62,546 bases of DNA, from positions 1 through 62,546 of the IMG/VR virus record IMGVR_UViG_3300021962_000102; one strand, written 5' to 3'. The position numbers and the translations under genes were made by a program. Below the pieces are notes generated by a model, which saw only the letters and a program-made list of their open reading frames with translations, had not been told where the DNA came from and ran no database searches. This document shows positions 1-62,546 of the stretch, piece after piece. Positions within the stretch are counted from its first letter, which is position 1. Every line of letters starts with the position of its first letter. This DNA is from a virus (Duplodnaviria > Caudoviricetes).

Positions 1-1
1 A

Positions 2-64
2 ATCAAAGCAGTACAAGAGATAGACAAACGTTTAAGAGACGTGGAAGACAAGTTGGCAGAGTAA
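2..64 (+). CDS. 3' end of a tail fibre gene (intramolecular chaperone/S74-type coiled-coil tail), partial
   Basis: Reads IKAVQEIDKRLRDVEDKLAE*, typical of the end of S74 chaperone domains; open at the window edge. Confidence 0.55.
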   Translation: MKAVQEIDKRLRDVEDKLAE

Positions 65-89
65 AAGAAGTTTCATACATTACAACATT

Positions 90-749
90 ATGCGAAGAGT
101 TTTGATTGGTACACCATCTTACGATGGACGAATAGATGTTTGGTTCGCCAACTCCCTAATAGCCACTGTAAAAGAAGCCGAAAAGAAAGGCATCTTTGTA
201 CATGCTATATACACTAGTTACGATTCGTTAATTCAACGAGCACGTAACTCCCTAGTTAAACTAGCCCTAGACGGTAAATACGATGACATATTCTTTATCG
301 ACTCAGATACAGAATGGGAACCAGAATGGTTCTTTCGTCTATTGGAACGTCCCGAACCTGTAGTAGGAGGAGCACTTATTAAGAAAACAGACAAAGAAGG
401 CTACACAGTCAAACTCCTAGATAAACAACTTAAATTTTCTGAGGACAAGAAGCTCATCCAAGCAGACGGAGTTGGTACTGGATTCCTTAAAGTATCCAGA
501 TTCGCTCTAGAGAAACTTTGGCTAGCATCAGATCCGTATACTAGTGAAGGAGAAGAACATAGAATGGTGTTTGACATCAAGGTCGAGAACGGAGACCTAA
601 TCAGTGAGGACTATGTTTTGTGTAACAAATGGCAGAAACTAGGATACAAGGTATGGTTAGATCCTACCATTACCTGTAATCATATCGGTATCAAAAAGTT
701 TAAAGGAGATTTAAATAAGTTTTTAGATAAACAGGAATATGTTCGATAA
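90..749 (+). CDS. GT-A fold glycosyltransferase-like protein
   Basis: SLIQRARN, FFIDSD (DxD), GTGF, SEDY motifs. Confidence 0.75.
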   Translation: MRRVLIGTPSYDGRIDVWFANSLIATVKEAEKKGIFVHAIYTSYDSLIQRARNSLVKLALDGKYDDIFFIDSDTEWEPEWFFRLLERPEPVVGGALIKKTDKEGYTVKLLDKQLKFSEDKKLIQADGVGTGFLKVSRFALEKLWLASDPYTSEGEEHRMVFDIKVENGDLISEDYVLCNKWQKLGYKVWLDPTITCNHIGIKKFKGDLNKFLDKQEYVR

Positions 750-1647
750 ACCCAAAGGCGGAACCGAGCTAATGCATGATGAGCTCATGGCAAGACTTCC
801 TGAAAATTACAAGGAAGTTTTCTCTATTTTTAATTATCTTCCTTACGCCGATTTTACAAAAAAGACCATTTACTGGAATCAGCTATCGTACGATCAGAAT
901 GCGATCGAACCGCTCAAAGATCCCGAAGTAATCAACAAGATCGATCACTTTGTCTTTGTAAGTCACTGGCAGGCAGAGATGTTTAGGAAGATGTTTAACA
1001 TCCCGGGGTATAAAACCAGCGTAATTAAAAACGCACACACCGGAGTAGGTAAAAGACACGTTTCGGCCCGGGATACAGTCCGGCTGTGTTACACTTCTAC
1101 TCCCTGGCGAGGGTTAGACGTACTGCTAAGAGCATGGGAGATCCTGCAACCTAAAAACTGCGAACTTCATATCTTTTCTAGCACTCAGATCTACGGTAAG
1201 GACTTTGCAGCAACGGCCGAAGACGGATATAAGCATCTATATGATAAATGCCAGGAGCTAGAAGGAGTTGTATACAGAGGCTCCATTCCAAACCAGGAGC
1301 TAAAAGCCGAACTTCCTACCTTCGATATCCTTGCCTACCCCAATACCTTTGAAGAAACTTCCTGTATTGCAGTGATTGAAGCACTAGCTACCGGCCTAAG
1401 GGTAGTAACCTCTAATCTAGGAGCATTACCAGAGACAACCGAAGGATGGGCTAGGATGTATACGTATAAGGTTGACGGAGAGACTCATGCACAGCATTTC
1501 TCTAAAGTTCTAGAACAGGAGATACTCTCTATTCGGCAAGGAAAACTCAATAATCACTTGCAGGAACAGATGCAGATCTATACCAACCGCTGGAGCTGGA
1601 ATGAAAGAATTAACGAATGGATTAATTTGCTAGATGAACTTCAATAA
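739..1647 (+). CDS. GT-B (GT4-like) glycosyltransferase
   Basis: GGTE N-terminus, YTSTPWRGL, EETSCIAVIEA (EX7E) motif. Confidence 0.8.
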   Translation: MFDKPKGGTELMHDELMARLPENYKEVFSIFNYLPYADFTKKTIYWNQLSYDQNAIEPLKDPEVINKIDHFVFVSHWQAEMFRKMFNIPGYKTSVIKNAHTGVGKRHVSARDTVRLCYTSTPWRGLDVLLRAWEILQPKNCELHIFSSTQIYGKDFAATAEDGYKHLYDKCQELEGVVYRGSIPNQELKAELPTFDILAYPNTFEETSCIAVIEALATGLRVVTSNLGALPETTEGWARMYTYKVDGETHAQHFSKVLEQEILSIRQGKLNNHLQEQMQIYTNRWSWNERINEWINLLDELQ

Positions 1648-2260
1648 TATTAAAAAGCTAGTAGAGTATTCCAGCCCTAAAAGATGCCTGGATATTGGAG
1701 CTCACGTAGGGGAGTTTAGTGCCGATCTAAAAACGATAACACCCCAGTGCGAGATCATCGCTATTGAAGCTAACCCAAATTGCGAACCCTATCTTAATAA
1801 GAAAGGTTTGAGGTACGAGATGATTGGACTGGGTGCCGGACAAGGAACATTCAACCTTTTTATTGAAGCTGAAAACCCAATCGGTACTGGTGCTTCTTTC
1901 TACCGGGAAAACACCCAATGGTATGAAGGAGAAAAAGCAAAAACAATTGAAGTAGCAGTTGATTCTTTAGACAATCGTTCGTATTTTAAAGATGAAATCA
2001 TCGATTTAGTAAAGATTGACGTTCAAGGAGCCGAGCTAGACATCCTGAACGGAGGTAGAGAAACCATCATGAGATCAAATTACGTGATTATGGAAGTTTC
2101 ACTCCTTCAGTACAACATCGGTGCACCTTTGATGGATGCAATCGTTGCTAAAATGAAAGAATATTCCTTCCATATTGAAGATATACTGGAATATCAAAAA
2201 CTTCAGGACGGAACTGTGTTCCAACTTGATGTGTTATTCAAGAACAAATATATTTATTAG
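1634..2260 (+). CDS. FkbM-family SAM methyltransferase
   Basis: LDIGAHVG, IEAN, KIDVQGAEL motifs. Confidence 0.85.
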   Translation: MNFNNIKKLVEYSSPKRCLDIGAHVGEFSADLKTITPQCEIIAIEANPNCEPYLNKKGLRYEMIGLGAGQGTFNLFIEAENPIGTGASFYRENTQWYEGEKAKTIEVAVDSLDNRSYFKDEIIDLVKIDVQGAELDILNGGRETIMRSNYVIMEVSLLQYNIGAPLMDAIVAKMKEYSFHIEDILEYQKLQDGTVFQLDVLFKNKYIY

Positions 2261-2279
2261 AAATTAAATATCCTTAACC

Positions 2280-2552
2280 ATGCCAGAACTAGGAATTCAA
2301 GAAACCCACACACCAGAGGAAGTAGCACAATCTATCTCTGCTGCTTTTGATTCAGTACACTTCATCAATACTATCCTTGACGAGACTGCAATGACAGAAG
2401 CCACTCAGGAAGATAAAGAAGCTACTGTTGAGCGTAATGTAGGTCACCTCAAGATCATGCTTGCAAAAGAATGGTTTACTGACGGCTGCACCGAAGCACA
2501 GCTCACCGACCTAAACGCAGCCGTAGCTGCAGGGGAGGAGTATATCGCCTAA
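2280..2552 (+). CDS. hypothetical protein
   Basis: 90-aa ORF inside the island, A-rich leader. Confidence 0.6.
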   Translation: MPELGIQETHTPEEVAQSISAAFDSVHFINTILDETAMTEATQEDKEATVERNVGHLKIMLAKEWFTDGCTEAQLTDLNAAVAAGEEYIA

Positions 2553-2594
2553 GATATACTTCCTCTCTTTTAAAAGTTTTGTTTAAATACCGTT

Positions 2595-3416
2595 ATGATA
2601 AAAAAAGTCTTTTATAATAGCTCTATGCCTAGAGCCGGATCTACTTTGATCCAAAATATCTTAGGACAAAATCCCGATCTATATACAACACCTACTTCAG
2701 GTGTTTTTGAGATGCTAGCAGCATCACGTACCATCTTCTCTGACGGTTTAGAGTTTAAAGCACAGGATGAGCAGCAGATGCTCACCGGCTTTAAAGGTTA
2801 CCTCAAAGGAGCGCTATACGGATTTTATGAAGATCTGACCGACAAGCCTTACGTCGTTGATAAATGCAGAGGCTGGAATGCGGAATGGGAGTTTGTAAAT
2901 GCTTTCGATCCTAATCCTAAGATGATCTGTATGATTAGAGACATTCGTGCGGTTTATGCCTCGCTAGAAAAGAAGTACAGAAAGCATCCATTAATCGATC
3001 ATCACATCGCTAACTGGGGTAACCTAACAGGTACTACCACAGACAAGAGAATTGAGGTATGGTCAGCCAATCCTCCTATCGGACCTTCGATGGACCGGAT
3101 CTATCAGGTACTGGTACAGGGTCTACACAAGAATATCTTGTTTGTCAAGTTTGAGGACTTAGCCTCAAATCCGAACGAACAGATGGAGCGTATCTATGAA
3201 TACCTTGAATTACCATACTACCAACATGATTTTAAAAACATCAAACAAATCACTCACGAGGATGATAAGTGGTACGGTATTTTTGGAGACCATATTATCC
3301 GTCAAGAACTTAAACCAGTACGAAACGATTTTGTTGACGTGTTAGGTCCTAACGCGGTTAAGTTGATCGAAAACCATTACGCTTGGTTCTTTAACGATTT
3401 TGGTTATGAGCTATGA
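2595..3416 (+). CDS. PAPS-dependent sulfotransferase
   Basis: MPRAGSTL 5'-PSB loop, RDIRAVYAS 3'-PB motif, KFEDL. Confidence 0.85.
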   Translation: MIKKVFYNSSMPRAGSTLIQNILGQNPDLYTTPTSGVFEMLAASRTIFSDGLEFKAQDEQQMLTGFKGYLKGALYGFYEDLTDKPYVVDKCRGWNAEWEFVNAFDPNPKMICMIRDIRAVYASLEKKYRKHPLIDHHIANWGNLTGTTTDKRIEVWSANPPIGPSMDRIYQVLVQGLHKNILFVKFEDLASNPNEQMERIYEYLELPYYQHDFKNIKQITHEDDKWYGIFGDHIIRQELKPVRNDFVDVLGPNAVKLIENHYAWFFNDFGYEL

Positions 3417-4408
3417 GAGTAGGATATCAAACCCAAGTAGACAAACAATATAAGTCTATCCAAGCCGATGGACTCCAAGCATCACCAGTTTTAATATCAG
3501 TTGCGCAAAAAAAAGATAACATGGAAAAATATATAGTATGGCATATTGAAGGAGGTTTAGGCAAAAACGTAGCCGCTACAGCACTTCTACCTTCACTGGC
3601 TAAAACATACCCAGATAGAAAGATCGTAGTTGTGGCCTCGTACCCGGAAGTGTTTCTAAATCACCCGGATGTTTACCGTGTTTACAGAGTAGGTACGACT
3701 GCTTACTTCTACGAGGATTACATCCTGGGAAAAGACACACTCGTATTCAGACACGAGCCCTACTTCCAGACCGGACACATTCTTAAGCAGAAGCATCTGG
3801 TTGAGAACTGGGCCGAGTTGCTGGGGGTAGAATACAAGAAGCAGCTACCGCAAGTCCATATGAATATGGTACAGAAGAACTTCCAGTTTAGCTGGAAGAG
3901 AGATAAGCCGGTAATGCTGCTGCAGACTAACGGAGGTCTATTCTCCGGCCAGCAAATGGGCTATGCCTGGACCCGGGACATGCCTATTGAACTAGCAGCC
4001 TGGATTGCTGAAAAGTTTGTAAAAGACTACCACATCATTCAGTTAACCCGGGAAGGAACCCCGGTTCTAGAAGGAGTAGAGGTTGTAAACTTTGCTATGA
4101 CTAACATGGAGATGTTTGCTCTAGTGCAGGCTTCAGAAAAGCGAGTATTAATCGATTCTAGCATCCAGCACGTAGCTGCAGGTCTTAACAAACCTTCAAC
4201 GGTATTATGGGTCGGAACTGCACCTGAGAATTTCGGGTACGATATGCATACCAATGTTAAGTCCTTACCTCCTAAAGGTACTACTAAGCTCATTGACGCT
4301 TACCTGTTTGATGCTTCATTTGAAGGAGTACCTCACGAATGTCCGTATAACGATATTCAAGAGATGTTTGATCTTCAAAAGCTAGAGCAGGCTCTAAAAA
4401 AGAAGTAA
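3413..4408 (+). CDS. GT9/heptosyltransferase-like glycosyltransferase (start may be 3520)
   Basis: GGLGKNV and IDSSIQHVAAGL..PSTVLW motifs. Confidence 0.65.
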   Translation: MRVGYQTQVDKQYKSIQADGLQASPVLISVAQKKDNMEKYIVWHIEGGLGKNVAATALLPSLAKTYPDRKIVVVASYPEVFLNHPDVYRVYRVGTTAYFYEDYILGKDTLVFRHEPYFQTGHILKQKHLVENWAELLGVEYKKQLPQVHMNMVQKNFQFSWKRDKPVMLLQTNGGLFSGQQMGYAWTRDMPIELAAWIAEKFVKDYHIIQLTREGTPVLEGVEVVNFAMTNMEMFALVQASEKRVLIDSSIQHVAAGLNKPSTVLWVGTAPENFGYDMHTNVKSLPPKGTTKLIDAYLFDASFEGVPHECPYNDIQEMFDLQKLEQALKKK

Positions 4409-4442
4409 GGTGGTGCTCGCCTGCTATTTATAAAGAAATAGT

Positions 4443-4553
4443 ATGAGTTTACACCACAATCCTAGACTTAACACAGCCGGGCTTATTGTAGCACTAGATG
4501 CTGCGGATATAAAGTTGCATAAAATCAATTTTCTTAGTATATTAGCATTGTAA
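4443..4553 (+). pseudogene. truncated N-terminus of a LamG/ConA-type virion protein gene
   Basis: MSLHHNPRLNTAGLIVALDAADIK resembles the conserved start of such phage proteins, then runs into promoter-like DNA and stops after 36 aa. Confidence 0.5.
4515..4545 (+). promoter_or_regulatory. Bacteroidota-type promoter (TTG-N20-TATATTAG)
   Basis: One mismatch to the -7 TAnnTTTG box, TTG 20 nt upstream. Confidence 0.4.
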
Positions 4554-4581
4554 TTACACTAACAATTAAAACGTTTTAACA

Positions 4582-4962
4582 ATGGCAGTAACAGCTACAG
4601 TTGAGAAGTTCGGAATGACCTTTTCCGAAGCTTACCACAAGGTAACTCGCCTCACATACGAGTCTACCGACCAAAAGACCTATGTATACGCTGCACCCGC
4701 AGAACCCTCAGTAGATGCTGATGGCAATCCCGTTCCTCCGATGCCTACCCCTCCGACCGAGGCTTGGGTTAAGAAGAACTTCTGCCACTACGAAGTAGCT
4801 ACCTACGCATCTGAGGAAACTCGTGAGGCGCACGCTGAACCTATCTACCGCACGCACTTTAGCTTTGAGCCCGTGCTCGATGCTGAATCTGCGGACATCA
4901 TCGTACAAGCCTACGACCACCTCAAGGCTCAGGCTGGCTACGAAGACGCTGTAGACTGCTAA
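4582..4962 (+). CDS. hypothetical protein, possibly tail-fibre associated
   Basis: 126-aa ORF with high-expression codon bias, C-terminal QAYDHLK..GYEDAVDC. Confidence 0.6.
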   Translation: MAVTATVEKFGMTFSEAYHKVTRLTYESTDQKTYVYAAPAEPSVDADGNPVPPMPTPPTEAWVKKNFCHYEVATYASEETREAHAEPIYRTHFSFEPVLDAESADIIVQAYDHLKAQAGYEDAVDC

Positions 4963-4994
4963 TCGATTAATAATTAACTTAAATAAAATCAAAT

Positions 4995-5282
4995 ATGGCA
5001 CAGATTTCTGAAGATCAATTGAATAAAGCCCGCGAAATTCGCGCGAAGCAACAGCAAATCCAAATGGAGCTAGGAGCTCTTTACGTAAGCGAGAAAGACA
5101 TCGCCACACGTCAAGATACTCTCGTAGCCGAACTCCGCAAGAGCGGTGAAGAGATTCAGTCTTTGATGGCTGAGCTTGCTGAAGTTCACGGACATGGAAC
5201 TCTGAATCTTGAGACTGGTGAGTTCACAGTACAAGATGAAGACTCTAAAGAATCTCCTTTGCGGGTTGTAAAACCTGAGTAG
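4995..5282 (+). CDS. coiled-coil hypothetical protein
   Basis: Heptad-rich, ends HGTLNLETGEF. Confidence 0.65.
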   Translation: MAQISEDQLNKAREIRAKQQQIQMELGALYVSEKDIATRQDTLVAELRKSGEEIQSLMAELAEVHGHGTLNLETGEFTVQDEDSKESPLRVVKPE

Positions 5283-5287
5283 TAATC

Positions 5288-5509
5288 ATGACGAAGCTGA
5301 TAAGAAAAATAAGTATCGGCAGAGATTATAAAAACGATGCAATGCACTACTCCATAGGCCAAGATGTCTATGGGGGGCATTGTATCTGTAGTATAATAGA
5401 AGAAGATAATAAATTCACTATATACATACAAAAAAACGAAGAAGTTATACCTTGGAAAGATTTCAACAAAAACATGGGTATAGCTGTTGAGTATAATCTT
5501 GAGTACTGA
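5288..5509 (+). CDS. hypothetical protein
   Basis: 73-aa ORF tightly packed in the operon. Confidence 0.65.
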   Translation: MTKLIRKISIGRDYKNDAMHYSIGQDVYGGHCICSIIEEDNKFTIYIQKNEEVIPWKDFNKNMGIAVEYNLEY

Positions 5510-5510
5510 T

Positions 5511-6110
5511 ATGAGATCAATATTCAACTTTGTTGTTAGGCCAAAAGATTCTAGAAACGCAAATAAAAAAAACGTTGATGGGACTGAACTAATATTAAAC
5601 ACTGACTTGCAAGACCACAAATACGTTAGTAGAGTTGGTGTTGTCGTTGGTGTTCCAAGTATTGGTTGTTTTGGCATAGAACCAGGTGAAGAAATAATTG
5701 TTCATCATAATGTCTTTAGAAGATTTTATGACATACGAGGTGTTGAAAAAAATAGTAGTGCATACTTTGCTGATGACGTTTTTATCGTTAGTCCAGATCA
5801 AGTATTTATGCATAGACAGCCGGGTGGAAAGTGGTATCCTGTTGATGGCTACTGTTTTGTAAAGCCAGTTGAGTCTGACGATATTTGGTCAGAAGAAAAG
5901 GAAAAACAATTGATTGGTGTTTTAAAACATCTAGATTCTAAACTTGAATTACTAGGTTTTAATAATGACGATTTAGTTGGCTTTTGCCCAAGGAGTGAAT
6001 ATGAATTCATAATAGACGGCGAGAGAATGTATAGAGTAGATTCAGACTCAATAGCTATAAACTATGGATATTCAGGAAACGAAAAAGAGTATAATCCAAG
6101 CTGGGCATAA
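5511..6110 (+). CDS. tandem GroES-like (Cpn10-fold) protein
   Basis: Two GroES-like patterns: FVVRP...GVVVGVP...IEPGEEIIV and PVDGYCFVKP...DDLVGF...IDGERMYRV..DSI; ATG at 5511. Confidence 0.55.
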   Translation: MRSIFNFVVRPKDSRNANKKNVDGTELILNTDLQDHKYVSRVGVVVGVPSIGCFGIEPGEEIIVHHNVFRRFYDIRGVEKNSSAYFADDVFIVSPDQVFMHRQPGGKWYPVDGYCFVKPVESDDIWSEEKEKQLIGVLKHLDSKLELLGFNNDDLVGFCPRSEYEFIIDGERMYRVDSDSIAINYGYSGNEKEYNPSWA

Positions 6111-6342
6111 GGCTGTAGAAGAACTCATAAAGGTTGCGCAAGAAAAAATCATCACAAATACAGAAGACGATGTGTCTGCTGATAGATTAAAAAATGCTGC
6201 TGCGACTAAGAAACTAGCTATATTTGACGCTTTTGAAATCCTATCAAGGATTCAAGAAGAGCAAGCTAGATTAGAAGACAGACCAGTAGAAAGAGAAGAT
6301 AAGCAAGCGTTTAAGGGATTCGCTGAGCGTAGATCAAAATAA
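6064..6342 (+). CDS. putative terminase small subunit
   Basis: Small helical protein directly upstream of and overlapping TerL. Confidence 0.5.
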   Translation: MDIQETKKSIIQAGHKAVEELIKVAQEKIITNTEDDVSADRLKNAAATKKLAIFDAFEILSRIQEEQARLEDRPVEREDKQAFKGFAERRSK

Positions 6343-8558
6343 TGTACGAACAAACTTTATATAGAGTAGTAGAACCTTTACGCATAAACACCGTAAAGAG
6401 ACTAAACAAATCTAAGAGTTGGAAGTACGGCTATGACAAAGAGCACGATATTGTTGTCATAAGCAAAACCGGCGAAATAGGCGATATATATGAAATTCAA
6501 AATCTCAAGATCGCTTTACCAAAGACGCCGCAGAGTGTGCATGAGTTTGAATCAGGGCGTTGGGAAGTACAAGAGTATCCTAGACAGTTGCGGTCAATAA
6601 AGACTATATTTGATTGGCGGGACACGGATGATTCTTTTAAGGTTAAATGGGAACAGTACATAGACGAAGAGTTCAATAGAAGGGAAAACGGTTTCTGGTT
6701 TAAGAATAACGGCACAAAGACATATATAACAGGTACACACTATATGTACTTACAGTGGTCTAAGATTGATGTTGGTAATCCAGACTTTAGAGAGGCAAAC
6801 AGACTTTTTTTTATTTTCTGGGAAGCTGTAAAAGCAGATAGTAGATGCTACGGAATGTGCTATCTAAAGAACAGACGTAGTGGTTTTTCATTTATGGCTA
6901 GCGGTGAGGTTGTTAATCAAGCAACTATAACATCGGATGCTAGATTTGGAATACTGTCTAAGACTGGTAACGATGCCAAAAAAATGTTCACAGACAAGGT
7001 TGTGCCTATATCTGTAAACTATCCTTTCTTTTTCAAGCCAATTCAAGATGGTATGGATAGACCTAAAACAGAATTAGCTTTTAGGGTTCCTGCGTCTAAA
7101 CTAACCAGAAAGAGAATATCATCTGGTGATCAGAGAGAAGAACTAGAAGGTCTTGACACAACAATAGACTGGAAAAACACAGGTGATAACTCGTACGACG
7201 GTGAAAAGCTAAAACTACTTATTCACGACGAGAGTGGAAAATGGGAAAGACCTGACAATATTCTAAATAACTGGCGCGTAACTAAAACGTGTTTACGTCT
7301 TGGTAGTAGGATAGTTGGAAAGTGCATGATGGGTTCAACATCAAATTCTTTGGAAAAAGGAGGAGATAACTTTAAAAACCTATACTACGATTCAGACGTA
7401 ACTCAGAGAAACAGAAACGGACAGACAAGGTCTGGACTTTATAGTTTGTTTATTCCAATGGAATGGAACTATGAGGGTTTTATAGATAAGTATGGTAATC
7501 CTGTTTTTGACACTCCAGAAGTAGCTGTAGAAGGTCCAGATGGACAATTAATATATGAAGGAGTAATACAGCACTGGGAAAACGAAGTAGACGGATTAAA
7601 GCATAGTCAAGATGCACTAAACGAATTTTACCGTCAGTTTCCAAGAACGGAGGAGCACGCGTTTAGGGATGAAATGAAAAATAGTCTATTTAATCTTGTT
7701 AAGATTTACGATCAAATAGACTACAACGAAGGACTTAGAAATTCTGGAGTCATAAGTGTTGGCAACTTCCAGTGGCGCAACGGAATACAAGATACTGAGG
7801 TTGTGTTTCATCCTGATCCTAATGGAAGATTTAAAATATCGTGGTTTCCACCTAAAAATCTTCAAAATAGTGTGATTGTAAAGAATGGGATGAAGTATCC
7901 TGGCAATGAACACTTAGGTGCATTTGGTTGTGACTCATATGATATATCTGGAACTGTTGACGGTAGAGGTTCAAAAGGAGCATTACACGGTTTAACGAAG
8001 TTCTCGATGGAAGATGTTCCACCATCAACGTTTTTTCTTGAATATATAGCTAGACCTCAAACTGCTGAAATATTCTTTGAGGATGTGTTGATGGCTATAG
8101 TTTTTTATGGTATGCCAATATTAGCAGAGAACGCTAAACCTAGATTACTGTACTACATAAGAAGAAGAGGTTATAGGGGTTTTTCAATGAATAGACCAGA
8201 TAGAAGAAGTAATCAACTATCTGTTACAGAAAGAGAAATAGGTGGCATACCTAACTCTAGTGAAGATATGAAGCAGGCACACGCTGCCGCTATAGAGATG
8301 TATATAGAAAATTATGTCGGGTATAATCCAGATACCGATACACACGGTACGATGTACTTTAACACTACGCTCAACGACTGGGCTAAGTTTGACATAAATA
8401 AAAGAACAAAGCATGACGCTTCTATTAGTTCTGGTTTGGCTATAATGGCATGCAATAGGCATCTTTACGCGCCAACGAAGACAATAGAAAGAGATGTTGT
8501 AAGTTTAGGTCTAGCAAGATTTAAAAATTCAGGGTTTTCATCCGAAATAATAAAATAA
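6342..8558 (+). CDS. terL: terminase large subunit
   Basis: KNRRSGFS Walker A, LLIHDESGK Walker B, GSTS motif, C-terminal nuclease (GCD, HDA). Confidence 0.9.
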   Translation: MYEQTLYRVVEPLRINTVKRLNKSKSWKYGYDKEHDIVVISKTGEIGDIYEIQNLKIALPKTPQSVHEFESGRWEVQEYPRQLRSIKTIFDWRDTDDSFKVKWEQYIDEEFNRRENGFWFKNNGTKTYITGTHYMYLQWSKIDVGNPDFREANRLFFIFWEAVKADSRCYGMCYLKNRRSGFSFMASGEVVNQATITSDARFGILSKTGNDAKKMFTDKVVPISVNYPFFFKPIQDGMDRPKTELAFRVPASKLTRKRISSGDQREELEGLDTTIDWKNTGDNSYDGEKLKLLIHDESGKWERPDNILNNWRVTKTCLRLGSRIVGKCMMGSTSNSLEKGGDNFKNLYYDSDVTQRNRNGQTRSGLYSLFIPMEWNYEGFIDKYGNPVFDTPEVAVEGPDGQLIYEGVIQHWENEVDGLKHSQDALNEFYRQFPRTEEHAFRDEMKNSLFNLVKIYDQIDYNEGLRNSGVISVGNFQWRNGIQDTEVVFHPDPNGRFKISWFPPKNLQNSVIVKNGMKYPGNEHLGAFGCDSYDISGTVDGRGSKGALHGLTKFSMEDVPPSTFFLEYIARPQTAEIFFEDVLMAIVFYGMPILAENAKPRLLYYIRRRGYRGFSMNRPDRRSNQLSVTEREIGGIPNSSEDMKQAHAAAIEMYIENYVGYNPDTDTHGTMYFNTTLNDWAKFDINKRTKHDASISSGLAIMACNRHLYAPTKTIERDVVSLGLARFKNSGFSSEIIK

Positions 8559-8561
8559 AAA

Positions 8562-10985
8562 ATGGCTGAATCAGTTGTAAAAAGTTACTTTCCTAGTCAA
8601 ATAGCTAGCGATAGAGAAAAAGCCAGTTACGAGTATGGCTTAAACGTAGCTAAAGCTATAGAGCAAGAGTGGTTTAAAGTGGATTCTGGTGTAAACAGAT
8701 TCTACAACAACCAAAATGCATTTCACAGCCTTAGACTTTACGCTAGAGGAGAGCAACCTATCCAAAAGTATAAAGACGAATTGGCTATCAATGGTGATTT
8801 GTCTTACTTGAATCTAGACTGGAAACCAGTTCCCATTATTCCTAAGTTTGTTGACATCGTAGTTAACGGAATAGCTGAAAGAACTTTTGAAATCAAAGCT
8901 TTTTCTCAAGACCCGTACGGCGTTTCTAAGAGAACAGCATATATGGAGTCTATTCTCAGAGACATGCAGACTAGGGAACTATCTGAGTTTGCACAAGAAG
9001 CATTTGGAGTAAACCTATTTGAGAACAATAAAGACGAACTTCCAGAAACCAAAGAAGAACTAGAAGTTCATATGCAGCTTAATTACAAGCAAGCAATAGA
9101 AATAGCTGCTGAACAAGCTATAAACACGATATTTGAAGGTAGTAAGTATGAGAACATAAAGAAAAGAATATACTACGACCTTACGGTCCTTGGCATTGGT
9201 GTTTCTAAAGACGTGTTTACTAAGAGTGAAGGAATCAAAGTTGAGTATGTAGATCCTGCAAACTTTATTTATTCATACACTGAGTCTCCATACTTTGAAG
9301 ATATCTACTACGCTGGAGAAATAAAGTCTATACCCATCAACGAGCTTAAAAAGCAGTTTCCAGAACTTACTGATGATGACCTAAAAGAAATTATTGCTCA
9401 GGGTATACAAAACAACAGAGTTAGAAGTAGCGGCGTTAGCGGTCATAATGAGATCGACGCTAACACTGTTCAGATAATGTACTTCAACTTCAAGACTTAC
9501 GCGAACGAAGTTTACAAGGTAAAAGAAACAGCTACTGGAGCAAGTAAGATTATAATTAAAGACGACGCATTTAATCCTCCTGCAGATATTGCTGAGCAGT
9601 TCTCTAAACTGTCAAGATCTCTTGAGGTTCTTTACGAAGGTGTTTTTGTTGTTGGTACAGAAAAACTCCTTAAATGGGAGATGGCCAAGAACGTGCTTAG
9701 ACCAAAGAGCGATTACACGAAAGTCAAACTCAATTACAGCATCGTAGCTCCTAGAATGTATAAGGGTCGTATAGAGTCTCTAGTTTCGCGTATAACTGGA
9801 TTCGCTGACATGATTCAATTGACACACCTTAAACTGCAACAGGTACTGTCTAGACTTGTTCCAGATGGCATCTATCTTGATGTTGATGGACTTGCTGAAA
9901 TCGATCTTGGAAACGGAACCAACTACAACCCGCAGGAAGCGCTTAATATGTTCTTCCAAACCGGTAGTATCGTAGGTCGTTCATTTACGTCAGATGGCGA
10001 TATGAACCCAGGTAAAGTTCCGATTCAAGAAATAACATCTGGATCTGGCGGAAATAAGATTCCTCAACTCATTAGTACGTATAATTATTACTTACAAATG
10101 ATAAGAGACGTCACTGGCCTCAACGAAGCAAGAGATGGTTCTACTCCAGATGCTAAAGCTTTAGTTGGTGTTCAGAAGTTAGCTGCTGCAAATTCAAACA
10201 CCGCAACCAGACATATTCTACAAGCTGGATTATTTATCACTTCTGACCTTGCCGAGAAAATAGCATTGAGAATATCAGACGTACTTGAGTACTCTCCTAC
10301 TAGGGAAGCTTTTGTTCAGGCTATAGGTGCTCACAATGTAGCTACGATGGATGAGATTTCTAATCTACATTTGCATGACTTTGGTATCTTTATAGATATA
10401 ATGCCAGACGCAGAAGAGAAACAAATGCTTGAGAATAACATTCAAGTTGCGCTAGCACAGCAGACTATAGACCTTGAAGATGCTATTGACATCAGAGAGG
10501 TTAAAAATATTAAGCTTGCTAACCAACTGTTGAAGATTAGAAGAAAGCGTAAACTTCAGCGCGATCAAATGATTACTCAGCAGAATATTCAAGCTCAAGC
10601 ACAGGCCAATGCGCAAACACAACAAGCCGTAGCTATTGCAGAGTCTCAGAAGATACAAGTTGAAACTGGAAGTAAAATCCAACTTGAACAAATGAAGTCA
10701 TCGCTTGCTTCTAAGAGATTAATGGAAGAAAAGCAGGCTAAGAAAGAGTTAATGCAATTTGAGTTTGAATTAAATATGAAACTCAAGCAAATGGAAGCTG
10801 GAGTTTATAAAGAAAAGGAGTCTTTTAAAGAAGATAGAAAAGACGACAGAGCGAAAATGCAAGCTTCACAACAGAGCCAGTTGATAGAGCAAAGAATGAC
10901 TGGTGGTGAGGCTAAAGATTTTGAATCAGCTGGTAATGACATAATTAGCGGTGATTTCAAATTAGGTTCATTTGAACCCAAGTGA
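8562..10985 (+). CDS. portal protein
   Basis: 807 aa, directly after TerL, helical, Q-rich coiled-coil C-terminus. Confidence 0.8.
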   Translation: MAESVVKSYFPSQIASDREKASYEYGLNVAKAIEQEWFKVDSGVNRFYNNQNAFHSLRLYARGEQPIQKYKDELAINGDLSYLNLDWKPVPIIPKFVDIVVNGIAERTFEIKAFSQDPYGVSKRTAYMESILRDMQTRELSEFAQEAFGVNLFENNKDELPETKEELEVHMQLNYKQAIEIAAEQAINTIFEGSKYENIKKRIYYDLTVLGIGVSKDVFTKSEGIKVEYVDPANFIYSYTESPYFEDIYYAGEIKSIPINELKKQFPELTDDDLKEIIAQGIQNNRVRSSGVSGHNEIDANTVQIMYFNFKTYANEVYKVKETATGASKIIIKDDAFNPPADIAEQFSKLSRSLEVLYEGVFVVGTEKLLKWEMAKNVLRPKSDYTKVKLNYSIVAPRMYKGRIESLVSRITGFADMIQLTHLKLQQVLSRLVPDGIYLDVDGLAEIDLGNGTNYNPQEALNMFFQTGSIVGRSFTSDGDMNPGKVPIQEITSGSGGNKIPQLISTYNYYLQMIRDVTGLNEARDGSTPDAKALVGVQKLAAANSNTATRHILQAGLFITSDLAEKIALRISDVLEYSPTREAFVQAIGAHNVATMDEISNLHLHDFGIFIDIMPDAEEKQMLENNIQVALAQQTIDLEDAIDIREVKNIKLANQLLKIRRKRKLQRDQMITQQNIQAQAQANAQTQQAVAIAESQKIQVETGSKIQLEQMKSSLASKRLMEEKQAKKELMQFEFELNMKLKQMEAGVYKEKESFKEDRKDDRAKMQASQQSQLIEQRMTGGEAKDFESAGNDIISGDFKLGSFEPK

Positions 10986-11020
10986 TATAATAATTATACA
11001 ATTTTTTAATATTTTATTTT

Positions 11021-12181
11021 ATGAACGAAGAAATTCAAAGAGATGATGCCAAATCCGATGATGGCGTTATACGCGTATTTATCCCATCAAACAAACAAGC
11101 AGATGAAATCAAAGACGAAACCTTGCGGGTGCAGCCCGATGAAGATGTGCAGCAAGCACAGCCCAGCGAAGATGGGAACGAAGAGCCCGGCGAAGATGTA
11201 CAACACCAAGAGCAGCCCGGCGAAGAAAGTAGGAATGAGGAACAAGGCCTGCTAGAAGAGGTAATCGATCTCCCTGCACAAGAGGAAGCTCAACCCGAGG
11301 AGTATCAATTATCTAAAGAGACTCAAGAAGAGCAAAAGCCAGAAAATAAAATTGAGTTACCAGAGAACATTGAAAAACTGGTAAACTTCATAAATGAAAC
11401 TGGTGGAACTATTGAGGACTATGTACTACTGAATCGCGATGTTGATTCACTTAACGAGTCCCAACTTATAAAAGAATACTATAAGCAAACAAAACCTCAT
11501 CTTAACGACGAGGAAATTCAGTTTCTTATAGAGGATCGATTCAGCTACGATGAAACACTCGATGATGAAATCGACATTAAAAGAAAGAAGTTAGCTTTCA
11601 AAGAAGAAGCTAGCTCGGCGAAGAAGCATCTTTCTAATATGAAAGATCGCTACTACGCTGAATTGAAGGCCGGTTCTAGATTAACTCAGGACCAACAAAA
11701 GGCAGTCGATTTCTTTAACCGTTATAACAAAGAGCAAGAGAGTGTAGCTAAGATTTCTGAACAACAGAAAAATGTATTTCTCAAGAAGACTGATGAGGTC
11801 TTCTCTAACGATTTCAAAGGTTTTGAATATGGCGTTGGCGATAAGAAATACAGATTCAATGTAAAGAATCCGAACGAAATCAAGAACTCCCAGAGCGACA
11901 TTAATAACTTCGTTAGAAAGTTTCTAAATAAAGAGAACGTTATTGAAGATGCTAAGGGATACCACAAGGCTTTGTTCACCGCTATGAACGCTGACGCTAT
12001 AGCTAATCACTTCTATGAGCAAGGAAAAGCTGATGCAATCAAAGAAAGCATCGCTAAGTCCAAGAACGTGGACATGCAGCCAAGAAGCCAACACGAGGGA
12101 GTATCTCAAGTTGGAGGAGTGCAAGTCCGTGCTGTCTCAGGTGATAGCAGCTCTAGGCTTCGAGTTAAGTTCAATAAATAA
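11021..12181 (+). CDS. capsid scaffolding protein
   Basis: Acidic disordered N-terminus, lies between portal and capsid genes. Confidence 0.65.
   Translation: MNEEIQRDDAKSDDGVIRVFIPSNKQADEIKDETLRVQPDEDVQQAQPSEDGNEEPGEDVQHQEQPGEESRNEEQGLLEEVIDLPAQEEAQPEEYQLSKETQEEQKPENKIELPENIEKLVNFINETGGTIEDYVLLNRDVDSLNESQLIKEYYKQTKPHLNDEEIQFLIEDRFSYDETLDDEIDIKRKKLAFKEEASSAKKHLSNMKDRYYAELKAGSRLTQDQQKAVDFFNRYNKEQESVAKISEQQKNVFLKKTDEVFSNDFKGFEYGVGDKKYRFNVKNPNEIKNSQSDINNFVRKFLNKENVIEDAKGYHKALFTAMNADAIANHFYEQGKADAIKESIAKSKNVDMQPRSQHEGVSQVGGVQVRAVSGDSSSRLRVKFNK
11103..11255 (+). CDS. overprinted small basic SPAKM-repeat protein (+1 frame of the scaffold gene)
   Basis: MKSKTKPCGCSPMKM..SPAKM..SPAKM..SPAKK; motif shared with ORF 57325..58788; A-rich leader. 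Confidence 0.5.
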   Translation: MKSKTKPCGCSPMKMCSKHSPAKMGTKSPAKMYNTKSSPAKKVGMRNKAC

Positions 12182-12205
12182 TAATAAACTCTAAAACATA
12201 TTACT

Positions 12206-13621
12206 ATGAGTTTTGTAAATGGTGGAGCATACCCTGCTGGGCTTACTCCTTCTCCCACTAAAACCCTTTTCGATAAGAACTACCTTTCGATTGGAGACAA
12301 TGATTTCAACTTCACGAAGCAATTCCTTCCTGAAGTATACGAAAAAGAAGTAGAGCGTTACGGTAACCGTACGGTTTCTGCTTTCTTGCGTATGGTTGGT
12401 GCTGAAATGCCTATGGCCTCTGACGAGGTTGTATGGACTGAGCAGGGCCGTCTTCACGTAGCATACGACGACGCTGTCATTGCTACCGTTAACGACAACA
12501 CCGACAACACGATCACTATTGCTAACCACGCTATCCGTGCTAACCAAACGATCGTTGTTGCAAAAGGTTACGATACCGTTCGTGCTTTTGTTAAGAGTGT
12601 TACCACCAACTCTATTGAGGCTTTCCCGTACGATGCTGCCACTTGGCCTGCTTCTTTCGTAGCCGCTGGCACGAATCCCGATTTGAAGGTTTTCGTATTC
12701 GGTTCTGAATTCGGTAAAGGTTCTGCTGGTATGCAGGGTTCTATTGACTCTGGTTTCCAGAAGTTCAGCAATAGCCCCATCATCATCAAGGACAAGTACA
12801 GCATCAACGGTTCTGACACTGCTCAGATCGGTTGGGTTGAGGTTACGTCTGAGCTTGGTACTTCTGGCTACCTGTGGTACCTGAAGTCAGAGCACGAGAC
12901 TCGCCTTCGTTTCGAGGACTACCTTGAGATGACGATGGTTGAAGCTGAAAAAGCTGCCGTTTCTATCACTGACGCTTCTTCTGCTACGGTTCGTGGTACG
13001 GAAGGTCTTTTCGCTGCCATTGAGTCTCGCGGTCTGGTATTCAACGACCACGACTTCAACAACTCAACTGGTCTTAACGGTCTTGCTGAGTTCGACCTTA
13101 TCCTTAAGGAGCTTGACAAGCAAGGTGCTATCGAAGAGAACATGCTGTTCCTGAACAGAGGTACTTCTTTGGCTATCGACAACATGCTTGCTCGCGCTAA
13201 CAGCTACGGTACTGGTGGTACTTCTTACGGAGTATTCAACAACTCAGCTGATATGGCTTTGAACCTTGGTTTCTCTGGTTTCCGTCGTGGTTCTTACGAC
13301 TTCTACAAAACCGACTGGAAATACTTGAACGATGCTGCTACTCGCGGTCTTACCGCTGACATCGACGGCGTACTCGTTCCTGCTGGTGTTTCTACGGTTT
13401 ACGACCAAACCCTTGGTAAGAACATCCAACGTCCGTTCTTGCACGTTCGCTACCGCGCTTCTGAAGCCGACGACCGTCGCATGAAGTCTTGGATCACTGG
13501 TTCTGTTGGTGGTAACTACACCAGCGACATCGACGAGATGAACGTTCACATGCTTTCTGAGCGCTGCTTGTGCGTTCAGGGTGCCAACAACTTCATCCTG
13601 TTCAAGCAAACCGCTGCCTAA
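12206..13621 (+). CDS. major capsid protein
   Basis: 471 aa after the scaffold; strongest high-expression codon bias; followed by a hairpin. Confidence 0.85.
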   Translation: MSFVNGGAYPAGLTPSPTKTLFDKNYLSIGDNDFNFTKQFLPEVYEKEVERYGNRTVSAFLRMVGAEMPMASDEVVWTEQGRLHVAYDDAVIATVNDNTDNTITIANHAIRANQTIVVAKGYDTVRAFVKSVTTNSIEAFPYDAATWPASFVAAGTNPDLKVFVFGSEFGKGSAGMQGSIDSGFQKFSNSPIIIKDKYSINGSDTAQIGWVEVTSELGTSGYLWYLKSEHETRLRFEDYLEMTMVEAEKAAVSITDASSATVRGTEGLFAAIESRGLVFNDHDFNNSTGLNGLAEFDLILKELDKQGAIEENMLFLNRGTSLAIDNMLARANSYGTGGTSYGVFNNSADMALNLGFSGFRRGSYDFYKTDWKYLNDAATRGLTADIDGVLVPAGVSTVYDQTLGKNIQRPFLHVRYRASEADDRRMKSWITGSVGGNYTSDIDEMNVHMLSERCLCVQGANNFILFKQTAA

Positions 13622-13636
13622 TAGCAGTTTAGTTTA

Positions 13637-13671
13637 GGGGGCACCCCGGTGTATGGCCGGGGTCGCTTCCC
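13637..13671 (+). terminator. GC-rich hairpin after the capsid gene
   Basis: ACCCCGG/CCGGGGT stem; weak U tract. Confidence 0.45.
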
Positions 13672-13700
13672 TTCTAAAAATTCTTATATTTTATAAAATC

Positions 13701-14474
13701 ATGACAAAAGAGAAAAAGGTGTCCAGTAGCCTCGAAAAAGACTGGGAAATTAAAGACAGAGTATACTTTCTTATTTCTAGAAAAAAGCCGATCATTATGA
13801 CTGTTCCGGCTAGACACACTGAAAAAAGACCATTGCTTTGGTTTGATAACGATTTAGGTTACGAAAGAGAACTTCGTTATGCTACAAACCAAGCTTCTCC
13901 TTTCGTTGACGAACAAGAAGGTCCAGTTACACTTGAGCACATTGTTTTCAGAGATGGAACATTGTTTGTGCCTAGAAATAAGCAAGCACTCCAAAAATTA
14001 CTTTCACTCTACCACCCCCTTAGAAACGGTGTGTACCAAGAGTTTGATGCAGTACAAGAAGCTGTTGATGAACTTGATGTGATTGAATTGGAAATTGAAG
14101 CACTCAACGCCGCTAACAACATGGAGGTTGACGTTGCTGAAGCAATCCTACGCGTAGAACTAGGCTCTAGAGTTGCTACGATGACATCTAAGGAGATTAA
14201 GCGCGATCTGTTGATCTACGCGCGTAGAAATCCAAAGACGTTCTTAGATCTTGCAAAAGACGAAAATGTTCAAATAAGAAATTTCGGAATTAAAGCTGTT
14301 GAAAATGGTATCATTAAGCTTGATGACGATCAGAGAACATTTAAATGGGCAACCAACGGACGTAAGTTAATGACTGTACCCTTTGATGAAAACCCATACT
14401 CTGCACTAGCGGCATTCTTCAAGACTGACGAAGGTGTTGAGATCTATCAGAATATAGAAAAGAGACTTAAATAA
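13701..14474 (+). CDS. hypothetical morphogenesis-module protein
   Basis: ATG 13701 after an A-rich leader; between capsid and tail genes. Confidence 0.65.
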   Translation: MTKEKKVSSSLEKDWEIKDRVYFLISRKKPIIMTVPARHTEKRPLLWFDNDLGYERELRYATNQASPFVDEQEGPVTLEHIVFRDGTLFVPRNKQALQKLLSLYHPLRNGVYQEFDAVQEAVDELDVIELEIEALNAANNMEVDVAEAILRVELGSRVATMTSKEIKRDLLIYARRNPKTFLDLAKDENVQIRNFGIKAVENGIIKLDDDQRTFKWATNGRKLMTVPFDENPYSALAAFFKTDEGVEIYQNIEKRLK

Positions 14475-14481
14475 TCACCGT

Positions 14482-14518
14482 GGTAAAAGGGTCACCAGCT
14501 ACGGTGGCCCTTTTTACC
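14482..14518 (+). terminator. intrinsic terminator
   Basis: AAAAGGGTCACC-agctac-GGTGGCCCTTTTT. Confidence 0.7.
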
Positions 14519-14534
14519 TTTAACAACAAACGAA

Positions 14535-15233
14535 ATGGCAGTTAGCGTTGATACAGTTTATCAGAGAGTATTAGCTATTCTCAACAAAGAACAACGGGGA
14601 TATGTTACCCCAGAAGAATTCAATTTGTTCGCTAACCAAGCGCAGTTAGATATATTTGAACAATATTTCTACGATATAAACCAATTCGGAAGACTACACG
14701 GAAACGATACAGAGTATTCTGACATGCTTAATATTCTTAATGAGAAAATAAGCGTTTTTGAAAAAGAAATAAATCTAGTTAGATCTGGTAACTTTTACCT
14801 TGTTCCAAGTGATTTATATAGGGTAGGAACGGTAATACTAGTTGATAACAACAAAGAAGTAGAGAGGGTAAATAAAAACGAGTACCTATACTACAACTCT
14901 TCACCCTTAACCAAACCAAAGGATACTAGACCTATATACATAAAAGATATAAATGGATTTAAGGTATTTGGTTCCTCAGAAATAGTATTAGCAAATAAGG
15001 TTAGATTAAACTACATTAAAAAACCAGCTAAAGTCGTTTGGAACTACGAAACAGTATTTGGTTATGCTCAATACGCTGCAACTGGTAGTTCTGATTTTGA
15101 GTTGCATCCATCAGAAGAAACTGAATTAGTAATAAAGATTCTAGCCCTCTGTGGACTTATATTGAAAGATCCGTCTGTTTATCAGATAGCAACTGGCGAA
15201 GAAGTTAGAAATAGTAACGAAGAAAAAGCTTAA
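14535..15233 (+). CDS. tail adaptor/ring protein
   Basis: Position and size; LNK..RGY.TP.EFN and YIKKP motifs of Bacteroidota podophage ring proteins. Confidence 0.6.
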   Translation: MAVSVDTVYQRVLAILNKEQRGYVTPEEFNLFANQAQLDIFEQYFYDINQFGRLHGNDTEYSDMLNILNEKISVFEKEINLVRSGNFYLVPSDLYRVGTVILVDNNKEVERVNKNEYLYYNSSPLTKPKDTRPIYIKDINGFKVFGSSEIVLANKVRLNYIKKPAKVVWNYETVFGYAQYAATGSSDFELHPSEETELVIKILALCGLILKDPSVYQIATGEEVRNSNEEKA

Positions 15234-15235
15234 AA

Positions 15236-16108
15236 ATGGGTTTATTCAACACGACCGAACACCTTTACTATAATGGTAGTGAATTTGGTGGTTATCAATT
15301 TATAAGCATTGATGACTTGATAAACAATTTTATCATTGCCTACGTTGGTGAGGATAAGATGATTAGCAAGATCAAGAGAACTGATGTTGCTTTCCACGCA
15401 CAAAGGGCTCTTCAAGAACTTAGCTACGATGTTCTTCGTTCTGAAAAATCTCAAGAAATAGAAGTTAGCTCAGCGCTAACTATGGTGCTTCCACACGATT
15501 ATGTCAATTACGTTAAACTAACTTGGTTAGACGACAATGGCATTGAAAGAATTATATACCCAGCTCAGAAGAGTTCTAACCCAGCTGCCATAATTCAAGA
15601 TAGTAATTACAATTACACCACAGACGGTACAAATCTTCTATACGCTCAGAATTCAAATACTTGGGATAAGTTTAAAAGCAATAACCAAGGAAACCAAGAC
15701 GATGTGTCTGCAGATAAGGACACCACGTTTAACTTGGCATTTGGTCAGAGATATGGCATAGAACCCCAACACGCTCAAAGCAACGGTACTTTCTTTATTG
15801 ATCCGATAAAATCAACTATATACTTTAGTTCTGATTTGTCTGGTAAAACCATAACTCTTAAATACATAAGTGATGGCGTTGCCCTTGATGGAGAAATGCA
15901 AGTACATAAGTTTGCTGAGGAAGCAGTTTACAAACACATAGCGCATGCCATTGTATCTACTAGAGCAAACATGCCTGAATATGTTATACAAAGACTTAAG
16001 AGAGAGCGTTTCGCTGCGTTTAGAACCGCGAAAATAAGACTTTCAAATATTAAACTTGAGGAAATAGCTCAAGTTATGAGGGGTAAATCAAAGCACATAA
16101 AGCACTAA
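15236..16108 (+). CDS. tail adaptor/ring protein 2
   Basis: LPHDYVNYVKL motif; position in the tail module. Confidence 0.6.
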   Translation: MGLFNTTEHLYYNGSEFGGYQFISIDDLINNFIIAYVGEDKMISKIKRTDVAFHAQRALQELSYDVLRSEKSQEIEVSSALTMVLPHDYVNYVKLTWLDDNGIERIIYPAQKSSNPAAIIQDSNYNYTTDGTNLLYAQNSNTWDKFKSNNQGNQDDVSADKDTTFNLAFGQRYGIEPQHAQSNGTFFIDPIKSTIYFSSDLSGKTITLKYISDGVALDGEMQVHKFAEEAVYKHIAHAIVSTRANMPEYVIQRLKRERFAAFRTAKIRLSNIKLEEIAQVMRGKSKHIKH

Positions 16109-16111
16109 GGT

Positions 16112-19100
16112 ATGCCAGAATTAAAGCGCGTGTTCACTTCGGGTAAAATGAACAAAGATCTTGACGAAAGACTTGTTCCACCTGGAGAATATAGAGATGC
16201 ATTAAATATACAAGTATCTAGCTCTGAAGGTTCTGACGTTGGAGCTGTAGAAAATATATTAGGTAACACTAAGAGAAATGTTAGGTCAGCAGTTGGACAA
16301 ACTGTTTGGCCTAGTGCTTTTGGTATTAATGGCACGTGCATTGGTTCAATAAGAGTTGACCAAGAAGAAAAAATATATTGGTTTATATCTGGTGTAACGG
16401 CAGATGCTATTGTAGAATACGATCAGCAGACAAACCAAGTTGCTCCTATACTAGTAGACAAGAACAGTATATTAAACTTTGATTCGTCAAAACTTATAAC
16501 TGGTATTAACTACCTTGAGGGTATGTTGATTTGGACTGACGACAACTACGAGCCAAAGAAAATAAATATATCTAGATTTAAATCTGGCAGCATTGACTTT
16601 AATACGCATACTGAAGTTTACGGAAGACCATTTATAAACCAAGACATAACTGTTATAAAAAGAAACCCTAGAGGAGTTCTTGGTGTTTCAATGAGCAGCA
16701 CACGAAAGGTTTTTCCAGAAACTGGCTGTGGTATATATCCAGTTTATACTGATTTTAATTTTACAGACGACGCTGGAGCTGGATTTTTTGTAGTAAAACC
16801 AGTTGGTTCTTCTGTCACGTTCACTACAGATGCTAGTGCAAACTGGGCAATAGGAGATGTAATATCATTGTCTGCTAGCGAACTAAATGATGAAAACTTT
16901 GAAGATGAGTTTGCCGTAAGAATAGAAGTAACTGCAAAGTCTGGAACTACTGTAACTGGTGATATTATAACGATATCTAGCAACATATTAGATCAAACAT
17001 ACACTTGGACCTGCATTTTAGAAGAAGAGCGTCCTATGTTTGAATTTAAATTCCCAAGATTTGCTTATAGGTGGAAATACATAGACGGAGAATATTCTAC
17101 GTTTTCACCGTTTACTGATGTTGTATTCCTTCCAAATAACTTCATATACAAATCATCCGACGCGTACAACGAGGGGATGACTAATAACATTCGCTCACTA
17201 ACATTGAATCTACAAGCAAAGTTGGGCGATACGGTTACATTAGACGATGTTCCAGACGACGTAGTAGAAATAGATATACTTTACAAAGAGTCAAATAGCA
17301 CTGTTGTATATAAGGTTGACTCAGTGCCAGTAACTCAAACATCTTACGCTATAACGTCTGAATTGATTGGTAATGTTATTTCAGCTAATCAATTGTTAAG
17401 ACCTTGGGATAACGTTCCTAGAAAAGCGAAAGCACAAGAAGTAATAGGTAATAGAATAGTTTACGGAAACTACGTACAGAACTATAACGGACCAAGCAAT
17501 GTTGATATAACGACTAGTTTGACGTCTAGTTCTGTTATACCTGGAACTCCTAAAAAGTCTATAAAGACGATGCGCTCGTACCAACTTGGTGTTGTATATG
17601 GAGATGAATTTGGTAGAGAAGCACCCGTCGTCACTGGCGCTGGTGGTTCTGTTACTGTAAATAAAGATTTATCTGATAACGCGCCTAGACTTAGTGCTAT
17701 AATAGAATCAACACCCCCAGCTTGGGCATCATACTTTAAATACTTTATAAAAGATACGTCTAATCAATATTACAACCTAGCGTTAGACAGATTCTACAAG
17801 GCCGACAGTGGTGGCGTTTGGTTATCTTTTCCAAGTGCAGAGAGAAGCAAAGTATCTATTGGAGATTATATATTACTGAAAAAAGAACATAATTCTTCTC
17901 TACCTGTAGATAAAGACGTAAGATATAGAGTTCTTGACATAAGTAATGAAGCTCCAACTGATGTTGTTGTTAAAAGAACATTTGAAGTTGGAAGCAAAGT
18001 AAATAAGGCAAGTGGTTCTAATCCAATGGGTGAAGATGTTATATCTTTTAGATTTAATGGCCCAACTCAAGTACAGAACACTAAGTTTTTTGAGGTTTGG
18101 AATGGTTCTGTTATAGTTAGATTCTGGAAAGGAAGTAATGTAACTGATTTTTACGAAATAGAATCTGGAGGATTCACAGGTGCAACCACGACTGAATACA
18201 GTGTTACGTTAAAAGAAAAACTTGGTGCAGACGCTGCTTGGATGGATACACTTGCCGCCGCAGATGAATTCAATGTTCAAGTTTATATAAACAAATACGT
18301 TTATAAAAAAGAGTATCAAGGCAAATTCTTTGTTAAAATAAATAGAGATCCATACTTTGATGAGTATATCATTAATCCATTAACCCAAATTTCTGGAACA
18401 TATAATAGAACTTTCGGTTCTATATTTATAGAAGATGCTCACCTTGATGATCCAACAGATACAATTAAAGAGCCTTCTGACTTTGCTTGGGGTGAGTTTG
18501 GAACCACAAATGAACCAGGAAAACCAAACCAAGGAAGCGCTAGTTTCTTTATATCATACGCACCCCACTCTAGTGGTGTTTCCGGTGGTAATATTGTTAC
18601 TACGGCATTGACTTCTGGAAAATCTTGGTTTGACACTGGTCTTGTTCCGGGAAGATTTATAAAGTTCATTAACGACCCTTCTCAAACTTATTATGAGATA
18701 GGTAACGTTTCAACTGTTTCTCAAGCTAGATTAGGAACTTCATTTCCATTTGGTTCAGACGACGCAGAACTTGTTAAGACTATAACTCTAACTGAGCAAA
18801 TAACAAATGACCCAGACTCTTGGGTTGATGCAGACTTTGAAATATTCATCAAGTCTACCGACTTTGAGGATATATTAGATTCTGATAATGTTATTATTAG
18901 TTCTTCTAATCCAGCTATATTTGAGACCGAACCAAAAGAAGCTGTTGATCTAGATATATACTACGAGGTTGGCGCTGCTTTTCCAATAAACAAACACGGC
19001 CTGCAGAATAATCTTGATTGGTTCAACTGTTTTGGTTTTGGAAACGGTGTTGAGTCAAACAGAATAAGAGACGACTTTAACGCCGTAACCATAGATAAAG

Positions 19101-20422
19101 GTCCAAGAGCTTCATCAACACTAGAAGAACCATATAACGAAGAAAGAAGAGGGAGTGGAATGATTTTCTCTGGTCTTTATAATTCAACTAGCGGTGTTAA
19201 TAATCTTAACCAGTTCTTAATAGCTGAAGACATAACAAAAGACTTAAACCCAACACATGGTACAATACAGAAACTTCACGCTAGAGACACAGATTTGATC
19301 GTACTGTGTGAAGATAAGATTTTCAACGTGATGGCCAATAAGGACGCATTATATGGCGCCGATGGTAATATTAATGTAACGTCTTCGAGAAACGTACTTG
19401 GTCAAGCGATACCATATGTTGGTGAGTTTGGTATTTCTAAAAATCCAGAGTCTTTTGCATCGTATGGTTTTAGAGCATACTTTACTGATAAGAATAGAGG
19501 TAGTGTTATAAGACTGTCTAGAGATGGTATAACTGAAATATCTAGAAAAGGTATGTCTTTTTACCTGAAAGCTGCGCTTGCAGACGCCACAAAAGCAATT
19601 GGTAGTTATGACGACTACAGCGATTGCTACAACCTAACAATAAACGGAGAAACAGTTTCTTTCGAAGAAGCAGTTGACGGTTGGAGTTCTAGAAAATCTT
19701 TTGTAGCTGAAAATGGTGTTTCAATGAACAATGTTTATTACACCTTCAAAAACGGCGAACTGTGGTCGCATGATAACACAAATAGATGTAATTTCTATGG
19801 TGTTCAATATCCAACTAGTATTGAGTTGATATACAACGATTCTCCAGGAAGAATAAAGAACTTCAAAACTCTTTCGTACGAAGGTTCGGAAGGTTGGGTT
19901 TCTCCTTTGATATATACCGATTCTCAAGATGCAGAAGTTCCTTTCTTTAAGAACAAAGAGGGAATATGGTATAACTACATCAAGGGTCTTGAAACAACTT
20001 GGAATAACAACACACAGAGTGGAAGTTTGGATCCAAGAGAATTTTCTGTTCAAGGAATAGACTACGTTGCCGAGGTAGAAATACAAGCTGGTAATTTAGT
20101 TAAGTTGACTTTTACAAACGCTATAAACGTCAGTATACAGGGAGGAATAAACCTAAAAGATGTTGTTTTTATAAAAAATTCAACTGGTAATATTTACTCT
20201 GTTGGAGATTGTATATCTGTTGACAATGAAGAAAACTTTATTATATGTACATTAGCAGCTGGAGTAACTATAAGTGTCGGTGATTTTGTTTTCTTTGCTA
20301 AGAACAGTCAAGTGAACACGTCAGGCATTATAGGTTACTATGCTAACGTTAAAATGGAAGTAAATTCTTCATCGTTTAAAGAACTGTTTGCTGTTAACTC
20401 AGAAGTATTCATAAGTAGTTAA
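16112..20422 (+). CDS. tail nozzle/stabilisation protein (P22 gp10-like)
   Basis: 1436 aa, beta-rich, N-terminal GKMNKDLDERL..GEYRDALN, GISKNPES motif. Confidence 0.7.
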   Translation: MPELKRVFTSGKMNKDLDERLVPPGEYRDALNIQVSSSEGSDVGAVENILGNTKRNVRSAVGQTVWPSAFGINGTCIGSIRVDQEEKIYWFISGVTADAIVEYDQQTNQVAPILVDKNSILNFDSSKLITGINYLEGMLIWTDDNYEPKKINISRFKSGSIDFNTHTEVYGRPFINQDITVIKRNPRGVLGVSMSSTRKVFPETGCGIYPVYTDFNFTDDAGAGFFVVKPVGSSVTFTTDASANWAIGDVISLSASELNDENFEDEFAVRIEVTAKSGTTVTGDIITISSNILDQTYTWTCILEEERPMFEFKFPRFAYRWKYIDGEYSTFSPFTDVVFLPNNFIYKSSDAYNEGMTNNIRSLTLNLQAKLGDTVTLDDVPDDVVEIDILYKESNSTVVYKVDSVPVTQTSYAITSELIGNVISANQLLRPWDNVPRKAKAQEVIGNRIVYGNYVQNYNGPSNVDITTSLTSSSVIPGTPKKSIKTMRSYQLGVVYGDEFGREAPVVTGAGGSVTVNKDLSDNAPRLSAIIESTPPAWASYFKYFIKDTSNQYYNLALDRFYKADSGGVWLSFPSAERSKVSIGDYILLKKEHNSSLPVDKDVRYRVLDISNEAPTDVVVKRTFEVGSKVNKASGSNPMGEDVISFRFNGPTQVQNTKFFEVWNGSVIVRFWKGSNVTDFYEIESGGFTGATTTEYSVTLKEKLGADAAWMDTLAAADEFNVQVYINKYVYKKEYQGKFFVKINRDPYFDEYIINPLTQISGTYNRTFGSIFIEDAHLDDPTDTIKEPSDFAWGEFGTTNEPGKPNQGSASFFISYAPHSSGVSGGNIVTTALTSGKSWFDTGLVPGRFIKFINDPSQTYYEIGNVSTVSQARLGTSFPFGSDDAELVKTITLTEQITNDPDSWVDADFEIFIKSTDFEDILDSDNVIISSSNPAIFETEPKEAVDLDIYYEVGAAFPINKHGLQNNLDWFNCFGFGNGVESNRIRDDFNAVTIDKGPRASSTLEEPYNEERRGSGMIFSGLYNSTSGVNNLNQFLIAEDITKDLNPTHGTIQKLHARDTDLIVLCEDKIFNVMANKDALYGADGNINVTSSRNVLGQAIPYVGEFGISKNPESFASYGFRAYFTDKNRGSVIRLSRDGITEISRKGMSFYLKAALADATKAIGSYDDYSDCYNLTINGETVSFEEAVDGWSSRKSFVAENGVSMNNVYYTFKNGELWSHDNTNRCNFYGVQYPTSIELIYNDSPGRIKNFKTLSYEGSEGWVSPLIYTDSQDAEVPFFKNKEGIWYNYIKGLETTWNNNTQSGSLDPREFSVQGIDYVAEVEIQAGNLVKLTFTNAINVSIQGGINLKDVVFIKNSTGNIYSVGDCISVDNEENFIICTLAAGVTISVGDFVFFAKNSQVNTSGIIGYYANVKMEVNSSSFKELFAVNSEVFISS

Positions 20423-20466
20423 TACAGCTACTCGAACTGTAATAATAATTAATAAAAGATAAGATT

Positions 20467-21144
20467 ATGTTTCCAGTAATGGCGGCCGTTGGTGGCCTCG
20501 CTCAATTAGGCATGGGTCTTTATGGTATGAAAAGACGTAGGCAAGAAAGAAGAGAAGCTGACGTTGAGTTTTCTCAGGCCAAAGCTGCATACCAAAACTT
20601 AGACACTACAAACCCATATTTAAACCTTCAAAACCCATACGAAGATTTGTCTGTTAATACACAGCAGGCTGACTTTGTAGCGCAGCAGCAAAACCAAGGT
20701 CTTGCTAACACGCTTGACGCGATGAGCGGTGCTGCTGGTGGAAGTGGTATTGCGGCGTTAGCTCAAGCTATGGCTAACCAACAATCTCAGAATATGCAAG
20801 CCGCATCTGCGTCTATTGGACAGCAAGAAGCTAGTAATCAAGCTATGGCAGCCCAAGGTGCAGCTTCTATTCAGTCTATGGAAAGACAAGGTGAAGTATT
20901 GTCTAGAGGTTGGGAGCGTCAACAAGCGATTGGAGAAACAGAAATGGCCGACGCCAGATTAAGAAACATCAAGGCAGAACAACAATTAGCAACTAACCAA
21001 ATGCTTGGTGGAGTTGGCACGCTAACTGGAGTTGCTCTTGGCGGTGTTCAAAACGCTATCGAAACAATGGGAGACGCTGCTGCTCCGGTAATGCAGTATG
21101 GATTTGGAACCGGTAACATACTAACTGGTCAAAACTACAACTAA
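20467..21144 (+). CDS. putative internal virion/ejection protein 1
   Basis: A/Q/G-rich helical protein with hydrophobic ends, after the tail genes. Confidence 0.55.
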   Translation: MFPVMAAVGGLAQLGMGLYGMKRRRQERREADVEFSQAKAAYQNLDTTNPYLNLQNPYEDLSVNTQQADFVAQQQNQGLANTLDAMSGAAGGSGIAALAQAMANQQSQNMQAASASIGQQEASNQAMAAQGAASIQSMERQGEVLSRGWERQQAIGETEMADARLRNIKAEQQLATNQMLGGVGTLTGVALGGVQNAIETMGDAAAPVMQYGFGTGNILTGQNYN

Positions 21145-22508
21145 TGGGAGATTTAGCATTTTTAGCGGCTCAAAAGCCGATTGGTGATCCAACTAGAACG
21201 GTAAACGCATCGGCCTTCACTGAGCCGATGTTCACCTATGGTAAACAAATAGAAGAGCAGAAAAAGCTTAAAGAAGAAAAGAGGAAGAACGCTGGTGCCA
21301 GAATGGAACGAGCAATTAACTCTATGACAAAGGCTTCTAATATAGATAAAGTTCCGGCGCCATATAAGAATTCTGTAAACCAGTTTCTTATGGCTCAGAA
21401 AAATAAATATTACGACGCCGCAAAGTTGCTCTCACAATCGGAGGTTGGTTCAGACAACTATATTGCTGCAGTAGAGCAGATGAACAATATAAACCAAAGT
21501 TTTACTAATCTTGATAAGCAACTACAGCTTTTATCAAGTAGGAAGTTAGAAGCAATAAATGATTTCGATAAAGGTTTGGTTTCCAAGGGAAACAGTCCTG
21601 ACGATGTAGACTGGTTGAGTAAAATGTATACGGACGGTCTGCCTATGCAAATAGGTGAAGGCGGTTCGTTGTATTTTGAGAAAAACGGATCTTATGTTCC
21701 GCTAGACGAAGCTCCAGACTACTTTGTTAAAGATTCTAAGGCGGCTAAGTCTATTATAGACCTTAACTCTAGAATATATAATGCTGGCATAGAGGATAAC
21801 GCAACCACGCGCCAGATGGTTAGAATGAACGTGAGGGAAATAGTTGAATCTGGAGGCAGAGAGACTGCTCTTTCACTTGCTGAGGATGATAGCATATACC
21901 CAGGTGGTCTTGGCATTGTAGATGAAGACCTACTTAGAAACCCAGCAAGATCAGAAGAGCTAAGCAATATAGTCATAGACAACTATACTGACTTGATAAT
22001 AAAGTCTGGTATTCAAGGTAATTCAGATAGACTTTCTAAACAGACTGCTGTTTCTGCTGCCAGATCTGCTGGTAGACCAAGTAGTTCAGCAAAGCAAGGT
22101 TCTTCTTTAAAGACATCTTGGTCAGAAGAAGAGTTGAACGCTTTGAATAGTAAAAACGTACCAGGTGTTAGAGAGGTTGTGCAAGCAATTGAAAGTAATG
22201 CAGATGCGTTTTTTAGAGGAATGAAGTACGATGGTTATGATATAACATCAGCTAAAGTTGCAAACAACGTTGTAACAATAACATACTTAAGGAATAAGCA
22301 ACCTATAACTTATTCTTTCAGTGTGAATAATCCAGAGAAAATTGCTAGTTTTGTTGATCAGAATTTCAGCAAAATTCTTGGATTAAATCCAACATCTAAA
22401 GAAGCAACTCAAGTAAAAACTACTATGAGAGCTTGGGTTAAAAAGAAATCTAGAGGAGCAGCTGGAGGATACTCTATAAGCACCAATGGTTTACCAATTA
22501 AACAATAA
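21144..22508 (+). CDS. putative internal virion/ejection protein 2
   Basis: Helical 454-aa protein, translationally coupled. Confidence 0.5.
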   Translation: MGDLAFLAAQKPIGDPTRTVNASAFTEPMFTYGKQIEEQKKLKEEKRKNAGARMERAINSMTKASNIDKVPAPYKNSVNQFLMAQKNKYYDAAKLLSQSEVGSDNYIAAVEQMNNINQSFTNLDKQLQLLSSRKLEAINDFDKGLVSKGNSPDDVDWLSKMYTDGLPMQIGEGGSLYFEKNGSYVPLDEAPDYFVKDSKAAKSIIDLNSRIYNAGIEDNATTRQMVRMNVREIVESGGRETALSLAEDDSIYPGGLGIVDEDLLRNPARSEELSNIVIDNYTDLIIKSGIQGNSDRLSKQTAVSAARSAGRPSSSAKQGSSLKTSWSEEELNALNSKNVPGVREVVQAIESNADAFFRGMKYDGYDITSAKVANNVVTITYLRNKQPITYSFSVNNPEKIASFVDQNFSKILGLNPTSKEATQVKTTMRAWVKKKSRGAAGGYSISTNGLPIKQ

Positions 22509-22517
22509 CAAATAATC

Positions 22518-25500
22518 ATGGAAGATAATAAATCTTTGTTTCGTTACGACGGAAAAGACTACACTCGCGAACAGATAGATATAGCCGCTGCAGAAAGCGG
22601 TTTATCTTTTGATGATTATATAAGTGAATTTGGATTAGAGCCAATTGATCCTATAAAAAAGATAACGGCCACAGTGGGAGGTGCGACTGTGGATCCAAAA
22701 CCCAAAGCACCAAGTACGGCATCCAAGCCGGTCGCTACTTCATCGGCATCGAAATCAAGTCCGATCGTACCTGATCCAGTAAAGCAGGCAAAGCAAAATA
22801 TAGATTCAATATTGTCTAATCCGTTTAGCGCAGATGAACTTGATAATATTGAGGCTCAGGTAAACGCCAAGCCATCGGTTGGTGTTACTGCTACTACGTT
22901 TGTTGGCGGTATGGGTGGCGGTGTTCCAGTTGTAAGTAAAAAGCCAACATATCCATACGAATCTCAGATTAACGTTGCTAAAAAGCAACTTGGAGTTGGT
23001 GCTACTGAGCAACAGATAAATGATTTAGCTAAAAATCTATATAGAGAGGAGTTAAAGTCTAAACTGGTTAAAAGAAAAGTAGACAATGTACTAAATCAAC
23101 TTGAAGACGAGACAAATAACTGGCAGAGCGTTGGTGAATTTTTTGAATCAGGTCTTGTCACATTGTCAAATCTTGGCTTAGGCGGAAGTGGCCAAGGCGT
23201 TCAGCCAGCTAAGTCAACAAAAGAGAAGAGATACGAAGCTGCCAGACAAGATGTTTCAGCATATGCAACACAGAAGTTAAACGAGAGACAAAAACTGGTA
23301 AACAAATCTGTTGCTGGCGCTAAACTAGCTAGTGCTGTTGTAGAAACAAATATCAATCAATTAAAAGAGATTGAGAAGAACATAAAGAATTCTCAAGACG
23401 CTGTAGAACGCAATGATTTAATTAATCAATATAATGCTGTTCTTGATGACACTAAGTCTGCTGCTGCCGCTTTTGAAGAATACAACGGTGAAGTAAGAAA
23501 GAATATAGACTATGTAAACTACGGTTCTCAAATAGTAAAAGATATACCAAAGTCTTACAACGAGTTAGATGTTTTTGAGAATAGAGTATTTACAACCGCT
23601 CTTACAACCGCCGCTAATCTAGCTGAGTTTGGAGAGACGGGTTCTTTGTATATGCTTAAGGCGCATAATCCCTATGTTGATCCTCAAATAATCAAAGCCA
23701 CATACGCCACGCCTGCTGAATCTTTTGGTGAAGACGTAAGAGAAATAACTGATGCTGCCAGTGTTCAAGTTAGAGATCATAGACCACTTGGAGACATATC
23801 CTCTTGGTCTGACTTTGGCGAGTTTATGGTTGATCTTGCTGGAGACCAAGCTTTTAACACCGGTTTGATGTTTGCTACTGGCGGTGTTGCTGGCGGTGCA
23901 TTACTTGGAGCCGGCGCGGCGGGTGGCAAGATGACAGAGATGTGGGACGCTAGAGCTAAGGGTGAAAACATAAGCGACGCTAAGTTTTTAGGTACGGCAA
24001 TTATATACGGAGGAGCAGAATGGGGAAGTGAATACATCGGTTTCGGCCAGTTAAAGCGCTCTTCTAAAATACTGGCTGACGCACTAGATCAAGGTGCAGT
24101 AACGATGACGCAACTAGGAGAGTCTTTTGGTAAGAAACTTGGTTCTGGACTTCAAGAGTATGGCGTTAACGTGTCTCAAGAAGGTTTTACAGAAGCTGTT
24201 TCTCAACTTGGCCAAAATATCGCTGATATAACGCTACTTGGTCAAAATAAAAGCATATTTGAAGGAGTAGAAGAATCTTTTGTTACGGGTTCTTTGATGT
24301 CTGGTTTGATGTTTCAAGCTCCGACGGTTGTAGCTGGAACAGTTAAACTATTTAATACTGTAGATGAAGTAAAGCAGGTTGACATAAACCAGAAAGAAAT
24401 AAATAGATTAAAACTTCAGTCTATAGAATTATCAAAGCAGATAAAACAGAAAGAAAACGAGGGTGCTGATGCCGCCGAGATTCAAGGTATGTATAGCAAC
24501 AAGAAACAAATTGACGACGTAATAGACGATTTGGCGCTTGCTAACACGGCCTTAATGCAGACTGGTATAGAACGCATAGACAATCTAAGAGATATAGAAA
24601 AAAGCGCTGTTATAGAGCAGTCTAAAAAAATAGCTTTTGCAAATTCGCTAATAAAAAAATATCAAGACATGATTGACTCTAGTGTGGATCTAGATGAGTC
24701 AACAACGTCTGATTTAATAAGCGAAATAAAAAAACTAAACGAATACAAAGACTCTAGTATAGAAACAATAAATGATATAATCAAAGAGTCTGATTTCTCT
24801 AAAACGCTAGACAAAGCGTACAGTGCTATAGAGCAATTTTCTAGTTCAGAGAATGGAGTTCCAACTGATATAATGAAATTTAATGGAGACATTAAGACAA
24901 CATATCAGATGCAGCAGTTTCTTGAATCAGATAAGTTTGCAGCTTATGTAGAAAAAAGATACGGAAAAGAAAAGCTTCAGCAAATAAAGAACGAGGCTTA
25001 CAAGCAGATAAAATTAAACGCTGGTAAGTCTGGTCTAGACGCGTTTAAGTCGAATGAATCTAAGACCAAAGCAAATGCTTTGTTTTTGACTTTCCCAAAC
25101 TTTGACTTAGCTGATGGCACTGAAGTTGAAATGCCTAGGTTTATAGTTTTAAATACTAAAAACGGTCTACACCACGAAACTGGTCACGCAACATTGTTTA
25201 GTGCAATTAGAGAGTCGTACGGAACAGATATTCTATCTACGATGTCTGACTCACTGTTGACTGAACTTAATGCTATTTTTGAATCAGATCCTGATAAGTA
25301 CGAATACGCGTCTAGATTCATAAAGAAACGTGTAGCGATGTACGAACAGCAACACGCTGACTACATAAAGAAATACGCGAACCATCCAGAAATAGAAAAT
25401 ATCACCGCCTGGTCTGAATCTAGACTTGCTGAAGAAAAACTAATAGCTTTCCTTGATTACGTAAAAGATTCGAAGCTAGAGGTAAAAAATGAAGCTAGAT

Positions 25501-28500
25501 TAAAAAATATATTCAAGGCAGTATCAAACGTTCTGGGAAAGGATAAAATGCAAACCTACAACGTTAGAGATGGCAAGGATGTGATGAATATGCTTAGGTC
25601 ATTTAACATGCACTTCGACAAGAAGGACATCGGTACAATGATAAGAAGCATTAATGAAAAGAAACTTCTTGCTGACAATAAGCTTTCTGAGATAGATTCT
25701 AATCTTAAGAAATCAGCAGATATCTTCAGAAAGATAATGAAGTCATTTGCTTCTCTTGCTGATGATATAAAGCCAAGTGCACATCCAAACTCAATACAGG
25801 CTGATAAAGTAAACAAGCTGTACGAAGAAAAAGGTGTTGAAGCAGCTTACGAAATAGCTGAACTATACGGAGGCATGTTGCGCAATGTACTTAGAAGATT
25901 TAAGTATTTGCCTAATTACGAGAACTTCGTAGAGGATATAATGGACGCCGTTAAATACGGAGATAGAGGTTTGTTTGGACTTATAAAGTCTTTTGATCCA
26001 GAGCGTGGTGTTCCTTTAGCTGCATACATAAACAAATACTTAAGCAAGAGAGCACTTGGCTACATAACTGAATACTTAAATCCAGAAGCTGGGTTTATGA
26101 AAGACGTTACTGAGCAGAAAGGCTTAATGGCAGAAGAAGAATACGACTTTGAGATTGATAAGCCAGAGCGTTCACATTCTGTTATACGCAAGTTCTTAGG
26201 ACTTAGCGAAGACCAAATGAATAAGGTTAGAAAGGCAGTTATAAACGCACTAGTATTTAACCCAGACATTCATAAGAAAAGAAAGTGGGTTCCTAGTGAG
26301 TTTAAGAGCGAACTTCTAAAGTCTTTTGAGCTTGACTTGTTTAATCTTGTTAAGTCAGATATATTCCCAAGCAAAAACCAAGATTGGTACCAGTATGCTG
26401 ATCAGATGTATGAATGGATTATAAACGAAGTTCCTATGGAAGTTTGGTTGAGATCCGGCGTTAGCATATTCTACGAGCCAGACATCGACCCAGTAAACAA
26501 TAAGCAAAAAAGGATGACGCCAGGTGAAGCTGAAATGGCTGGTGTTGCAGATATAAATTCTGGTAGATACAAGTGGATTGCTAAAAAGCCGACTAAAGAA
26601 CAGTGGATGGAATACATAAAGGCAGAAGGTATTAATCCAAACACTGGAAAGCCTTATTCTTGGACTACTGTTGGTACTAGAAAAGATACTATAGCCAAAA
26701 TTCTAGCTAGAGAGATGGCTTTTGATGCTACTCTAGAGGTCTTGCAAAATCCAGAACAGCCAACGTACGACTTTGATGGAAATCCAGACGGAGGAAGCAT
26801 AAATGTGATTCACAGAATGACATTGATGTCAGGACAAGAGTATAACAAACTCGCCGTTGTAGCTCAAGTTGCAGATATAATAAACAGAGACCCTAGAGTT
26901 ATGTTTAGTCTATCTGATGGCGGTTCTGTTGATAATAGATCAGCTGCGGCTGCGTTATTCGCAGAAGCTGAACTTATATTCCAAGAAATGGAAATTGTGT
27001 CTGAAGACGTTTCTGACTTGGCCGACGCGTACTCTAGTATCATAATAGATATACTAGATGAAAAGATGAAGGCCGCCGGAATGAAACCAATGTCTGAGAC
27101 TAAGAAGTTAGAGATAATTGAATCTGTACTGGCTATTAAATTCAAGGACGAAAGCAAAGAAAGCGAAGCCTGGAACAAAATCAGGACAGCCGGTATGATT
27201 AGTGTTGCTAAAAGTCTTTCTCAAGCTAGAGCAAAGAGCAAAACACTAATAGAAAGCAACGCACAAACCGCTAGAGAAATAGCTAATGAGATCAGACAAG
27301 AGATAGGTCTTTCTATGACTGCCAGAGAGAAAGAACTTAGCGATAGATTCAATAAGCTTTTGGAAAAGACTTTTGGAATAAAGCAAGGTAAAGTGTTCTC
27401 TGATTTCGATGCTCAAGTTGCGGCAAGCAAGCGATCTATACTTAAGAGTATGGAACTTATGCCTGTGACTGCTGAAGATTTTATTGGTCTTCTATATAGA
27501 ACTTTGTCTCCTGGCAAAGATGGCGAAGATCAAATGGCTTTTTATAGAAAATTCCTTTTGTATCCTTTCTACGACGGGGCAACAAGACACGACGCTGCGC
27601 GTGTTAGAATACTTAGCGGTTATAAAAAGTTAATCCAAGTAAAAAACAACAAGCACAAGCAGTTTAAAAAGATAGCATTCGGAAACTATACTATAGAACA
27701 CGTAATCAGAATAGCCATATGGAATAAGACTGGCGAATCTATAAGTGGTATTAGTTCTGAAGACGTTAAGTCAGCTATTGACTTTGCTAGAAAGATGCCT
27801 TGGGTCAATGAGATCGCAGACGATATAATTGAGATAATGGCACCAGATGGTTATGGTAAGCCACAGCAGAACTGGTTTTTGGGTAACATCGAAAACGATC
27901 TATACAACGCCATAAACGGTCATGTAAGAAAGAATAGAATGAAGGAGTTTGCTACAAACGCCGACGCTATATTCAATGAGTATAATATGAACAAAATACA
28001 AGCTGTGCTTGGTGGTTCATACAGGTTTGCTCTTCAGAACACACTTGAGCGGATGAAGTCTGGTAAGAACAGAATCGCAACTCAAAACGCTTGGGAAAGA
28101 AAGCTCAACAACTGGATAAATGGTTCTGTAGGTGCAATCATGTTCTTGAACATGCGAAGCGCCGTGCTTCAGCTTGTTTCTATGGGTAACTATATAAACT
28201 GGTCTGACAACAATCCAGTTGCTATCGCTAAGGCATACGCTAACACGAAGCAAATGGGTCAAGACATACTCAAGCTTTGGAACTCTGACTTTATGGTTAC
28301 TCGTAGAGATGGTCGTAAGATTGATATCAACGAGGCTGAATTGGTAGAGATGCTAGAAGAGTCTGGTGCTAATCTTGGAAAAATAATCAACTGGATTATA
28401 CAAAAAGGATTCACGCCTACGCAAGTTGCTGACTCAATGGCCATTATACTTGGTGGTGCTCCGTTCTACAGAAATAGAGTTAATACATACCTAAAAGAAG

Positions 28501-29399
28501 GTATGGATTTGAAGAAAGCAGAAGACAAAGCATTTCTTGATTTCAGAGAAACAACTGAAGAATCTCAACAGTCTTCTAGACCAGACCGTATATCACCACA
28601 GCAAGCTAGCTCAGCTGGTAGAATAATCTTGGCATTTGCTAACACTCCAGCTCAGTATTCTAGATTGATGATCAAAGCGGCTAAAGATATAAAGAACGGC
28701 AGAGGCGATCTTAAGACAAACATAAGCAAAATTGCTTACTACGCTATTATTCAGAATATGATATTTAGCTATATGCAGCAGGGTTTGTTTGCGTTATTAT
28801 TCTCTGACGACGAAGAAGAGGTTTCAGAAAAAGAAGCTACAGATTTGATCAACAGTGCCGCTGATTCTATACTTCGCGGTTTTGGAATACAGGGCGCGAT
28901 AATCTCTACATTGAAAAACGTAGCTATAGAATACGGTAGACAAGCAGAAGCGGGAAGATTTAAATCAGATAAAATCTTGCTTCAAGCTGCTAGTATATCT
29001 CCTCCTATTGGAAACAAGGTTAGAAAGATAAACAACATAATGTATAATTCTAGCCAAGTAACAAAAGAAGCCAAGAAGACTGGAGAATATGACTTTACTT
29101 CTAGACCAACTTTAGAAATTGCTGCTGGAGCTATAGAACTAGGTACCAACTTGCCATTGACTAGAGCATTGTCTAAATATGATAACGTCATATCAGCAAT
29201 GAACGAGGACACGCATGTTGTACTTAGAACAGCGATGCTATTTGGTTGGCCAGAGTGGCAATTAATCAAAGAAGAAGATGAAAAATCGTACAAGCCAATG
29301 TCTCAAGATGAATTCGTTGAGCAGATTAAGTCTAAGCAAACCGAAGACTCTGGAGCAATGAGCGAAGAAGATTATATAAACAGTTTAAACAAAAAATAA
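22518..29399 (+). CDS. giant ejection/polyvalent protein with zincin HExxH and sigma70 region-2-like domains
   Basis: 2293 aa; Gly-rich membrane-like segments; HHETGH at 25170; GLFGLIKSFDPERGVPLAAYINKYL at 25968. Confidence 0.7.
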   Translation: MEDNKSLFRYDGKDYTREQIDIAAAESGLSFDDYISEFGLEPIDPIKKITATVGGATVDPKPKAPSTASKPVATSSASKSSPIVPDPVKQAKQNIDSILSNPFSADELDNIEAQVNAKPSVGVTATTFVGGMGGGVPVVSKKPTYPYESQINVAKKQLGVGATEQQINDLAKNLYREELKSKLVKRKVDNVLNQLEDETNNWQSVGEFFESGLVTLSNLGLGGSGQGVQPAKSTKEKRYEAARQDVSAYATQKLNERQKLVNKSVAGAKLASAVVETNINQLKEIEKNIKNSQDAVERNDLINQYNAVLDDTKSAAAAFEEYNGEVRKNIDYVNYGSQIVKDIPKSYNELDVFENRVFTTALTTAANLAEFGETGSLYMLKAHNPYVDPQIIKATYATPAESFGEDVREITDAASVQVRDHRPLGDISSWSDFGEFMVDLAGDQAFNTGLMFATGGVAGGALLGAGAAGGKMTEMWDARAKGENISDAKFLGTAIIYGGAEWGSEYIGFGQLKRSSKILADALDQGAVTMTQLGESFGKKLGSGLQEYGVNVSQEGFTEAVSQLGQNIADITLLGQNKSIFEGVEESFVTGSLMSGLMFQAPTVVAGTVKLFNTVDEVKQVDINQKEINRLKLQSIELSKQIKQKENEGADAAEIQGMYSNKKQIDDVIDDLALANTALMQTGIERIDNLRDIEKSAVIEQSKKIAFANSLIKKYQDMIDSSVDLDESTTSDLISEIKKLNEYKDSSIETINDIIKESDFSKTLDKAYSAIEQFSSSENGVPTDIMKFNGDIKTTYQMQQFLESDKFAAYVEKRYGKEKLQQIKNEAYKQIKLNAGKSGLDAFKSNESKTKANALFLTFPNFDLADGTEVEMPRFIVLNTKNGLHHETGHATLFSAIRESYGTDILSTMSDSLLTELNAIFESDPDKYEYASRFIKKRVAMYEQQHADYIKKYANHPEIENITAWSESRLAEEKLIAFLDYVKDSKLEVKNEARLKNIFKAVSNVLGKDKMQTYNVRDGKDVMNMLRSFNMHFDKKDIGTMIRSINEKKLLADNKLSEIDSNLKKSADIFRKIMKSFASLADDIKPSAHPNSIQADKVNKLYEEKGVEAAYEIAELYGGMLRNVLRRFKYLPNYENFVEDIMDAVKYGDRGLFGLIKSFDPERGVPLAAYINKYLSKRALGYITEYLNPEAGFMKDVTEQKGLMAEEEYDFEIDKPERSHSVIRKFLGLSEDQMNKVRKAVINALVFNPDIHKKRKWVPSEFKSELLKSFELDLFNLVKSDIFPSKNQDWYQYADQMYEWIINEVPMEVWLRSGVSIFYEPDIDPVNNKQKRMTPGEAEMAGVADINSGRYKWIAKKPTKEQWMEYIKAEGINPNTGKPYSWTTVGTRKDTIAKILAREMAFDATLEVLQNPEQPTYDFDGNPDGGSINVIHRMTLMSGQEYNKLAVVAQVADIINRDPRVMFSLSDGGSVDNRSAAAALFAEAELIFQEMEIVSEDVSDLADAYSSIIIDILDEKMKAAGMKPMSETKKLEIIESVLAIKFKDESKESEAWNKIRTAGMISVAKSLSQARAKSKTLIESNAQTAREIANEIRQEIGLSMTAREKELSDRFNKLLEKTFGIKQGKVFSDFDAQVAASKRSILKSMELMPVTAEDFIGLLYRTLSPGKDGEDQMAFYRKFLLYPFYDGATRHDAARVRILSGYKKLIQVKNNKHKQFKKIAFGNYTIEHVIRIAIWNKTGESISGISSEDVKSAIDFARKMPWVNEIADDIIEIMAPDGYGKPQQNWFLGNIENDLYNAINGHVRKNRMKEFATNADAIFNEYNMNKIQAVLGGSYRFALQNTLERMKSGKNRIATQNAWERKLNNWINGSVGAIMFLNMRSAVLQLVSMGNYINWSDNNPVAIAKAYANTKQMGQDILKLWNSDFMVTRRDGRKIDINEAELVEMLEESGANLGKIINWIIQKGFTPTQVADSMAIILGGAPFYRNRVNTYLKEGMDLKKAEDKAFLDFRETTEESQQSSRPDRISPQQASSAGRIILAFANTPAQYSRLMIKAAKDIKNGRGDLKTNISKIAYYAIIQNMIFSYMQQGLFALLFSDDEEEVSEKEATDLINSAADSILRGFGIQGAIISTLKNVAIEYGRQAEAGRFKSDKILLQAASISPPIGNKVRKINNIMYNSSQVTKEAKKTGEYDFTSRPTLEIAAGAIELGTNLPLTRALSKYDNVISAMNEDTHVVLRTAMLFGWPEWQLIKEEDEKSYKPMSQDEFVEQIKSKQTEDSGAMSEEDYINSLNKK

Positions 29400-29400
29400 A

Positions 29401-29691
29401 ATGGCAGACAAAAGTAAAATGGCTTGTAATAAGCCAATGAAATCAGATAGAGCTGGTAAAAAGAAAATGGTTAAAGCTTGTTCTAATGGTCAAGAAAAGC
29501 TAATTCACTTTGGAGCATCTGGTTATGGACACAACTACAGTGATGCTGCTAGAAAATCTTTTAGAGCAAGGCACGGTTGTGAGTCAGCTGACAATAAATT
29601 AACAGCAAAGTATTGGGCTTGTAAGAATCTATGGGGAGGACCTGGTAAAGACACTAAGTCATCACCTAGAAACGTAAGGGGAAAATACTAA
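29401..29691 (+). CDS. small basic phage protein (FRARHxC motif)
   Basis: IHFG...RKSFRARHGC...TAKYWAC..LW. Confidence 0.7.
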   Translation: MADKSKMACNKPMKSDRAGKKKMVKACSNGQEKLIHFGASGYGHNYSDAARKSFRARHGCESADNKLTAKYWACKNLWGGPGKDTKSSPRNVRGKY

Positions 29692-29694
29692 ATT

Positions 29695-29728
29695 AAAAAA
29701 GGGGGACTTTCGTCCCCCTTCTTTTTTT
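29695..29728. terminator. bidirectional terminator where the two transcription arms converge
   Basis: AAAAAA-GGGGGAC-TTTC-GTCCCCC-TTCTTTTTTT. Confidence 0.85.
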
Positions 29729-29787
29729 ACAACAACCTATCGTAACAGCAAAACTGGTACACGTAAATATACTTAAAATATTTCAAT

Positions 29788-31563
29788 CTAACCATCACAA
29801 GATAAACAATCTGGATCCATAGCTGATGAAGCTATATCTCCACGAAGCACAGACTCTGTACGCATATAGTACAACGTCTTAACGCCCCTTTTCCAAGCTT
29901 CCATGTGAACTGTGTTTATCCACTTTGGTGTTGCTTCTTTTGGGAATGCCATATTCAAACTAACGCTTTGATCAACGTACTGTTGTCTTATGCCAGCTTG
30001 CTTAACTAGTTCTAATTGATTTATTTCTTTGAACGTTTTAAATACATCTTTTACTTTGTCAGATTCTGATAAAGCTAAAGCGTCTGATTCTATTTCAGAG
30101 TAATTAACCAATTTTCCTTTGTGGAAATACCAATTGTCAAGCTCTTCAATGCCTTGGACAGAACCCCCATCTTCTAAAATCTTATTCCAAGTTTCTGGTG
30201 TGTTAATACCAATGCGCTTGAAAATCTTTTCTAGCTCTGGATTCTTCCTAATAAAAGTACCTTTGGCAGATTGCTCTGTGAAAACATTAGCAGCCCAAGG
30301 TTCAATACCTGGTGAAACGTTTCCGCTTAACTTAGAGTTTGAAACAGTAGGAGCTATAGCACGTAAATGCGTGTTTCGCATACCAGTACCAGAACACCAT
30401 TGTGGTTCTCCGTATATGTCAGCTAGATCACGACTTGCTCTTTCGCTTTCTATTTTTATTTGCTGAAATATAGCTCTAGTTGCAAATTGGGCTTGCAAAC
30501 CCTCAAAAGGTATTCCACGCTGCTGTAGATATGTGTGCCATCCGAGTACACCCAGGCCAAGTGCCCGTCCCTTTTCAGCGGAGCGAACCGAATTTTCGAA
30601 GCCCTTCATATTCTTGGCTTTCTGGATGAACTCTTCTAGAATACCATCTAAGAAGAACGTGGAATAGTATATTAGATCTGTGTCTTTCCATTCGTCATAC
30701 TTAGCAAGATTAACACTTGATAAGCAGCATACAAAACTATGAATCTCATCAGTGTGCAATGCTATTTCAGAACAGATGTTTGTCATATGAACTTTTAGTC
30801 CATTGATTTTATAAGCTTCAGGATTCTGTTTATTCACATTACCCTTAAACATAATGTAAGGCTCACCAGTTGCTTTGCGTTTCTGCAGTAGCTTACTCCA
30901 TTTACGTCTAGCGTCTGGATCACCGTGTTCAAGCTTACGCATAAACTTATCACCAACAATTGCGCATTGATGAAGGTTTAGCGATTGTCTATTGACATCT
31001 CCTTTAGGTTCACGGATCTCAAGCCAGTCTTCAAAGTCTGCGTGGTCAATGTTTAGATTAACCGATGCAGCACCTCGTCTAACTGAACCTTGGCTGGTGG
31101 CGAGTATAGTTGAGTCAAATATTTTGCAGAAAGGAACAACGCCATCAGTAGTGCCGTTATCAGTAATTCTAGAACCAGCTGGTCTAATCATATTGATACC
31201 AATACCAACACCTCCACCGTGTTTTGCTAATAGCATCATTTCTAGGTTTTTAGAACCTATTTCGAAAACGCTATCACCAACGTCAATACCAAAGCAAGAT
31301 ATTGGCAAACCTCTATCAGTGCCAGTATTAGACAATACAGGAGAGGCAAGATTCAACCAGCCTTCCCAGATAAAGTTAAAGAACTTTTCTGCTAGCTCTG
31401 GCTTGTGTAATCTGCGAGCCGCTGTTTTAGCAACGCGATAGTAAGCCTCTCTAGGAGTTTCGTCTGGCAGTAAGTAACCACCAGTTATGGTCTTCTTATA
31501 GACCTCAGTGTCTCCCCACTTTGGATAGTCTTGACCTTTTACCCAATCGTTATTCCATTTCAT
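29788..31563 (-). CDS. nrdA: ribonucleotide reductase class I alpha subunit (no ATP cone)
   Basis: PISCF, TNICSE, VCCL, IAPT, KTLYY, C-terminal CLSC. Confidence 0.93.
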   Translation of the reverse strand: MKWNNDWVKGQDYPKWGDTEVYKKTITGGYLLPDETPREAYYRVAKTAARRLHKPELAEKFFNFIWEGWLNLASPVLSNTGTDRGLPISCFGIDVGDSVFEIGSKNLEMMLLAKHGGGVGIGINMIRPAGSRITDNGTTDGVVPFCKIFDSTILATSQGSVRRGAASVNLNIDHADFEDWLEIREPKGDVNRQSLNLHQCAIVGDKFMRKLEHGDPDARRKWSKLLQKRKATGEPYIMFKGNVNKQNPEAYKINGLKVHMTNICSEIALHTDEIHSFVCCLSSVNLAKYDEWKDTDLIYYSTFFLDGILEEFIQKAKNMKGFENSVRSAEKGRALGLGVLGWHTYLQQRGIPFEGLQAQFATRAIFQQIKIESERASRDLADIYGEPQWCSGTGMRNTHLRAIAPTVSNSKLSGNVSPGIEPWAANVFTEQSAKGTFIRKNPELEKIFKRIGINTPETWNKILEDGGSVQGIEELDNWYFHKGKLVNYSEIESDALALSESDKVKDVFKTFKEINQLELVKQAGIRQQYVDQSVSLNMAFPKEATPKWINTVHMEAWKRGVKTLYYMRTESVLRGDIASSAMDPDCLSCDG

Positions 31564-31756
31564 CTTCGCTTATTGCTTTTTTAGTTTTTTCAACAAGCGA
31601 ATCCATAGCCTTTTGATAGTCAGGCAACTGCTTAACTAATTCCATTGTGCCAACACTAAGGTTACGCATATATTCAATTTCGCGCAGCATGTTTTGCAGT
31701 ACAGAACCAAGTGTTTCTATTTGGTTCCGCATTTTAATAAGTTCTTGTTCTTTCAT
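31550..31756 (-). CDS. hypothetical protein
   Basis: 68-aa helical ORF between nrdB and nrdA. Confidence 0.6.
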   Translation of the reverse strand: MKEQELIKMRNQIETLGSVLQNMLREIEYMRNLSVGTMELVKQLPDYQKAMDSLVEKTKKAISEDEME

Positions 31757-31767
31757 TTTATTTAATT

Positions 31768-32760
31768 TTACCAGATGTCTTCGAAGTCTTCTGACTCTCC
31801 AGCTTTTGAATAATCAGTTGGTCTAATGGCAAAGAAGTCAGTATGTGTAACTCCTCCAGTTAAATGGTAGAACCAATCTAGTTCAGATGCCATTTGTTTA
31901 TCGTATTCGAAAATAGCTTCGTAACCTAACTCAATTAGTTTTTCGTTAGCGCGTTTTTTAATAAACTCTTTAAGATCAGATGCTTTAAGATTCTCAAGGT
32001 CTCCCATCTCAAACATCTTGTCAATAAAGTTGATTTCCATTTCAACAGCAATTCTAGCTGCGTCTTCAACTTTCTTTCTAACTTGAGTTCTAATCTCAGG
32101 ATGTTCTGAACATAGATGATTAAACAGCGTGCATCCCATCTTGCTGTGAAGACTCTCATCACGCACAGACCATTTCATTTGCTGTCCAATGCCTTTGAGC
32201 AGATTTCTCATCTGAAACGAATACAATACAGCAAAAGATGAATACAATGAAACTCCTTCAGCGAACGCGGAAAAAACTGCTATTGATCTAGCTACATCTT
32301 CGCGGCACTTAGGGCACTTTGAAAGCATGTTGTGATCATAACCTGCCTTTGTATTAACTAGGTTTTCAAATCTAGCAGCAGTAGCTGGCTCGTGCAAAAA
32401 AGCTTCGAAGTCCTCAAGACCAAGTGTTTCGTTAAGATAACTATATGCAGCCGCGTGGATTGTTTCTTGCGAACCAAACATCATTGCCATTTGCTTTATC
32501 TCATGCTTTGGAAACCACTTAGTTACCATAGTGGTCCAGTAATCGCCAACTGCAGTTTCAGTCTGCGCGAAACCCAATAGTATATTACCAACCAGATTAC
32601 GTTCAGCATCAGTTAGGTTCTCTTTGAAATCTTTGACATCGCCCTGCATTGATATTTCAGTGTGAAGCCAAAATGCTTGAGCTTGCTTAAGCCAACCCTC
32701 AGTGTAATACTCTGGGTACTCGAAAGGCTTATAAGCTATTCTTTCGGTAAAAATTCCCAT
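31768..32760 (-). CDS. nrdB: ribonucleotide reductase class I beta subunit
   Basis: KPFEYP, ETIH..AY, RDESLH, TDFF..RPTDYSK. Confidence 0.93.
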   Translation of the reverse strand: MGIFTERIAYKPFEYPEYYTEGWLKQAQAFWLHTEISMQGDVKDFKENLTDAERNLVGNILLGFAQTETAVGDYWTTMVTKWFPKHEIKQMAMMFGSQETIHAAAYSYLNETLGLEDFEAFLHEPATAARFENLVNTKAGYDHNMLSKCPKCREDVARSIAVFSAFAEGVSLYSSFAVLYSFQMRNLLKGIGQQMKWSVRDESLHSKMGCTLFNHLCSEHPEIRTQVRKKVEDAARIAVEMEINFIDKMFEMGDLENLKASDLKEFIKKRANEKLIELGYEAIFEYDKQMASELDWFYHLTGGVTHTDFFAIRPTDYSKAGESEDFEDIW

Positions 32761-32761
32761 T

Positions 32762-32905
32762 TTAATTACGAAGCTTTAAAGCAAAATCAATAAATGGTAT
32801 ATACAAAACGTGAGTGTTAAACTCTTCGTTCTCGTACGTTCTTATTCCTAACAAAATACCCTTGTAGAATCCAAAACTGAATTCCCAAATAACGTTATCT
32901 TCCAT
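32762..32905 (-). CDS. hypothetical protein
   Basis: 47-aa ORF packed against nrdB. Confidence 0.5.
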   Translation of the reverse strand: MEDNVIWEFSFGFYKGILLGIRTYENEEFNTHVLYIPFIDFALKLRN

Positions 32906-32906
32906 T

Positions 32907-33146
32907 TTACTTTTTACTTTTTTGGTTGTTGTTTTCGTAATAATCAATTAACTCCTCTAAATCTCTATATCGTACACATCCCTTGGTATTAATAGACCAT
33001 TTTACAAATGAATCTATTTTTCTTTCTTTGTATTTATTCCTTGCGATTTGCTTCTGCCTTCTAGTATCAAGGCTATCGTCATGTCGCAGTCTTTCTGATT
33101 CTGAGGCTTGTACAAAGCCACGTTGGGTCTTTTTATACTTATCCAT
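32907..33146 (-). CDS. hypothetical protein (start uncertain; overlaps the endonuclease)
   Basis: Fills the gap in the operon. Confidence 0.4.
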   Translation of the reverse strand: MDKYKKTQRGFVQASESERLRHDDSLDTRRQKQIARNKYKERKIDSFVKWSINTKGCVRYRDLEELIDYYENNNQKSKK

Positions 33147-33493
33147 TTTTTAAACATTTTCCATCTAATTGGGAATGATTCGTTAGCTCGACCCTTGCAT
33201 TCGATAATGAAATCTTCAGCAATAAAGTCTGGCGTATATGTGATAGGGAGAACTTTTTTAAAACCCCTTTGATCATATGATCCATTTCCATTAGATTGTC
33301 TTTCATGGCAACTAGTATTGAATACAAAGCCTTCAAATATAACAAACGTTTCACCTTCATACTTCGCTTGTATATTGTACTTCTTTAATTGAGAATACAT
33401 ATATTTCTCAAGTCCAGAAGCAAACGATATACCGTCATATGTTACTTTCTTAGCTAGTACAGGTCCGCGTTTTGTTTTTTTACTTTTTATCAT
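33014..33493 (-). CDS. T7 endonuclease I-like Holliday junction resolvase
   Basis: FASGLE, YTPDF, IIECKG PD-(D/E)xK motifs. Confidence 0.75.
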   Translation of the reverse strand: MIKSKKTKRGPVLAKKVTYDGISFASGLEKYMYSQLKKYNIQAKYEGETFVIFEGFVFNTSCHERQSNGNGSYDQRGFKKVLPITYTPDFIAEDFIIECKGRANESFPIRWKMFKKWISIKRPNVALYKPQNQKDCDMTIALILEGRSKSQGINTKKEK

Positions 33494-33716
33494 TTTGTTC
33501 TAGAAGCTCTTCTTTGACAGCTTGCAAATATAACACTGCATCCATCAACTCTTCTTGAACGTCATTAACATACTTTAAAAGACCTTTTACTTTTTCAGTG
33601 CGCTCTTGATGTAGTGTCATGCCATACTTAGCATATCCAACATCTGATCTTTGTACAAACTTGTCTACGACGCGTTCTACAATTGGGTCTCTAAATGATA
33701 TTGTTTTTTTACTCAT
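33480..33716 (-). CDS. small all-alpha NTP-pyrophosphatase-like protein
   Basis: RSDVGYAKYG..L and QEELMDAVLY motifs. Confidence 0.55.
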   Translation of the reverse strand: MSKKTISFRDPIVERVVDKFVQRSDVGYAKYGMTLHQERTEKVKGLLKYVNDVQEELMDAVLYLQAVKEELLEQNDKK

Positions 33717-34492
33717 CACAGTGTTGATTTTACAAATGTTCCATCTACCATTTTTCCGCTTCTAGACTTGATTTCATCATACGCTGAATCAATACAAAAC
33801 TCTATTGATGTTCCAGCAAGTTCCGCAAGGTTTGTTAAAACAACAACACAATCGCCAATAGCGTCGATCAATTCTTTTTCGTCTTTTTTGAGTATAGCTT
33901 TGCCTAGTTCGCCGAACTCTTCGCCAAGCTTTACATATTGTGTTTTAACATCTCCAGACGTGTATATACCTCGCTTTTCAGCCCAATCTCTAATGTTGTC
34001 AAACACTGTGTTAGGTATATCACCACTGGCTGGCTTTGGGTTAATGAATTTTTCTTTGTATGCCTTATTATATATGTAACTCTTGTCAGAATCAAATTGA
34101 GACTTAAAAGAGTTTTCATCAAGCCAGTCTATTGTATTGGCATCAATTGAAAAAGTACCGTGTGGCGTTTTCCAAATATGGCCAATGTTTTTTATGAGAT
34201 TTTTTCTCATATCGTTTTTTGACCAGGGGAATGTTGATGTTTGTTCGGTCGAGTTTATCATTTCGTTTGATGATTTAAAAATATTCAAGTACAACGTTTT
34301 ATCTACTGGATAACCGTATTGTTTCTGCAATTCTATTTCTCTATGCGAAACATAGAAAATATCATCGCTTTCTTCAAGAACTTCATATTCATGAGACAAA
34401 TAACCTTGTGACTTTGTAACTCTGTTGTGTAAATTACGAGCTACCCCTATTTTTTTACCGGGGATATGATAAATGTAATACATTTTTTTCAT
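33716..34492 (-). CDS. GIY-YIG-like N-terminus fused to a MazG-like nucleotide pyrophosphohydrolase
   Basis: YYIYHIPGKKIG; C-terminal KLGEEFGEL...DAIGD...AYDEIKSR. Confidence 0.75.
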   Translation of the reverse strand: MKKMYYIYHIPGKKIGVARNLHNRVTKSQGYLSHEYEVLEESDDIFYVSHREIELQKQYGYPVDKTLYLNIFKSSNEMINSTEQTSTFPWSKNDMRKNLIKNIGHIWKTPHGTFSIDANTIDWLDENSFKSQFDSDKSYIYNKAYKEKFINPKPASGDIPNTVFDNIRDWAEKRGIYTSGDVKTQYVKLGEEFGELGKAILKKDEKELIDAIGDCVVVLTNLAELAGTSIEFCIDSAYDEIKSRSGKMVDGTFVKSTL

Positions 34493-35139
34493 AGTTTATC
34501 ACTGTATAGATGTAAATTATGCGCGTAGTGGTAGTAATGACCAACCTCAAGTCCAACCTGACGTGCTACCATTTTTTGCAGTTCTGAAAAACAATATTGA
34601 TCGTTGCAGAAGCCGTACCAGAGATCATTAGATCGCATTAGAACAGACATATTCAACAAACCATCGCGTACTGTGAATTGCACAGCGTACGTGCACGGGG
34701 TGTCAGTTTTGTAACTGTCAAATTCTTTTGCATCGTAAATAGTAATCGCGGCTTTCCTTGTTTTAGGATTCGTTCTAAGCAAAGATATAACCTTATGCAA
34801 TTGTCCATTCCTTATCCATTGCCAACCGTAATTTGAGTTAACACGACCGTTTTCGTCAGCCATCTTTTTCCAAATCTGAGGTATTCTACCGTATAAAAGC
34901 CCAAGTGTTTTTATAGAGTTATCACCAGTCAGATACCATTGCCATTCGGCCTCGGCATATGACAAACTCCAATTACGCTCTTTGTCGTGTATAGCATTGT
35001 TTTTTGGCTTTTCAATATAGAAACCAACATTGAATAATGCCTTTGTACCGTCAAAGTCTTCACCGTGTTTGCGGATCTTCTTTTTAAAATACTTAAACGC
35101 TGAGTCTGCGTCTTTAAACTTTGTCTTTATACTTTTCAT
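34489..35139 (-). CDS. thymidylate-synthase-family enzyme with a dCMP (hydroxy)methylase signature
   Basis: TPCT catalytic Cys, MRSNDLWYGFCND, NLHLY. Confidence 0.8.
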   Translation of the reverse strand: MKSIKTKFKDADSAFKYFKKKIRKHGEDFDGTKALFNVGFYIEKPKNNAIHDKERNWSLSYAEAEWQWYLTGDNSIKTLGLLYGRIPQIWKKMADENGRVNSNYGWQWIRNGQLHKVISLLRTNPKTRKAAITIYDAKEFDSYKTDTPCTYAVQFTVRDGLLNMSVLMRSNDLWYGFCNDQYCFSELQKMVARQVGLEVGHYYHYAHNLHLYSDKL

Positions 35140-35356
35140 AATAATACCTACAATAAGAGTAAAATTTTTCCCAAGATTCGTTTTGATTGTAATCAACAGG
35201 ATCTCTAACTTCCTTGCCCTTGGATATAAGGCCAACGTAGTAAGTTCCATTTTTATTCGGTCCTCGAAATATCTTAATACCGTTTTTTATACAAAACTCA
35301 ACACATATAATATCTTGCTCGGTAGCTATGTATACGTCTTGTTTTTTCTTTTTCAT
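35114..35356 (-). CDS. hypothetical protein
   Basis: ATGA-coupled to the primase stop. Confidence 0.55.
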   Translation of the reverse strand: MKKKKQDVYIATEQDIICVEFCIKNGIKIFRGPNKNGTYYVGLISKGKEVRDPVDYNQNESWEKFYSYCRYYYEKYKDKV

Positions 35357-37071
35357 TCCCAAGGCATTTTATCTTCCGACGTGTCAATCATCACATAAGG
35401 GATAAAGCTACCAGATCTTGGTTCCCATTTAAAATGAGCTTCAGCGCCATTCTCTCCTAGGTTTTGAAACTTAACCTTAAGCACTTTTGCTTTTACTGTT
35501 TTTGTTTCGTAATCCCTATGCACCAGCAGACCGTGGTAAGACGCATCGTACCATTCACCGCCGCCTTTGATGTTGTACATAGTTGGTTCTTCAATATTGC
35601 CATCTTTGTCTTTATACATCTTAGTAGGGTGAGCTACGATAATAACAAGTACATCGTACTTTTTAGCAAAAGATTCAATCTTAGTCAAATATTCAAGAGT
35701 GTAAACATTCACATCACCAGAAGAACCTTTATCGTCTCTAACTTTATTAAATGGATCTATGACTAAACATTTAATTCCCTTGCGTTTCACAAGCTCAGCA
35801 CCCTTGCGAAGAACAGCGTCAAGAGTATATCTATCCATATCAATGAAGAAAAAACTATCATTGACGTGTTCAGTTACCTTCTGCCATTGATCTCCTCCAA
35901 TATCAGCAGCCGTTGGCATATCTTGCCATATCTTACGCATTAGCTTATGAGCGTGAAGATACGTTGGAGCATTTTCTGGAGAAGCGTACGCTGTCTTCCA
36001 ACCGTATAGATTGTTATAGCCAACACACATCTGATCTACAAAGTCTGACTTACCACTTGATGGTATTCCAGTTACAGTTATAAATTGACCAGTGTATGTA
36101 CTGAATATCTTGTCAAAGTTTGGTAAACCAATCTGAAAGCCTGGCTTAAAACCATTGCGAACAAAATCAGTGATATCACCTTCTATATCTTTTAACGTTG
36201 TTACGTTTTCTAGAGGTACTGGCTTTGCTTTACTTATAGCTTCTTTAAGAGCTTTTTGTCCGTACTTTATTAAGTATTCATTAGCATCTTTACAGTCTTC
36301 GAAGTTTACCATGTAGCAAACCTCAGCGCCTAGACGTCGTATTAGCTCTTGCTGCAGCGCTTGACCAGGTTCGTCTGAGTCTACTGCTATGATAATTTTC
36401 TCTTTATCTAAGAAATAATCAATACAGTTGTCTAAGTAATCTAAGTTATTATGGTTGAGCGTAGCGCCGTTTGGCACGGATATGGCATTATTAACTCCAG
36501 CTTCGTGCAAAGCTAAAACATCCATTTCACCCTCAACTATAACACAGCTATTTCTACCAACAGTGTTATCTATGTTGTAAAATACTTTCTCAGCTCCTTT
36601 ATATAGTTTAAAGTTTTTTCTGCCGTCTCTGTATTTTATGTTTACAAGTTCACCACCAATAAAATAGTTGAACTGTATTGTGTTTTCTTCTTTGCCAGTT
36701 TGTGGCATGAACTCAACACCTTCTGTAACTTTTAGATCAACAAGTGTTTTAACAGATATACCTCTATCAGAAAACCACTTTGCTATTTTATCGCCTACTG
36801 GAGCGAAATATTCTACTTGAAATGGCTTGACATATTCTTTTTGTCTTTCGCCCTTTCTTTTAAATGTATGAAGTTGAAATACCTCGCTACAGTTGTGGCA
36901 AGTGCCAAGTCCTGTTTCCCAATCATATGAGGCGCACTTTTTGTCTTTATTACCATCCTTTCGGTCAGCGGAGCACAGGGGACAAATCCCCTGCGTCGCG
37001 CCGGCCTCAAGTTCGTATTGATTAAACTTATCAATAGCGAAACCATTAATTTCAGTGTCCTGGATCTGCAT
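35353..37071 (-). CDS. primase-helicase (T7 gp4/Twinkle-like)
   Basis: CPLC..CHNC Zn finger, TOPRIM EGEMD/DSDEPG/KDANE, GIPSSGKS Walker A, IDP, VAHP. Confidence 0.92.
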   Translation of the reverse strand: MQIQDTEINGFAIDKFNQYELEAGATQGICPLCSADRKDGNKDKKCASYDWETGLGTCHNCSEVFQLHTFKRKGERQKEYVKPFQVEYFAPVGDKIAKWFSDRGISVKTLVDLKVTEGVEFMPQTGKEENTIQFNYFIGGELVNIKYRDGRKNFKLYKGAEKVFYNIDNTVGRNSCVIVEGEMDVLALHEAGVNNAISVPNGATLNHNNLDYLDNCIDYFLDKEKIIIAVDSDEPGQALQQELIRRLGAEVCYMVNFEDCKDANEYLIKYGQKALKEAISKAKPVPLENVTTLKDIEGDITDFVRNGFKPGFQIGLPNFDKIFSTYTGQFITVTGIPSSGKSDFVDQMCVGYNNLYGWKTAYASPENAPTYLHAHKLMRKIWQDMPTAADIGGDQWQKVTEHVNDSFFFIDMDRYTLDAVLRKGAELVKRKGIKCLVIDPFNKVRDDKGSSGDVNVYTLEYLTKIESFAKKYDVLVIIVAHPTKMYKDKDGNIEEPTMYNIKGGGEWYDASYHGLLVHRDYETKTVKAKVLKVKFQNLGENGAEAHFKWEPRSGSFIPYVMIDTSEDKMPWE

Positions 37072-37098
37072 TTTTAAATGCGAAATGTCATTTGTTAA

Positions 37099-37413
37099 TT
37101 AGAAGGGCAAATCGTCGTCAGCAACCTCTACTTTTTTCGGCTTTGGCTGAGGTCTCTGTCCTCCGCCTTGAGAAGGCTGCGGTACATCACCATTTGTCCA
37201 AACGATTTTCGCATTTCCAAGATAAACCTTTTGTTCTTTAGCTTCGCGCTCTTCTTTAGATTGCTCAACTGTAATAGAACCGTGATTTCCGAATTTGTCT
37301 TCGGCATCGTTAATTGTGATCGTCAAAGGCAAGTATTTACCCTTCTTACCATCAATTATTTTATCCTTAGGGATACTGTTTAAGTTAATACTAGCTTTTA
37401 GAATAACGGCCAT
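37099..37413 (-). CDS. ssb: single-stranded DNA-binding protein
   Basis: YLGN motif, acidic DDDLPF tail. Confidence 0.75.
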   Translation of the reverse strand: MAVILKASINLNSIPKDKIIDGKKGKYLPLTITINDAEDKFGNHGSITVEQSKEEREAKEQKVYLGNAKIVWTNGDVPQPSQGGGQRPQPKPKKVEVADDDLPF

Positions 37414-37424
37414 TTTGTTTTTGT

Positions 37425-38174
37425 TTACAAGGTTTCATTTATCAGATATTGCTTTTTGTCGAATGAGTCATCCATAACAAAAAGTTTGTAGTTAGCTATT
37501 GCAGCTTCTACTTTTTGCCTTCCACTTTCTAAGAAAGCATCAGAACAGTCAAACACGCCCAGGACGTTCGTGCTCTTGTCAATGGCGATGAATATCATAT
37601 CATAGCCAAAGATTTTTTTATATATATAAGCTTGTGAGTCGTAGTTATATTTCTTAGCAGAACGTCTAAACTCTTTGATATCAGACGTCGTTTTAAGATC
37701 TACAATAGCTTGCTGATCGTGGTTTAATATATCAGCTTTACCCTTAAACATTACACCATCTATCTCTGTAATTCCGGGCACTTCGTAATCAATATTCGAA
37801 AACCCTTCGCCTCTAATTAAGAACCTACAGATGTCGTTTTCTAATATGGTGTCACGCATTAAATGAACCATATCAGCCTCGTGTTCTAACAGACATATCT
37901 CACCATCGCTGATGTCTTTGTATATCTTCGTGTTTCTATTAGAAGCTTCTACAATTTTGAATTTATCTACCTTGTCCGGTTCTAATATAAGAGTGTGGAA
38001 ATATCCACCTACAACCATTGGTACAGTTTTCTCCTTTGGAGTACCGTAACTAATTGGATCGTTAATTAGTGTATCAATGTCAGAATTACTGACAAATTTT
38101 CTACCAAACTCTCCGTAGTAGTTTTCATCGTCTCTAAGCAGTTCAATAATCTGCTCGTTAGTGTACTCTGCCAT
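37425..38174 (-). CDS. PD-(D/E)xK exonuclease (RecE/DUF3799-like)
   Basis: KGKAD...DLKTT...YDSQAYIY. Confidence 0.8.
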   Translation of the reverse strand: MAEYTNEQIIELLRDDENYYGEFGRKFVSNSDIDTLINDPISYGTPKEKTVPMVVGGYFHTLILEPDKVDKFKIVEASNRNTKIYKDISDGEICLLEHEADMVHLMRDTILENDICRFLIRGEGFSNIDYEVPGITEIDGVMFKGKADILNHDQQAIVDLKTTSDIKEFRRSAKKYNYDSQAYIYKKIFGYDMIFIAIDKSTNVLGVFDCSDAFLESGRQKVEAAIANYKLFVMDDSFDKKQYLINETL

Positions 38175-38175
38175 T

Positions 38176-38730
38176 TTACTTAGCTATTTTAAGCAATTCT
38201 GCTTCAACTTCAGGAGTAAGCTCATATTTAGCTTTGATAGCTTCAATAGAACCACCGTCACTCAAATACTTAACTGCTTTTTCATATTGCTTATCTGTGG
38301 TTGATAATATTGCAAACTTAGTTGGTGCCACTGATGTTTTACCGTGTGAATTAGTTGCATCGGCATCGGCAGTGTCATCAATGAGCAACAAATTACCAAG
38401 CGCATACTTTTTACCATATGATGATGCTGAACCAAACGCTTGTGGTACTTGCATACCTTTCTGTGCTAGATCTACACCAACAACGGCTGTTGCTTTAATA
38501 GTTTGTTCTCCGTCGCTTATCGATGCAGTTGAGACCAAGATTGGTACAGCGGATTCAGTAATAATAGTTTCGTTCACTACGAAATAAACGCCATACTTAG
38601 CATTAATTGGTTTTAGTGCTTCAAGGATGTCTTCAGCGCTTCTGTAGTTGTATTTACCGAAGCTATTGTATCTACTTTTCTGAGCTTTGAACTCCTCTTG
38701 AATAGCAGATAACTTTGATGATAAAGTCAT
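38176..38730 (-). CDS. ERF-family ssDNA annealing protein
   Basis: YNYRSAEDI, GSASSYGKKYAL..DD..DAD. Confidence 0.85.
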   Translation of the reverse strand: MTLSSKLSAIQEEFKAQKSRYNSFGKYNYRSAEDILEALKPINAKYGVYFVVNETIITESAVPILVSTASISDGEQTIKATAVVGVDLAQKGMQVPQAFGSASSYGKKYALGNLLLIDDTADADATNSHGKTSVAPTKFAILSTTDKQYEKAVKYLSDGGSIEAIKAKYELTPEVEAELLKIAK

Positions 38731-38756
38731 AGGTTGTTGTTTTTTAGTTATTTAAA

Positions 38757-38764
38757 CAAATATA
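38757..38764 (-). promoter_or_regulatory. -7 box TATATTTG upstream of the ERF gene
   Basis: Exact TAnnTTTG in intergenic DNA. Confidence 0.55.
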
Positions 38765-38782
38765 CAAACAAATTTTGAAGTA

Positions 38783-39532
38783 TTATAAATGGTCTAATAT
38801 TTGGGAATGATCTGTGTTTGCAATTAGTTTATCTATGGCGTCTTTTTTTATTTGGGACACCCTAACGTGAGCTGTTTCTACAAATATTCCTATTTTTTCA
38901 GCTATCTGTTTGGCATTGTGTTTTTCACAATCAAGACCATAGCTTAATCTAAGGACTTCATATTCTCTATCGTTAAGGTTCTTTTTCAAAAGACCCATTA
39001 GATAAGTATTAAGTATGTCTATATTATATGGCTCTGATGAGTCTGGTATGTCGTAGATATAGTTGTCGTCCACATTTGGTTGTTCATCAACAGATAAGAA
39101 TATGCTATTGAAGAACATTGCAACCATTTCTTTGTCTTTTCCACTGTCTTTTCTGATTTGGTTGATTTTGTGTTCGGGTATGCGTATATCACCTCTGTTT
39201 TTGTCGATGGCTCTACGTATTGCACCTTTGATTCTCTTTGATAAGAACGATATGATTGTTTTTTCTTTGTCATCGCTTCTTTCTACTTTTTCCCAATCTA
39301 TTTTATCAACAGCAGTAACCAAACCAATGTTGCCTTCCTGTATTAGGTCTTCTATGTTGAGAACGCCTATTGCTTGCTGTGTAGTAGTAAACTTTCTAGC
39401 AATGCCTTCTACAAGAGGTAAGAACATTGTTATAATGTCATCTCTATGTCTAGAATCTCTATCAACTCTAGATAAAAAGAATTCTACATCTTTTTTGTAT
39501 TTAACGTAATTCGTTATGTTGTACTTTTTCAT
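38783..39532 (-). CDS. phage sigma70-family factor (probably late)
   Basis: LVEGIARKF, DLIQEGNIGL, IRIP, region 4 LNDREYEVLRLSYGL..RVSQIKK. Confidence 0.88.
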   Translation of the reverse strand: MKKYNITNYVKYKKDVEFFLSRVDRDSRHRDDIITMFLPLVEGIARKFTTTQQAIGVLNIEDLIQEGNIGLVTAVDKIDWEKVERSDDKEKTIISFLSKRIKGAIRRAIDKNRGDIRIPEHKINQIRKDSGKDKEMVAMFFNSIFLSVDEQPNVDDNYIYDIPDSSEPYNIDILNTYLMGLLKKNLNDREYEVLRLSYGLDCEKHNAKQIAEKIGIFVETAHVRVSQIKKDAIDKLIANTDHSQILDHL

Positions 39533-40154
39533 AATCCAAGTTCAGTAATTGTTTCTCTTTTTTGAGATCATCACTGATGTTTCTATGAATAGTACGAACA
39601 GAACACTTTAACACCTCTGATAATTTTGAAAATGTAATTTTCTCATTATTATCATGTACGTAAAGCATAGCATCATATATATCGTCTTCGTTTATTTTTT
39701 TACTCTTACCGATAATACTTCCAACTATACTTAGTTTTTCAGTGATAGATAACCCACAGCCTTCCTTGAATATAATCTTTCTGGATTTATTCTTAGGAGA
39801 GAGTTCGAAGTCATATTTGATTAAGTCTTGGATTATATTATGTTTTACTTCTTCACTCGCTGTAAAAGTAATAAAACCATTTAACTTATTTGATAAAAAT
39901 TCTAATATTTCTATTATCTCACTGAATTTTCTACTTGGATTCAAATAAAGTATAACAAGCATGTGCCATTTTAATGACTTATACGATGTTATCCTAGCCT
40001 TGCTTCTAAATAGATCGTAGCATTCATTGGTGCCGTTTTCGTAATAATAGCCCCAAACAAATTCTTGTGTGTAGGTATCGTTAATAGGATTCCTCCTATA
40101 GACGATGCGTCTATTATTAAGGAATTCTAAATTTCGATCTGGGAATTGTGACAT
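39501..40154 (-). CDS. C-terminal HTH DNA-binding protein (possible origin-binding protein)
   Basis: ITFSKLSEVLKCSVRTIHRN HTH. Confidence 0.65.
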   Translation of the reverse strand: MSQFPDRNLEFLNNRRIVYRRNPINDTYTQEFVWGYYYENGTNECYDLFRSKARITSYKSLKWHMLVILYLNPSRKFSEIIEILEFLSNKLNGFITFTASEEVKHNIIQDLIKYDFELSPKNKSRKIIFKEGCGLSITEKLSIVGSIIGKSKKINEDDIYDAMLYVHDNNEKITFSKLSEVLKCSVRTIHRNISDDLKKEKQLLNLDYEKVQHNELR

Positions 40155-40194
40155 TTGCCCCCTACTATATTTTATCTATAACCCTAATGTCACA
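40147..40194. promoter_or_regulatory. 48-bp TGTGACA-N34-TGTCACA element overlapping the HTH gene start codon
   Basis: Same length and end repeats as the copies at 50532 and 50635. Confidence 0.7.
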
Positions 40195-40236
40195 GTTCTT
40201 GTTTAAGATACAGTGTTTGGTTATTAATTTGTTTCA

Positions 40237-40244
40237 CAAATTTA
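40237..40244 (-). promoter_or_regulatory. -7 box TAAATTTG upstream of the HTH gene
   Basis: Exact TAnnTTTG; TTTG 16 nt upstream. Confidence 0.5.
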
Positions 40245-40255
40245 TTAAACTATAT

Positions 40256-40750
40256 TCAACCAAATATCACTTCGTAGTTCTTTTCTGCGATTTCGCGCGT
40301 TGTGAACATTGATGCGAACTTTATTAAAGACTCTTTTTCGTGCCAAGATATGCGCTCAAATGCATCGTGTATAGCATTCTCAGCATCAAGCCTGTCCATC
40401 TTAGGTAACACATCGTCTTTTATGAAGTCAGTCATTTTTTTAATACTTGTGGCTTCTCCAAATTTGTATTTAACCTTGCACCTCTCATATGAGTCAACTG
40501 CTTTTTTATATAACTCTTTATAATCATCGTAAAGCATTCTATCGTCGTGTGTTCTTATATAATAAAGAATCGTTGAGTGGTCCATGCGCAATTGTCTGCC
40601 AAGTTCAGTTGGACCAACAATTTTAAATAGAACGTTGCTTATTGCTATTTTAGGAAGAACTATATCTCTACGTCTAGATCTAATAAGTGGAGCATCGATG
40701 TTGAAATAAAAATCTTGTATTGTTTCTTTTGCTATTGTTACGTATTTCAT
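40256..40750 (-). CDS. DnaA domain IV-like HTH protein
   Basis: RSRRRDIVLPK...ELGRQLRMDHSTILY resembles the DnaA C-terminal signature. Confidence 0.65.
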   Translation of the reverse strand: MKYVTIAKETIQDFYFNIDAPLIRSRRRDIVLPKIAISNVLFKIVGPTELGRQLRMDHSTILYYIRTHDDRMLYDDYKELYKKAVDSYERCKVKYKFGEATSIKKMTDFIKDDVLPKMDRLDAENAIHDAFERISWHEKESLIKFASMFTTREIAEKNYEVIFG

Positions 40751-40754
40751 GTTG

Positions 40755-41366
40755 TCAATGTTTTAATAGTCCAACTTTTATATTGTTATTGAACCATCTG
40801 GTTGCATATAAATCGTGTTCTGATGCGTTAATATATTCGTCGCGTTTCATCGCGTCTAATGACGAAAAAATAACGGCATGCCTGTCTTTTGTTACATCTA
40901 TATATTCTTTTTGTTTACCACTAGTGCTGAATATTATATCAAAGTTTTCTGGTATTAATTCAGAATTTTGTTTTATAAGCTTAACACTATTTGTGTAACT
41001 GTAGAACCGGATGTTTGGAAATTTATTTGCTATGTCTATCCATTTCTTTAAATAATTAAAAGAATAAAAATCACCAGAGTCATGTACTCTAACGTAAGAA
41101 GGATTTTCATAGGTTATATGTGACGACATGACTTCAACAAAATCATCTTTAAGAGTAGCACTGTATCTTTCTTCGTATGCTTTAGAAGGATTTTTGTATT
41201 TATAAGTTCCTTTCCTAGCATAACAGAACTTGACGCAGTCGCCAGCAAATGGACATGTTACTTTGCCAGTTACAGACTTAAACGCTGGTATACCAAAATT
41301 TAATATGCGCACACCAAAATGTTTTGACGTACGCAGCATTTTAGAATTCTGTGATAATAATTTCAT
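40755..41366 (-). CDS. GP88-like (radical-SAM-like) protein
   Basis: TCPFAGDCVKFCYA, RVHDSGDF, FYSYT. Confidence 0.7.
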   Translation of the reverse strand: MKLLSQNSKMLRTSKHFGVRILNFGIPAFKSVTGKVTCPFAGDCVKFCYARKGTYKYKNPSKAYEERYSATLKDDFVEVMSSHITYENPSYVRVHDSGDFYSFNYLKKWIDIANKFPNIRFYSYTNSVKLIKQNSELIPENFDIIFSTSGKQKEYIDVTKDRHAVIFSSLDAMKRDEYINASEHDLYATRWFNNNIKVGLLKH

Positions 41367-41371
41367 AATTG

Positions 41372-41403
41372 TATTATCAACGAAGTGTTGTTGTTTTGTT
41401 GTG
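41372..41403 (-). promoter_or_regulatory. phage early promoter motif
   Basis: CACA-N8-ACA-N10-GATAATA. Confidence 0.7.
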
Positions 41404-41406
41404 TGG

Positions 41407-41637
41407 TTATGTGTTTTTCTCAAACACAAACAATATGTTTTCCCAAGCTTTTATTTCAAACTCTAATCTAGCTATAGCGGTTTCTTTATACTTGTTTTTG
41501 TTTATCAATGGATTATAACTAGAGATCGTATCTGATAAAACAATTTTGTGATCAGATATATTTTTCATTATTAACTCTCTAGAAACAGAATCAATATATT
41601 GTTTAGAATATTCTATCGTTTCTATATCTAGTTTCAT
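41407..41637 (-). CDS. hypothetical protein
   Basis: Co-oriented ORF, ATG 41637. Confidence 0.5.
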   Translation of the reverse strand: MKLDIETIEYSKQYIDSVSRELIMKNISDHKIVLSDTISSYNPLINKNKYKETAIARLEFEIKAWENILFVFEKNT

Positions 41638-41766
41638 TGTGTTTCTACTATTAAACTTAAAGCTTTTATATAACCATTCCAATACGCTGTTTCTTCAGTA
41701 AGACCCCTATATTTACAAACATTGCGGTTGTACTTAGCTTTTCTGTATTGCTCAATTATTATTTTC

Positions 41767-42075
41767 TCATTTTTCATCGTTAAGACTATTTATATAATCT
41801 TCATAACGTAGGCACTCGGCACACACCCATTCATCTTTAGTTGGACTGTTTTGTAAAATCTTTCTGTACACCTCATTTGGTGAGCCGCACCTATCGCATC
41901 TAATACTGTTCTCTAATCCGTATGGATTCCAATCAGCATTATCCTTGAAGTCGCTTGACACCTCTACGTACCATAGACCGAAGTCAAAGATGATAGACCA
42001 AGCTACGTTTGGGTATCGTAACCACGTTACACCAATAGCAAACTGGTCAACGTATTTTCCTTTGCTAATTTTCAT
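41767..42075 (-). CDS. hypothetical protein with CxxC..CxxC Zn ribbon
   Basis: CDRC...CAEC. Confidence 0.55.
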   Translation of the reverse strand: MKISKGKYVDQFAIGVTWLRYPNVAWSIIFDFGLWYVEVSSDFKDNADWNPYGLENSIRCDRCGSPNEVYRKILQNSPTKDEWVCAECLRYEDYINSLNDEK

Positions 42076-42268
42076 TGTCAGATTTTGTTTGGTTATTCGG
42101 ATTTTCTCCGAGTTGAGGTTCATTTTTTGACAACTCTACGATAAAGTCAGCGACCTTCTCGCACTGCTGCTTGTTTAGGAAGTAAAGGCTGTTAGAATGG
42201 AACGTATGACGAATCTTATCGTACACCAACTTCTTTATCAGCGCCCACTTTTCTTCTTCTGTTCTCAT
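42065..42268 (-). CDS. hypothetical protein
   Basis: ATGA-coupled chain. Confidence 0.55.
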   Translation of the reverse strand: MRTEEEKWALIKKLVYDKIRHTFHSNSLYFLNKQQCEKVADFIVELSKNEPQLGENPNNQTKSDNEN

Positions 42269-42501
42269 TTGTACTTGCGTATTACTTCAAAGGTTCTCTT
42301 AATGTCAGAATCAAGATGTGGTTTTTGTTCTGCTCTCACAGGATACCAAGCAATAGTATAACCGTGGTTTGCATTCCAGTCTTCTTTCTTCACTCTGTTC
42401 CCGTTGACGCTGTGCAGATATATCCAAGGGATGTTACCCATCAGCTCAAGCTTAATGCCGATACGCTTCATACGATTGATGAAGATGTCAACCTCGTTCA
42501 T
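42265..42501 (-). CDS. hypothetical protein
   Basis: ATGA-coupled chain; GNIPWIYL motif. Confidence 0.65.
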   Translation of the reverse strand: MNEVDIFINRMKRIGIKLELMGNIPWIYLHSVNGNRVKKEDWNANHGYTIAWYPVRAEQKPHLDSDIKRTFEVIRKYK

Positions 42502-42707
42502 TTCTCGTTGGTTTTGTATTCTTTATCAAAAGAATCTGCAATCTGACGGGTGGTCAAATCTCCGTACTTGAAAGCGAAGTCAACCATCTGCTCCTTCTCC
42601 ATTTCTTTGGCTTTAATTAGAATATCATTTGCGTCTGTAAATTCTGATTTTCCATAAAGAAATTTTGATAACTCAATGTGTTGCCACTCTACTGCTGTCT
42701 GTTTCAT
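42498..42707 (-). CDS. MKQTAVEW-type small phage protein
   Basis: KQTAVEW...KAKEMEKEQ. Confidence 0.65.
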   Translation of the reverse strand: MKQTAVEWQHIELSKFLYGKSEFTDANDILIKAKEMEKEQMVDFAFKYGDLTTRQIADSFDKEYKTNEK

Positions 42708-42868
42708 TTCTCGTTTGTTTTAAAGGTTTCATTTAATAGTTCTGCTAAATCTTGGGCATCTTCTCCGATAGACCCAATTATCTTTCCGTCTACAAGCACG
42801 TTGTATCCGTATTCATCACAACATCCGTCTCCGCAGGTGTGCCAGTATGGTTGAAGTTCTATTTTCAT
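42704..42868 (-). CDS. 54-aa protein with CGDGCC motif (not in the ORF track)
   Basis: MKIELQPYWHTCGDGCCDEYG...FKTNEK*, ATGA overlaps at both ends. Confidence 0.65.
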   Translation of the reverse strand: MKIELQPYWHTCGDGCCDEYGYNVLVDGKIIGSIGEDAQDLAELLNETFKTNEK

Positions 42869-43155
42869 TTCTGCTTAGCGTCAAAGTCTGAATACTTCAG
42901 CCCCCACATTACATTGAACCAGCGCATCTCCTTCTCTGCATAGACTGCTCGCATCTTGAGTTCCTTCATAAGGTACTGCTTACCCCACTCCTTCAGTTCC
43001 TCTCCCTGCTCAAAGGTCATAGTGTACTTCTGAAACCACTTGTCTACGCCACGGATGTCGTCGTAGGTTACGTCGTGTCCAGCAATATCAAACATCTTAT
43101 TGATGATGTCAACGATTGCCTTCTCTTTCTTTTGTTCTCTTGTTAGTCGTTTCAT
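42865..43155 (-). CDS. hypothetical protein
   Basis: ATGA-coupled chain. Confidence 0.65.
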   Translation of the reverse strand: MKRLTREQKKEKAIVDIINKMFDIAGHDVTYDDIRGVDKWFQKYTMTFEQGEELKEWGKQYLMKELKMRAVYAEKEMRWFNVMWGLKYSDFDAKQK

Positions 43156-43304
43156 TCTTCAGTGTTGAAATAGTTAGACGTGCTACACTCCTCACACAAC
43201 CGCTTGCCCTGCATCACAAGACCGAGCTTTGGTGTATGTGTAGTCACCTTCTGGCAGTGTAAGCAGAACTGCTTACCTCGTTTGTGGATTGCGTCTTGTT
43301 TCAT
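43152..43304 (-). CDS. 50-aa Zn-ribbon protein (not in the ORF track)
   Basis: FCLHC...LCEEC; ATGA overlap. Confidence 0.6.
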   Translation of the reverse strand: MKQDAIHKRGKQFCLHCQKVTTHTPKLGLVMQGKRLCEECSTSNYFNTEE

Positions 43305-43349
43305 AATGTGTGTTTAAATGCACAAAGTGTGTAGGTTTTGTGTGATTTA

Positions 43350-43607
43350 TTACACATTATCCTCAATTAGAATCTCCCAATAGTCGTCGTGTTCAACGAA
43401 CCCATTAACAATTCCTTGTAGTAAATACAGCGACATATTAGTGCCCAAGGATATAAATGGTCCGCCGCTTGGGTCAACAAATATAATCTTGTCGTCATCA
43501 TTCCACCCGTAGCGCGTGTACTTGAAGTCTCCCTTCCAGTCGATGTTGCCGTTCTCGTTCTTTTCAAACGTGAACTCGTCTTTATATCTGTTAGTGTACT
43601 TAATCAT
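43350..43607 (-). CDS. hypothetical protein
   Basis: FVDPSGGPFI motif. Confidence 0.65.
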   Translation of the reverse strand: MIKYTNRYKDEFTFEKNENGNIDWKGDFKYTRYGWNDDDKIIFVDPSGGPFISLGTNMSLYLLQGIVNGFVEHDDYWEILIEDNV

Positions 43608-43966
43608 TGGAATGTTTGAATTTTAGCATATACTTCTTTTAGTTCAGACCAAGTACCTAAGTACGTAATTGCTCTAACTTTTCTGTTGTCAATCCATACG
43701 TATTCTTGTCCGTCTTTGATGCGTGGTTTATCCATCACTAATCCATGATACTTGAATCCGTGGTCACTCAACCATTTTTCTGTAACGGCACGGTCTTTTG
43801 ATTCTCTTGCTGTGAAAAAAGTTATAACATTACCATCTTCATACCACTTGTTTATGATTTTTAAAGCGTTGTCATAAACTTTAGCGTATGGGAACAAATG
43901 ACTTTCTTCATTTTTAATGTCATCGCATATTGTTCCGTCAATATCAATTAAGAATACTTTATTCAT
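43604..43966 (-). CDS. HAD-superfamily phosphatase
   Basis: FLIDIDGT, FTAR, MDKP, WIDN; ATG 43966. Confidence 0.8.
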   Translation of the reverse strand: MNKVFLIDIDGTICDDIKNEESHLFPYAKVYDNALKIINKWYEDGNVITFFTARESKDRAVTEKWLSDHGFKYHGLVMDKPRIKDGQEYVWIDNRKVRAITYLGTWSELKEVYAKIQTFQ

Positions 43967-43978
43967 TTTGTTTTTACT

Positions 43979-44055
43979 TGGCACCCCTGACAGGAATCGA
44001 ACCTGTAACCTACGCATTAGAAGTGCGTTGCTCTATCCAGTTGAGCTACAGGGGC
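43979..44055 (-). tRNA. tRNA-Arg(UCU)
   Basis: Canonical cloverleaf, loop CT-TCT-AA, GTTCGA T loop, encoded CCA. Confidence 0.95.
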
Positions 44056-44060
44056 ATAAT

Positions 44061-44139
44061 AGTACGCTCGGTGGGACTCGAACCCACGTGTGACCAGTTA
44101 CCCTTTCTACAAGGTATAAGCTTGAGGGGATACGAGCGT
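44061..44139 (-). tRNA. non-canonical tRNA-like RNA, anticodon UAU (Ile), no D arm
   Basis: 7-bp acceptor ACGCTCG/CGAGCGT, T arm GTGGG-TTCGAGT-CCCAC, loop CT-TAT-AC, discriminator A. Confidence 0.7.
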
Positions 44140-44146
44140 TTATGCT

Positions 44147-44356
44147 TTAAAACTCAGGATGTATATCGCTATCATTTAGCGAATCGTAGTGTTCTCCGTT
44201 GTTTCCATTGCGTAGTATGATCATCATACGTTGCTCTGCTTCTTTTTCTTCTTCGTCAATCTCAATTTGTTGGAATTGCGCGTGTACTGCGCAGGCATTG
44301 ACTATGTATTTCTGGTCGTCTCCAGGGTCGTCGTCAAGTATCACATTATTGTTCAT
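44147..44356 (-). CDS. hypothetical acidic protein
   Basis: RMMIILRNGNNGEHY motif. Confidence 0.55.
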   Translation of the reverse strand: MNNNVILDDDPGDDQKYIVNACAVHAQFQQIEIDEEEKEAEQRMMIILRNGNNGEHYDSLNDSDIHPEF

Positions 44357-44553
44357 TGTTCCCAATATATGAATTTGTAACCATCAGTATTATTAGATGC
44401 TTTGTTTTTCGATCTATCAATCATTGATTTACGTTCTAGCCATCTAGAATACATTTTAGCAACTACTGCATCTCTTTGTCTTTTAAATGGATAGTATTTT
44501 CTAACCTTAGCATTAGCTATTCTTAAAAAGTCATTCATCTGCTTGTCGTCCAT
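44353..44553 (-). CDS. hypothetical protein
   Basis: Coupled ORF. Confidence 0.55.
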   Translation of the reverse strand: MDDKQMNDFLRIANAKVRKYYPFKRQRDAVVAKMYSRWLERKSMIDRSKNKASNNTDGYKFIYWEQ

Positions 44554-44818
44554 CTCCTTCTTCTTGTTTAGTGTTGTAAAGCATACTGCAAAATAAAATA
44601 TATGTAGCTATTTTATTATAAATATACTCAGACGGTAGACCATCGTCTTTGTCTGACTTTATAACATTTATAGCAAATTTAGCTGCTAGTTTTTCAACAA
44701 ACACGCTAGCAGCCTCTGCTCCGAATTGTTTATGTACTTCATAAACGCTCTTGCCTATATCTAGAGGGTTTATTTCACTTATGTTAAAGTCTTCCTGATC
44801 CATTGTAATACTGCTCAA
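44531..44818 (-). CDS. hypothetical protein (start may be 44803)
   Basis: Co-oriented ORF. Confidence 0.5.
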   Translation of the reverse strand: MSSITMDQEDFNISEINPLDIGKSVYEVHKQFGAEAASVFVEKLAAKFAINVIKSDKDDGLPSEYIYNKIATYILFCSMLYNTKQEEGDGRQADE

Positions 44819-44941
44819 CTATGTTTATTGCCCTGTCCATAGCTTGTAAGTTGGCAGTGTGCACGTTTTTGTTTTTGAGCATCCATTCAACGAATTTAGC
44901 GCTTTTAGAAATACTTTCTGCAAGTTTATCTTGTTTCATAA

Positions 44942-45211
44942 TTAATGTTGTTGCCAAATCATCATTGTTCCTGGATCATACCACTCGAAATACCAACCGT
45001 TTTTTTCAACAAGTTCGTTGATTTTTGGATGTACGCCAAATGTGTTGTTCCAAGTATCACTATAGTAATCGAAGAACTGTGGAGTGTAATCTGCAGCTAA
45101 CCAAATGCCTTGATTTTCTACTTTGTGACCATAAAAATCAGATGCGGTACCACACACTTTAAGACCTTTTTCCGAAAGCAGGTCCATTAATTTACTAATA
45201 TCAGTAGCCAT
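44942..45211 (-). CDS. hypothetical protein
   Basis: GWYFEWYDPGT motif. Confidence 0.65.
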   Translation of the reverse strand: MATDISKLMDLLSEKGLKVCGTASDFYGHKVENQGIWLAADYTPQFFDYYSDTWNNTFGVHPKINELVEKNGWYFEWYDPGTMMIWQQH

Positions 45212-45464
45212 TTTCGTCTAAATAAGCTTGAATTAATTCTTCTAACTTGTTAAAAAACACAATGTTAGAACCGTTTTTATCCACGATTAACGCCTTTGAA
45301 CCTATAGATAGGCTAATTGCATTTACATAAGCATCCCAGCCTGCTTGAGCGCCAGTGCCAGATTCGTAGTCTAATTCTGCTGGAGAATATTCTGCAGATC
45401 CGAACACATCAACTTCAATGTGATCGTTAAAAGGCATTAGCCCAGTTAATTCTATTTTTGACAT
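45201..45464 (-). CDS. hypothetical acidic protein
   Basis: Directly downstream of an early promoter. Confidence 0.6.
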   Translation of the reverse strand: MSKIELTGLMPFNDHIEVDVFGSAEYSPAELDYESGTGAQAGWDAYVNAISLSIGSKALIVDKNGSNIVFFNKLEELIQAYLDENGY

Positions 45465-45481
45465 TTAGCTGTTGTTTTATG

Positions 45482-45513
45482 TATTATCAAACGGTGATCG
45501 TTACTTGGTTGTG
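45482..45513 (-). promoter_or_regulatory. phage early promoter motif
   Basis: CACA-N8-ACG-N10-GATAATA. Confidence 0.75.
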
Positions 45514-45893
45514 AGGTAAATGTTTTTATTGATCTTACGGTTGTGTGAAATGCTCCACTTGTGTTCATTTGCAGTCACGTAGTCAAGTATGTATAGCAAA
45601 CGATCCTTACGGCTGAGAATCTTTACAACCTTACCATCTATACGCGGGTTGATTGGATAGTATTGGTTTGAGAAGTTTTTACCAATGTTGCGTTGGCGTA
45701 TTACGTTTCCAGCAAGTGTTTCACTGATTGTGAATCCATATCGCGTTTGCCAATATGTACTACCGTTGTTAAGGTTTTTCTTCGGAGCAACAGGTGTTAA
45801 GCCAGCGTCAATAAGCTTTTTCCAAGCGTTGCCTTCTGATTTGATTTCGTCATAGACAATAGTGAGTTCGTAGGGTTTATTTGTCTTTTTCAT
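45501..45893 (-). CDS. hypothetical protein
   Basis: 130-aa co-oriented ORF. Confidence 0.6.
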   Translation of the reverse strand: MKKTNKPYELTIVYDEIKSEGNAWKKLIDAGLTPVAPKKNLNNGSTYWQTRYGFTISETLAGNVIRQRNIGKNFSNQYYPINPRIDGKVVKILSRKDRLLYILDYVTANEHKWSISHNRKINKNIYLTTK

Positions 45894-45983
45894 TTTTTTC
45901 TGATTTTTTATCTAGGTATTTTGACAATAAGAATACTGATACTAAAAACAATAGGAATATTGAAAACGGTATAATCTTGTTTA

Positions 45984-46844
45984 CTACAGTAAGATACTTG
46001 AGCATTTTTTATTTCTTTTTAATCTATTTAATCCGCTGTCTTTTAGTTGACGCGCTTTTTCATCTGGAATATCTAATTCCATAGCTATTTGCTTAATAGT
46101 CTTGGCATGTTCAAACGCGCCTAAATACATTGACACAACCTTGAAGTGCATTGGATTTAAAACCTTCTCTGCAGTTTTCCAAAACAGATTTACTGTAGAC
46201 TCCTGTGTTATATCTTCATCTGGTTGTGCGTAGGTTGTGTTAGGCAACACATCAGATATTGTAGTTGATGATTCATCTCCAGACAGCGTAGCGTCGCTAG
46301 ACGTCATCTCTGCGGTGTGGTTGAACATGTCTAAAACAAAACTCTCTTCAACGCCAAGATGTTCTGCAATCTCAAAAGGTTCTGGTTCTCTAAACAGTTT
46401 CTGCTCGAGCTCAGACGATGCCTTGCGTATCCTATTCATATTGGCATTCCTATTGCCTGGCGTGTATATCTGCTTTGACTTAGTGTCAATTGAGTGTAGT
46501 ATACTCTGCCTGATCCACCACACGGCGAACGATATGAACTTAAAACCTCTTGTTGGATCGAACCTGTCAACAGCCTTAATAAGGCCGATGTTGCCTTCTG
46601 ATATTAAGTCTTCAAGCTTCATACCAGATACTTGATACTGCTTGGCGACAGATACAACAAACCTTAAGTTTGCGCGCGTTAGTTTTTCTTTTGCAACTGG
46701 ATCCCCTGTTTCGTAAATGATTTTAGTTAATTCAAATTCTTCTTCTGGCGTTAATAGTTTTTCTTTAGAAAGCTCTAAAAAGTATTTATCTATTGATTTG
46801 CTTTCGCGTTTAGTAATCTGATTGGCGATCTTAAGTTGGCGCAT
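45984..46844 (-). CDS. RpoD/SigA-like sigma factor of the Bacteroidota primary-sigma type
   Basis: MRQLKI..ITKRE, ANLRFVVSVAKQYQ, DLISEGNIGL, FDPTRGFKFISFAVWWIRQSI. Confidence 0.92.
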   Translation of the reverse strand: MRQLKIANQITKRESKSIDKYFLELSKEKLLTPEEEFELTKIIYETGDPVAKEKLTRANLRFVVSVAKQYQVSGMKLEDLISEGNIGLIKAVDRFDPTRGFKFISFAVWWIRQSILHSIDTKSKQIYTPGNRNANMNRIRKASSELEQKLFREPEPFEIAEHLGVEESFVLDMFNHTAEMTSSDATLSGDESSTTISDVLPNTTYAQPDEDITQESTVNLFWKTAEKVLNPMHFKVVSMYLGAFEHAKTIKQIAMELDIPDEKARQLKDSGLNRLKRNKKCSSILL

Positions 46845-47059
46845 TAATCTAAAAGTTCTGGATAAAATTCTCGGATAGTCATCTTATCCATTTCATAATA
46901 TGGCGATGACAAGAAATCAAACAACTGTTGCTTTGTGCCCGTTAACAAGGCTATGCCGTAGTTGGTTTTACAGGCGATATTAAACTTGGCACATAAAGAA
47001 ACAAACTCTTGCTCTGGACCAACGTAGTCTAGATCAATAGTTAAAAGTTCTTCTTGCAT
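46844..47059 (-). CDS. hypothetical protein
   Basis: Coupled ORF. Confidence 0.55.
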   Translation of the reverse strand: MQEELLTIDLDYVGPEQEFVSLCAKFNIACKTNYGIALLTGTKQQLFDFLSSPYYEMDKMTIREFYPELLD

Positions 47060-47391
47060 TAGTAAACGTTTTTAATAAGTATTCTTTGGTGCGAACTACC
47101 GTCCCATTCGACTTCATAGCCTGCGGTTTCAAACGTACGGCGGATTTCTTCACCGTCACCAGCCCACGCGATGTATAGGTTGTTTGTATCTCTAAGATGA
47201 GACTTGTCTTGTGCGTGGTAGAAAACAACCTTTTGCTCTTTGCCTTCTGGCACGGCACTCCATCCGCACCCCTGGCAGCACATGAAGTTTTGCCTAGCGA
47301 AGTACCCTAGTTTACGCAGTTCTTTAAACACTGCGGTTAATTGGCTATTGTCAACACTATAGCGATTGCTGTATCTCGTCGAGCGCCTCAT
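47059..47391 (-). CDS. DUF6891-like protein
   Basis: ARQNFMCCQGCG, VFYHAQD, LYIAW. Confidence 0.6.
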   Translation of the reverse strand: MRRSTRYSNRYSVDNSQLTAVFKELRKLGYFARQNFMCCQGCGWSAVPEGKEQKVVFYHAQDKSHLRDTNNLYIAWAGDGEEIRRTFETAGYEVEWDGSSHQRILIKNVY

Positions 47392-47581
47392 AGTTGATGT
47401 CTCCGTTTTGGTTAATGATGTTGTTTTCAATAAGTGCACTAGCGGCGCGGCCGTAAAAGCCTTGTAGTTGCCAAGCCATACCCGTGCGGATAAGGGTTGA
47501 GAACATATTTATAGTGCTAATGTCATCTAGTTCGCCGTTTTCAAAGGCGATAATGTTGTCTAAAGAGAAGTTGTCTTGCAT
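47357..47581 (-). CDS. DUF7417-like protein
   Basis: LIRTGMAWQLQGFYGRAA..LI. Confidence 0.65.
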   Translation of the reverse strand: MQDNFSLDNIIAFENGELDDISTINMFSTLIRTGMAWQLQGFYGRAASALIENNIINQNGDINYEALDEIQQSL

Positions 47582-47638
47582 TGTGGTCGTTGTTGATGTA
47601 ACCAAGAGGCGCTACAGACGTAACGCCCCGTGGTACAT

Positions 47639-47671
47639 TATTATCAACTACTTTGACGTAACGCCATCGTG
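47639..47671 (-). promoter_or_regulatory. phage early promoter motif
   Basis: CACG-N8-ACG-N11-GATAATA. Confidence 0.7.
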
Positions 47672-47675
47672 AAGA

Positions 47676-48329
47676 TTAAGAGATAATGCTGAAGTACGTA
47701 CCGTGACCTGGGCGCTCAACAATATGTTCTTCGCCTTCGATTACAAACTTAACTCGCTTGCAGTCTGCAAAGCCGATCTCACGTCGCTCCATTGCTGTTG
47801 ATGAAGCGTGACCATTTCTGATGTAAATCTTTTGATCTGTTTCGTGTGTATTTGTGTCAACTGTAAAGCTATCACCAAAGTTGTGCCATTCTTTTTCTGG
47901 TTGCTTGTAACCACCTTCTTCAAGAACAGAGATTACAACTGGTCGTTGATCATCTGTAGCAGCCAATATCATTTTTTCTGCAAACTTCTTGGTGATATGA
48001 ACTTCTTTTGTGAACGGACTGTTGTTCTCTGCGATTTGTGAACTGATCTTTTCTTTCCAGTCAGAGCAAGCTACATCGTAGATTTTACCAATGCTTTCAC
48101 GCTTTAGCTTAATCATACTTGAGTCATCTGCTAGCTCTAACCAACGGGCGTTGCACCACATATTGTCGTCTTCGGCGAAGCTTACTCGCGCGGTTTCGTC
48201 GCTTGGGTCTACGATGATTACTTCGCCAGTTTTGCCAAGGTATTCGCTACTAATGACACCAACGCCTGGACCTTCTGTAAGGTTAACTACTTTTACTTGT
48301 TGTCCTTCTTTGATTTCGTGGATTTTCAT
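47676..48329 (-). CDS. hypothetical protein with an N-terminal SH3/KOW-like region
   Basis: IKEGQQVKV...GKTGEVI; YIRNG..EIGF shared with 48621..49526. Confidence 0.6.
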   Translation of the reverse strand: MKIHEIKEGQQVKVVNLTEGPGVGVISSEYLGKTGEVIIVDPSDETARVSFAEDDNMWCNARWLELADDSSMIKLKRESIGKIYDVACSDWKEKISSQIAENNSPFTKEVHITKKFAEKMILAATDDQRPVVISVLEEGGYKQPEKEWHNFGDSFTVDTNTHETDQKIYIRNGHASSTAMERREIGFADCKRVKFVIEGEEHIVERPGHGTYFSIIS

Positions 48330-48387
48330 AAAAAAATAAAATTAAGGTTAAGTGAAAATTAAAGGTTATAACTAGTGTGTATAGCAA

Positions 48388-48594
48388 CTACTGCTGCGGG
48401 AAAAACTTATCTGTATTGCGTTTGACATATTCTAGCCCAGCGATGAAGCCGACGTCAAAGATGCGCATCATCTCTTCTTGAGAACCAGCGAGTTCAGTGA
48501 ACTCAAGGAACTGTTTGTCATCGGAGAATGATACGTAGATGCTGGCCATCTCATTCATTAGCCATTGCTGCATTAGTTGTTCTTGCTCAGTCAT
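48388..48594 (-). CDS. hypothetical protein
   Basis: Downstream of an early promoter. Confidence 0.6.
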   Translation of the reverse strand: MTEQEQLMQQWLMNEMASIYVSFSDDKQFLEFTELAGSQEEMMRIFDVGFIAGLEYVKRNTDKFFPQQ

Positions 48595-48615
48595 AGTGCT
48601 GTTGTTTTACATAGA

Positions 48616-48647
48616 TATTATCAATGCGCTTGCGTCGCGCGATCGTG
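48616..48647 (-). promoter_or_regulatory. phage early promoter motif
   Basis: CACG-N8-ACG-N10-GATAATA. Confidence 0.75.
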
Positions 48648-49526
48648 AGGACGAAGGCGGAAGTAGTTATCCGCTGTTCCACGGTTAACTACGTCAAACA
48701 CGACCTCGCCAGTATTGACGTTCTCAATACAAATGCGGAAATAGCCTGAAAAACCAATCTCAAAGCATCTATACTCTGGACTACTAGATAAACCATTTCG
48801 GATGTATAGATTGTTGCCGCTGTGCATTTCTAAGTCTATATTGTAGAAACGCTTTTTAACCAATCGCTTATGGTACTTGTTATCCGTGATTGTATCCAAG
48901 AATTTACTGACTACGCTGTACTTGCCCCAATGGTGCATTAGTATTTCGTAGAAAACCCAGTCTTTAGGATCTGGGAAAACGTTAAAAACATCGTAACTAA
49001 ACAGTCTACCTAAAAAGTCTTTCTTGATGTCTAGTTTATCTTCAAGCGGGATCATAGACATGTCAATAGCTTCAAAGAAATCACCTAAATGCTCTTGCAA
49101 ATCTTTAGGGTTCTTAATCACGCTCTTACCACTAAGTGGCCTGATGAAGATGCGGTACTCATCTCGCTTACCAGACGTGGTGAACGCAGCGCCATCGGTT
49201 TGGTACACCATAGTGAAGAAGTCTAAATCATACTTGTTAGACACAAGCAAACCACCGTTCACCTCTGTGAGTGCATCGTTGCCGTAAAGCTTAAATTCTT
49301 TGCCGAAGTGATAGCAACCACCGTTGAGTAGTTTTTTGAACTCAACTTCTTTGTCGCCAGCGTAGTTTTCGATTAAGAAGTCAACCTCTTCCTCGCTCAA
49401 GTGAACCACATCCATAAACACATTAGAACCAGCCATATCTTCAAACTCTCGGCGAGCCTTGCCTGGCAAATCAAAGTAGAACGGCTTTAACTCATCCAGT
49501 TCTACGTAAGTTATTTTTTCTTTCAT
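48621..49526 (-). CDS. hypothetical protein
   Basis: 301-aa ORF. Confidence 0.65.
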   Translation of the reverse strand: MKEKITYVELDELKPFYFDLPGKARREFEDMAGSNVFMDVVHLSEEEVDFLIENYAGDKEVEFKKLLNGGCYHFGKEFKLYGNDALTEVNGGLLVSNKYDLDFFTMVYQTDGAAFTTSGKRDEYRIFIRPLSGKSVIKNPKDLQEHLGDFFEAIDMSMIPLEDKLDIKKDFLGRLFSYDVFNVFPDPKDWVFYEILMHHWGKYSVVSKFLDTITDNKYHKRLVKKRFYNIDLEMHSGNNLYIRNGLSSSPEYRCFEIGFSGYFRICIENVNTGEVVFDVVNRGTADNYFRLRPHDRATQAH

Positions 49527-49637
49527 AGGTTTTTAAGTTAAATGTTAGGGCGACTGCCTAGGGCTAACTACAAGTGCAACCTTTAATCCATCGGTGAAGC
49601 CAAATGCACCAGTAGAAAATACCCTAAGCAATCTGGT

Positions 49638-49895
49638 CTAACCCTTGGCTCCACCAATTTTCTTAATACTACCGATCATAGCCCATCCGATGATAAATCC
49701 AGACATAGACGAGATAACGGCGTTATAATCTTCAACCATACCCTTGTTATCAGGGTCAATGTCAAGCTTGATACCGAACTCGTCATTAAGCATTTCTAAA
49801 AGCATTTCAAACGCAATAGAACTCTGTGCTTCGACCTCGGTGGTCATAGACTCTAAGTGCTTCTCAAAGTCTTCGTAGATAAATGAATCTTGCAT
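49638..49895 (-). CDS. hypothetical acidic protein
   Basis: Co-oriented ORF. Confidence 0.55.
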   Translation of the reverse strand: MQDSFIYEDFEKHLESMTTEVEAQSSIAFEMLLEMLNDEFGIKLDIDPDNKGMVEDYNAVISSMSGFIIGWAMIGSIKKIGGAKG

Positions 49896-49900
49896 ACTAA

Positions 49901-50137
49901 TTATTTTTTAGGCATTGTCTTATACCAAACATTCTTGTAAACCATATTGAACGCCAGTGAACCGATGTAGCCATCTAAACCTTGGCGCTTGTACTCATTG
50001 TACATAGCTTCGTGCATACCCGTTATAGTTGTAGCGTTGAAAACGCCTGACGGGTTTAAATCATCAAAAGTCTCAAGCAACACACCGACTAAAGCGGAGC
50101 GTAAGCTATCAATACTAGGTTCGTGGGTTTGTAGCAT
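49901..50137 (-). CDS. hypothetical protein
   Basis: Downstream of an early promoter. Confidence 0.55.
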   Translation of the reverse strand: MLQTHEPSIDSLRSALVGVLLETFDDLNPSGVFNATTITGMHEAMYNEYKRQGLDGYIGSLAFNMVYKNVWYKTMPKK

Positions 50138-50161
50138 AACTAAGTTGTGTTTTTACATAGA

Positions 50162-50193
50162 TATTATCGTCTGTCTTGCGTCATAAGATTGTA
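50162..50193 (-). promoter_or_regulatory. phage early promoter motif
   Basis: TACA-N8-ACG-N10-GATAATA. Confidence 0.7.
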
Positions 50194-50219
50194 TAGTTGA
50201 CAACTACACCATTTTATGG

Positions 50220-50426
50220 TTAAAGCTCGTTAGATTCAACTACAGCCGTGCTAAACGATGCGGCAAGGATAACTAGGCCAAGCACAACCCGCACGTTCTC
50301 ATCAATAGCATAGTAATCCATTGACCCAGTAAACAATACATAGAAAAAGTAAATAACAAACCAAAATAAAACCGATGACACAATAAGAACACCAATAAAC
50401 CGAACGAGTGAAGTGATAACTTCCAT
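50220..50426 (-). CDS. small two-TM membrane protein
   Basis: Two hydrophobic stretches. Confidence 0.55.
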   Translation of the reverse strand: MEVITSLVRFIGVLIVSSVLFWFVIYFFYVLFTGSMDYYAIDENVRVVLGLVILAASFSTAVVESNEL

Positions 50427-50505
50427 AATCAAGGTGGATAAAGAGTTAAAGTGAAAAAAACTAAGAGGAGGTTCAAAACCCTATCTCACACTAAGTGAAT
50501 AGGAA

Positions 50506-50687
50506 ATGTCACCAAACTAAGCTGAAAAAACTGTGACATTTGCCTTATAAGTAGTATATAGTAACGGGCTATTGTCACACTTTTGGCGGAGTTTAAGGTT
50601 ACTGGTAATGTCACCAGGTGAACCTCAAAAAAACTGTGACATTAGCCTTATAAGTAATAGATAGTAACAGGCTATTGTCACACTTTT
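50506..50687. repeat. ~103-bp tandem repeat with two 48-bp TGTGACA..TGTCACA elements and two extra TGTCAC half-sites (candidate origin)
   Basis: Elements at 50532-50579 and 50635-50682; ATGTCACC at 50506 and 50608. Confidence 0.85.
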
Positions 50688-50690
50688 AGT

Positions 50691-50891
50691 TTACTCTGCT
50701 ATGAAGGTCAAACCTTGGCAGGTAAAGAAGTCGCTCTCACTTGTCTTGAAGGTTTTAGGTAGCTCGTTGAGCCTGTGACCTTCGTAAGTTTTTCCTTTGT
50801 ACTGTAACTTGATACGGCGACTGTCGCCTGAATAAAAGAATTTTAGGAACATACCTGAGGATTTAAGGTTTAGGGTGATCGCACTGATCAT
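50691..50891 (-). CDS. hypothetical protein
   Basis: Downstream of an early promoter. Confidence 0.55.
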   Translation of the reverse strand: MISAITLNLKSSGMFLKFFYSGDSRRIKLQYKGKTYEGHRLNELPKTFKTSESDFFTCQGLTFIAE

Positions 50892-50894
50892 TTG

Positions 50895-50933
50895 TATTAT
50901 CAGACGCGGTGTGTATTAGGATTGTGTATAGCA
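50895..50933 (-). promoter_or_regulatory. phage early promoter motif with TGCTATA extension
   Basis: TGCTATACACA-N8-ACA-N10-GATAATA. Confidence 0.8.
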
Positions 50934-50945
50934 AAAAATAAAAGG

Positions 50946-50969
50946 AAAAAAGGCACCCGAAGGTGCCCT
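50946..50969 (-). terminator. intrinsic terminator (UUCG loop)
   Basis: GGCACC-TTCG-GGTGCC-TTTTTT. Confidence 0.85.
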
Positions 50970-50975
50970 TAATCC

Positions 50976-51209
50976 TTACTTCAATGCTTCTCGCACGAAT
51001 TTAGGTAGGTTGTTACTATTAGTGTAATTCCCGTATTTATTAAAGCAAGGCATTGCTTCAAACTTAGCTTTAAACAGCTCGAACACTTTATCGTGGTCGT
51101 AGGTCATTTCTTCACCTTTAGTATTCTTAAAAGTGATAGTTAAACCTTTGCCGAGCATATTCTTGGCAATTACAAAGCGATTCTTGGTGACTGAGGTTGA
51201 GGTAGACAT
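50976..51209 (-). CDS. early protein, paralogue 3
   Basis: KNRFVIAK..TYDHDKV..MPCFNKYGNYTNSNNLPKF. Confidence 0.8.
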   Translation of the reverse strand: MSTSTSVTKNRFVIAKNMLGKGLTITFKNTKGEEMTYDHDKVFELFKAKFEAMPCFNKYGNYTNSNNLPKFVREALK

Positions 51210-51247
51210 AGGAATGAGGTTTTAGACTGAGCGTCGATGCTCATCGT

Positions 51248-51286
51248 TATTATCCAATAGAGACTGTTTTAGGATTGTGTATAGCA
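51248..51286 (-). promoter_or_regulatory. phage early promoter motif with TGCTATA extension
   Basis: TGCTATACACA-N8-ACA-N10-GATAATA. Confidence 0.8.
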
Positions 51287-51296
51287 AATTAAAAAG

Positions 51297-51322
51297 AAAA
51301 AAAGAGGAGCTTTCGCTCCCCT
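51297..51322 (-). terminator. intrinsic terminator (GAAA loop)
   Basis: GGAGC-GAAA-GCTCC followed by a T tract. Confidence 0.8.
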
Positions 51323-51325
51323 TAG

Positions 51326-51550
51326 TCACTTCAAAGCCTCTCTGATAAACTTTGGTAAGTTATTACTATTCGTATAGTTTCCATACTTATTGAAGCAAGG
51401 CATCTCATCGAACTTACTCTTGAACATCTCGTATACCTTGTCGTGCTCGTAGGTTACTTCCTCACCTTTGGCATTCTTGAATACAATAGTCAGTTCCTTA
51501 CCAATCATATTCTTGGCGATCACGAAACGGTTCTTGGTTACTTGTGGCAT
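51326..51550 (-). CDS. early protein, paralogue 2
   Basis: Closely similar to 50976..51209. Confidence 0.8.
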   Translation of the reverse strand: MPQVTKNRFVIAKNMIGKELTIVFKNAKGEEVTYEHDKVYEMFKSKFDEMPCFNKYGNYTNSNNLPKFIREALK

Positions 51551-51590
51551 AATAAGTGGTGTTAGACGTAAGCTTTAGTGCTTACATAGG

Positions 51591-51629
51591 GATTATCCAT
51601 AGGAGCTCGTTAGAATCTTGTGTATAGCA
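51591..51629 (-). promoter_or_regulatory. phage early promoter motif with TGCTATA extension
   Basis: TGCTATACACA-N8-ACG-N10-GATAATC. Confidence 0.8.
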
Positions 51630-51639
51630 TACATAAAAG

Positions 51640-51661
51640 AAAAAAAGGGACCGAAGTCCCT
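51640..51661 (-). terminator. intrinsic terminator (UUCG loop)
   Basis: AGGGAC-TTCG-GTCCCT-TTTTTT. Confidence 0.85.
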
Positions 51662-51665
51662 CGTC

Positions 51666-51920
51666 TTACAGCATACTCGCCATATCTCTTACGAACTTAG
51701 GCAAGTTGTTACTGTTGGTGTAGTTACCGTACTTAGCGAAGCATGGCATCACTTCAAAGCGAGACTTGTTTGCCTCATACACCTTATCGTGATCGTATGT
51801 ACACTCTTCGCCTTTGTGGTTAGTGAATGAGATGATGATTCCTTTACCTAGCATGCTCTTCGCGATAACGAAACGCTTCTTGGCTACTGGTGCTGGGGTG
51901 GGGGTGGCTGTCTTAGACAT
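51666..51920 (-). CDS. early protein, paralogue 1
   Basis: Start at MSKT (51920), downstream of the promoter. Confidence 0.8.
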   Translation of the reverse strand: MSKTATPTPAPVAKKRFVIAKSMLGKGIIISFTNHKGEECTYDHDKVYEANKSRFEVMPCFAKYGNYTNSNNLPKFVRDMASML

Positions 51921-51947
51921 GATTAGAGGATTTAAGTTAGACATAGG

Positions 51948-51986
51948 TATTATCCATGGCAACTCGTAAGGATCTCGTGTATAGCA
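51948..51986 (-). promoter_or_regulatory. phage early promoter motif with TGCTATA extension (outermost)
   Basis: TGCTATACACG-N8-ACG-N10-GATAATA. Confidence 0.8.
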
Positions 51987-52168
51987 TAAACAAACAATAC
52001 CCTAAACATATTCAGAAACAATACACCAGCAGTCGCATCAACACTCAGTCAGTGGCGTAAAAGGCCTAAACCATATAGGTAAACGGTAAATAGGGCCCAG
52101 GCCCGGGTTTACAGATTGACTTTCCTAAACAGGGGCTTCCTCTCCCCGGAGGGGGCCAACACCCAACT

Positions 52169-52217
52169 TCTATACATCTAACAAAAAAAATACACCTCAC
52201 CTCTATACATCTAACAA
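52169..52217 (+). repeat. 16-bp direct repeat TCTATACATCTAACAA x2
   Basis: 52169-52184 and 52202-52217 in the non-coding divergence region. Confidence 0.75.
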
Positions 52218-52262
52218 CTAAATTAGCATTAATGGGAAGTCTTTAAATGTGATAGTGATAAT

Positions 52263-52508
52263 ATGGCAAAACAAAAGTTATCTGCGCAGGCATTGCGCGA
52301 CAAAAGAGCTAGGGATTTGGCAGAGGCAAAGAGTCCGCGTAGGACTCGGATGCGTGCTGAGAACCAGAAGAAGCGCAGGGACGCTGAGAAGGATGGTCAG
52401 GACGTTGATGGAAAAGACTACGACCACAATTCTAAGCGCTTTGTGAGTGTTAAGACCAACCGTGGAGGCCACGGAAGGGGTACAAAAGTGTATAATACTA
52501 AGAGGTAA
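52263..52508 (+). CDS. small basic degenerate HNH-like protein
   Basis: DGKDYDH....VSVKTNRG. Confidence 0.5.
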   Translation: MAKQKLSAQALRDKRARDLAEAKSPRRTRMRAENQKKRRDAEKDGQDVDGKDYDHNSKRFVSVKTNRGGHGRGTKVYNTKR

Positions 52509-52624
52509 TGGCAAAGAGTGCAAAAAAGAGGGTTTTCAATGCTAACGGAATCAAGAAGGTTGACAAGACTAGGGTTTCAGTTGGGTTGAAGAACATCGAA
52601 ATCATAAATAAGCTGTCGCTATGA
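52508..52624 (+). CDS. 38-aa basic protein (not in the ORF track)
   Basis: MAKSAKKRVF..., coupled at both ends. Confidence 0.55.
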   Translation: MAKSAKKRVFNANGIKKVDKTRVSVGLKNIEIINKLSL

Positions 52625-53064
52625 TGCGTTTTTCTGCGTTTCTGGTAGTTTTACTGCTCTCGGGGTGCTCAGCACAATGGCACCTAAAGAAAGCTGTTAA
52701 AAAGGACCCTAGTTTGCTTGACAAAAGCATCGTCACCGTGGTTGATACGGTGCTGATTCCTGGTGTTGAGGTGCGCGATACTGTTAGTTTCACTAACACG
52801 GACACCATAGAGATCGTTAAGGACAACTTTCACGTTCGTTTGGTGAAGGTGCGTGATTCTATTTTAGTTGACGGTGGGTGCAAAACTGATACTATAGTGC
52901 GCAAGGTGTCTGTCCCTGTTGAAAAACTTGTGTACAAAGAGAAAAATACTTTCTTTGATAAGGTAAAAAGCCTTTCGTTCTATGTGATAGTTGTTATTAT
53001 ACTGGCTTCAATAGTTAGAAGGTTGATTAAAAGTGTTTGGTGGTATGAAAGACTGGGTAAATAA
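52621..53064 (+). CDS. lipoprotein with C-terminal TM segment, u-spanin-like
   Basis: Lipobox LLLSG-C, DT-rich beta region, C-terminal TM, in the lysis cluster. Confidence 0.6.
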   Translation: MMRFSAFLVVLLLSGCSAQWHLKKAVKKDPSLLDKSIVTVVDTVLIPGVEVRDTVSFTNTDTIEIVKDNFHVRLVKVRDSILVDGGCKTDTIVRKVSVPVEKLVYKEKNTFFDKVKSLSFYVIVVIILASIVRRLIKSVWWYERLGK

Positions 53065-53266
53065 ACTACTTGCAGTAGGAGACGATGTTTCATCTAAGCG
53101 TGTCATCGGTGTAATTGGGGCTTTGGTTCTTTTTGGCACTATGATAGCTAATAGCTTTTCACCTATTGATATTGCACCCAGTAAAGAACTAGTTGAAGCG
53201 GTTGAGTACATAACAATAGCGATGTTCTTTGGAACAGCTGTTGAAAAATTTGCAAATAAAAAATAA
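53045..53266 (+). CDS. holin-like membrane protein
   Basis: SSKRVIG motif and two TM segments. Confidence 0.6.
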   Translation: MKDWVNKLLAVGDDVSSKRVIGVIGALVLFGTMIANSFSPIDIAPSKELVEAVEYITIAMFFGTAVEKFANKK

Positions 53267-53679
53267 TGCACGTAGCAGACGTAATGGAAGATAGAGGTTT
53301 AAAAAGGGTAGTTAGTATATTTAAGTACAGTGATAGTGAACCCAATGAGGTTTTTACGTCAATACTACATACGTTTATACTACCAGCGGCGCTTTACACA
53401 GAGATGTTTTCTTCTCCAATACTTTGTATTGTATCTATGTTTTGTGGTTTATACCAGGGATACGCTGTTTTATGGCATGGTGGTATTTCCATACGTTCTA
53501 ATGCTGTTAAAATTGCATTTTTGGTTGCCGTAGCTACTGTTTTGAATTACTGGATGGAAGGTATGCTACACGGCTCTAACATGGGCTGGCTATTGGTTTT
53601 GATTTTCTCTGGTTGGAATATCATAAGAGTAGAAAACCAAAAACACATTAATGAACTAAAAAAGAAATACGCTAAGTAA
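53266..53679 (+). CDS. multi-TM membrane protein
   Basis: 3-4 hydrophobic segments, basic C-terminus. Confidence 0.6.
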   Translation: MHVADVMEDRGLKRVVSIFKYSDSEPNEVFTSILHTFILPAALYTEMFSSPILCIVSMFCGLYQGYAVLWHGGISIRSNAVKIAFLVAVATVLNYWMEGMLHGSNMGWLLVLIFSGWNIIRVENQKHINELKKKYAK

Positions 53680-53990
53680 TGGACCTGGCTCAAGTTGTTA
53701 TAACAGTTGTAACGGTGTTAGGCAGTGGTGCTGCCTTTCAGTTTTACACTAATAGGATGAAATTAAGCGCAGATGCTAAAAAAGATGAGCTAGCTAATAG
53801 TGATACGCATTTATACCGTGATGATCTTAAAAACCGTGTCCGTAACCTGGAGGAATTATTGGCTAGATCTGCTGATGAAAAAGATGAAATGCGTCAGCAC
53901 ATACTTAATCTAACTGCTGAGGTTCACTCGCTGCGTGTTAAGGTTGACTTCTTGGAGCGTGAGAATCAAGCACTAAAAATGCGTAAATAA
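53679..53990 (+). CDS. TM plus coiled-coil holin-like protein
   Basis: N-terminal TM, coiled coil, abuts the endolysin. Confidence 0.55.
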   Translation: MDLAQVVITVVTVLGSGAAFQFYTNRMKLSADAKKDELANSDTHLYRDDLKNRVRNLEELLARSADEKDEMRQHILNLTAEVHSLRVKVDFLERENQALKMRK

Positions 53991-54457
53991 TGAAATTAAG
54001 TAAATATGTATCGCTTGCAGAGGTAACGCGTAGCGACACTGCAAAGCGCAGAGGCATCGACAACTCGCCAACCGAAGAGCATCTTGAAAACCTAAAGACT
54101 ATATGTGTTGACATTTTTGATAAAGTCCGCGAGTACTTTGGTGTACCCATTTACATCTCTAGTGGATATCGCTCAGCCGCTTTGAACAAGGCCATCGGTG
54201 GTAGTGCTACGTCTGACCACAACAAAGGCTGCGCGCTTGACCTAGACCAGGACGGCCATGGCAACGGAGTAACCAACGCGGACGTATTTAACTTTATCAA
54301 GAACAACTTGGAGTATGATCAACTTATCTGGGAGTTCGGTTCTAGCAAGAACCCAGATTGGGTACATGTTGGGTACAGAAAGGGAAAGAATAGAAAGCAA
54401 ACACTAAGAGCAATAAAGGACGCAAGTGGAAAAACAGTATATGCGCCGTTCAAGTAA
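53990..54457 (+). CDS. endolysin, peptidase M15 family
   Basis: ISSGYRS..LN.AIGG..TSDH..G.A.D, WVHVGY. Confidence 0.88.
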   Translation: MKLSKYVSLAEVTRSDTAKRRGIDNSPTEEHLENLKTICVDIFDKVREYFGVPIYISSGYRSAALNKAIGGSATSDHNKGCALDLDQDGHGNGVTNADVFNFIKNNLEYDQLIWEFGSSKNPDWVHVGYRKGKNRKQTLRAIKDASGKTVYAPFK

Positions 54458-54543
54458 GTTTTATATACAGCTTGACTATGATTTCATCATAAGCCAAATA
54501 GTAAGTGAAGCAAAAATAGAAACGGATAAAATAAAAGAAGAAA

Positions 54544-54687
54544 ATGGCAAAGATAAAAGCACAGTCTGCTGTAACATTTAAGGCAAAACCAAAGGTCTCT
54601 AGACCTGGAGTACACGCTAAGACTAAAACTTCTAAAAATAAAGCGTCTAAAAACTACGCTAAACCATACGCGGGGCAGGGTAAGTAA
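54544..54687 (+). CDS. 47-aa Lys-rich protein (not in the ORF track)
   Basis: RPGVHAKTKTS...KNY.KPYAGQGK. Confidence 0.65.
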   Translation: MAKIKAQSAVTFKAKPKVSRPGVHAKTKTSKNKASKNYAKPYAGQGK

Positions 54688-54699
54688 TTCTATTTTTAG

Positions 54700-54707
54700 T
54701 AAATTTG
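54700..54707 (+). promoter_or_regulatory. -7 box TAAATTTG upstream of groEL
   Basis: Exact TAnnTTTG, 27 nt before ATG 54735. Confidence 0.5.
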
Positions 54708-54734
54708 TGTAGTGTTACACAAAAAATTACTATA

Positions 54735-56306
54735 ATGGAATACAATAATCCAAGTGAACTCATTAAAGAGTTGACATTCAGCGCCAGGGCTAGAAACAGA
54801 ATGAAACAAGGCGTTGACAAACTAGCAGCCGCAGTTTCATCAACGTTGGGGGCCAGCGGAAAGTGCGTTATATATGAAGACGCTATGGGTAGACCCATTA
54901 TCACTAAGGATGGTGTTACTGTAGCTGAGTCAGTTGTACTTAAAGACCCGCTAGAAAACATCGGCGCAACGCTTATCAAGGAAGCCGCAAAAAATACTGT
55001 TAAAGAAGCTGGTGACGGAACAACCACCGCTACGGTGCTTTCACACGCTATCCTTACGCACGCATACGAGATTATAGAAAACGAAAACCTTCGTGAACTA
55101 AAGAAAGGTATCGAACAAGCGACAAACGACGTGATTGACTTACTGGAGTCAGCCAAGGTGGAGGTATCTGGAGACATGCTTTACTCTGTCGCCAACATAT
55201 CCACGAATAATGATTCAGAGCTGGCAAAAGTGATTTCAGAAGCATTCACAGCCGTTGGTAACAGCGGCGTTGTCCTAATGGAGGAGTCTGAAACAGACCT
55301 AACGCACGTTGAGATAGTAGACGGCGTACAGTTTGACTCTCCACTCAAGTCGCAGCACTTTATTACAGACGCGGACAAAGAAAAAGCCGTTCTGGAAAAC
55401 CCATATGTACTTATCATGGACTCTAAAATTCCTAATATTAGGAGAATACAAGGAGTTCTAGAATTTGTAATCAAGCAAAATAGATCGTTGCTTATTATCG
55501 CAGACATCGAACAGCAGCCACTCGGTGCACTGTTGATGAACAAGGTACGCGGTAATATCAAGGTCAATGTTGTGGATCAGCCCGGCTTTGGACCAACGCG
55601 GCGTGATACGCTTGAAGACCTAGCTGCAATAACCGGTGCTAAACTCATTTCTGATGAACTGGGTGACGATATCGATTCAATATCTGTTGATGCGCTGGGA
55701 GAGGCCGTAAAAGCCGTTACGGATGGAAAAAACACCGTTATCACTGTTGAAGAGACGAGTGAACTGGTTAGCGAGCGCTTAGCGATTGCTGAGGTAAAAC
55801 TTAAAAGCGAGCAAAATCCGTTTTTCAAAAAGAAGATCGAACAGCGCGTAGCAATGCTTAGCGGTAAGGTTGGTATTGTAAGAGTTGGTGCTAACTCTAA
55901 AATAGAGTTGAAAGAAAAGAAAGATCGTGTTGAAGACGCTATCTACGCTGTTAAGGCCGCTATTCAAGAAGGAATTATCCCAGGCGGTGGTATCGCACTA
56001 CTTAACGCATCGGCAAAACTAAATAAAACTGGAAACTCCAATGGCTACAATGTAGTGCTTAACGCAATTATGGAGCCTTGGATCAAAATAATGACAAATG
56101 CCGACCTAAATCCAGAAGATAGGAAGTACAAAAAGATGAAGCCAGGTCAAGGCGTTGATGTAGTGACTGGAGAAATTGTTGATATGGTTGAGGCTGGTAT
56201 CATTGACCCGCTACTAGTTACTAAGACAGCGCTGAAAAACGCGTCGTCAGTTGCCGCAACTATTATATCGGCAGACGCTGTTATCTCTAACGTTAGAATC
56301 GATTAA
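54735..56306 (+). CDS. groEL: chaperonin GroEL
   Basis: ITKDGVTVA, AGDGTTTATVL, PGFG, RVEDA, PGGG, GIIDP; no GGM tail. Confidence 0.95.
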   Translation: MEYNNPSELIKELTFSARARNRMKQGVDKLAAAVSSTLGASGKCVIYEDAMGRPIITKDGVTVAESVVLKDPLENIGATLIKEAAKNTVKEAGDGTTTATVLSHAILTHAYEIIENENLRELKKGIEQATNDVIDLLESAKVEVSGDMLYSVANISTNNDSELAKVISEAFTAVGNSGVVLMEESETDLTHVEIVDGVQFDSPLKSQHFITDADKEKAVLENPYVLIMDSKIPNIRRIQGVLEFVIKQNRSLLIIADIEQQPLGALLMNKVRGNIKVNVVDQPGFGPTRRDTLEDLAAITGAKLISDELGDDIDSISVDALGEAVKAVTDGKNTVITVEETSELVSERLAIAEVKLKSEQNPFFKKKIEQRVAMLSGKVGIVRVGANSKIELKEKKDRVEDAIYAVKAAIQEGIIPGGGIALLNASAKLNKTGNSNGYNVVLNAIMEPWIKIMTNADLNPEDRKYKKMKPGQGVDVVTGEIVDMVEAGIIDPLLVTKTALKNASSVAATIISADAVISNVRID

Positions 56307-56307
56307 T

Positions 56308-56562
56308 ATGAGAGCAGTTAATTACTACCTGATAGTCAAAAAGTTGAAGCAAGAGGTCGTCAACGTTGGCGGCCTTGAGCTTAACGATGCACTTGCTGAG
56401 CAGCGTTATTTAAAGGCAGAAGTTATTTCTGCTGGAGATAAAGTTGATTTTGTCAAGGAAGGTGAAGTTGTATACTATGACCGTCACGCTGGACACGAAA
56501 TAACTTTTGAAGAAAACGTTTATCAAGTCATCAAAGTCGGTGATATTGTAATAGTAGAATGA
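56308..56562 (+). CDS. groES: co-chaperonin GroES
   Basis: LIVKK..GGLEL..AEVISAG..VKEGEVVYY; follows groEL. Confidence 0.85.
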   Translation: MRAVNYYLIVKKLKQEVVNVGGLELNDALAEQRYLKAEVISAGDKVDFVKEGEVVYYDRHAGHEITFEENVYQVIKVGDIVIVE

Positions 56563-56999
56563 GGTTGAGTTCGCACGACATCCGCGATCTAAAGTTGTTC
56601 AAATACTATAGGTTAGTGAGAAAGTGGGCGTGTGATCAGAATGGCCTTAACGATGCAGATCTAGAATTACTTATGTATCTAGACTGCTTGGGTAGATTTA
56701 ACCGAAAAGACTATATGGACGGAACGTATGCATATCGTTGGGATAAGCATCGTTGGGAACGCCTAAGATCAGAAGGTTGGATCTCCGTTTGGAGAGAACG
56801 CAATAGAACGACACAGAAGTACGCTATATATCAAGTTTCTCAAAAGGGTAAAAACCTTATAATGCGCATATACAGAATTCTTCTTGGTGAAGAAGATGTT
56901 ACGCTAAGTAGTAGAAGCGTTTATTACAATAATAAGTCATACACCGCTAAAGTTAGAAACAAGGCGATAGATGACATGGTAAAAGACAAAGACAGATGA
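56559..56999 (+). CDS. MarR-like winged-helix protein
   Basis: GLNDADLELLMYL...GWI...YQVSQKGK. Confidence 0.55.
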   Translation: MRLSSHDIRDLKLFKYYRLVRKWACDQNGLNDADLELLMYLDCLGRFNRKDYMDGTYAYRWDKHRWERLRSEGWISVWRERNRTTQKYAIYQVSQKGKNLIMRIYRILLGEEDVTLSSRSVYYNNKSYTAKVRNKAIDDMVKDKDR

Positions 57000-57328
57000 C
57001 AAAGCCAATAACGCATAAGGCGAAAAACCACGAGAACAATAGAAGGATGATGAATCCAACTATAGTTATTGTAGATTTAGAGCCTGGCGTTGTAGCCGAG
57101 GCCAATATAGACGGAAGTATATACATAGACAGAAAAGCATCTCCTAGTAAGATGAAAGAAGCTGTGTCTCATGAGAAAGTGCATTTAAATCAGATGAGTA
57201 GAGGTGATCTTTCTTATGACTCACAAAACGTTTACTGGAAGGGTAAGATCTACAACAGAAACAATATGAACGAGGGCAGCGGAAGTCTTCCCTGGGAAAA
57301 AGAAGCATATAAAAAAGCTAAGAAATGA
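56996..57328 (+). CDS. zincin-like metallopeptidase
   Basis: IYID...HEKVH...PWEKEAY. Confidence 0.7.
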   Translation: MTKPITHKAKNHENNRRMMNPTIVIVDLEPGVVAEANIDGSIYIDRKASPSKMKEAVSHEKVHLNQMSRGDLSYDSQNVYWKGKIYNRNNMNEGSGSLPWEKEAYKKAKK

Positions 57329-58788
57329 AAAGCAAACCAATTACTGCTAAAGCATCTCCGTTAAAGATTAAAGAGGAGAAATCAAAAAAGACAACCACTT
57401 CGTCAACCTCATATGAGACTGACGCAAGTGGAAACCTATTTAAGGTGGACCGCTCTGCGTCCGCTGGCGATGTATTAGCATCGGCCGCGCAACCATCTGG
57501 TGGCTCTAGCGTGCCTAAAGCCGCTGCTAGCGGATCTAAAACATCTAACCCAGACGCATACGTGGCCGGTTTGAAAAAGCGCTTCCCCGGAGCAACTGGT
57601 CAAGATCTTGTTCAAGCAGGTTATATATCTAGCGCATACGCTGATAGATTCCCAGCTAGCCAACAAGCTTCTAGTTCTTCGTCTTCTTCTACTTCATCTA
57701 TGGAGTCAGAGACTAAAACTCCGGTGATGCGTCCAGCAGAACCCGGTAACGAAGGTATGACGACCGATACTCGTTGGAACTGGCAGCAGAAGAACATCAA
57801 CAGAACGCAGCAAAGCCAGCGTAGATCTAACCGCAAGCAAGCTCGCGCTGACATGAAGTACATGGAGTCTCAAGGTCTTGTTGAAAGAACCGGAGATGGT
57901 GGAAGAGGTCAGGGCTATAGATTGACTGAAGCTGGTTCTGCAAACGCAGACGCCGCAAAACGCTATGATCTAAACCAAGCTGATATTTTTGGAGTTGATC
58001 AAACTAGATTTACTAGAGACGAAAAAGGCAATATAACTGGTCGCAACGAATCGTACAACCCACAGGACTCTAGAAAGAACAGAGCGCAAACTGGAACGTA
58101 CAATCCTCACGATGTATATAAAGAGGCAAGACCTGAAGAGCAGTGGAATGTCAATAGACACGGTGATTATGGTAATACAACCACGTCTTCTAGCTCTTCT
58201 AATAATAGAACTGAGTCGTCTACTATGTCTAGTCCTTCTGATTCTAGAGCAGAGTCTTCTACTATGTTTGGTAATGCTCCGCAGGAAAAGATCGAACTAC
58301 CGGCAAAAAAGCAATCGCTAGATATTTCTCAGCCGAATGTTGAAATCATGAGGCAGGTTCCAACGGAGCGTACGTACGATGGTGGTCAACTTGATGAAGT
58401 AGATGTTGTATCTGGCTATAGTGAGCCTGATTTCTCTGAAAAATCAATACTTGGTTCAGAAGGATCTTCAAACGCATTTTTAAGCGGACTAGAGCAAGGT
58501 TCTACTTCTGGGTTGAGAAATGAATCTGCACCTATATCAACTTCTGGTAAATACCAGTCAAGAGGAAATATGGAGGCTATAGATCAAGAAGAAACTCCAC
58601 TGCAGATGAAGTACAAGCATAATCCAAGAATGATGTACAAAGACTCTCCCGCTAAGATGTGGGGAGATGCTAAGACCGAAGCTGGCGACAAAGGCGTGTT
58701 TAACAAAGTAAAGTCTGAGACTGCTTCTAAACCAATCACTAAGTTCTCTAATGGTGGAGGATTTAAAATGAAAGGCTTTAATAAATAA
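57325..58788 (+). CDS. low-complexity putative internal virion protein with SPxK motifs
   Basis: Ser-rich and disordered; KPIT, SPLK, TPLQM, SPAKM, FKMKG. Confidence 0.6.
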   Translation: MKSKPITAKASPLKIKEEKSKKTTTSSTSYETDASGNLFKVDRSASAGDVLASAAQPSGGSSVPKAAASGSKTSNPDAYVAGLKKRFPGATGQDLVQAGYISSAYADRFPASQQASSSSSSSTSSMESETKTPVMRPAEPGNEGMTTDTRWNWQQKNINRTQQSQRRSNRKQARADMKYMESQGLVERTGDGGRGQGYRLTEAGSANADAAKRYDLNQADIFGVDQTRFTRDEKGNITGRNESYNPQDSRKNRAQTGTYNPHDVYKEARPEEQWNVNRHGDYGNTTTSSSSSNNRTESSTMSSPSDSRAESSTMFGNAPQEKIELPAKKQSLDISQPNVEIMRQVPTERTYDGGQLDEVDVVSGYSEPDFSEKSILGSEGSSNAFLSGLEQGSTSGLRNESAPISTSGKYQSRGNMEAIDQEETPLQMKYKHNPRMMYKDSPAKMWGDAKTEAGDKGVFNKVKSETASKPITKFSNGGGFKMKGFNK

Positions 58789-58898
58789 TGGCTAAGAAAA
58801 CTAATCCTTGTTGGAAAGGATACGAACCTATTGGTATGAAGACTAAATCTGGTAAAAAAGTACCAAACTGCGTTCCAATTACTAAGAAAAAGAAATAG
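58788..58898 (+). CDS. 36-aa CWxGY..VPNCV protein (not in the ORF track)
   Basis: PCWKGYEPIGMKTKSGKKVPNCVP. Confidence 0.7.
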   Translation: MAKKTNPCWKGYEPIGMKTKSGKKVPNCVPITKKKK

Positions 58899-58907
58899 TA
58901 TTACTAA

Positions 58908-59603
58908 ATGGCTAGAATCAGTACCTACGTTAACGATACGACAGTATCAGGTCAAGACAAATTGCTTGGTAGTGATTCGACTGAAGCAACTAGAAACTTT
59001 CCTGTTTCTTCTTTAGCCGGTTACTTAGACAACAGTGGTAGTATAACAATATCTGATCAATTAAACTTAAGATTTATAACTGAGTCTGATGATATTGCTA
59101 ACGCCACGTTTTTTAAAGATGGATTTGGCGGTGATGGTAGTAATATTAATTCTTTGCAGATCATATATGTCAGTAAAAGAGACGCCGCTGGTAATTCTTT
59201 GATAGAATATACGAAGAAGATATTCGGTTATAAAATAAACCTAATAGAAATAGGTAATAAAAATAACTTTGCTACTTTTTCTGTAAACTATATAATTAAC
59301 GATGCTGTTTACACTAACTTTTTTAAAGTTTCTATTCAAGCAGTTAGTGGTAACGGTGTTTTATCTTCAGATAAATACTATTCATTTTCTATAGTATCTG
59401 GTGATGAAGCTAAAAATTATACTCACGTTCAAGGAACACCAGCTTCTGTTTGGGAAGTACAACATAGTTTAAATAAAAATCCATCAGTAACAATTGTTGA
59501 TTCTTCAAATAATGTTGTCTACGGTCAAATAGAATATTTAGATTCTAACAATGTTCGTTTAACTTTCGCTAGTGCCTTTAGTGGCAAAGCATATCTTAAT
59601 TAA
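58908..59603 (+). CDS. tail-associated structural protein
   Basis: MARISTY..D; C-terminal W.VQHSL.K.PSV..VD..FSGKAYLN. Confidence 0.65.
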   Translation: MARISTYVNDTTVSGQDKLLGSDSTEATRNFPVSSLAGYLDNSGSITISDQLNLRFITESDDIANATFFKDGFGGDGSNINSLQIIYVSKRDAAGNSLIEYTKKIFGYKINLIEIGNKNNFATFSVNYIINDAVYTNFFKVSIQAVSGNGVLSSDKYYSFSIVSGDEAKNYTHVQGTPASVWEVQHSLNKNPSVTIVDSSNNVVYGQIEYLDSNNVRLTFASAFSGKAYLN

Positions 59604-59609
59604 AAAATT

Positions 59610-60812
59610 ATGGCAATTCCATTTTTGTCCCCTATAGATCTTGGTGGACTAGAAATACTAAACGTAAAAGCTCAATTCATATCTTTCGGGTCTTTGCCTT
59701 CCGCGGCTAGCCACGAGGGTAGATTTGTATATGACTCAACAAACAAGGTACTTAGATACTCTAATGGCGTAGACTGGATTGACGTGTCTGGCGATATTAG
59801 AAGTGTTTCTGCTGGAGATGGTTTAACTGGTGGTGGAAATAGTGGAGACGTTACTCTTCACGTTGGAGCTGGTACTGGTATTACGGTAAACGCTAATGAC
59901 GTACAGCTTGACATCACCAATACCCGTAACGTCGACCACACTGGTCTTAACGTAACCGCAGGTGATGGTTTGACTGGTGGTGGTGAATTAACAGCTGGTG
60001 TTACGCTTAATGTTGTAGCTACTACCAATGCTGGTATCGAGGTTGCTGCCGACGCTATTCGCTTTAAGAACTACGCTAATCTGACCCAGTACAACGTTAT
60101 GATGTGGGGTCCAGGCGGACAACTAACGAATGCCCCGATTGTACGCACGGTAAACCAATCGAATGAGGAAATTATCACGATTCAAGGTAACCTTATCGTT
60201 ACTGGTACGACCACGAGCGTAAACTCAAACGAGGTAAACATCGGCGACAGCATCATCAAGCTTAATTCTGATGCTACTGGCACCGCAACACAGAATGCTG
60301 GTTTTGAGGTTGAGCGTGGTGATGACACGAACGTATCATTTATCTGGGACGAGACTGCTGACCGATTCTCTACCGTTGACCAGAAGTTGCACATTGGTTC
60401 TGTTGATACTATTGTTCCAGGTAGTGATGATTTCTTTTATGTATATGACAACGCTATAGGAGAAACTGGTGAGATTAAGAAAGCCACATACAATTCTGTT
60501 GCTAACCTACTTGGTGCTCCTATACACTATTCGCTTGACGCGGCACAGGGTGCAGTAACTAAGGCTTCTAATACTTACACGGTAACTCACAACCTTGGTA
60601 CTAAAGCTGTTAATGTTCAAGTTGTGGATTACTCAACGCAAGAGACTATTTATGTTGACGTTGCTAGACCAACTAACAATACCATAACAGTAACTTTTGC
60701 ATCAACCGTCGTTGATAACGACTACTACGTTATCCTTATAGCTTCTAAGCGCACTGGAGATACGGTCGCCGGTTCTGAAAATGGCGACGCGCCTGACACG
60801 GCTAACGCCTAA
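59610..60812 (+). CDS. tail fibre/spike-associated protein
   Basis: AGDGLTGGG repeats, GFEVERG, THNLGT. Confidence 0.7.
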   Translation: MAIPFLSPIDLGGLEILNVKAQFISFGSLPSAASHEGRFVYDSTNKVLRYSNGVDWIDVSGDIRSVSAGDGLTGGGNSGDVTLHVGAGTGITVNANDVQLDITNTRNVDHTGLNVTAGDGLTGGGELTAGVTLNVVATTNAGIEVAADAIRFKNYANLTQYNVMMWGPGGQLTNAPIVRTVNQSNEEIITIQGNLIVTGTTTSVNSNEVNIGDSIIKLNSDATGTATQNAGFEVERGDDTNVSFIWDETADRFSTVDQKLHIGSVDTIVPGSDDFFYVYDNAIGETGEIKKATYNSVANLLGAPIHYSLDAAQGAVTKASNTYTVTHNLGTKAVNVQVVDYSTQETIYVDVARPTNNTITVTFASTVVDNDYYVILIASKRTGDTVAGSENGDAPDTANA

Positions 60813-60837
60813 TAATTGACACGCTTGAGCAAACAAT

Positions 60838-60866
60838 TGGGAGACTAAAATCTCCCTTTTGTTTTT
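60838..60866 (+). terminator. intrinsic terminator
   Basis: GGGAGA-ctaaaa-TCTCCC-TTTTGTTTTT. Confidence 0.7.
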
Positions 60867-60902
60867 CATGCTTTTATTTGCATTGTAATAGATTATTAGA
60901 AA

Positions 60903-62546
60903 ATGAAGTTTTTATCTCAAGTAAACGTCAACACAGAATACACGCTACCAATAATAGATGGTACAAATGGCCAGGTGTTGACCACCGATGGCACTGGTGC
61001 GGTTTATTGGGGTAATGTTAGTGCTGGTGCAACTAATCTTGATGGGCTAACTGACGTTGAGATTACGTCACCGCAGGCTGGTCAGATACTTAACTATAGT
61101 GTACCATTGGGTGGCACCGTACCAGTATGGAGGAACATTACGTCTCCGTACGCCACAATAGCTTCACCAGCATTCACTGGGATTCCGACGGCCCCCACTG
61201 CGCCCACTTCAACTAACACCACGCAAATTGCAACTACTGCGTTCGTAAAGGCTCAGGGATATCTTACTAGCTACACTGAGACTGACCCAACGGTTCCTTC
61301 TCACGTTAAGTCTATCACAACTACGAATATCACCAACTGGAATGCAGCGTATGACGATTCAATCAGGGCGATTGCATTCAATACAACAAATGGTATTCTA
61401 ACGCTAACACAGCAGGACACTGGCACGCTAACGGTTGACCTTGATGGTAGATACCTTACTTCTTTTACTGAGTCAGACCCAGTATTCGAAGCTAGTGCAG
61501 CATCAGGAATATCTAACGAGGATATTGCGCTCTGGAATGAAGCTTACGGATGGGGTAATCACGCTGATTACGGATACCTTACTTCGTTTACTGAGACCGA
61601 CCCTACCGTTCCTGCTCACGTTAAGTCTATTACTACAACTGAAAAAAGTAACTGGAATACTGCATTTGGTTGGGGTAATCACGCATCTTATGGATACGCC
61701 ACGGAGTCTTATGTAACTACAGCAATCGCAAATCTTGTAGACTCTGCTCCAGATGCTCTTGATACGCTAAACGAGTTGGCGGCAGCTCTCGGTCAAGACC
61801 CGAACTTCGCTACCACCGTAACGAATAGCATTGCCACTAAGATGCCTTATTACCACGGAGCTATTAGTGGTGACCCTGGTACAGCAGTAAACGGTGTAAC
61901 AAGAATATACCCAACAGCAAATGGACCTTTTGGTTTAGGTCACTTTACTGTATTCACCGCACTGCAAGACAGTGTAAACTACGGATGGCAATTCACCGCT
62001 GTTGGCAATGAAGCATACTTTAGAAGTAGGGACACAACATATGGTTCTTGGAATAGACTTTGGTCTGGGTCTGACTTCACGTCAACTAATATTTCCAATT
62101 GGAACACAGCCTACAACGATAGAATCACCGCTGCTGCCGTAACAGGAACAAGCACTAAGACGCTTACGCTTACTCAGGGAGACGGTGGAACTGTTACCGC
62201 TACCTGGACTGATTATGACACGGATAACGATGCTCAGACGATTTCGTATAGTTCTGGCACTAATGAATTGTCTATATCGAACGGTAATAGCATCACCCTC
62301 GATGGACTAGCTACTGAGGATTACGTATTGAGTCAAGGGTTTACCACCTTCCAGCCTTGGAACTCTGGAACGGGAAGCATTAACTATACCGCTGGTAATG
62401 TCGGCATTGGTACTACTAGTCCTAATGAAAAACTGCATGTTAACGGAAGAAATATATTAGTTGGTGATCTTAAAATTGGTAGAGCTAACTCTGTTGATGA
62501 TAGCGGTGGAGATGCGGTTCTTGCAATTGGTAAGCAAGCATTAAAT
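60903..62546 (+). CDS. long tail fibre, partial (runs off the window)
   Basis: GTNGQVLTTDG, SPAFTGIPTAPT, YLTS.TETDP/WGNH repeats, LDTLNELAAAL, GNVGIGTTSP. Confidence 0.85.
   Translation, partial: MKFLSQVNVNTEYTLPIIDGTNGQVLTTDGTGAVYWGNVSAGATNLDGLTDVEITSPQAGQILNYSVPLGGTVPVWRNITSPYATIASPAFTGIPTAPTAPTSTNTTQIATTAFVKAQGYLTSYTETDPTVPSHVKSITTTNITNWNAAYDDSIRAIAFNTTNGILTLTQQDTGTLTVDLDGRYLTSFTESDPVFEASAASGISNEDIALWNEAYGWGNHADYGYLTSFTETDPTVPAHVKSITTTEKSNWNTAFGWGNHASYGYATESYVTTAIANLVDSAPDALDTLNELAAALGQDPNFATTVTNSIATKMPYYHGAISGDPGTAVNGVTRIYPTANGPFGLGHFTVFTALQDSVNYGWQFTAVGNEAYFRSRDTTYGSWNRLWSGSDFTSTNISNWNTAYNDRITAAAVTGTSTKTLTLTQGDGGTVTATWTDYDTDNDAQTISYSSGTNELSISNGNSITLDGLATEDYVLSQGFTTFQPWNSGTGSINYTAGNVGIGTTSPNEKLHVNGRNILVGDLKIGRANSVDDSGGDAVLAIGKQALN

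Follow-up and report, generated by a model that had tools for sequence, protein, structure and literature searches.

A rigidly spaced motif stands before genes on one strand of this phage genome, is conserved throughout its clade and co-occurs with a gene for a free-standing sigma factor of 249 residues. We infer that the motif is a phage-specific class of promoter, and its sequence allows a start site and a candidate reading factor to be proposed. In the window, by which we mean the whole 62,546-nucleotide stretch that was analysed, an earlier sequence-only reading had placed nine copies of a tripartite consensus, CACR-N8-ACR-N10-GATAATA, just upstream of gene starts. All nine sites were confirmed on the minus strand (41372, 45482, 47639, 48616, 50162, 50895, 51248, 51591 and 51948), with 4–58 nt between the end of the hexamer and the next ATG. 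The blocks and spacing of that consensus were borne out, but its width was not: block 1 covers 5 nt, and a fourth element was added. The motif in the window reads YACRA-N7-ACR-N10/11-GATAAT(A), with block 1 being CACRA in eight of the nine sites and TACAA in the other, two ACRA-like blocks spaced one helical turn apart, the −10-like hexamer GATAAT (A at −11 and T at −7) in all nine, and an ATG 4 nt past the hexamer in six. The strict pattern CACR-N8-ACR-N10-GATAAT had seven matches on the minus strand of the window and none on the plus strand, and relaxing it for TACA and an N11 spacer gave nine and none. When up to one mismatch was allowed, the window had eight matches, whereas 100 dinucleotide shuffles averaged 0.27 and never reached that number. 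A reversed-pattern control had no match on either strand of the window, and a weight matrix built from eight sites found nothing above 12 bits in the window besides those eight (top score in 20 shuffles, 14.1). The copies occupy nine of about 14 intergenic gaps between 41 and 52 kb and occur nowhere else in the window; those at 48616 and 45482 overlap the 3′ end of the upstream gene. No inverted repeat is apparent by eye in the motif, and a separate 9-mer, TGCTATACA, adjoins four or five of its copies.

Leftward from the divergent region, the first putative promoter (copy 1, 51942–51979, minus strand like all the others; CACGA-N7-ACG-N10-GATAATA-cct-ATG) heads the first of three tandem paralogous small genes, whose true start is more likely at 51920, 28 nt after site 51948, by homology to the other two gene copies. 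Copy 2 (51585–51622, a GATAATC variant) and copy 3 (51242–51279) head the second and third paralogues, copy 4 (50889–50926) a 66-residue open reading frame (ORF; 50691–50891), and copy 5 (50156–50193, the TACAA variant) the ORFs at 49901–50137 and 49638–49895. Copy 6 (48610–48647) overlaps the end of a 301-residue gene and heads the ORF at 48388–48594. Copy 7 (47633–47671), which has the N11 spacer, heads an operon of DUF7417, DUF6891, a 71-residue ORF and a 286-residue sigma factor; copy 8 (45476–45513) precedes a series of small ORFs that starts at 45464 and continues to lower coordinates, and copy 9 (41366–41403) precedes a GP88-family gene. At copy 9 the predicted +1 would be the A of the ATG of that gene (41366), giving a leaderless mRNA. 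The three paralogues (51666–51920, 51326–51550 and 50976–51209, minus strand, spanning 50976–51920) are each followed by a hairpin resembling an intrinsic terminator (51645–51662, 51302–51323 and 50949–50970), so that such hairpins lie upstream of three motif copies. Sites 51948, 51591, 51248 and 50895 have the upstream extension GCTATACAC in common and form tandem cassettes, each made up of a promoter with its small gene and terminator, and because of this array we count the four sites as duplicates and not as independent copies. Their inter-block spacers have nevertheless drifted apart in sequence. Among the matches listed, homologues of the small paralogues were found at 81 of 119 motif-bearing loci.

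The motif is a clade-wide element. We found it on at least 119 IMG/VR contigs in at least 411 copies, with two or more copies at no fewer than 89 loci, and among the matches listed both strands were used at only 2 of the 119 loci. Five complete relatives had 8/0, 0/9, 6/0, 4/0 and 0/10 forward/reverse copies, and the reversed-pattern control had none in these five genomes. To test the architecture, we picked 185 unique TAAATACGA sites independently of the hexamer. GATAAT lay exactly 9 nt downstream in 168 of them, each position of the hexamer region was 94–96% conserved, with seven bases near-invariant, and the seventh base past the hexamer was a purine in 97% (A 52%, G 45%; a measure of sequence conservation only), with T before it in 65%. 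The invariant core, TACGA-N9-GATAATA-N3-ATR, is compact and runs through the predicted start site. This start would be a pyrimidine–purine step at a distance of 7 nt from the hexamer, and the leader that follows is rich in A. Counted from this predicted +1, the near-invariant GATAATA would span −12 to −6 and the conserved TAC(G/R)A −26 to −22, with a block that varies by lineage, and is YACAA in the majority of genomes, further up at about −37 to −33. The upstream block differs among lineages, and regions 2.4 and 4.2 of the accompanying sigma factor are unchanged. The clade consists of uncultured, crAss-related podophages whose hosts are probably Bacteroidota: relatives by large terminase infect Flavobacteriia, and Shine–Dalgarno-like 4-mers precede just 1–9% of genes. 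We consider it highly unlikely that, instead of being a promoter, the motif serves as a repeated operator to which a DNA-binding regulator attaches, or works within RNA leaders. ACRA-like blocks one helical turn apart do resemble tandem binding sites, and the 9-mer adds a second repeated sequence beside four or five copies; however, the single-strand orientation (with the 2 exceptions among the 119 loci listed), the fixed distance to a conserved purine, the A-rich leader, the terminators before some copies and the lack of any other promoter candidate for the genes concerned all speak against this.

The geometry of the motif fits a promoter of the sigma-70 type, with a −10-like GATAAT, a purine 7 nt on and an upstream block at 20 nt, and to our knowledge A at −11 and T at −7 are used by all factors of the sigma-70 family. 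No −35 element was present at 16–18 nt from the hexamer; the conserved blocks lie instead at 9–10 nt (ACR or TACGA) and at 20 nt (YACRA). Bacteroidota promoters have a spacing of 19–21 nt, and the 20-nt block distance fits only this longer spacing, whereas TACGA, at 9 nt from the hexamer, lies outside the usual contact site of a region-4 domain. As had been claimed, the motif departs from the Bacteroidota consensus TTG-N19-21-TAnnTTTG: none of the nine sites has TAnnTTTG at the −10/−7 position, and none has an upstream TTG at the right place. We found no other promoter candidates for the motif-headed genes, no evident class of host-type promoters in the clade, and neither the motif nor host-type promoters at late genes. 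A scan for Escherichia coli-type promoters was unenriched (36 against 33.7 expected). Elsewhere in the window, candidates of the host type lie at 40244 (minus), 38764 (minus) and 54700 (plus).

Most phages leave the reading of their early promoters to the host. A host holoenzyme, with its primary or an alternative sigma factor, could read the motif directly as a strong early promoter, making a phage factor unnecessary; we judge this unlikely. It would agree with the general rule for phages, with the retained A at −11 and T at −7 and a start 7 nt downstream, and with a distance from block 1 to the hexamer inside the 19–21 nt spacing of Bacteroidota promoters. Against it stand the absence of TAnnTTTG or a well-placed TTG from all nine sites, the unenriched E. 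coli-type scan, and near-invariance over seven bases (94–96%), which is more typical of a dedicated factor. Phage phi14:2, whose host belongs to the Flavobacteriia, also argues against it by having the exact host consensus at its host-read promoters (P070, TTGAC-N18-TATATTTG; P075, TTGC-N19-TACTTTTG). According to the phi14:2 preprint of Drobysheva et al., its middle promoters have an extended tripartite motif and are transcribed by host core polymerase in the primary-sigma holoenzyme, whereas its early transcripts share no common motif and are made by a virion polymerase (10.1101/2020.03.07.982082). The two systems share a tripartite motif before genes of a crAss-type or crAss-related phage and the use, here presumed, of host core polymerase. 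They differ in that the blocks of phi14:2 are the host consensus and ours are YACAA, TACGA and GATAATA, that its motif precedes structural genes and ours early-type genes, and that its early transcription depends on a virion polymerase, of which type we found no motif here.

As no phage RNA polymerase was recognisable, host core polymerase would have to be used, and specificity would come from a phage-specified factor of the sigma-70 family. Tentatively, and with somewhat less than even confidence, we propose that the free-standing 249-residue sigma factor, sigB (38783–39532, minus strand), directs host core polymerase to the motif, and that the motif promoters drive the leftward early and early-middle genes. 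This protein has regions 2 and 4 (Sigma70_r2, 37.1 bits; Sigma70_r4, 28.1 bits; both above the cut-offs, with a concurring six-frame search) and is the sole sigma gene common across the motif-bearing clade, which comprises at least 540 IMG/VR contigs when counted by this gene. It was found in 16 of 19 motif-bearing records that were at least 90% complete, and each of the five complete relatives has one free sigma. Conversely, 31 of 34 near-complete records selected for the 249-residue sigma have the motif, and the three exceptions differ in their upstream block and keep TAC[GAT]A-N9-(T)GATAATA. The gene directly upstream, whose frame overlaps that of sigB, encodes a 217-residue protein with a weak C-terminal helix–turn–helix (HTH) match (39501–40154, minus strand); it is co-conserved with sigB and may be its partner. 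A second free sigma of 286 residues with regions 1.2, 2, 3 and 4 (45984–46844, minus strand) recurred, among the relatives examined, only in one near-identical contig (L088). Both free sigma genes do lie downstream of motif promoters, as first described, the longer one in the operon of site 47639 and sigB 1.8 kb past site 41372.

Several observations weigh against reading by the 249-residue sigma. The upstream block varies while regions 2.4 and 4.2 stay constant, TACGA is too near the hexamer for the usual region-4 contact, and the sigma factors of phages that have only one, such as phiEco32 and T4 (gp55), usually serve later genes. The co-occurrence of motif and sigma may reflect shared ancestry only, because many other genes are clade-wide too. 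Moreover, a naive cell would hold nothing to start the loop, because sigB lies at the far end of the motif-driven units in an operon that lacks a copy of the motif: none was found within 170 nt upstream of this operon in 26 relatives, and TAnnTTTG was found there in just 2 of the 26. A conserved inverted-repeat element spans 40146–40194, and its right arm contains the ATG of the 217-residue gene. Under the sigB proposal, the loop would be primed by a little sigma-independent or host-sigma transcription.

Phage sigma factors that redirect host core polymerase to a phage-only consensus are familiar from SPO1 (gp28 and gp33/34), T4 (gp55) and phiEco32 (gp36). In those cascades, host-read early promoters supply the phage sigma, whose targets are later genes. 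The clade described here resembles them in having a phage-encoded protein of the sigma-70 family and a phage-only consensus, the pairing of which we propose, but differs in that the motif heads the earliest-looking genes and the sigma gene itself, and in that no host-type promoter class is evident. At T4 middle promoters, which consist of a MotA box and a −10 element, AsiA and MotA appropriate the host sigma. The likeness is that a box specific to the phage takes the place of the −35 element upstream of a hexamer of the −10 type; as with MotA, its reader here could be a small DNA-binding protein of the phage. The distances are not those of the MotA box, as TACGA is separated from the hexamer by 9 nt and another block by 20 nt; the hexamer differs from the presumed host −10/−7 element, and we identified no homologue of MotA or AsiA here.

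The position of sigB downstream of motif promoters makes a factor already present at infection a serious rival, one that we nevertheless think more unlikely than likely by a clear measure. A putative giant virion protein of the polyvalent type, through a sigma-2-like or other module, or packaged 249-residue sigma would then read the motif as an immediate-early promoter, and newly made free sigma would switch transcription to late genes. In its favour, the first small genes at the divergent region have these promoters before them, both sigma genes lie downstream, and the sigma operon of 26 relatives lacks its own promoter and has its first start codon in a conserved hairpin. The 2293-residue giant protein (22518–29399) has a sigma-70 region-2-like domain at residues ~1090–1192 (25785–26093, plus strand), which looks real but weak. 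It scored 21.6 bits against Pfam Sigma70_r2 (PF04542; curated cut-off, 24; E = 1.3 × 10−3 on a 400-residue piece), and its profile matched a sigma chain in the PDB with E = 0.032. In a model of the domain (pLDDT 74), residues 11–113 aligned to sigma region-2 domains over 72–99 residues (about 90) with Z 5.3–7.5, scores that below 8 can mirror a shared helical arrangement, and r.m.s.d. 2.4–5.3 Å; the structural matches listed were sigma factors or polymerase–sigma complexes. Language-model features offer a further lead, in that the C-terminal part resembles clusters with the LPD38/LPD39 domains of injected polyvalent proteins.

The sequence-only reading had expected a factor that arrives in the virion and had named co-variation of the motif with the embedded domain as a check. 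Co-variation held in one direction: 13 of 14 near-complete records selected by the embedded signature have the motif, whereas most motif-bearing genomes lack the domain, which makes it a subclade marker within the motif-bearing clade. A profile of the region matched 9 of 19 motif-bearing records at least 90% complete, and two covered the sigma-2 part. Among 50 motif-bearing records, the whole profile including that part was covered in 2 of 20 matches (G040 and G037), and Pfam Sigma70_r2 detected the domain in a single giant ORF; the 'PLAAYINKYL' signature was missing from the giant ORFs of all five complete relatives. We also identified no region-4-like domain beside the embedded one. These results do not support the embedded domain as the cognate factor, and the sigma-like piece is not the best candidate for it. 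That the giant protein of part of the clade brings in a working region-2 module, captures host core polymerase and starts the tripartite promoters before any phage gene expression is, in our estimate, decidedly improbable; where relatives lack the domain, packaged free sigma or a different module of this fast-evolving protein would serve. The reading factor might be delivered in the virion. The literature searched held no description of a virion-delivered sigma factor, and the word 'sigma' does not occur in the main text of a polyvalent-protein survey (PMC5512222).

In its place on the genome, the giant gene corresponds to the virion polymerase gene of crAss phages. The crAss virion polymerase long went unrecognised, and promoters of single-subunit polymerases are compact and extend through the start site, as the invariant core does here. 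An unrecognised phage RNA polymerase, perhaps hidden in the giant protein, might read a contiguous promoter from about −27 to +3, but we hold this to be very unlikely: the 2293-residue ORF contains no DFDxD-type catalytic motif (D[FYLIVM]DxD), Pfam and PHROGs gave no family for the whole protein and Pfam no polymerase family, and the giant proteins of relatives are alike only in their C-terminal ~650 residues. N4, whose promoters are DNA hairpins, and crAss phages share with a present-at-infection factor the logic that it enters with the DNA and frees early genes from host sigma; they deliver a polymerase, whereas we found no polymerase motif here.

CrAss-type phages start infection with an injected polymerase that lacks a recognisable promoter, whereas this clade has no such signature and instead a sharply defined putative promoter of 40 bases unlike that of the host. 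The way in which a phage of Bacteroidota could take over transcription with no early promoter of the host type thereby becomes testable through defined components: the promoter, the 249-residue sigma, the 217-residue HTH-like protein and the putative giant virion protein. The motif can also serve to annotate units of early transcription across hundreds of genomes from uncultured phages and, if the pairing of sigma and promoter is true, would provide an orthogonal expression pair for Bacteroidota.

All nine minus-strand copies of the putative tripartite promoter that the sequence-only reading had placed between positions 41372 and 51986 of the window were found, in the form YACRA-N7-ACR-N10/11-GATAAT(A). 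The three-block description stood at these sites with one correction: the first block comprises five bases, CACRA. A strict pattern matched seven times on the minus strand and never on the plus strand, and a tolerant pattern nine times and never. Allowing at most one mismatch gave 8 matches against 0.27 expected, a count reached in none of 100 shuffles, and a search for weaker copies elsewhere in the window returned none. Of the approximately 14 intergenic gaps in the 41–52 kb interval, the motif fills 9; the replication block and the plus strand have no copies. At six of the nine sites an ATG lies 4 nt past the GATAAT hexamer; mostly it is not the start codon of the gene. The four leftmost-transcribed copies form tandem cassettes, each with a promoter, a small gene and a terminator-like hairpin, and three of these cassettes encode paralogous proteins. 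The four copies are duplicates, and their diverged spacers around unchanged blocks are a footprint of constraint. At the ninth copy (41366), the predicted transcription start is the A of the ATG of a GP88-family gene, which would give a leaderless mRNA.

Scanning IMG/VR with CACRA-N7-ACR-N10-GATAAT-N4-ATG returned at least 119 contigs, and the loci drawn from it (1.09 Mb) contained at least 411 copies of a relaxed motif. Among the matches listed, 89 of 119 loci carried two or more copies and just 2 of 119 used both strands. Five complete relatives (65.8–68.1 kb) had 8/0, 0/9, 6/0, 4/0 and 0/10 copies in forward/reverse orientation, and a reversed-pattern control on these genomes gave 0 matches; back-to-back copies occurred at the divergent region of a few relatives. 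The family consensus, tttYACAAAcTAAATACGA-N9-GATAATAtaaAT(A/G)tA and then an A-rich tract, is fuller than that of the window itself. To avoid circularity, we picked sites by the middle block TAAATACGA alone (n = 185 unique sites). GATAAT lay exactly 9 nt downstream at 168 of these, ACAA occupied a fixed upstream position in approximately 90%, and the 7th base past the hexamer was a purine in 97%. Three near-complete relatives miss the exact pattern yet retain TAC[GAT]A-N9-(T)GATAATAtAtATG, with GGTTGAC, a C-rich run or TTCGAA as the upstream block. Because these variants swap only the upstream block, the predicted core, from about −27 to +1, is invariant and the far block is lineage-specific. 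That a sequence of this kind is not a promoter at all strikes us as highly improbable.

The 62,546-base IMG/VR record is an estimated 99% complete. Its products include a large terminase, a portal and a capsid-type protein, and one further protein has the crAss muzzle C-terminal domain. A 2293-aa ORF for a giant, putative virion protein (22518–29399, +) lies 3′ of the structural genes. The minus-strand block extends from ~52 kb to 29.8 kb; besides small ORFs and two sigma genes it includes genes for recombination (ERF and PDDEXK), a primase-helicase and a ribonucleotide reductase. The early block also contains a tRNA-Arg(TCT) gene (43979–44055, −). The region had no megablast match among GenBank phages. 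The large terminase matched 89 GenBank phage records, 86 of them bearing the name of a Flavobacteriia host (Flavobacterium 68, Cellulophaga 15, Tenacibaculum 2, Maribacter 1; the other three names lack a host genus), and the top match was the uncultured record MW202828.1 (62.9%). GenBank phages include no cultured member of the clade, which occurs at marine, estuary and freshwater sites. Shine-Dalgarno-like 4-mers precede 2 of 80 window genes and 1–9% of genes in five relatives. Since the terminase relatives are named for Flavobacteriia and these 4-mers are scarce, the host is likely to be a member of the Bacteroidota.

Bacteroidota housekeeping promoters have the consensus TTG-N19-21-TAnnTTTG, which we checked against sequences of the crAss-like phage phi14:2, where TTGAC-N18-TATATTTG lies upstream of g070 and TTGC-N19-TACTTTTG upstream of g075. 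The contention that the motif is unlike the host consensus held up: none of the nine sites resembles these two upstream sequences, which argues against reading by the host holoenzyme, an alternative that we regard as unlikely. Passages of the phi14:2 preprint name the primary-sigma holoenzyme as the reader of that phage's middle promoters and describe the early transcripts of its virion polymerase as lacking a common motif (10.1101/2020.03.07.982082). As far as those passages go, the published tripartite promoter of this crAss-type phage is the host consensus, whereas the window motif has a different and much sharper one.

Intergenic candidates for host-type promoters in the window numbered three, at 40244 (−), 38764 (−) and 54700 (+); such elements were scarce in the relatives (0–2 per genome among upstream regions), and a scan for E. 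coli-type promoters found no enrichment. One of the few host-type elements, TAAATTTG, lies just upstream of a Cpn60-family chaperonin gene (54735–56306, +). Late genes have neither the motif nor host-type promoters. A late-promoter search of motif-free upstream regions, in the related records G001–G005 and the window, gave GTAACTA(TAAT) as the top enriched 7-mer (10 regions versus 1.03 expected), 17–31 nt ahead of the starts of late genes. In relatives, this sequence is also the start region of tripartite promoters (GATAATATAAATGTAACTA); it may be a late-promoter or leader element. The novelty of the tripartite motif lies in its sharper non-host consensus, its position at the head of early rather than late genes, and its occurrence in a large uncultured clade without the crAss polymerase signature. 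Among the papers listed by literature searches, no title or opening of an abstract mentioned the motif or a virion-borne sigma factor.

Promoter classes that exist only in phages and are read via phage sigma factors are textbook knowledge, and the window contains three sigma-like sequences: a 286-aa protein, a 249-aa protein and a stretch within the giant protein. Both free genes lie downstream of motif-type promoters, as had been proposed. The 286-aa sigma (45984–46844, −; regions 1.2 to 4) is within the operon of site 47639, and the 249-aa sigma (38783–39532, −; regions 2 and 4) is encoded at the distal end of the units under motif control. Because the only other copy among the relatives examined is in a near-identical contig, L088, the 286-aa sigma is, on this distribution, a recent addition. 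In all five complete relatives the 249-aa sigma is the sole free sigma; 16 of 19 near-complete records with the motif have it (tblastn recovers one of the three misses), and it is encoded on at least 540 IMG/VR contigs. Conversely, 31 of 34 near-complete records picked for this protein carry the exact motif and the remaining three a variant.

The natural candidate reader is the 249-aa sigma, but how its own synthesis would be primed is a problem: the operon lies at the end of the units that the motif drives, the motif was directly upstream of that operon in 0 of 26 relatives, and a host-type promoter in 2 of 26. This problem favours a pre-existing phage factor delivered with the virion, which we consider a rather unlikely reader. 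We tentatively prefer the 249-aa sigma, with somewhat less than even confidence. Co-variation between sigma region 4.2 and the upstream-block variants was sought and none was seen; the far block varies across relatives and the DNA-reading helices of the 249-aa sigma are constant. The layout of its operon is as would be expected if the sigma were made early and went on to activate late genes.

Directly upstream, the frame of a 217-aa protein (39501–40154, −) with a weak C-terminal HTH match overlaps that of the 249-aa sigma. Its model is confident (pLDDT 90.6) and has no clear structural match. The first start codon of the operon falls within an arm of a conserved, imperfect inverted repeat of ~46 nt (GTGACAnnGCC...GGCTnATGTCAC, minus strand). 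Two tandem copies (50533–50578 and 50636–50681), each with a T-run after it (RNA folding z −3.6 and −2.1), lie in a 264-nt gap that separates early genes, and a third, degenerate copy (40146–40194) overlaps the ATG of the 217-aa gene. This repeat is kept in 41 of 119 related loci, among the matches listed, in relatives also at the divergent region, and may act as a small RNA, terminator or translational operator. CTATACA, which may be a regulator binding site, adjoins five early promoters on the minus strand (as TGCTATACA; 51978–51984, 51621–51627, 51278–51284, 50925–50931 and 50190–50196) and occurs on the plus strand in the divergent region (52170–52176 and 52203–52209). The window has 18 matches versus 9.5 expected, and the reverse complement, TGTATAGCA, recurs beside the first promoters of relatives. 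The divergent region also contains a G+C-rich stretch (GGCCCCCTCCGGGGAGAGG, 52130–52160), with C-rich runs (TAGCCCCCCTCCCC) at the equivalent place in relatives, which may be an origin or packaging signal. L009 (MW202828.1, 44.5–50 kb), from the closest GenBank relative by terminase, lacks both the motif and a free sigma homologue, and instead has a 16-bp perfect palindrome, GTGTCGTTAACGACAC, 17–45 nt upstream of at least seven early gene starts.

We also considered the giant protein. A DFDxD-type polymerase motif is absent from its ORF, which argues against an unrecognised polymerase as the reader, a very unlikely alternative. For the sigma region-2-like stretch (aa ~1090–1192; 25785–26093), sequence evidence was below threshold, and hhalign found little similarity between the giant-protein profile and the 286-aa sigma (probability 3, 36 columns). 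In all listed entries, a model of the stretch (16-row alignment, pLDDT 74) aligned with sigma region-2 domains (Z 5.3–7.5), and this fold suggests that the likeness is probably real. At E ≤ 0.001, Foldseek returned no hit for this model or for that of the 217-aa protein. The central part of the giant protein had no match in a single-protein search of IMG/VR or by tblastn in GenBank phages, and is absent from the giant protein of MW202828.1. An elemo phage, considered as the source of an NCBI homologue of this part, was rejected; its gp21 lacks it.

The embedded domain occurs in over 150 giant proteins (1,600–3,100 aa) and is their most conserved stretch (GVPLAAYINKYLP). The C-terminal part of the giant protein resembles LPD38/LPD39 polyvalent-protein clusters, a language-model lead only. 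The signature [VI][PG]LAAYIN of the domain was found on 202 contigs. Its expected co-variation with the motif was borne out in one direction: 13 of 14 near-complete records picked by the signature carry the motif, whereas the domain is missing from most records picked by the motif. None of the giant ORFs of the five complete relatives has the signature, and they share with that of the window only the C-terminal ~650 residues. The region profile matched 9 of 19 near-complete motif-bearing records, and among matches in 50 records only G040 and G037 covered the whole profile, including the sigma-2 part. By these sequence matches, the domain is a feature of a subclade inside the larger motif-bearing clade, and therefore it cannot be the general reader. 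The sigma-2-like domain of the giant protein is a possible module for capturing the host polymerase.

Follow-up and report, generated by a model that had tools for sequence, protein, structure and literature searches.

A tRNA-Ile(UAU)-like gene with an apparently permuted D/anticodon domain belongs to a large phage-associated family

The window, by which we mean the whole stretch of DNA analyzed here (62,546 nucleotides, or 62.5 kb, a complete IMG/VR virus record), contains only two tRNA-type genes. One is an ordinary tRNA-Arg(UCU). The other, a 77-nt tRNA-like gene read from the sequence at 44139..44063 on the - strand, raises the question addressed in this study: its acceptor stem, T arm, anticodon loop (UAU), and A discriminator are all canonical, and neither the sequence nor its alignment to the Rfam tRNA model has a D hairpin between position 9 and the anticodon arm. 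Is this gene the remnant of a tRNA, an imitation of one, or a working tRNA whose segments are connected in a different order? A preliminary description, made from the sequence alone, had presented the locus as a rearranged tRNA-like gene lacking a D arm. The canonical features that it listed, namely, a fully paired acceptor stem (7/7), U8-A9, the anticodon loop, the T arm, and the A discriminator, were all borne out. The span that it gave, 44061-44139, is right at the start of the gene and 2 nt too long at the end, the discriminator being 44063. Likewise, the gap of 5 nt that it reported before the tRNA-Arg gene is correct when counted from 44061 and becomes 7 nt when counted from the discriminator. 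The parts of the locus are listed below, with nt numbers counted from the 5′ end of the gene.

44133..44139, - strand: acceptor stem, 5′ strand (nt 1-7); 7/7 pairs with 44064-44070
44130..44132, - strand: U8 and A9 (44132-44131) and a U (nt 8-10), which connect the acceptor stem and the inner helix; from reading the sequence
44127..44129, - strand: CCC strand of the inner 3-bp helix (nt 11-13), pairing with 44103-44101; putative equivalent of D-stem positions 23-25
44125..44126, - strand: C and U on the 5′ side of the internal loop (nt 14-15), from the column-pair counts in the 100-sequence alignment; putative equivalents of positions 26 and 27
44110..44124, - strand: anticodon arm, with a 4-bp stem (44124-44121/44113-44110) and a 7-nt loop (44120-44114); from the Rfam alignment
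44104..44109, - strand: U, A, and the GAAA linker on the 3′ side of the internal loop (nt 31-36); from reading the sequence
44101..44103, - strand: GGG strand of the inner helix (nt 37-39), from covariation and RNAalifold; putative equivalent of D-stem positions 10-12
44088..44100, - strand: D-loop-like single strand and connector (nt 40-52), with GG at 44095-44094 and U at 44093
44071..44087, - strand: T arm, with a 5-bp stem and a 7-nt loop; from the Rfam alignment
44063..44070, - strand: acceptor stem, 3′ strand (44070-44064), and discriminator A (44063); from reading the sequence
44056..44062, - strand: spacer or 3′ trailer of 7 nt; C74 is encoded and CCA is not
43979..44055, - strand: tRNA-Arg(UCU), canonical, with an encoded CCA; ARAGORN, and 71.6 bits in Rfam

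In E. coli tRNA-Ile, the isoleucine identity elements are an NAU anticodon, A37, and A73. The gene studied here has a UAU anticodon (44118-44116 on the - strand, within the loop 44120-44114), A37, and a discriminator A. According to the Rfam alignment, its anticodon loop is canonical, with 7 nt, U33, and a purine (A) at position 37, and the T loop is of the UUCRA type. The anticodon stem is made of four Watson-Crick pairs, with a U.U at the fifth position.

The standard tRNA finders hardly see this gene, as the preliminary description had anticipated. ARAGORN made no call for it and reported the tRNA-Arg(UCU) only. Rfam RF00005 gave 31.4 bits at 44063-44139(-) for a gathering score of 29, a narrow pass, in an alignment where the 15 model positions of the D arm face 4 nt and where 18 extra nt are accommodated in the variable region. 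When five other members of the family described below were compared with the Rfam tRNA model, three scored 23.1-27.4 bits, below the cut-off, and two gave no tRNA call at E<=1. ARAGORN calls overlap only 2 of 100 family members, each being a spurious long call, and Rfam 15 has no separate family for a tRNA with this rearranged core. Folded alone, the sequence has a minimum free energy of -23.8 kcal/mol (z -1.54), with 16 of 200 shuffles equally stable; the fold that we propose comes to -20.1 for the same sequence, and the two structures differ. The sequence by itself is not convincing, and it is far beyond chance once 100 distinct homologs are aligned. Rejection or bare acceptance by standard finders would also be expected of a decaying pseudogene, that is, a canonical tRNA-Ile scrambled by small rearrangements, and a few copies in the family do look clearly degenerate (the one in L159, a 40.9-bit copy shared by L189 and L205, and the sequence found in L227/L228). 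The comparative data presented below bear directly on this reading.

The element is not an assembly artefact, an explanation that the preliminary description had itself named as fatal to its proposal. A 1-kb stretch around the element is present in 20 DNA runs from 12 studies, and contigs from four runs of four studies other than the probable source carry 44061-44139 without a listed difference and do show differences in the flanking genes. The IMG/VR contig L002 is identical across the 77 nt and differs at 5 of 114 other aligned positions, and therefore yields no covariation. With the neighboring HAD phosphatase gene as a handle, 134 relatives were found and 80 loci kept; L002 is the only one of the 80 to have the tRNA pair beside this gene, while L010 has a tRNA-Arg elsewhere, and our covariance model of the family, R1, found no match in the other 79 loci. 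Upstream of the element, sequence conservation extends only to L002 and, at a weak level, to L003, so that no insertion site could be delimited cleanly. The downstream gene was considered as a possible PNKP tRNA-repair enzyme, a candidate that we rejected, since Pfam HAD_PNKP reaches 20.8 bits for a cut-off of 27.6 bits and generic HAD phosphatase families score better.

Searches of GenBank phages by blastn depended strongly on the query. A 1.5-kb query returned parts of ordinary tRNAs only, and a 47-nt core proved too insensitive (2 real matches among 11 records). The 85-nt element retrieved the odd core in Streptomyces phages, a crAss-like phage, and an uncultured caudovirus, all of them unannotated at that spot. 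Six sequences, once aligned, had a constant core, covarying stems, and three anticodons (UAU, GAU, and ACG), and the degenerate motif used to scan for the family was derived from this alignment. In IMG/VR, the motif identified at least 117 loci. The matches listed include 100 sequences that differ from one another. They have 73 distinct acceptor strands, their pairwise identity has a median of 0.675, and they form the 100-sequence alignment used throughout, in which the core bases fixed by the pattern are constant by construction. The constancy of U8, A9, and U (nt 8-10) is thus imposed by the search and has no evidential weight; the GAAA linker is fixed in the same way, and other linkers occur in looser relatives. 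The anticodon is UAU in 57 of the 100 sequences, GAU in 24, ACG in 18, and CCU in 1. An IMG/VR scan with the window's own anticodon arm gave a single locus, L001, which was discarded as a chance match in a coding-like stretch without a tRNA. The T4 “species 1/2” stable RNAs were considered as a candidate and dropped, without support in the data.

The same motif was run against prokaryotes, with one genome for each of 185,579 species, and gave 15 loci only. All 15 are in MAGs, 13 are beside other tRNA genes, and three are on contigs of more than 150 kb; some of them may be prophages or integrated arrays. On these counts, the family is phage-associated and almost confined to phage sequence. In GenBank, an ACG-type member matched 49 records (44 from Streptomyces, 2 from Microbacterium, 2 from Rhodococcus, and 1 uncultured). 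Annotation was absent from almost all the matches listed, and the copy in Rhodococcus phage Trina is labeled tRNA-OTHER. Members are also carried by cultured Streptomyces phages, including Coruscant (GAU type) and Persimmon (ACG type).

A covariance model built from phage homologs was among the checks suggested at the outset, and R1 separates the members, at 74.9 bits or more, from canonical tRNAs, at 29 bits or less, with looser variants at 34-56; the window scored 96.1 bits, although it is among the training sequences. On 458,049 bases of related phage DNA, R1 found no match. Relatives identified by covariance model outside the motif have quite different helix sequences and linker lengths, keep the same plan, and carry UCG, UCU, GAU, and UAU anticodons, so that the anticodons found on the rearranged fold are UAU, GAU, ACG, CCU, UCU, and UCG. 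No match was obtained for the same core when anticodon position 35 was G or U, and an N-A-V anticodon gave one degenerate sequence (UAC), at two loci.

The structure tested on the 100-sequence alignment comprises the acceptor stem, the 3-bp inner helix, the anticodon stem, the T stem, and three tertiary-type pairs. In total, 97.8% of its 2200 pair cells are paired, compared with 69% for shuffles, none of 500 reaching 97.8%, and 31-50% for slid controls. Pairing amounts to 97.9% in the acceptor columns (1-7/72-78), 99% in the anticodon-stem columns (16-19/27-30), and 96.8% in the T-stem columns (55-59/67-71), and double changes occur at 7/7, 3/4, and 4/5 of their pairs, respectively. In a mutual-information scan of all column pairs, the top 14 all fall within the proposed structure, and RNAalifold, run unguided, recovered the same 19 nested pairs. 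The preliminary description was to be abandoned if no homologs with covarying stems existed; 100 aligned sequences covary, and this objection clearly fails.

The columns of the inner helix (11-13/37-39) are paired in all 100 sequences. Its outermost position has C-G in 61 sequences, A-U in the other 39, and nothing else, under a search motif that permitted all four combinations. Among relatives that the pattern did not capture, the middle pair can also be U-A or U.G, and phage Trina has another type of third pair. An extension of the anticodon hairpin by CCCT/AGGG had been proposed initially. A helix extending the hairpin does exist, but its register was off by one: the corrected register, 44129-44127/44103-44101, is paired in 100/100, whereas CCCT/AGGG fails at one pair (C.U) in 39/100. 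Between this helix and the anticodon stem, the column pair 14-32 is C.A in 69 sequences and C.U in 31, and the column pair 15-31, the fifth position of the anticodon stem, is U.U in 96 and C.U in 4. With these data, a decaying pseudogene is hardly credible. Across 100 distinct sequences, drawn from many phages, every helix is kept by compensatory changes. Independent metagenomes contain the stretch unaltered between flanks that change, and the median identity of 0.675 and the 73 distinct acceptor strands rule out a single sequence that spread recently.

The strand that follows the inner helix behaves as a D-loop. Its GG is nearly invariant among the 100 sequences, and the second G and the T-loop C (columns 47-62), which resemble the G19-C56 pair, are G-C in 96 sequences and A-U, a double change, in 1. 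The columns 42-54 are A-U in 65 sequences, G-C in 23, G-U in 3, and other combinations in 9, the purine being the column two before the GG region and the pyrimidine the last base before the T stem. This R/Y covariation is of the same behavior as that of the 15-48 Levitt pair of canonical tRNA; in the 44139..44063 gene, the corresponding pair is A.C. The base 3′ of GG follows the anticodon: it is U in 81/81 members with an Ile anticodon and A in 19/19 members with an Arg anticodon (17 by column and 2 in shifted rows read in the alignment), and A also follows GG in six Arg members found later (CCU, UCU, and UCG). All 81 Ile members have A as the discriminator; among the Arg members, 10 have G, 7 have A, and 2 have U. 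A20 is a classic determinant for ArgRS, and A73 is an Ile identity element. These anticodon-linked identity correlations rank just under the helices in the mutual-information list. Judged from the alignment, the 3′ strand is the D-loop. The D-loop-like stretch that had been noticed on the 3′ side of the anticodon arm does exist, and conservation is seen in its GG, its 15-48-like covariation, and its isotype-specific base. To say that the D arm is missing, as was first done, is correct in that there is no D hairpin, but the arm is better described as rearranged, with a stem that encloses the anticodon arm and a loop that comes after it.

Taken with the covariation, the D-loop features found 3′ of the anticodon arm support the alternative tRNA topology that had been suggested. 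We consider it probable that the gene is a functional elongator tRNA-Ile(UAU) belonging to a large, phage-associated, and apparently undescribed class with a permuted D/anticodon domain. Nucleotides 10-44 would be circularly permuted and read as 22-44, a linker, and then 10-21. The 5′ strand of the inner helix and anticodon stem would be the equivalent of canonical positions 23-31, and the 3′ strand that of 39-44, the GAAA linker, 10-13, the D-loop 14-21, two or three bases, and 48. In canonical tRNA, as in yeast tRNA-Phe, position 10 is a spatial neighbor of 44/45, and 21/22 adjoin 8, 9, and 48, and all helices and the elbow could therefore keep their places. After U8-A9, the chain would go directly into the 3-bp helix, the proposed D-stem equivalent, and continue into the anticodon arm, before the short GAAA linker returns to close the helix. 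The D-loop with its GG would form last and run straight into the T stem. The stack of D-stem and anticodon stem would become one bulged hairpin, and the D-loop could still dock on the T-loop to give an L shape.

How does this fold compare with known tRNAs? With canonical tRNA-Ile(UAU) of phages and bacteria, it shares the 7-bp acceptor stem, the 5-bp T arm, the 7-nt anticodon loop, U33, A37, A73, the UAU anticodon for AUA, and a place in phage tRNA arrays; ARAGORN found 10 canonical tRNA-Ile(tat) genes in the same phage loci. It differs by the absence of a D hairpin, by a D-stem equivalent that encloses the anticodon arm with the D-loop after it, and by a junction that is three-way rather than four-way. 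There is also a resemblance to tRNA-Ser(AGY) of animal mitochondria, which has no D hairpin, has an anticodon helix extended by pairs that replace the D-stem, and has a three-way junction. Mitochondrial tRNAs are covered in a review (PMC7609411, of which excerpts were available). The absent D hairpin, the extended anticodon helix, and the three-way junction are shared features, but the mitochondrial tRNA-Ser(AGY) has lost the elbow, whereas the phage family has kept a GG-containing D-loop-like strand, the 15-48-like covariation, and a canonical T-loop, and probably keeps the elbow. Indeed, neither the lost elbow contacts nor the degenerate T-loop of the mitochondrial type is found in the family, where the GG and T-loop are conserved and the G19-C56-like pair is G-C in 96/100. 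The settings also differ, with bacterial machinery and Ile or Arg anticodons in one case and mitochondrial machinery and Ser in the other.

Another comparison is with viral tRNA-like structures such as the 3′ structure of TYMV, which is the end of a viral RNA genome, has a pseudoknotted acceptor, and does not decode. Both obtain a tRNA shape from a strand connectivity that is not that of a tRNA, but the phage element is a free-standing gene of a DNA phage with an ordinary acceptor stem and a variable anticodon that is consistent with its isotype. Circularly permuted tRNA genes have been described in Cyanidioschyzon merolae (excerpts of PMC3978253) and share with the phage family a non-canonical order of segments in the gene. 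The algal gene is permuted as a whole, and processing restores the mature tRNA to the canonical order; in the phage family, the inner domain alone is permuted, stays so in the RNA as far as the sequence shows, and is not accompanied by a bulge-helix-bulge motif. Finally, tRNA-Sec, allo-tRNA, and other 8/4 or 9/3 tRNAs are, from the available parts of PMC5389517 and PMC7609411, also non-canonical, also from bacteria or phages, and also the product of metagenome mining, and UAU and Arg anticodons are frequent in allo-tRNAs (PMC5389517, same excerpts). These tRNAs have altered acceptor and T stem lengths and keep the D hairpin, whereas the phage family has a 7/5 branch and a rearranged D/anticodon domain. 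We found no description of the rearranged fold in the accessible portions of open-access papers and bioRxiv preprints, including PMC7609411, PMC13092985, PMC5389517, and PMC13313380.

The genomic context agrees with a role in decoding. Members share a strand with varied neighbors inside phage tRNA arrays, with 699 ARAGORN tRNAs in 98 family loci (median 4 per locus). Twenty-three arrays have 12 or more canonical tRNAs; of the 24 members in them, only 3 duplicate a canonical anticodon of the same locus, and typically a rearranged UAU gene is paired with a canonical GAU gene, or a rearranged GAU gene with a canonical UAU gene. In a crude ORF set of the window's phage (62 ORFs, 53 kb), AUA is the top Ile codon, with 44% of Ile codons, and AGA is the top Arg codon, with 53% of Arg codons; these are exactly the codons that match the phage's only two tRNA genes. 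The decoding of AUA proposed at the outset fits this codon use. That it would be decoded without TilS is true of the UAU anticodon, and indeed of any tRNA with a UAU anticodon, but it is not special to this fold, which carries five other anticodons as well.

A tRNA-like RNA in a phage does not have to act in translation. It could be a mimic, that is, a decoy or sponge for tRNA-targeting nucleases or tRNA-binding defense proteins, or a competitive inhibitor of a host enzyme. The element has a tRNA-like anticodon loop and acceptor/T half on an odd core, its family is nearly phage-only, and phage tRNAs have been proposed to counter tRNA-targeting defenses (excerpts of PMC10264068). However, a decoy would need neither isotype-specific D-loop and discriminator bases nor 7-bp acceptor stems that strictly covary, the members fill the empty anticodon slots of their arrays, and the anticodon fits the top Ile codon of the phage. 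We therefore regard a mimic as unlikely and do not favor the decoy that the preliminary description had offered as an alternative, given the isotype-specific bases and the anticodon slots left empty by canonical genes.

A working tRNA could, on the other hand, be charged with an amino acid other than isoleucine or read codons more loosely, its 4-bp anticodon stem and unmodified U34 leading to recoding or mis-decoding. Four Watson-Crick pairs with U.U are found in the anticodon stem of 96/100 members, a connection between 4-bp anticodon stems and relaxed decoding is made in a 2026 paper (excerpts of PMC13092985), and allo-tRNAs whose anticodon is UAU are presumed to be missense tRNAs (excerpts of PMC5389517). 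The data nevertheless make mis-decoding very improbable: A73 is present in 81/81 members with an Ile anticodon, the change of the D-loop base with the anticodon is exactly the one expected from Ile and Arg identity, the acceptor/T branch is a canonical 7/5 unlike that of allo-tRNA, and the ordinary ORFs of the phage are AUA-rich under the standard code.

The position of the gene, 7 nt upstream of tRNA-Arg in a run of - strand genes, would also suit a tRNA-derived structured RNA with a non-translational role, such as a processing signal for tRNA-Arg and the mRNAs, a primer, or a recombination site. In agreement with this, a search for a promoter or terminator belonging to the rearranged gene gave no consensus element above shuffle expectation. 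Still, neighbors vary across the family, 77/100 members having no tRNA within 60 nt downstream, and the element is thus not tied to tRNA-Arg; in addition, a processing signal has no use for anticodon-linked covariation. We give such a role scarcely any credence.

If the gene encodes an elongator tRNA-Ile(UAU), as we propose, its maturation would depend largely on the host. The gene is probably co-transcribed with tRNA-Arg(UCU), and transcription would take in the neighboring genes as well. Host RNase P would cut the 5′ end, and the 3′ end would be trimmed before host enzymes add CCA. The base after the discriminator is C in 98/100 members and CCA is encoded in 15/100, and most members, the 44139..44063 gene included, would therefore need CCA addition by the host. 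Host IleRS would then charge the tRNA through its anticodon, A73, and the D-loop base, and the charged tRNA would read AUA, the commonest Ile codon of the phage.

Why would phages keep such a tRNA? One can speculate that the permuted architecture evolved in phages and was spread by them, that it is accepted by the RNase P, CCA-adding enzyme, IleRS/ArgRS, EF-Tu, and ribosome of hosts from many phyla, and that it was retained because its rewired core is a poor substrate for host or phage tRNA-targeting nucleases or for modification enzymes that read the canonical D arm. We offer this explanation tentatively and with more doubt than confidence. If it were true, the fold would represent a structural route of escape from immunity and prove that an L shape needs no cloverleaf order.

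From a practical perspective, ARAGORN and Rfam overlook most members, so that the tRNA sets of phages are under-counted exactly at the Ile and Arg slots, and most of the GenBank copies in Streptomyces, Microbacterium, and crAss-like phages lack annotation. This under-counting distorts analyses of codon compensation and of anti-defense functions. The family is also a natural test of what tRNA-binding enzymes need from the placement of the D arm, and the rearranged fold offers tRNA engineering a new scaffold. Should charging and use of these RNAs be borne out, a bacterial-type tRNA would not require the strand order of the cloverleaf, and the L shape could be built from a three-way junction, with the D-loop coming from the other side.

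The rearranged tRNA family was collected with our degenerate motif, and six elements outside its exact terms share the same architecture. These looser relatives are found at the following positions:

L116:872-950, minus strand, looser relative of the rearranged tRNA
L142:3297-3371, minus strand, looser relative
L152:2956-3032, plus strand, looser relative
L152:5066-5139, plus strand, looser relative
L121:89-170, minus strand, looser relative
L229:295-373, plus strand, looser relative in the Rhodococcus phage Trina locus

In the common plan of these genes, the anticodon arm lies inside the inner helix and is followed by a D-loop with GG; they differ in their helix sequences, and their linkers are 5-11 nt long. 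UAU, GAU, UCG, UCU, and ACG anticodons are represented, and the scores with R1, the covariance model of the family, range from 34 to 56 bits. As the same plan is built with other helices and linkers, the family is therefore broader than the search motif. Decay of rearranged-tRNA genes does occur, as seen in degenerate copies at L159:1883-1959, L189:5159-5231, and L205:683-755 and in L227 and L228, among which one acceptor stem is broken, the GG has been lost from one copy, and the anticodon loop of one is odd.

Over the rearranged tRNA (window 44076-44143), contig depths summed to about 12-40x the value for the flanking gene in two metagenomes of marine or estuary origin, and loose ends began at window 44133. 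The excess depth and the loose ends suggest that close relatives of the element are carried by other phages in the same samples.

Three protein-coding genes of the window are described here:

43607-43966, minus strand, HAD-superfamily phosphatase (Pfam), 120 aa, immediately downstream of the tRNA pair
45987-46844, minus strand, the phage's own sigma-70 family factor, with regions 1.2, 2, 3, and 4
40758-41363, minus strand, GP88-family protein

The phosphatase matched the Pfam families LNS2_PITM1-3 (36.3 bits) and Acid_phosphat_B (28.8 bits); its match to HAD_PNKP, at 20.8 bits, fell under the cut-off. Its 134 relatives in IMG/VR (74-99% identity) are on contigs of 3.5-311 kb, and the tRNA pair adjoins such a relative in only one of the 80 loci kept. 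Both GC skew and AT skew change sign near 30 kb (window about 29000-31000), with a cumulative GC skew maximum of 1.34, which fits a coding-strand switch between two gene blocks, divergent or convergent.

Elsewhere in the family, a gene annotated as a nucleotidyltransferase is directly followed by a rearranged tRNA-Ile(GAU) in Streptomyces phages Coruscant (L085:1-382) and LilMartin (L086:1-378), and another gene with this annotation is near the ACG member in Trina (L229:661-666). These nucleotidyltransferases could be phage CCA-adding enzymes. Finally, three of the 15 matches in prokaryotic genomes are on long MAG contigs (L214, 712,738 bp; L211, 306,108 bp; L217, 163,048 bp), and two of these three adjoin arrays with 5-23 tRNA genes. 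Instead of belonging to free phage genomes, some members may reside in prophages or in integrated tRNA array units.
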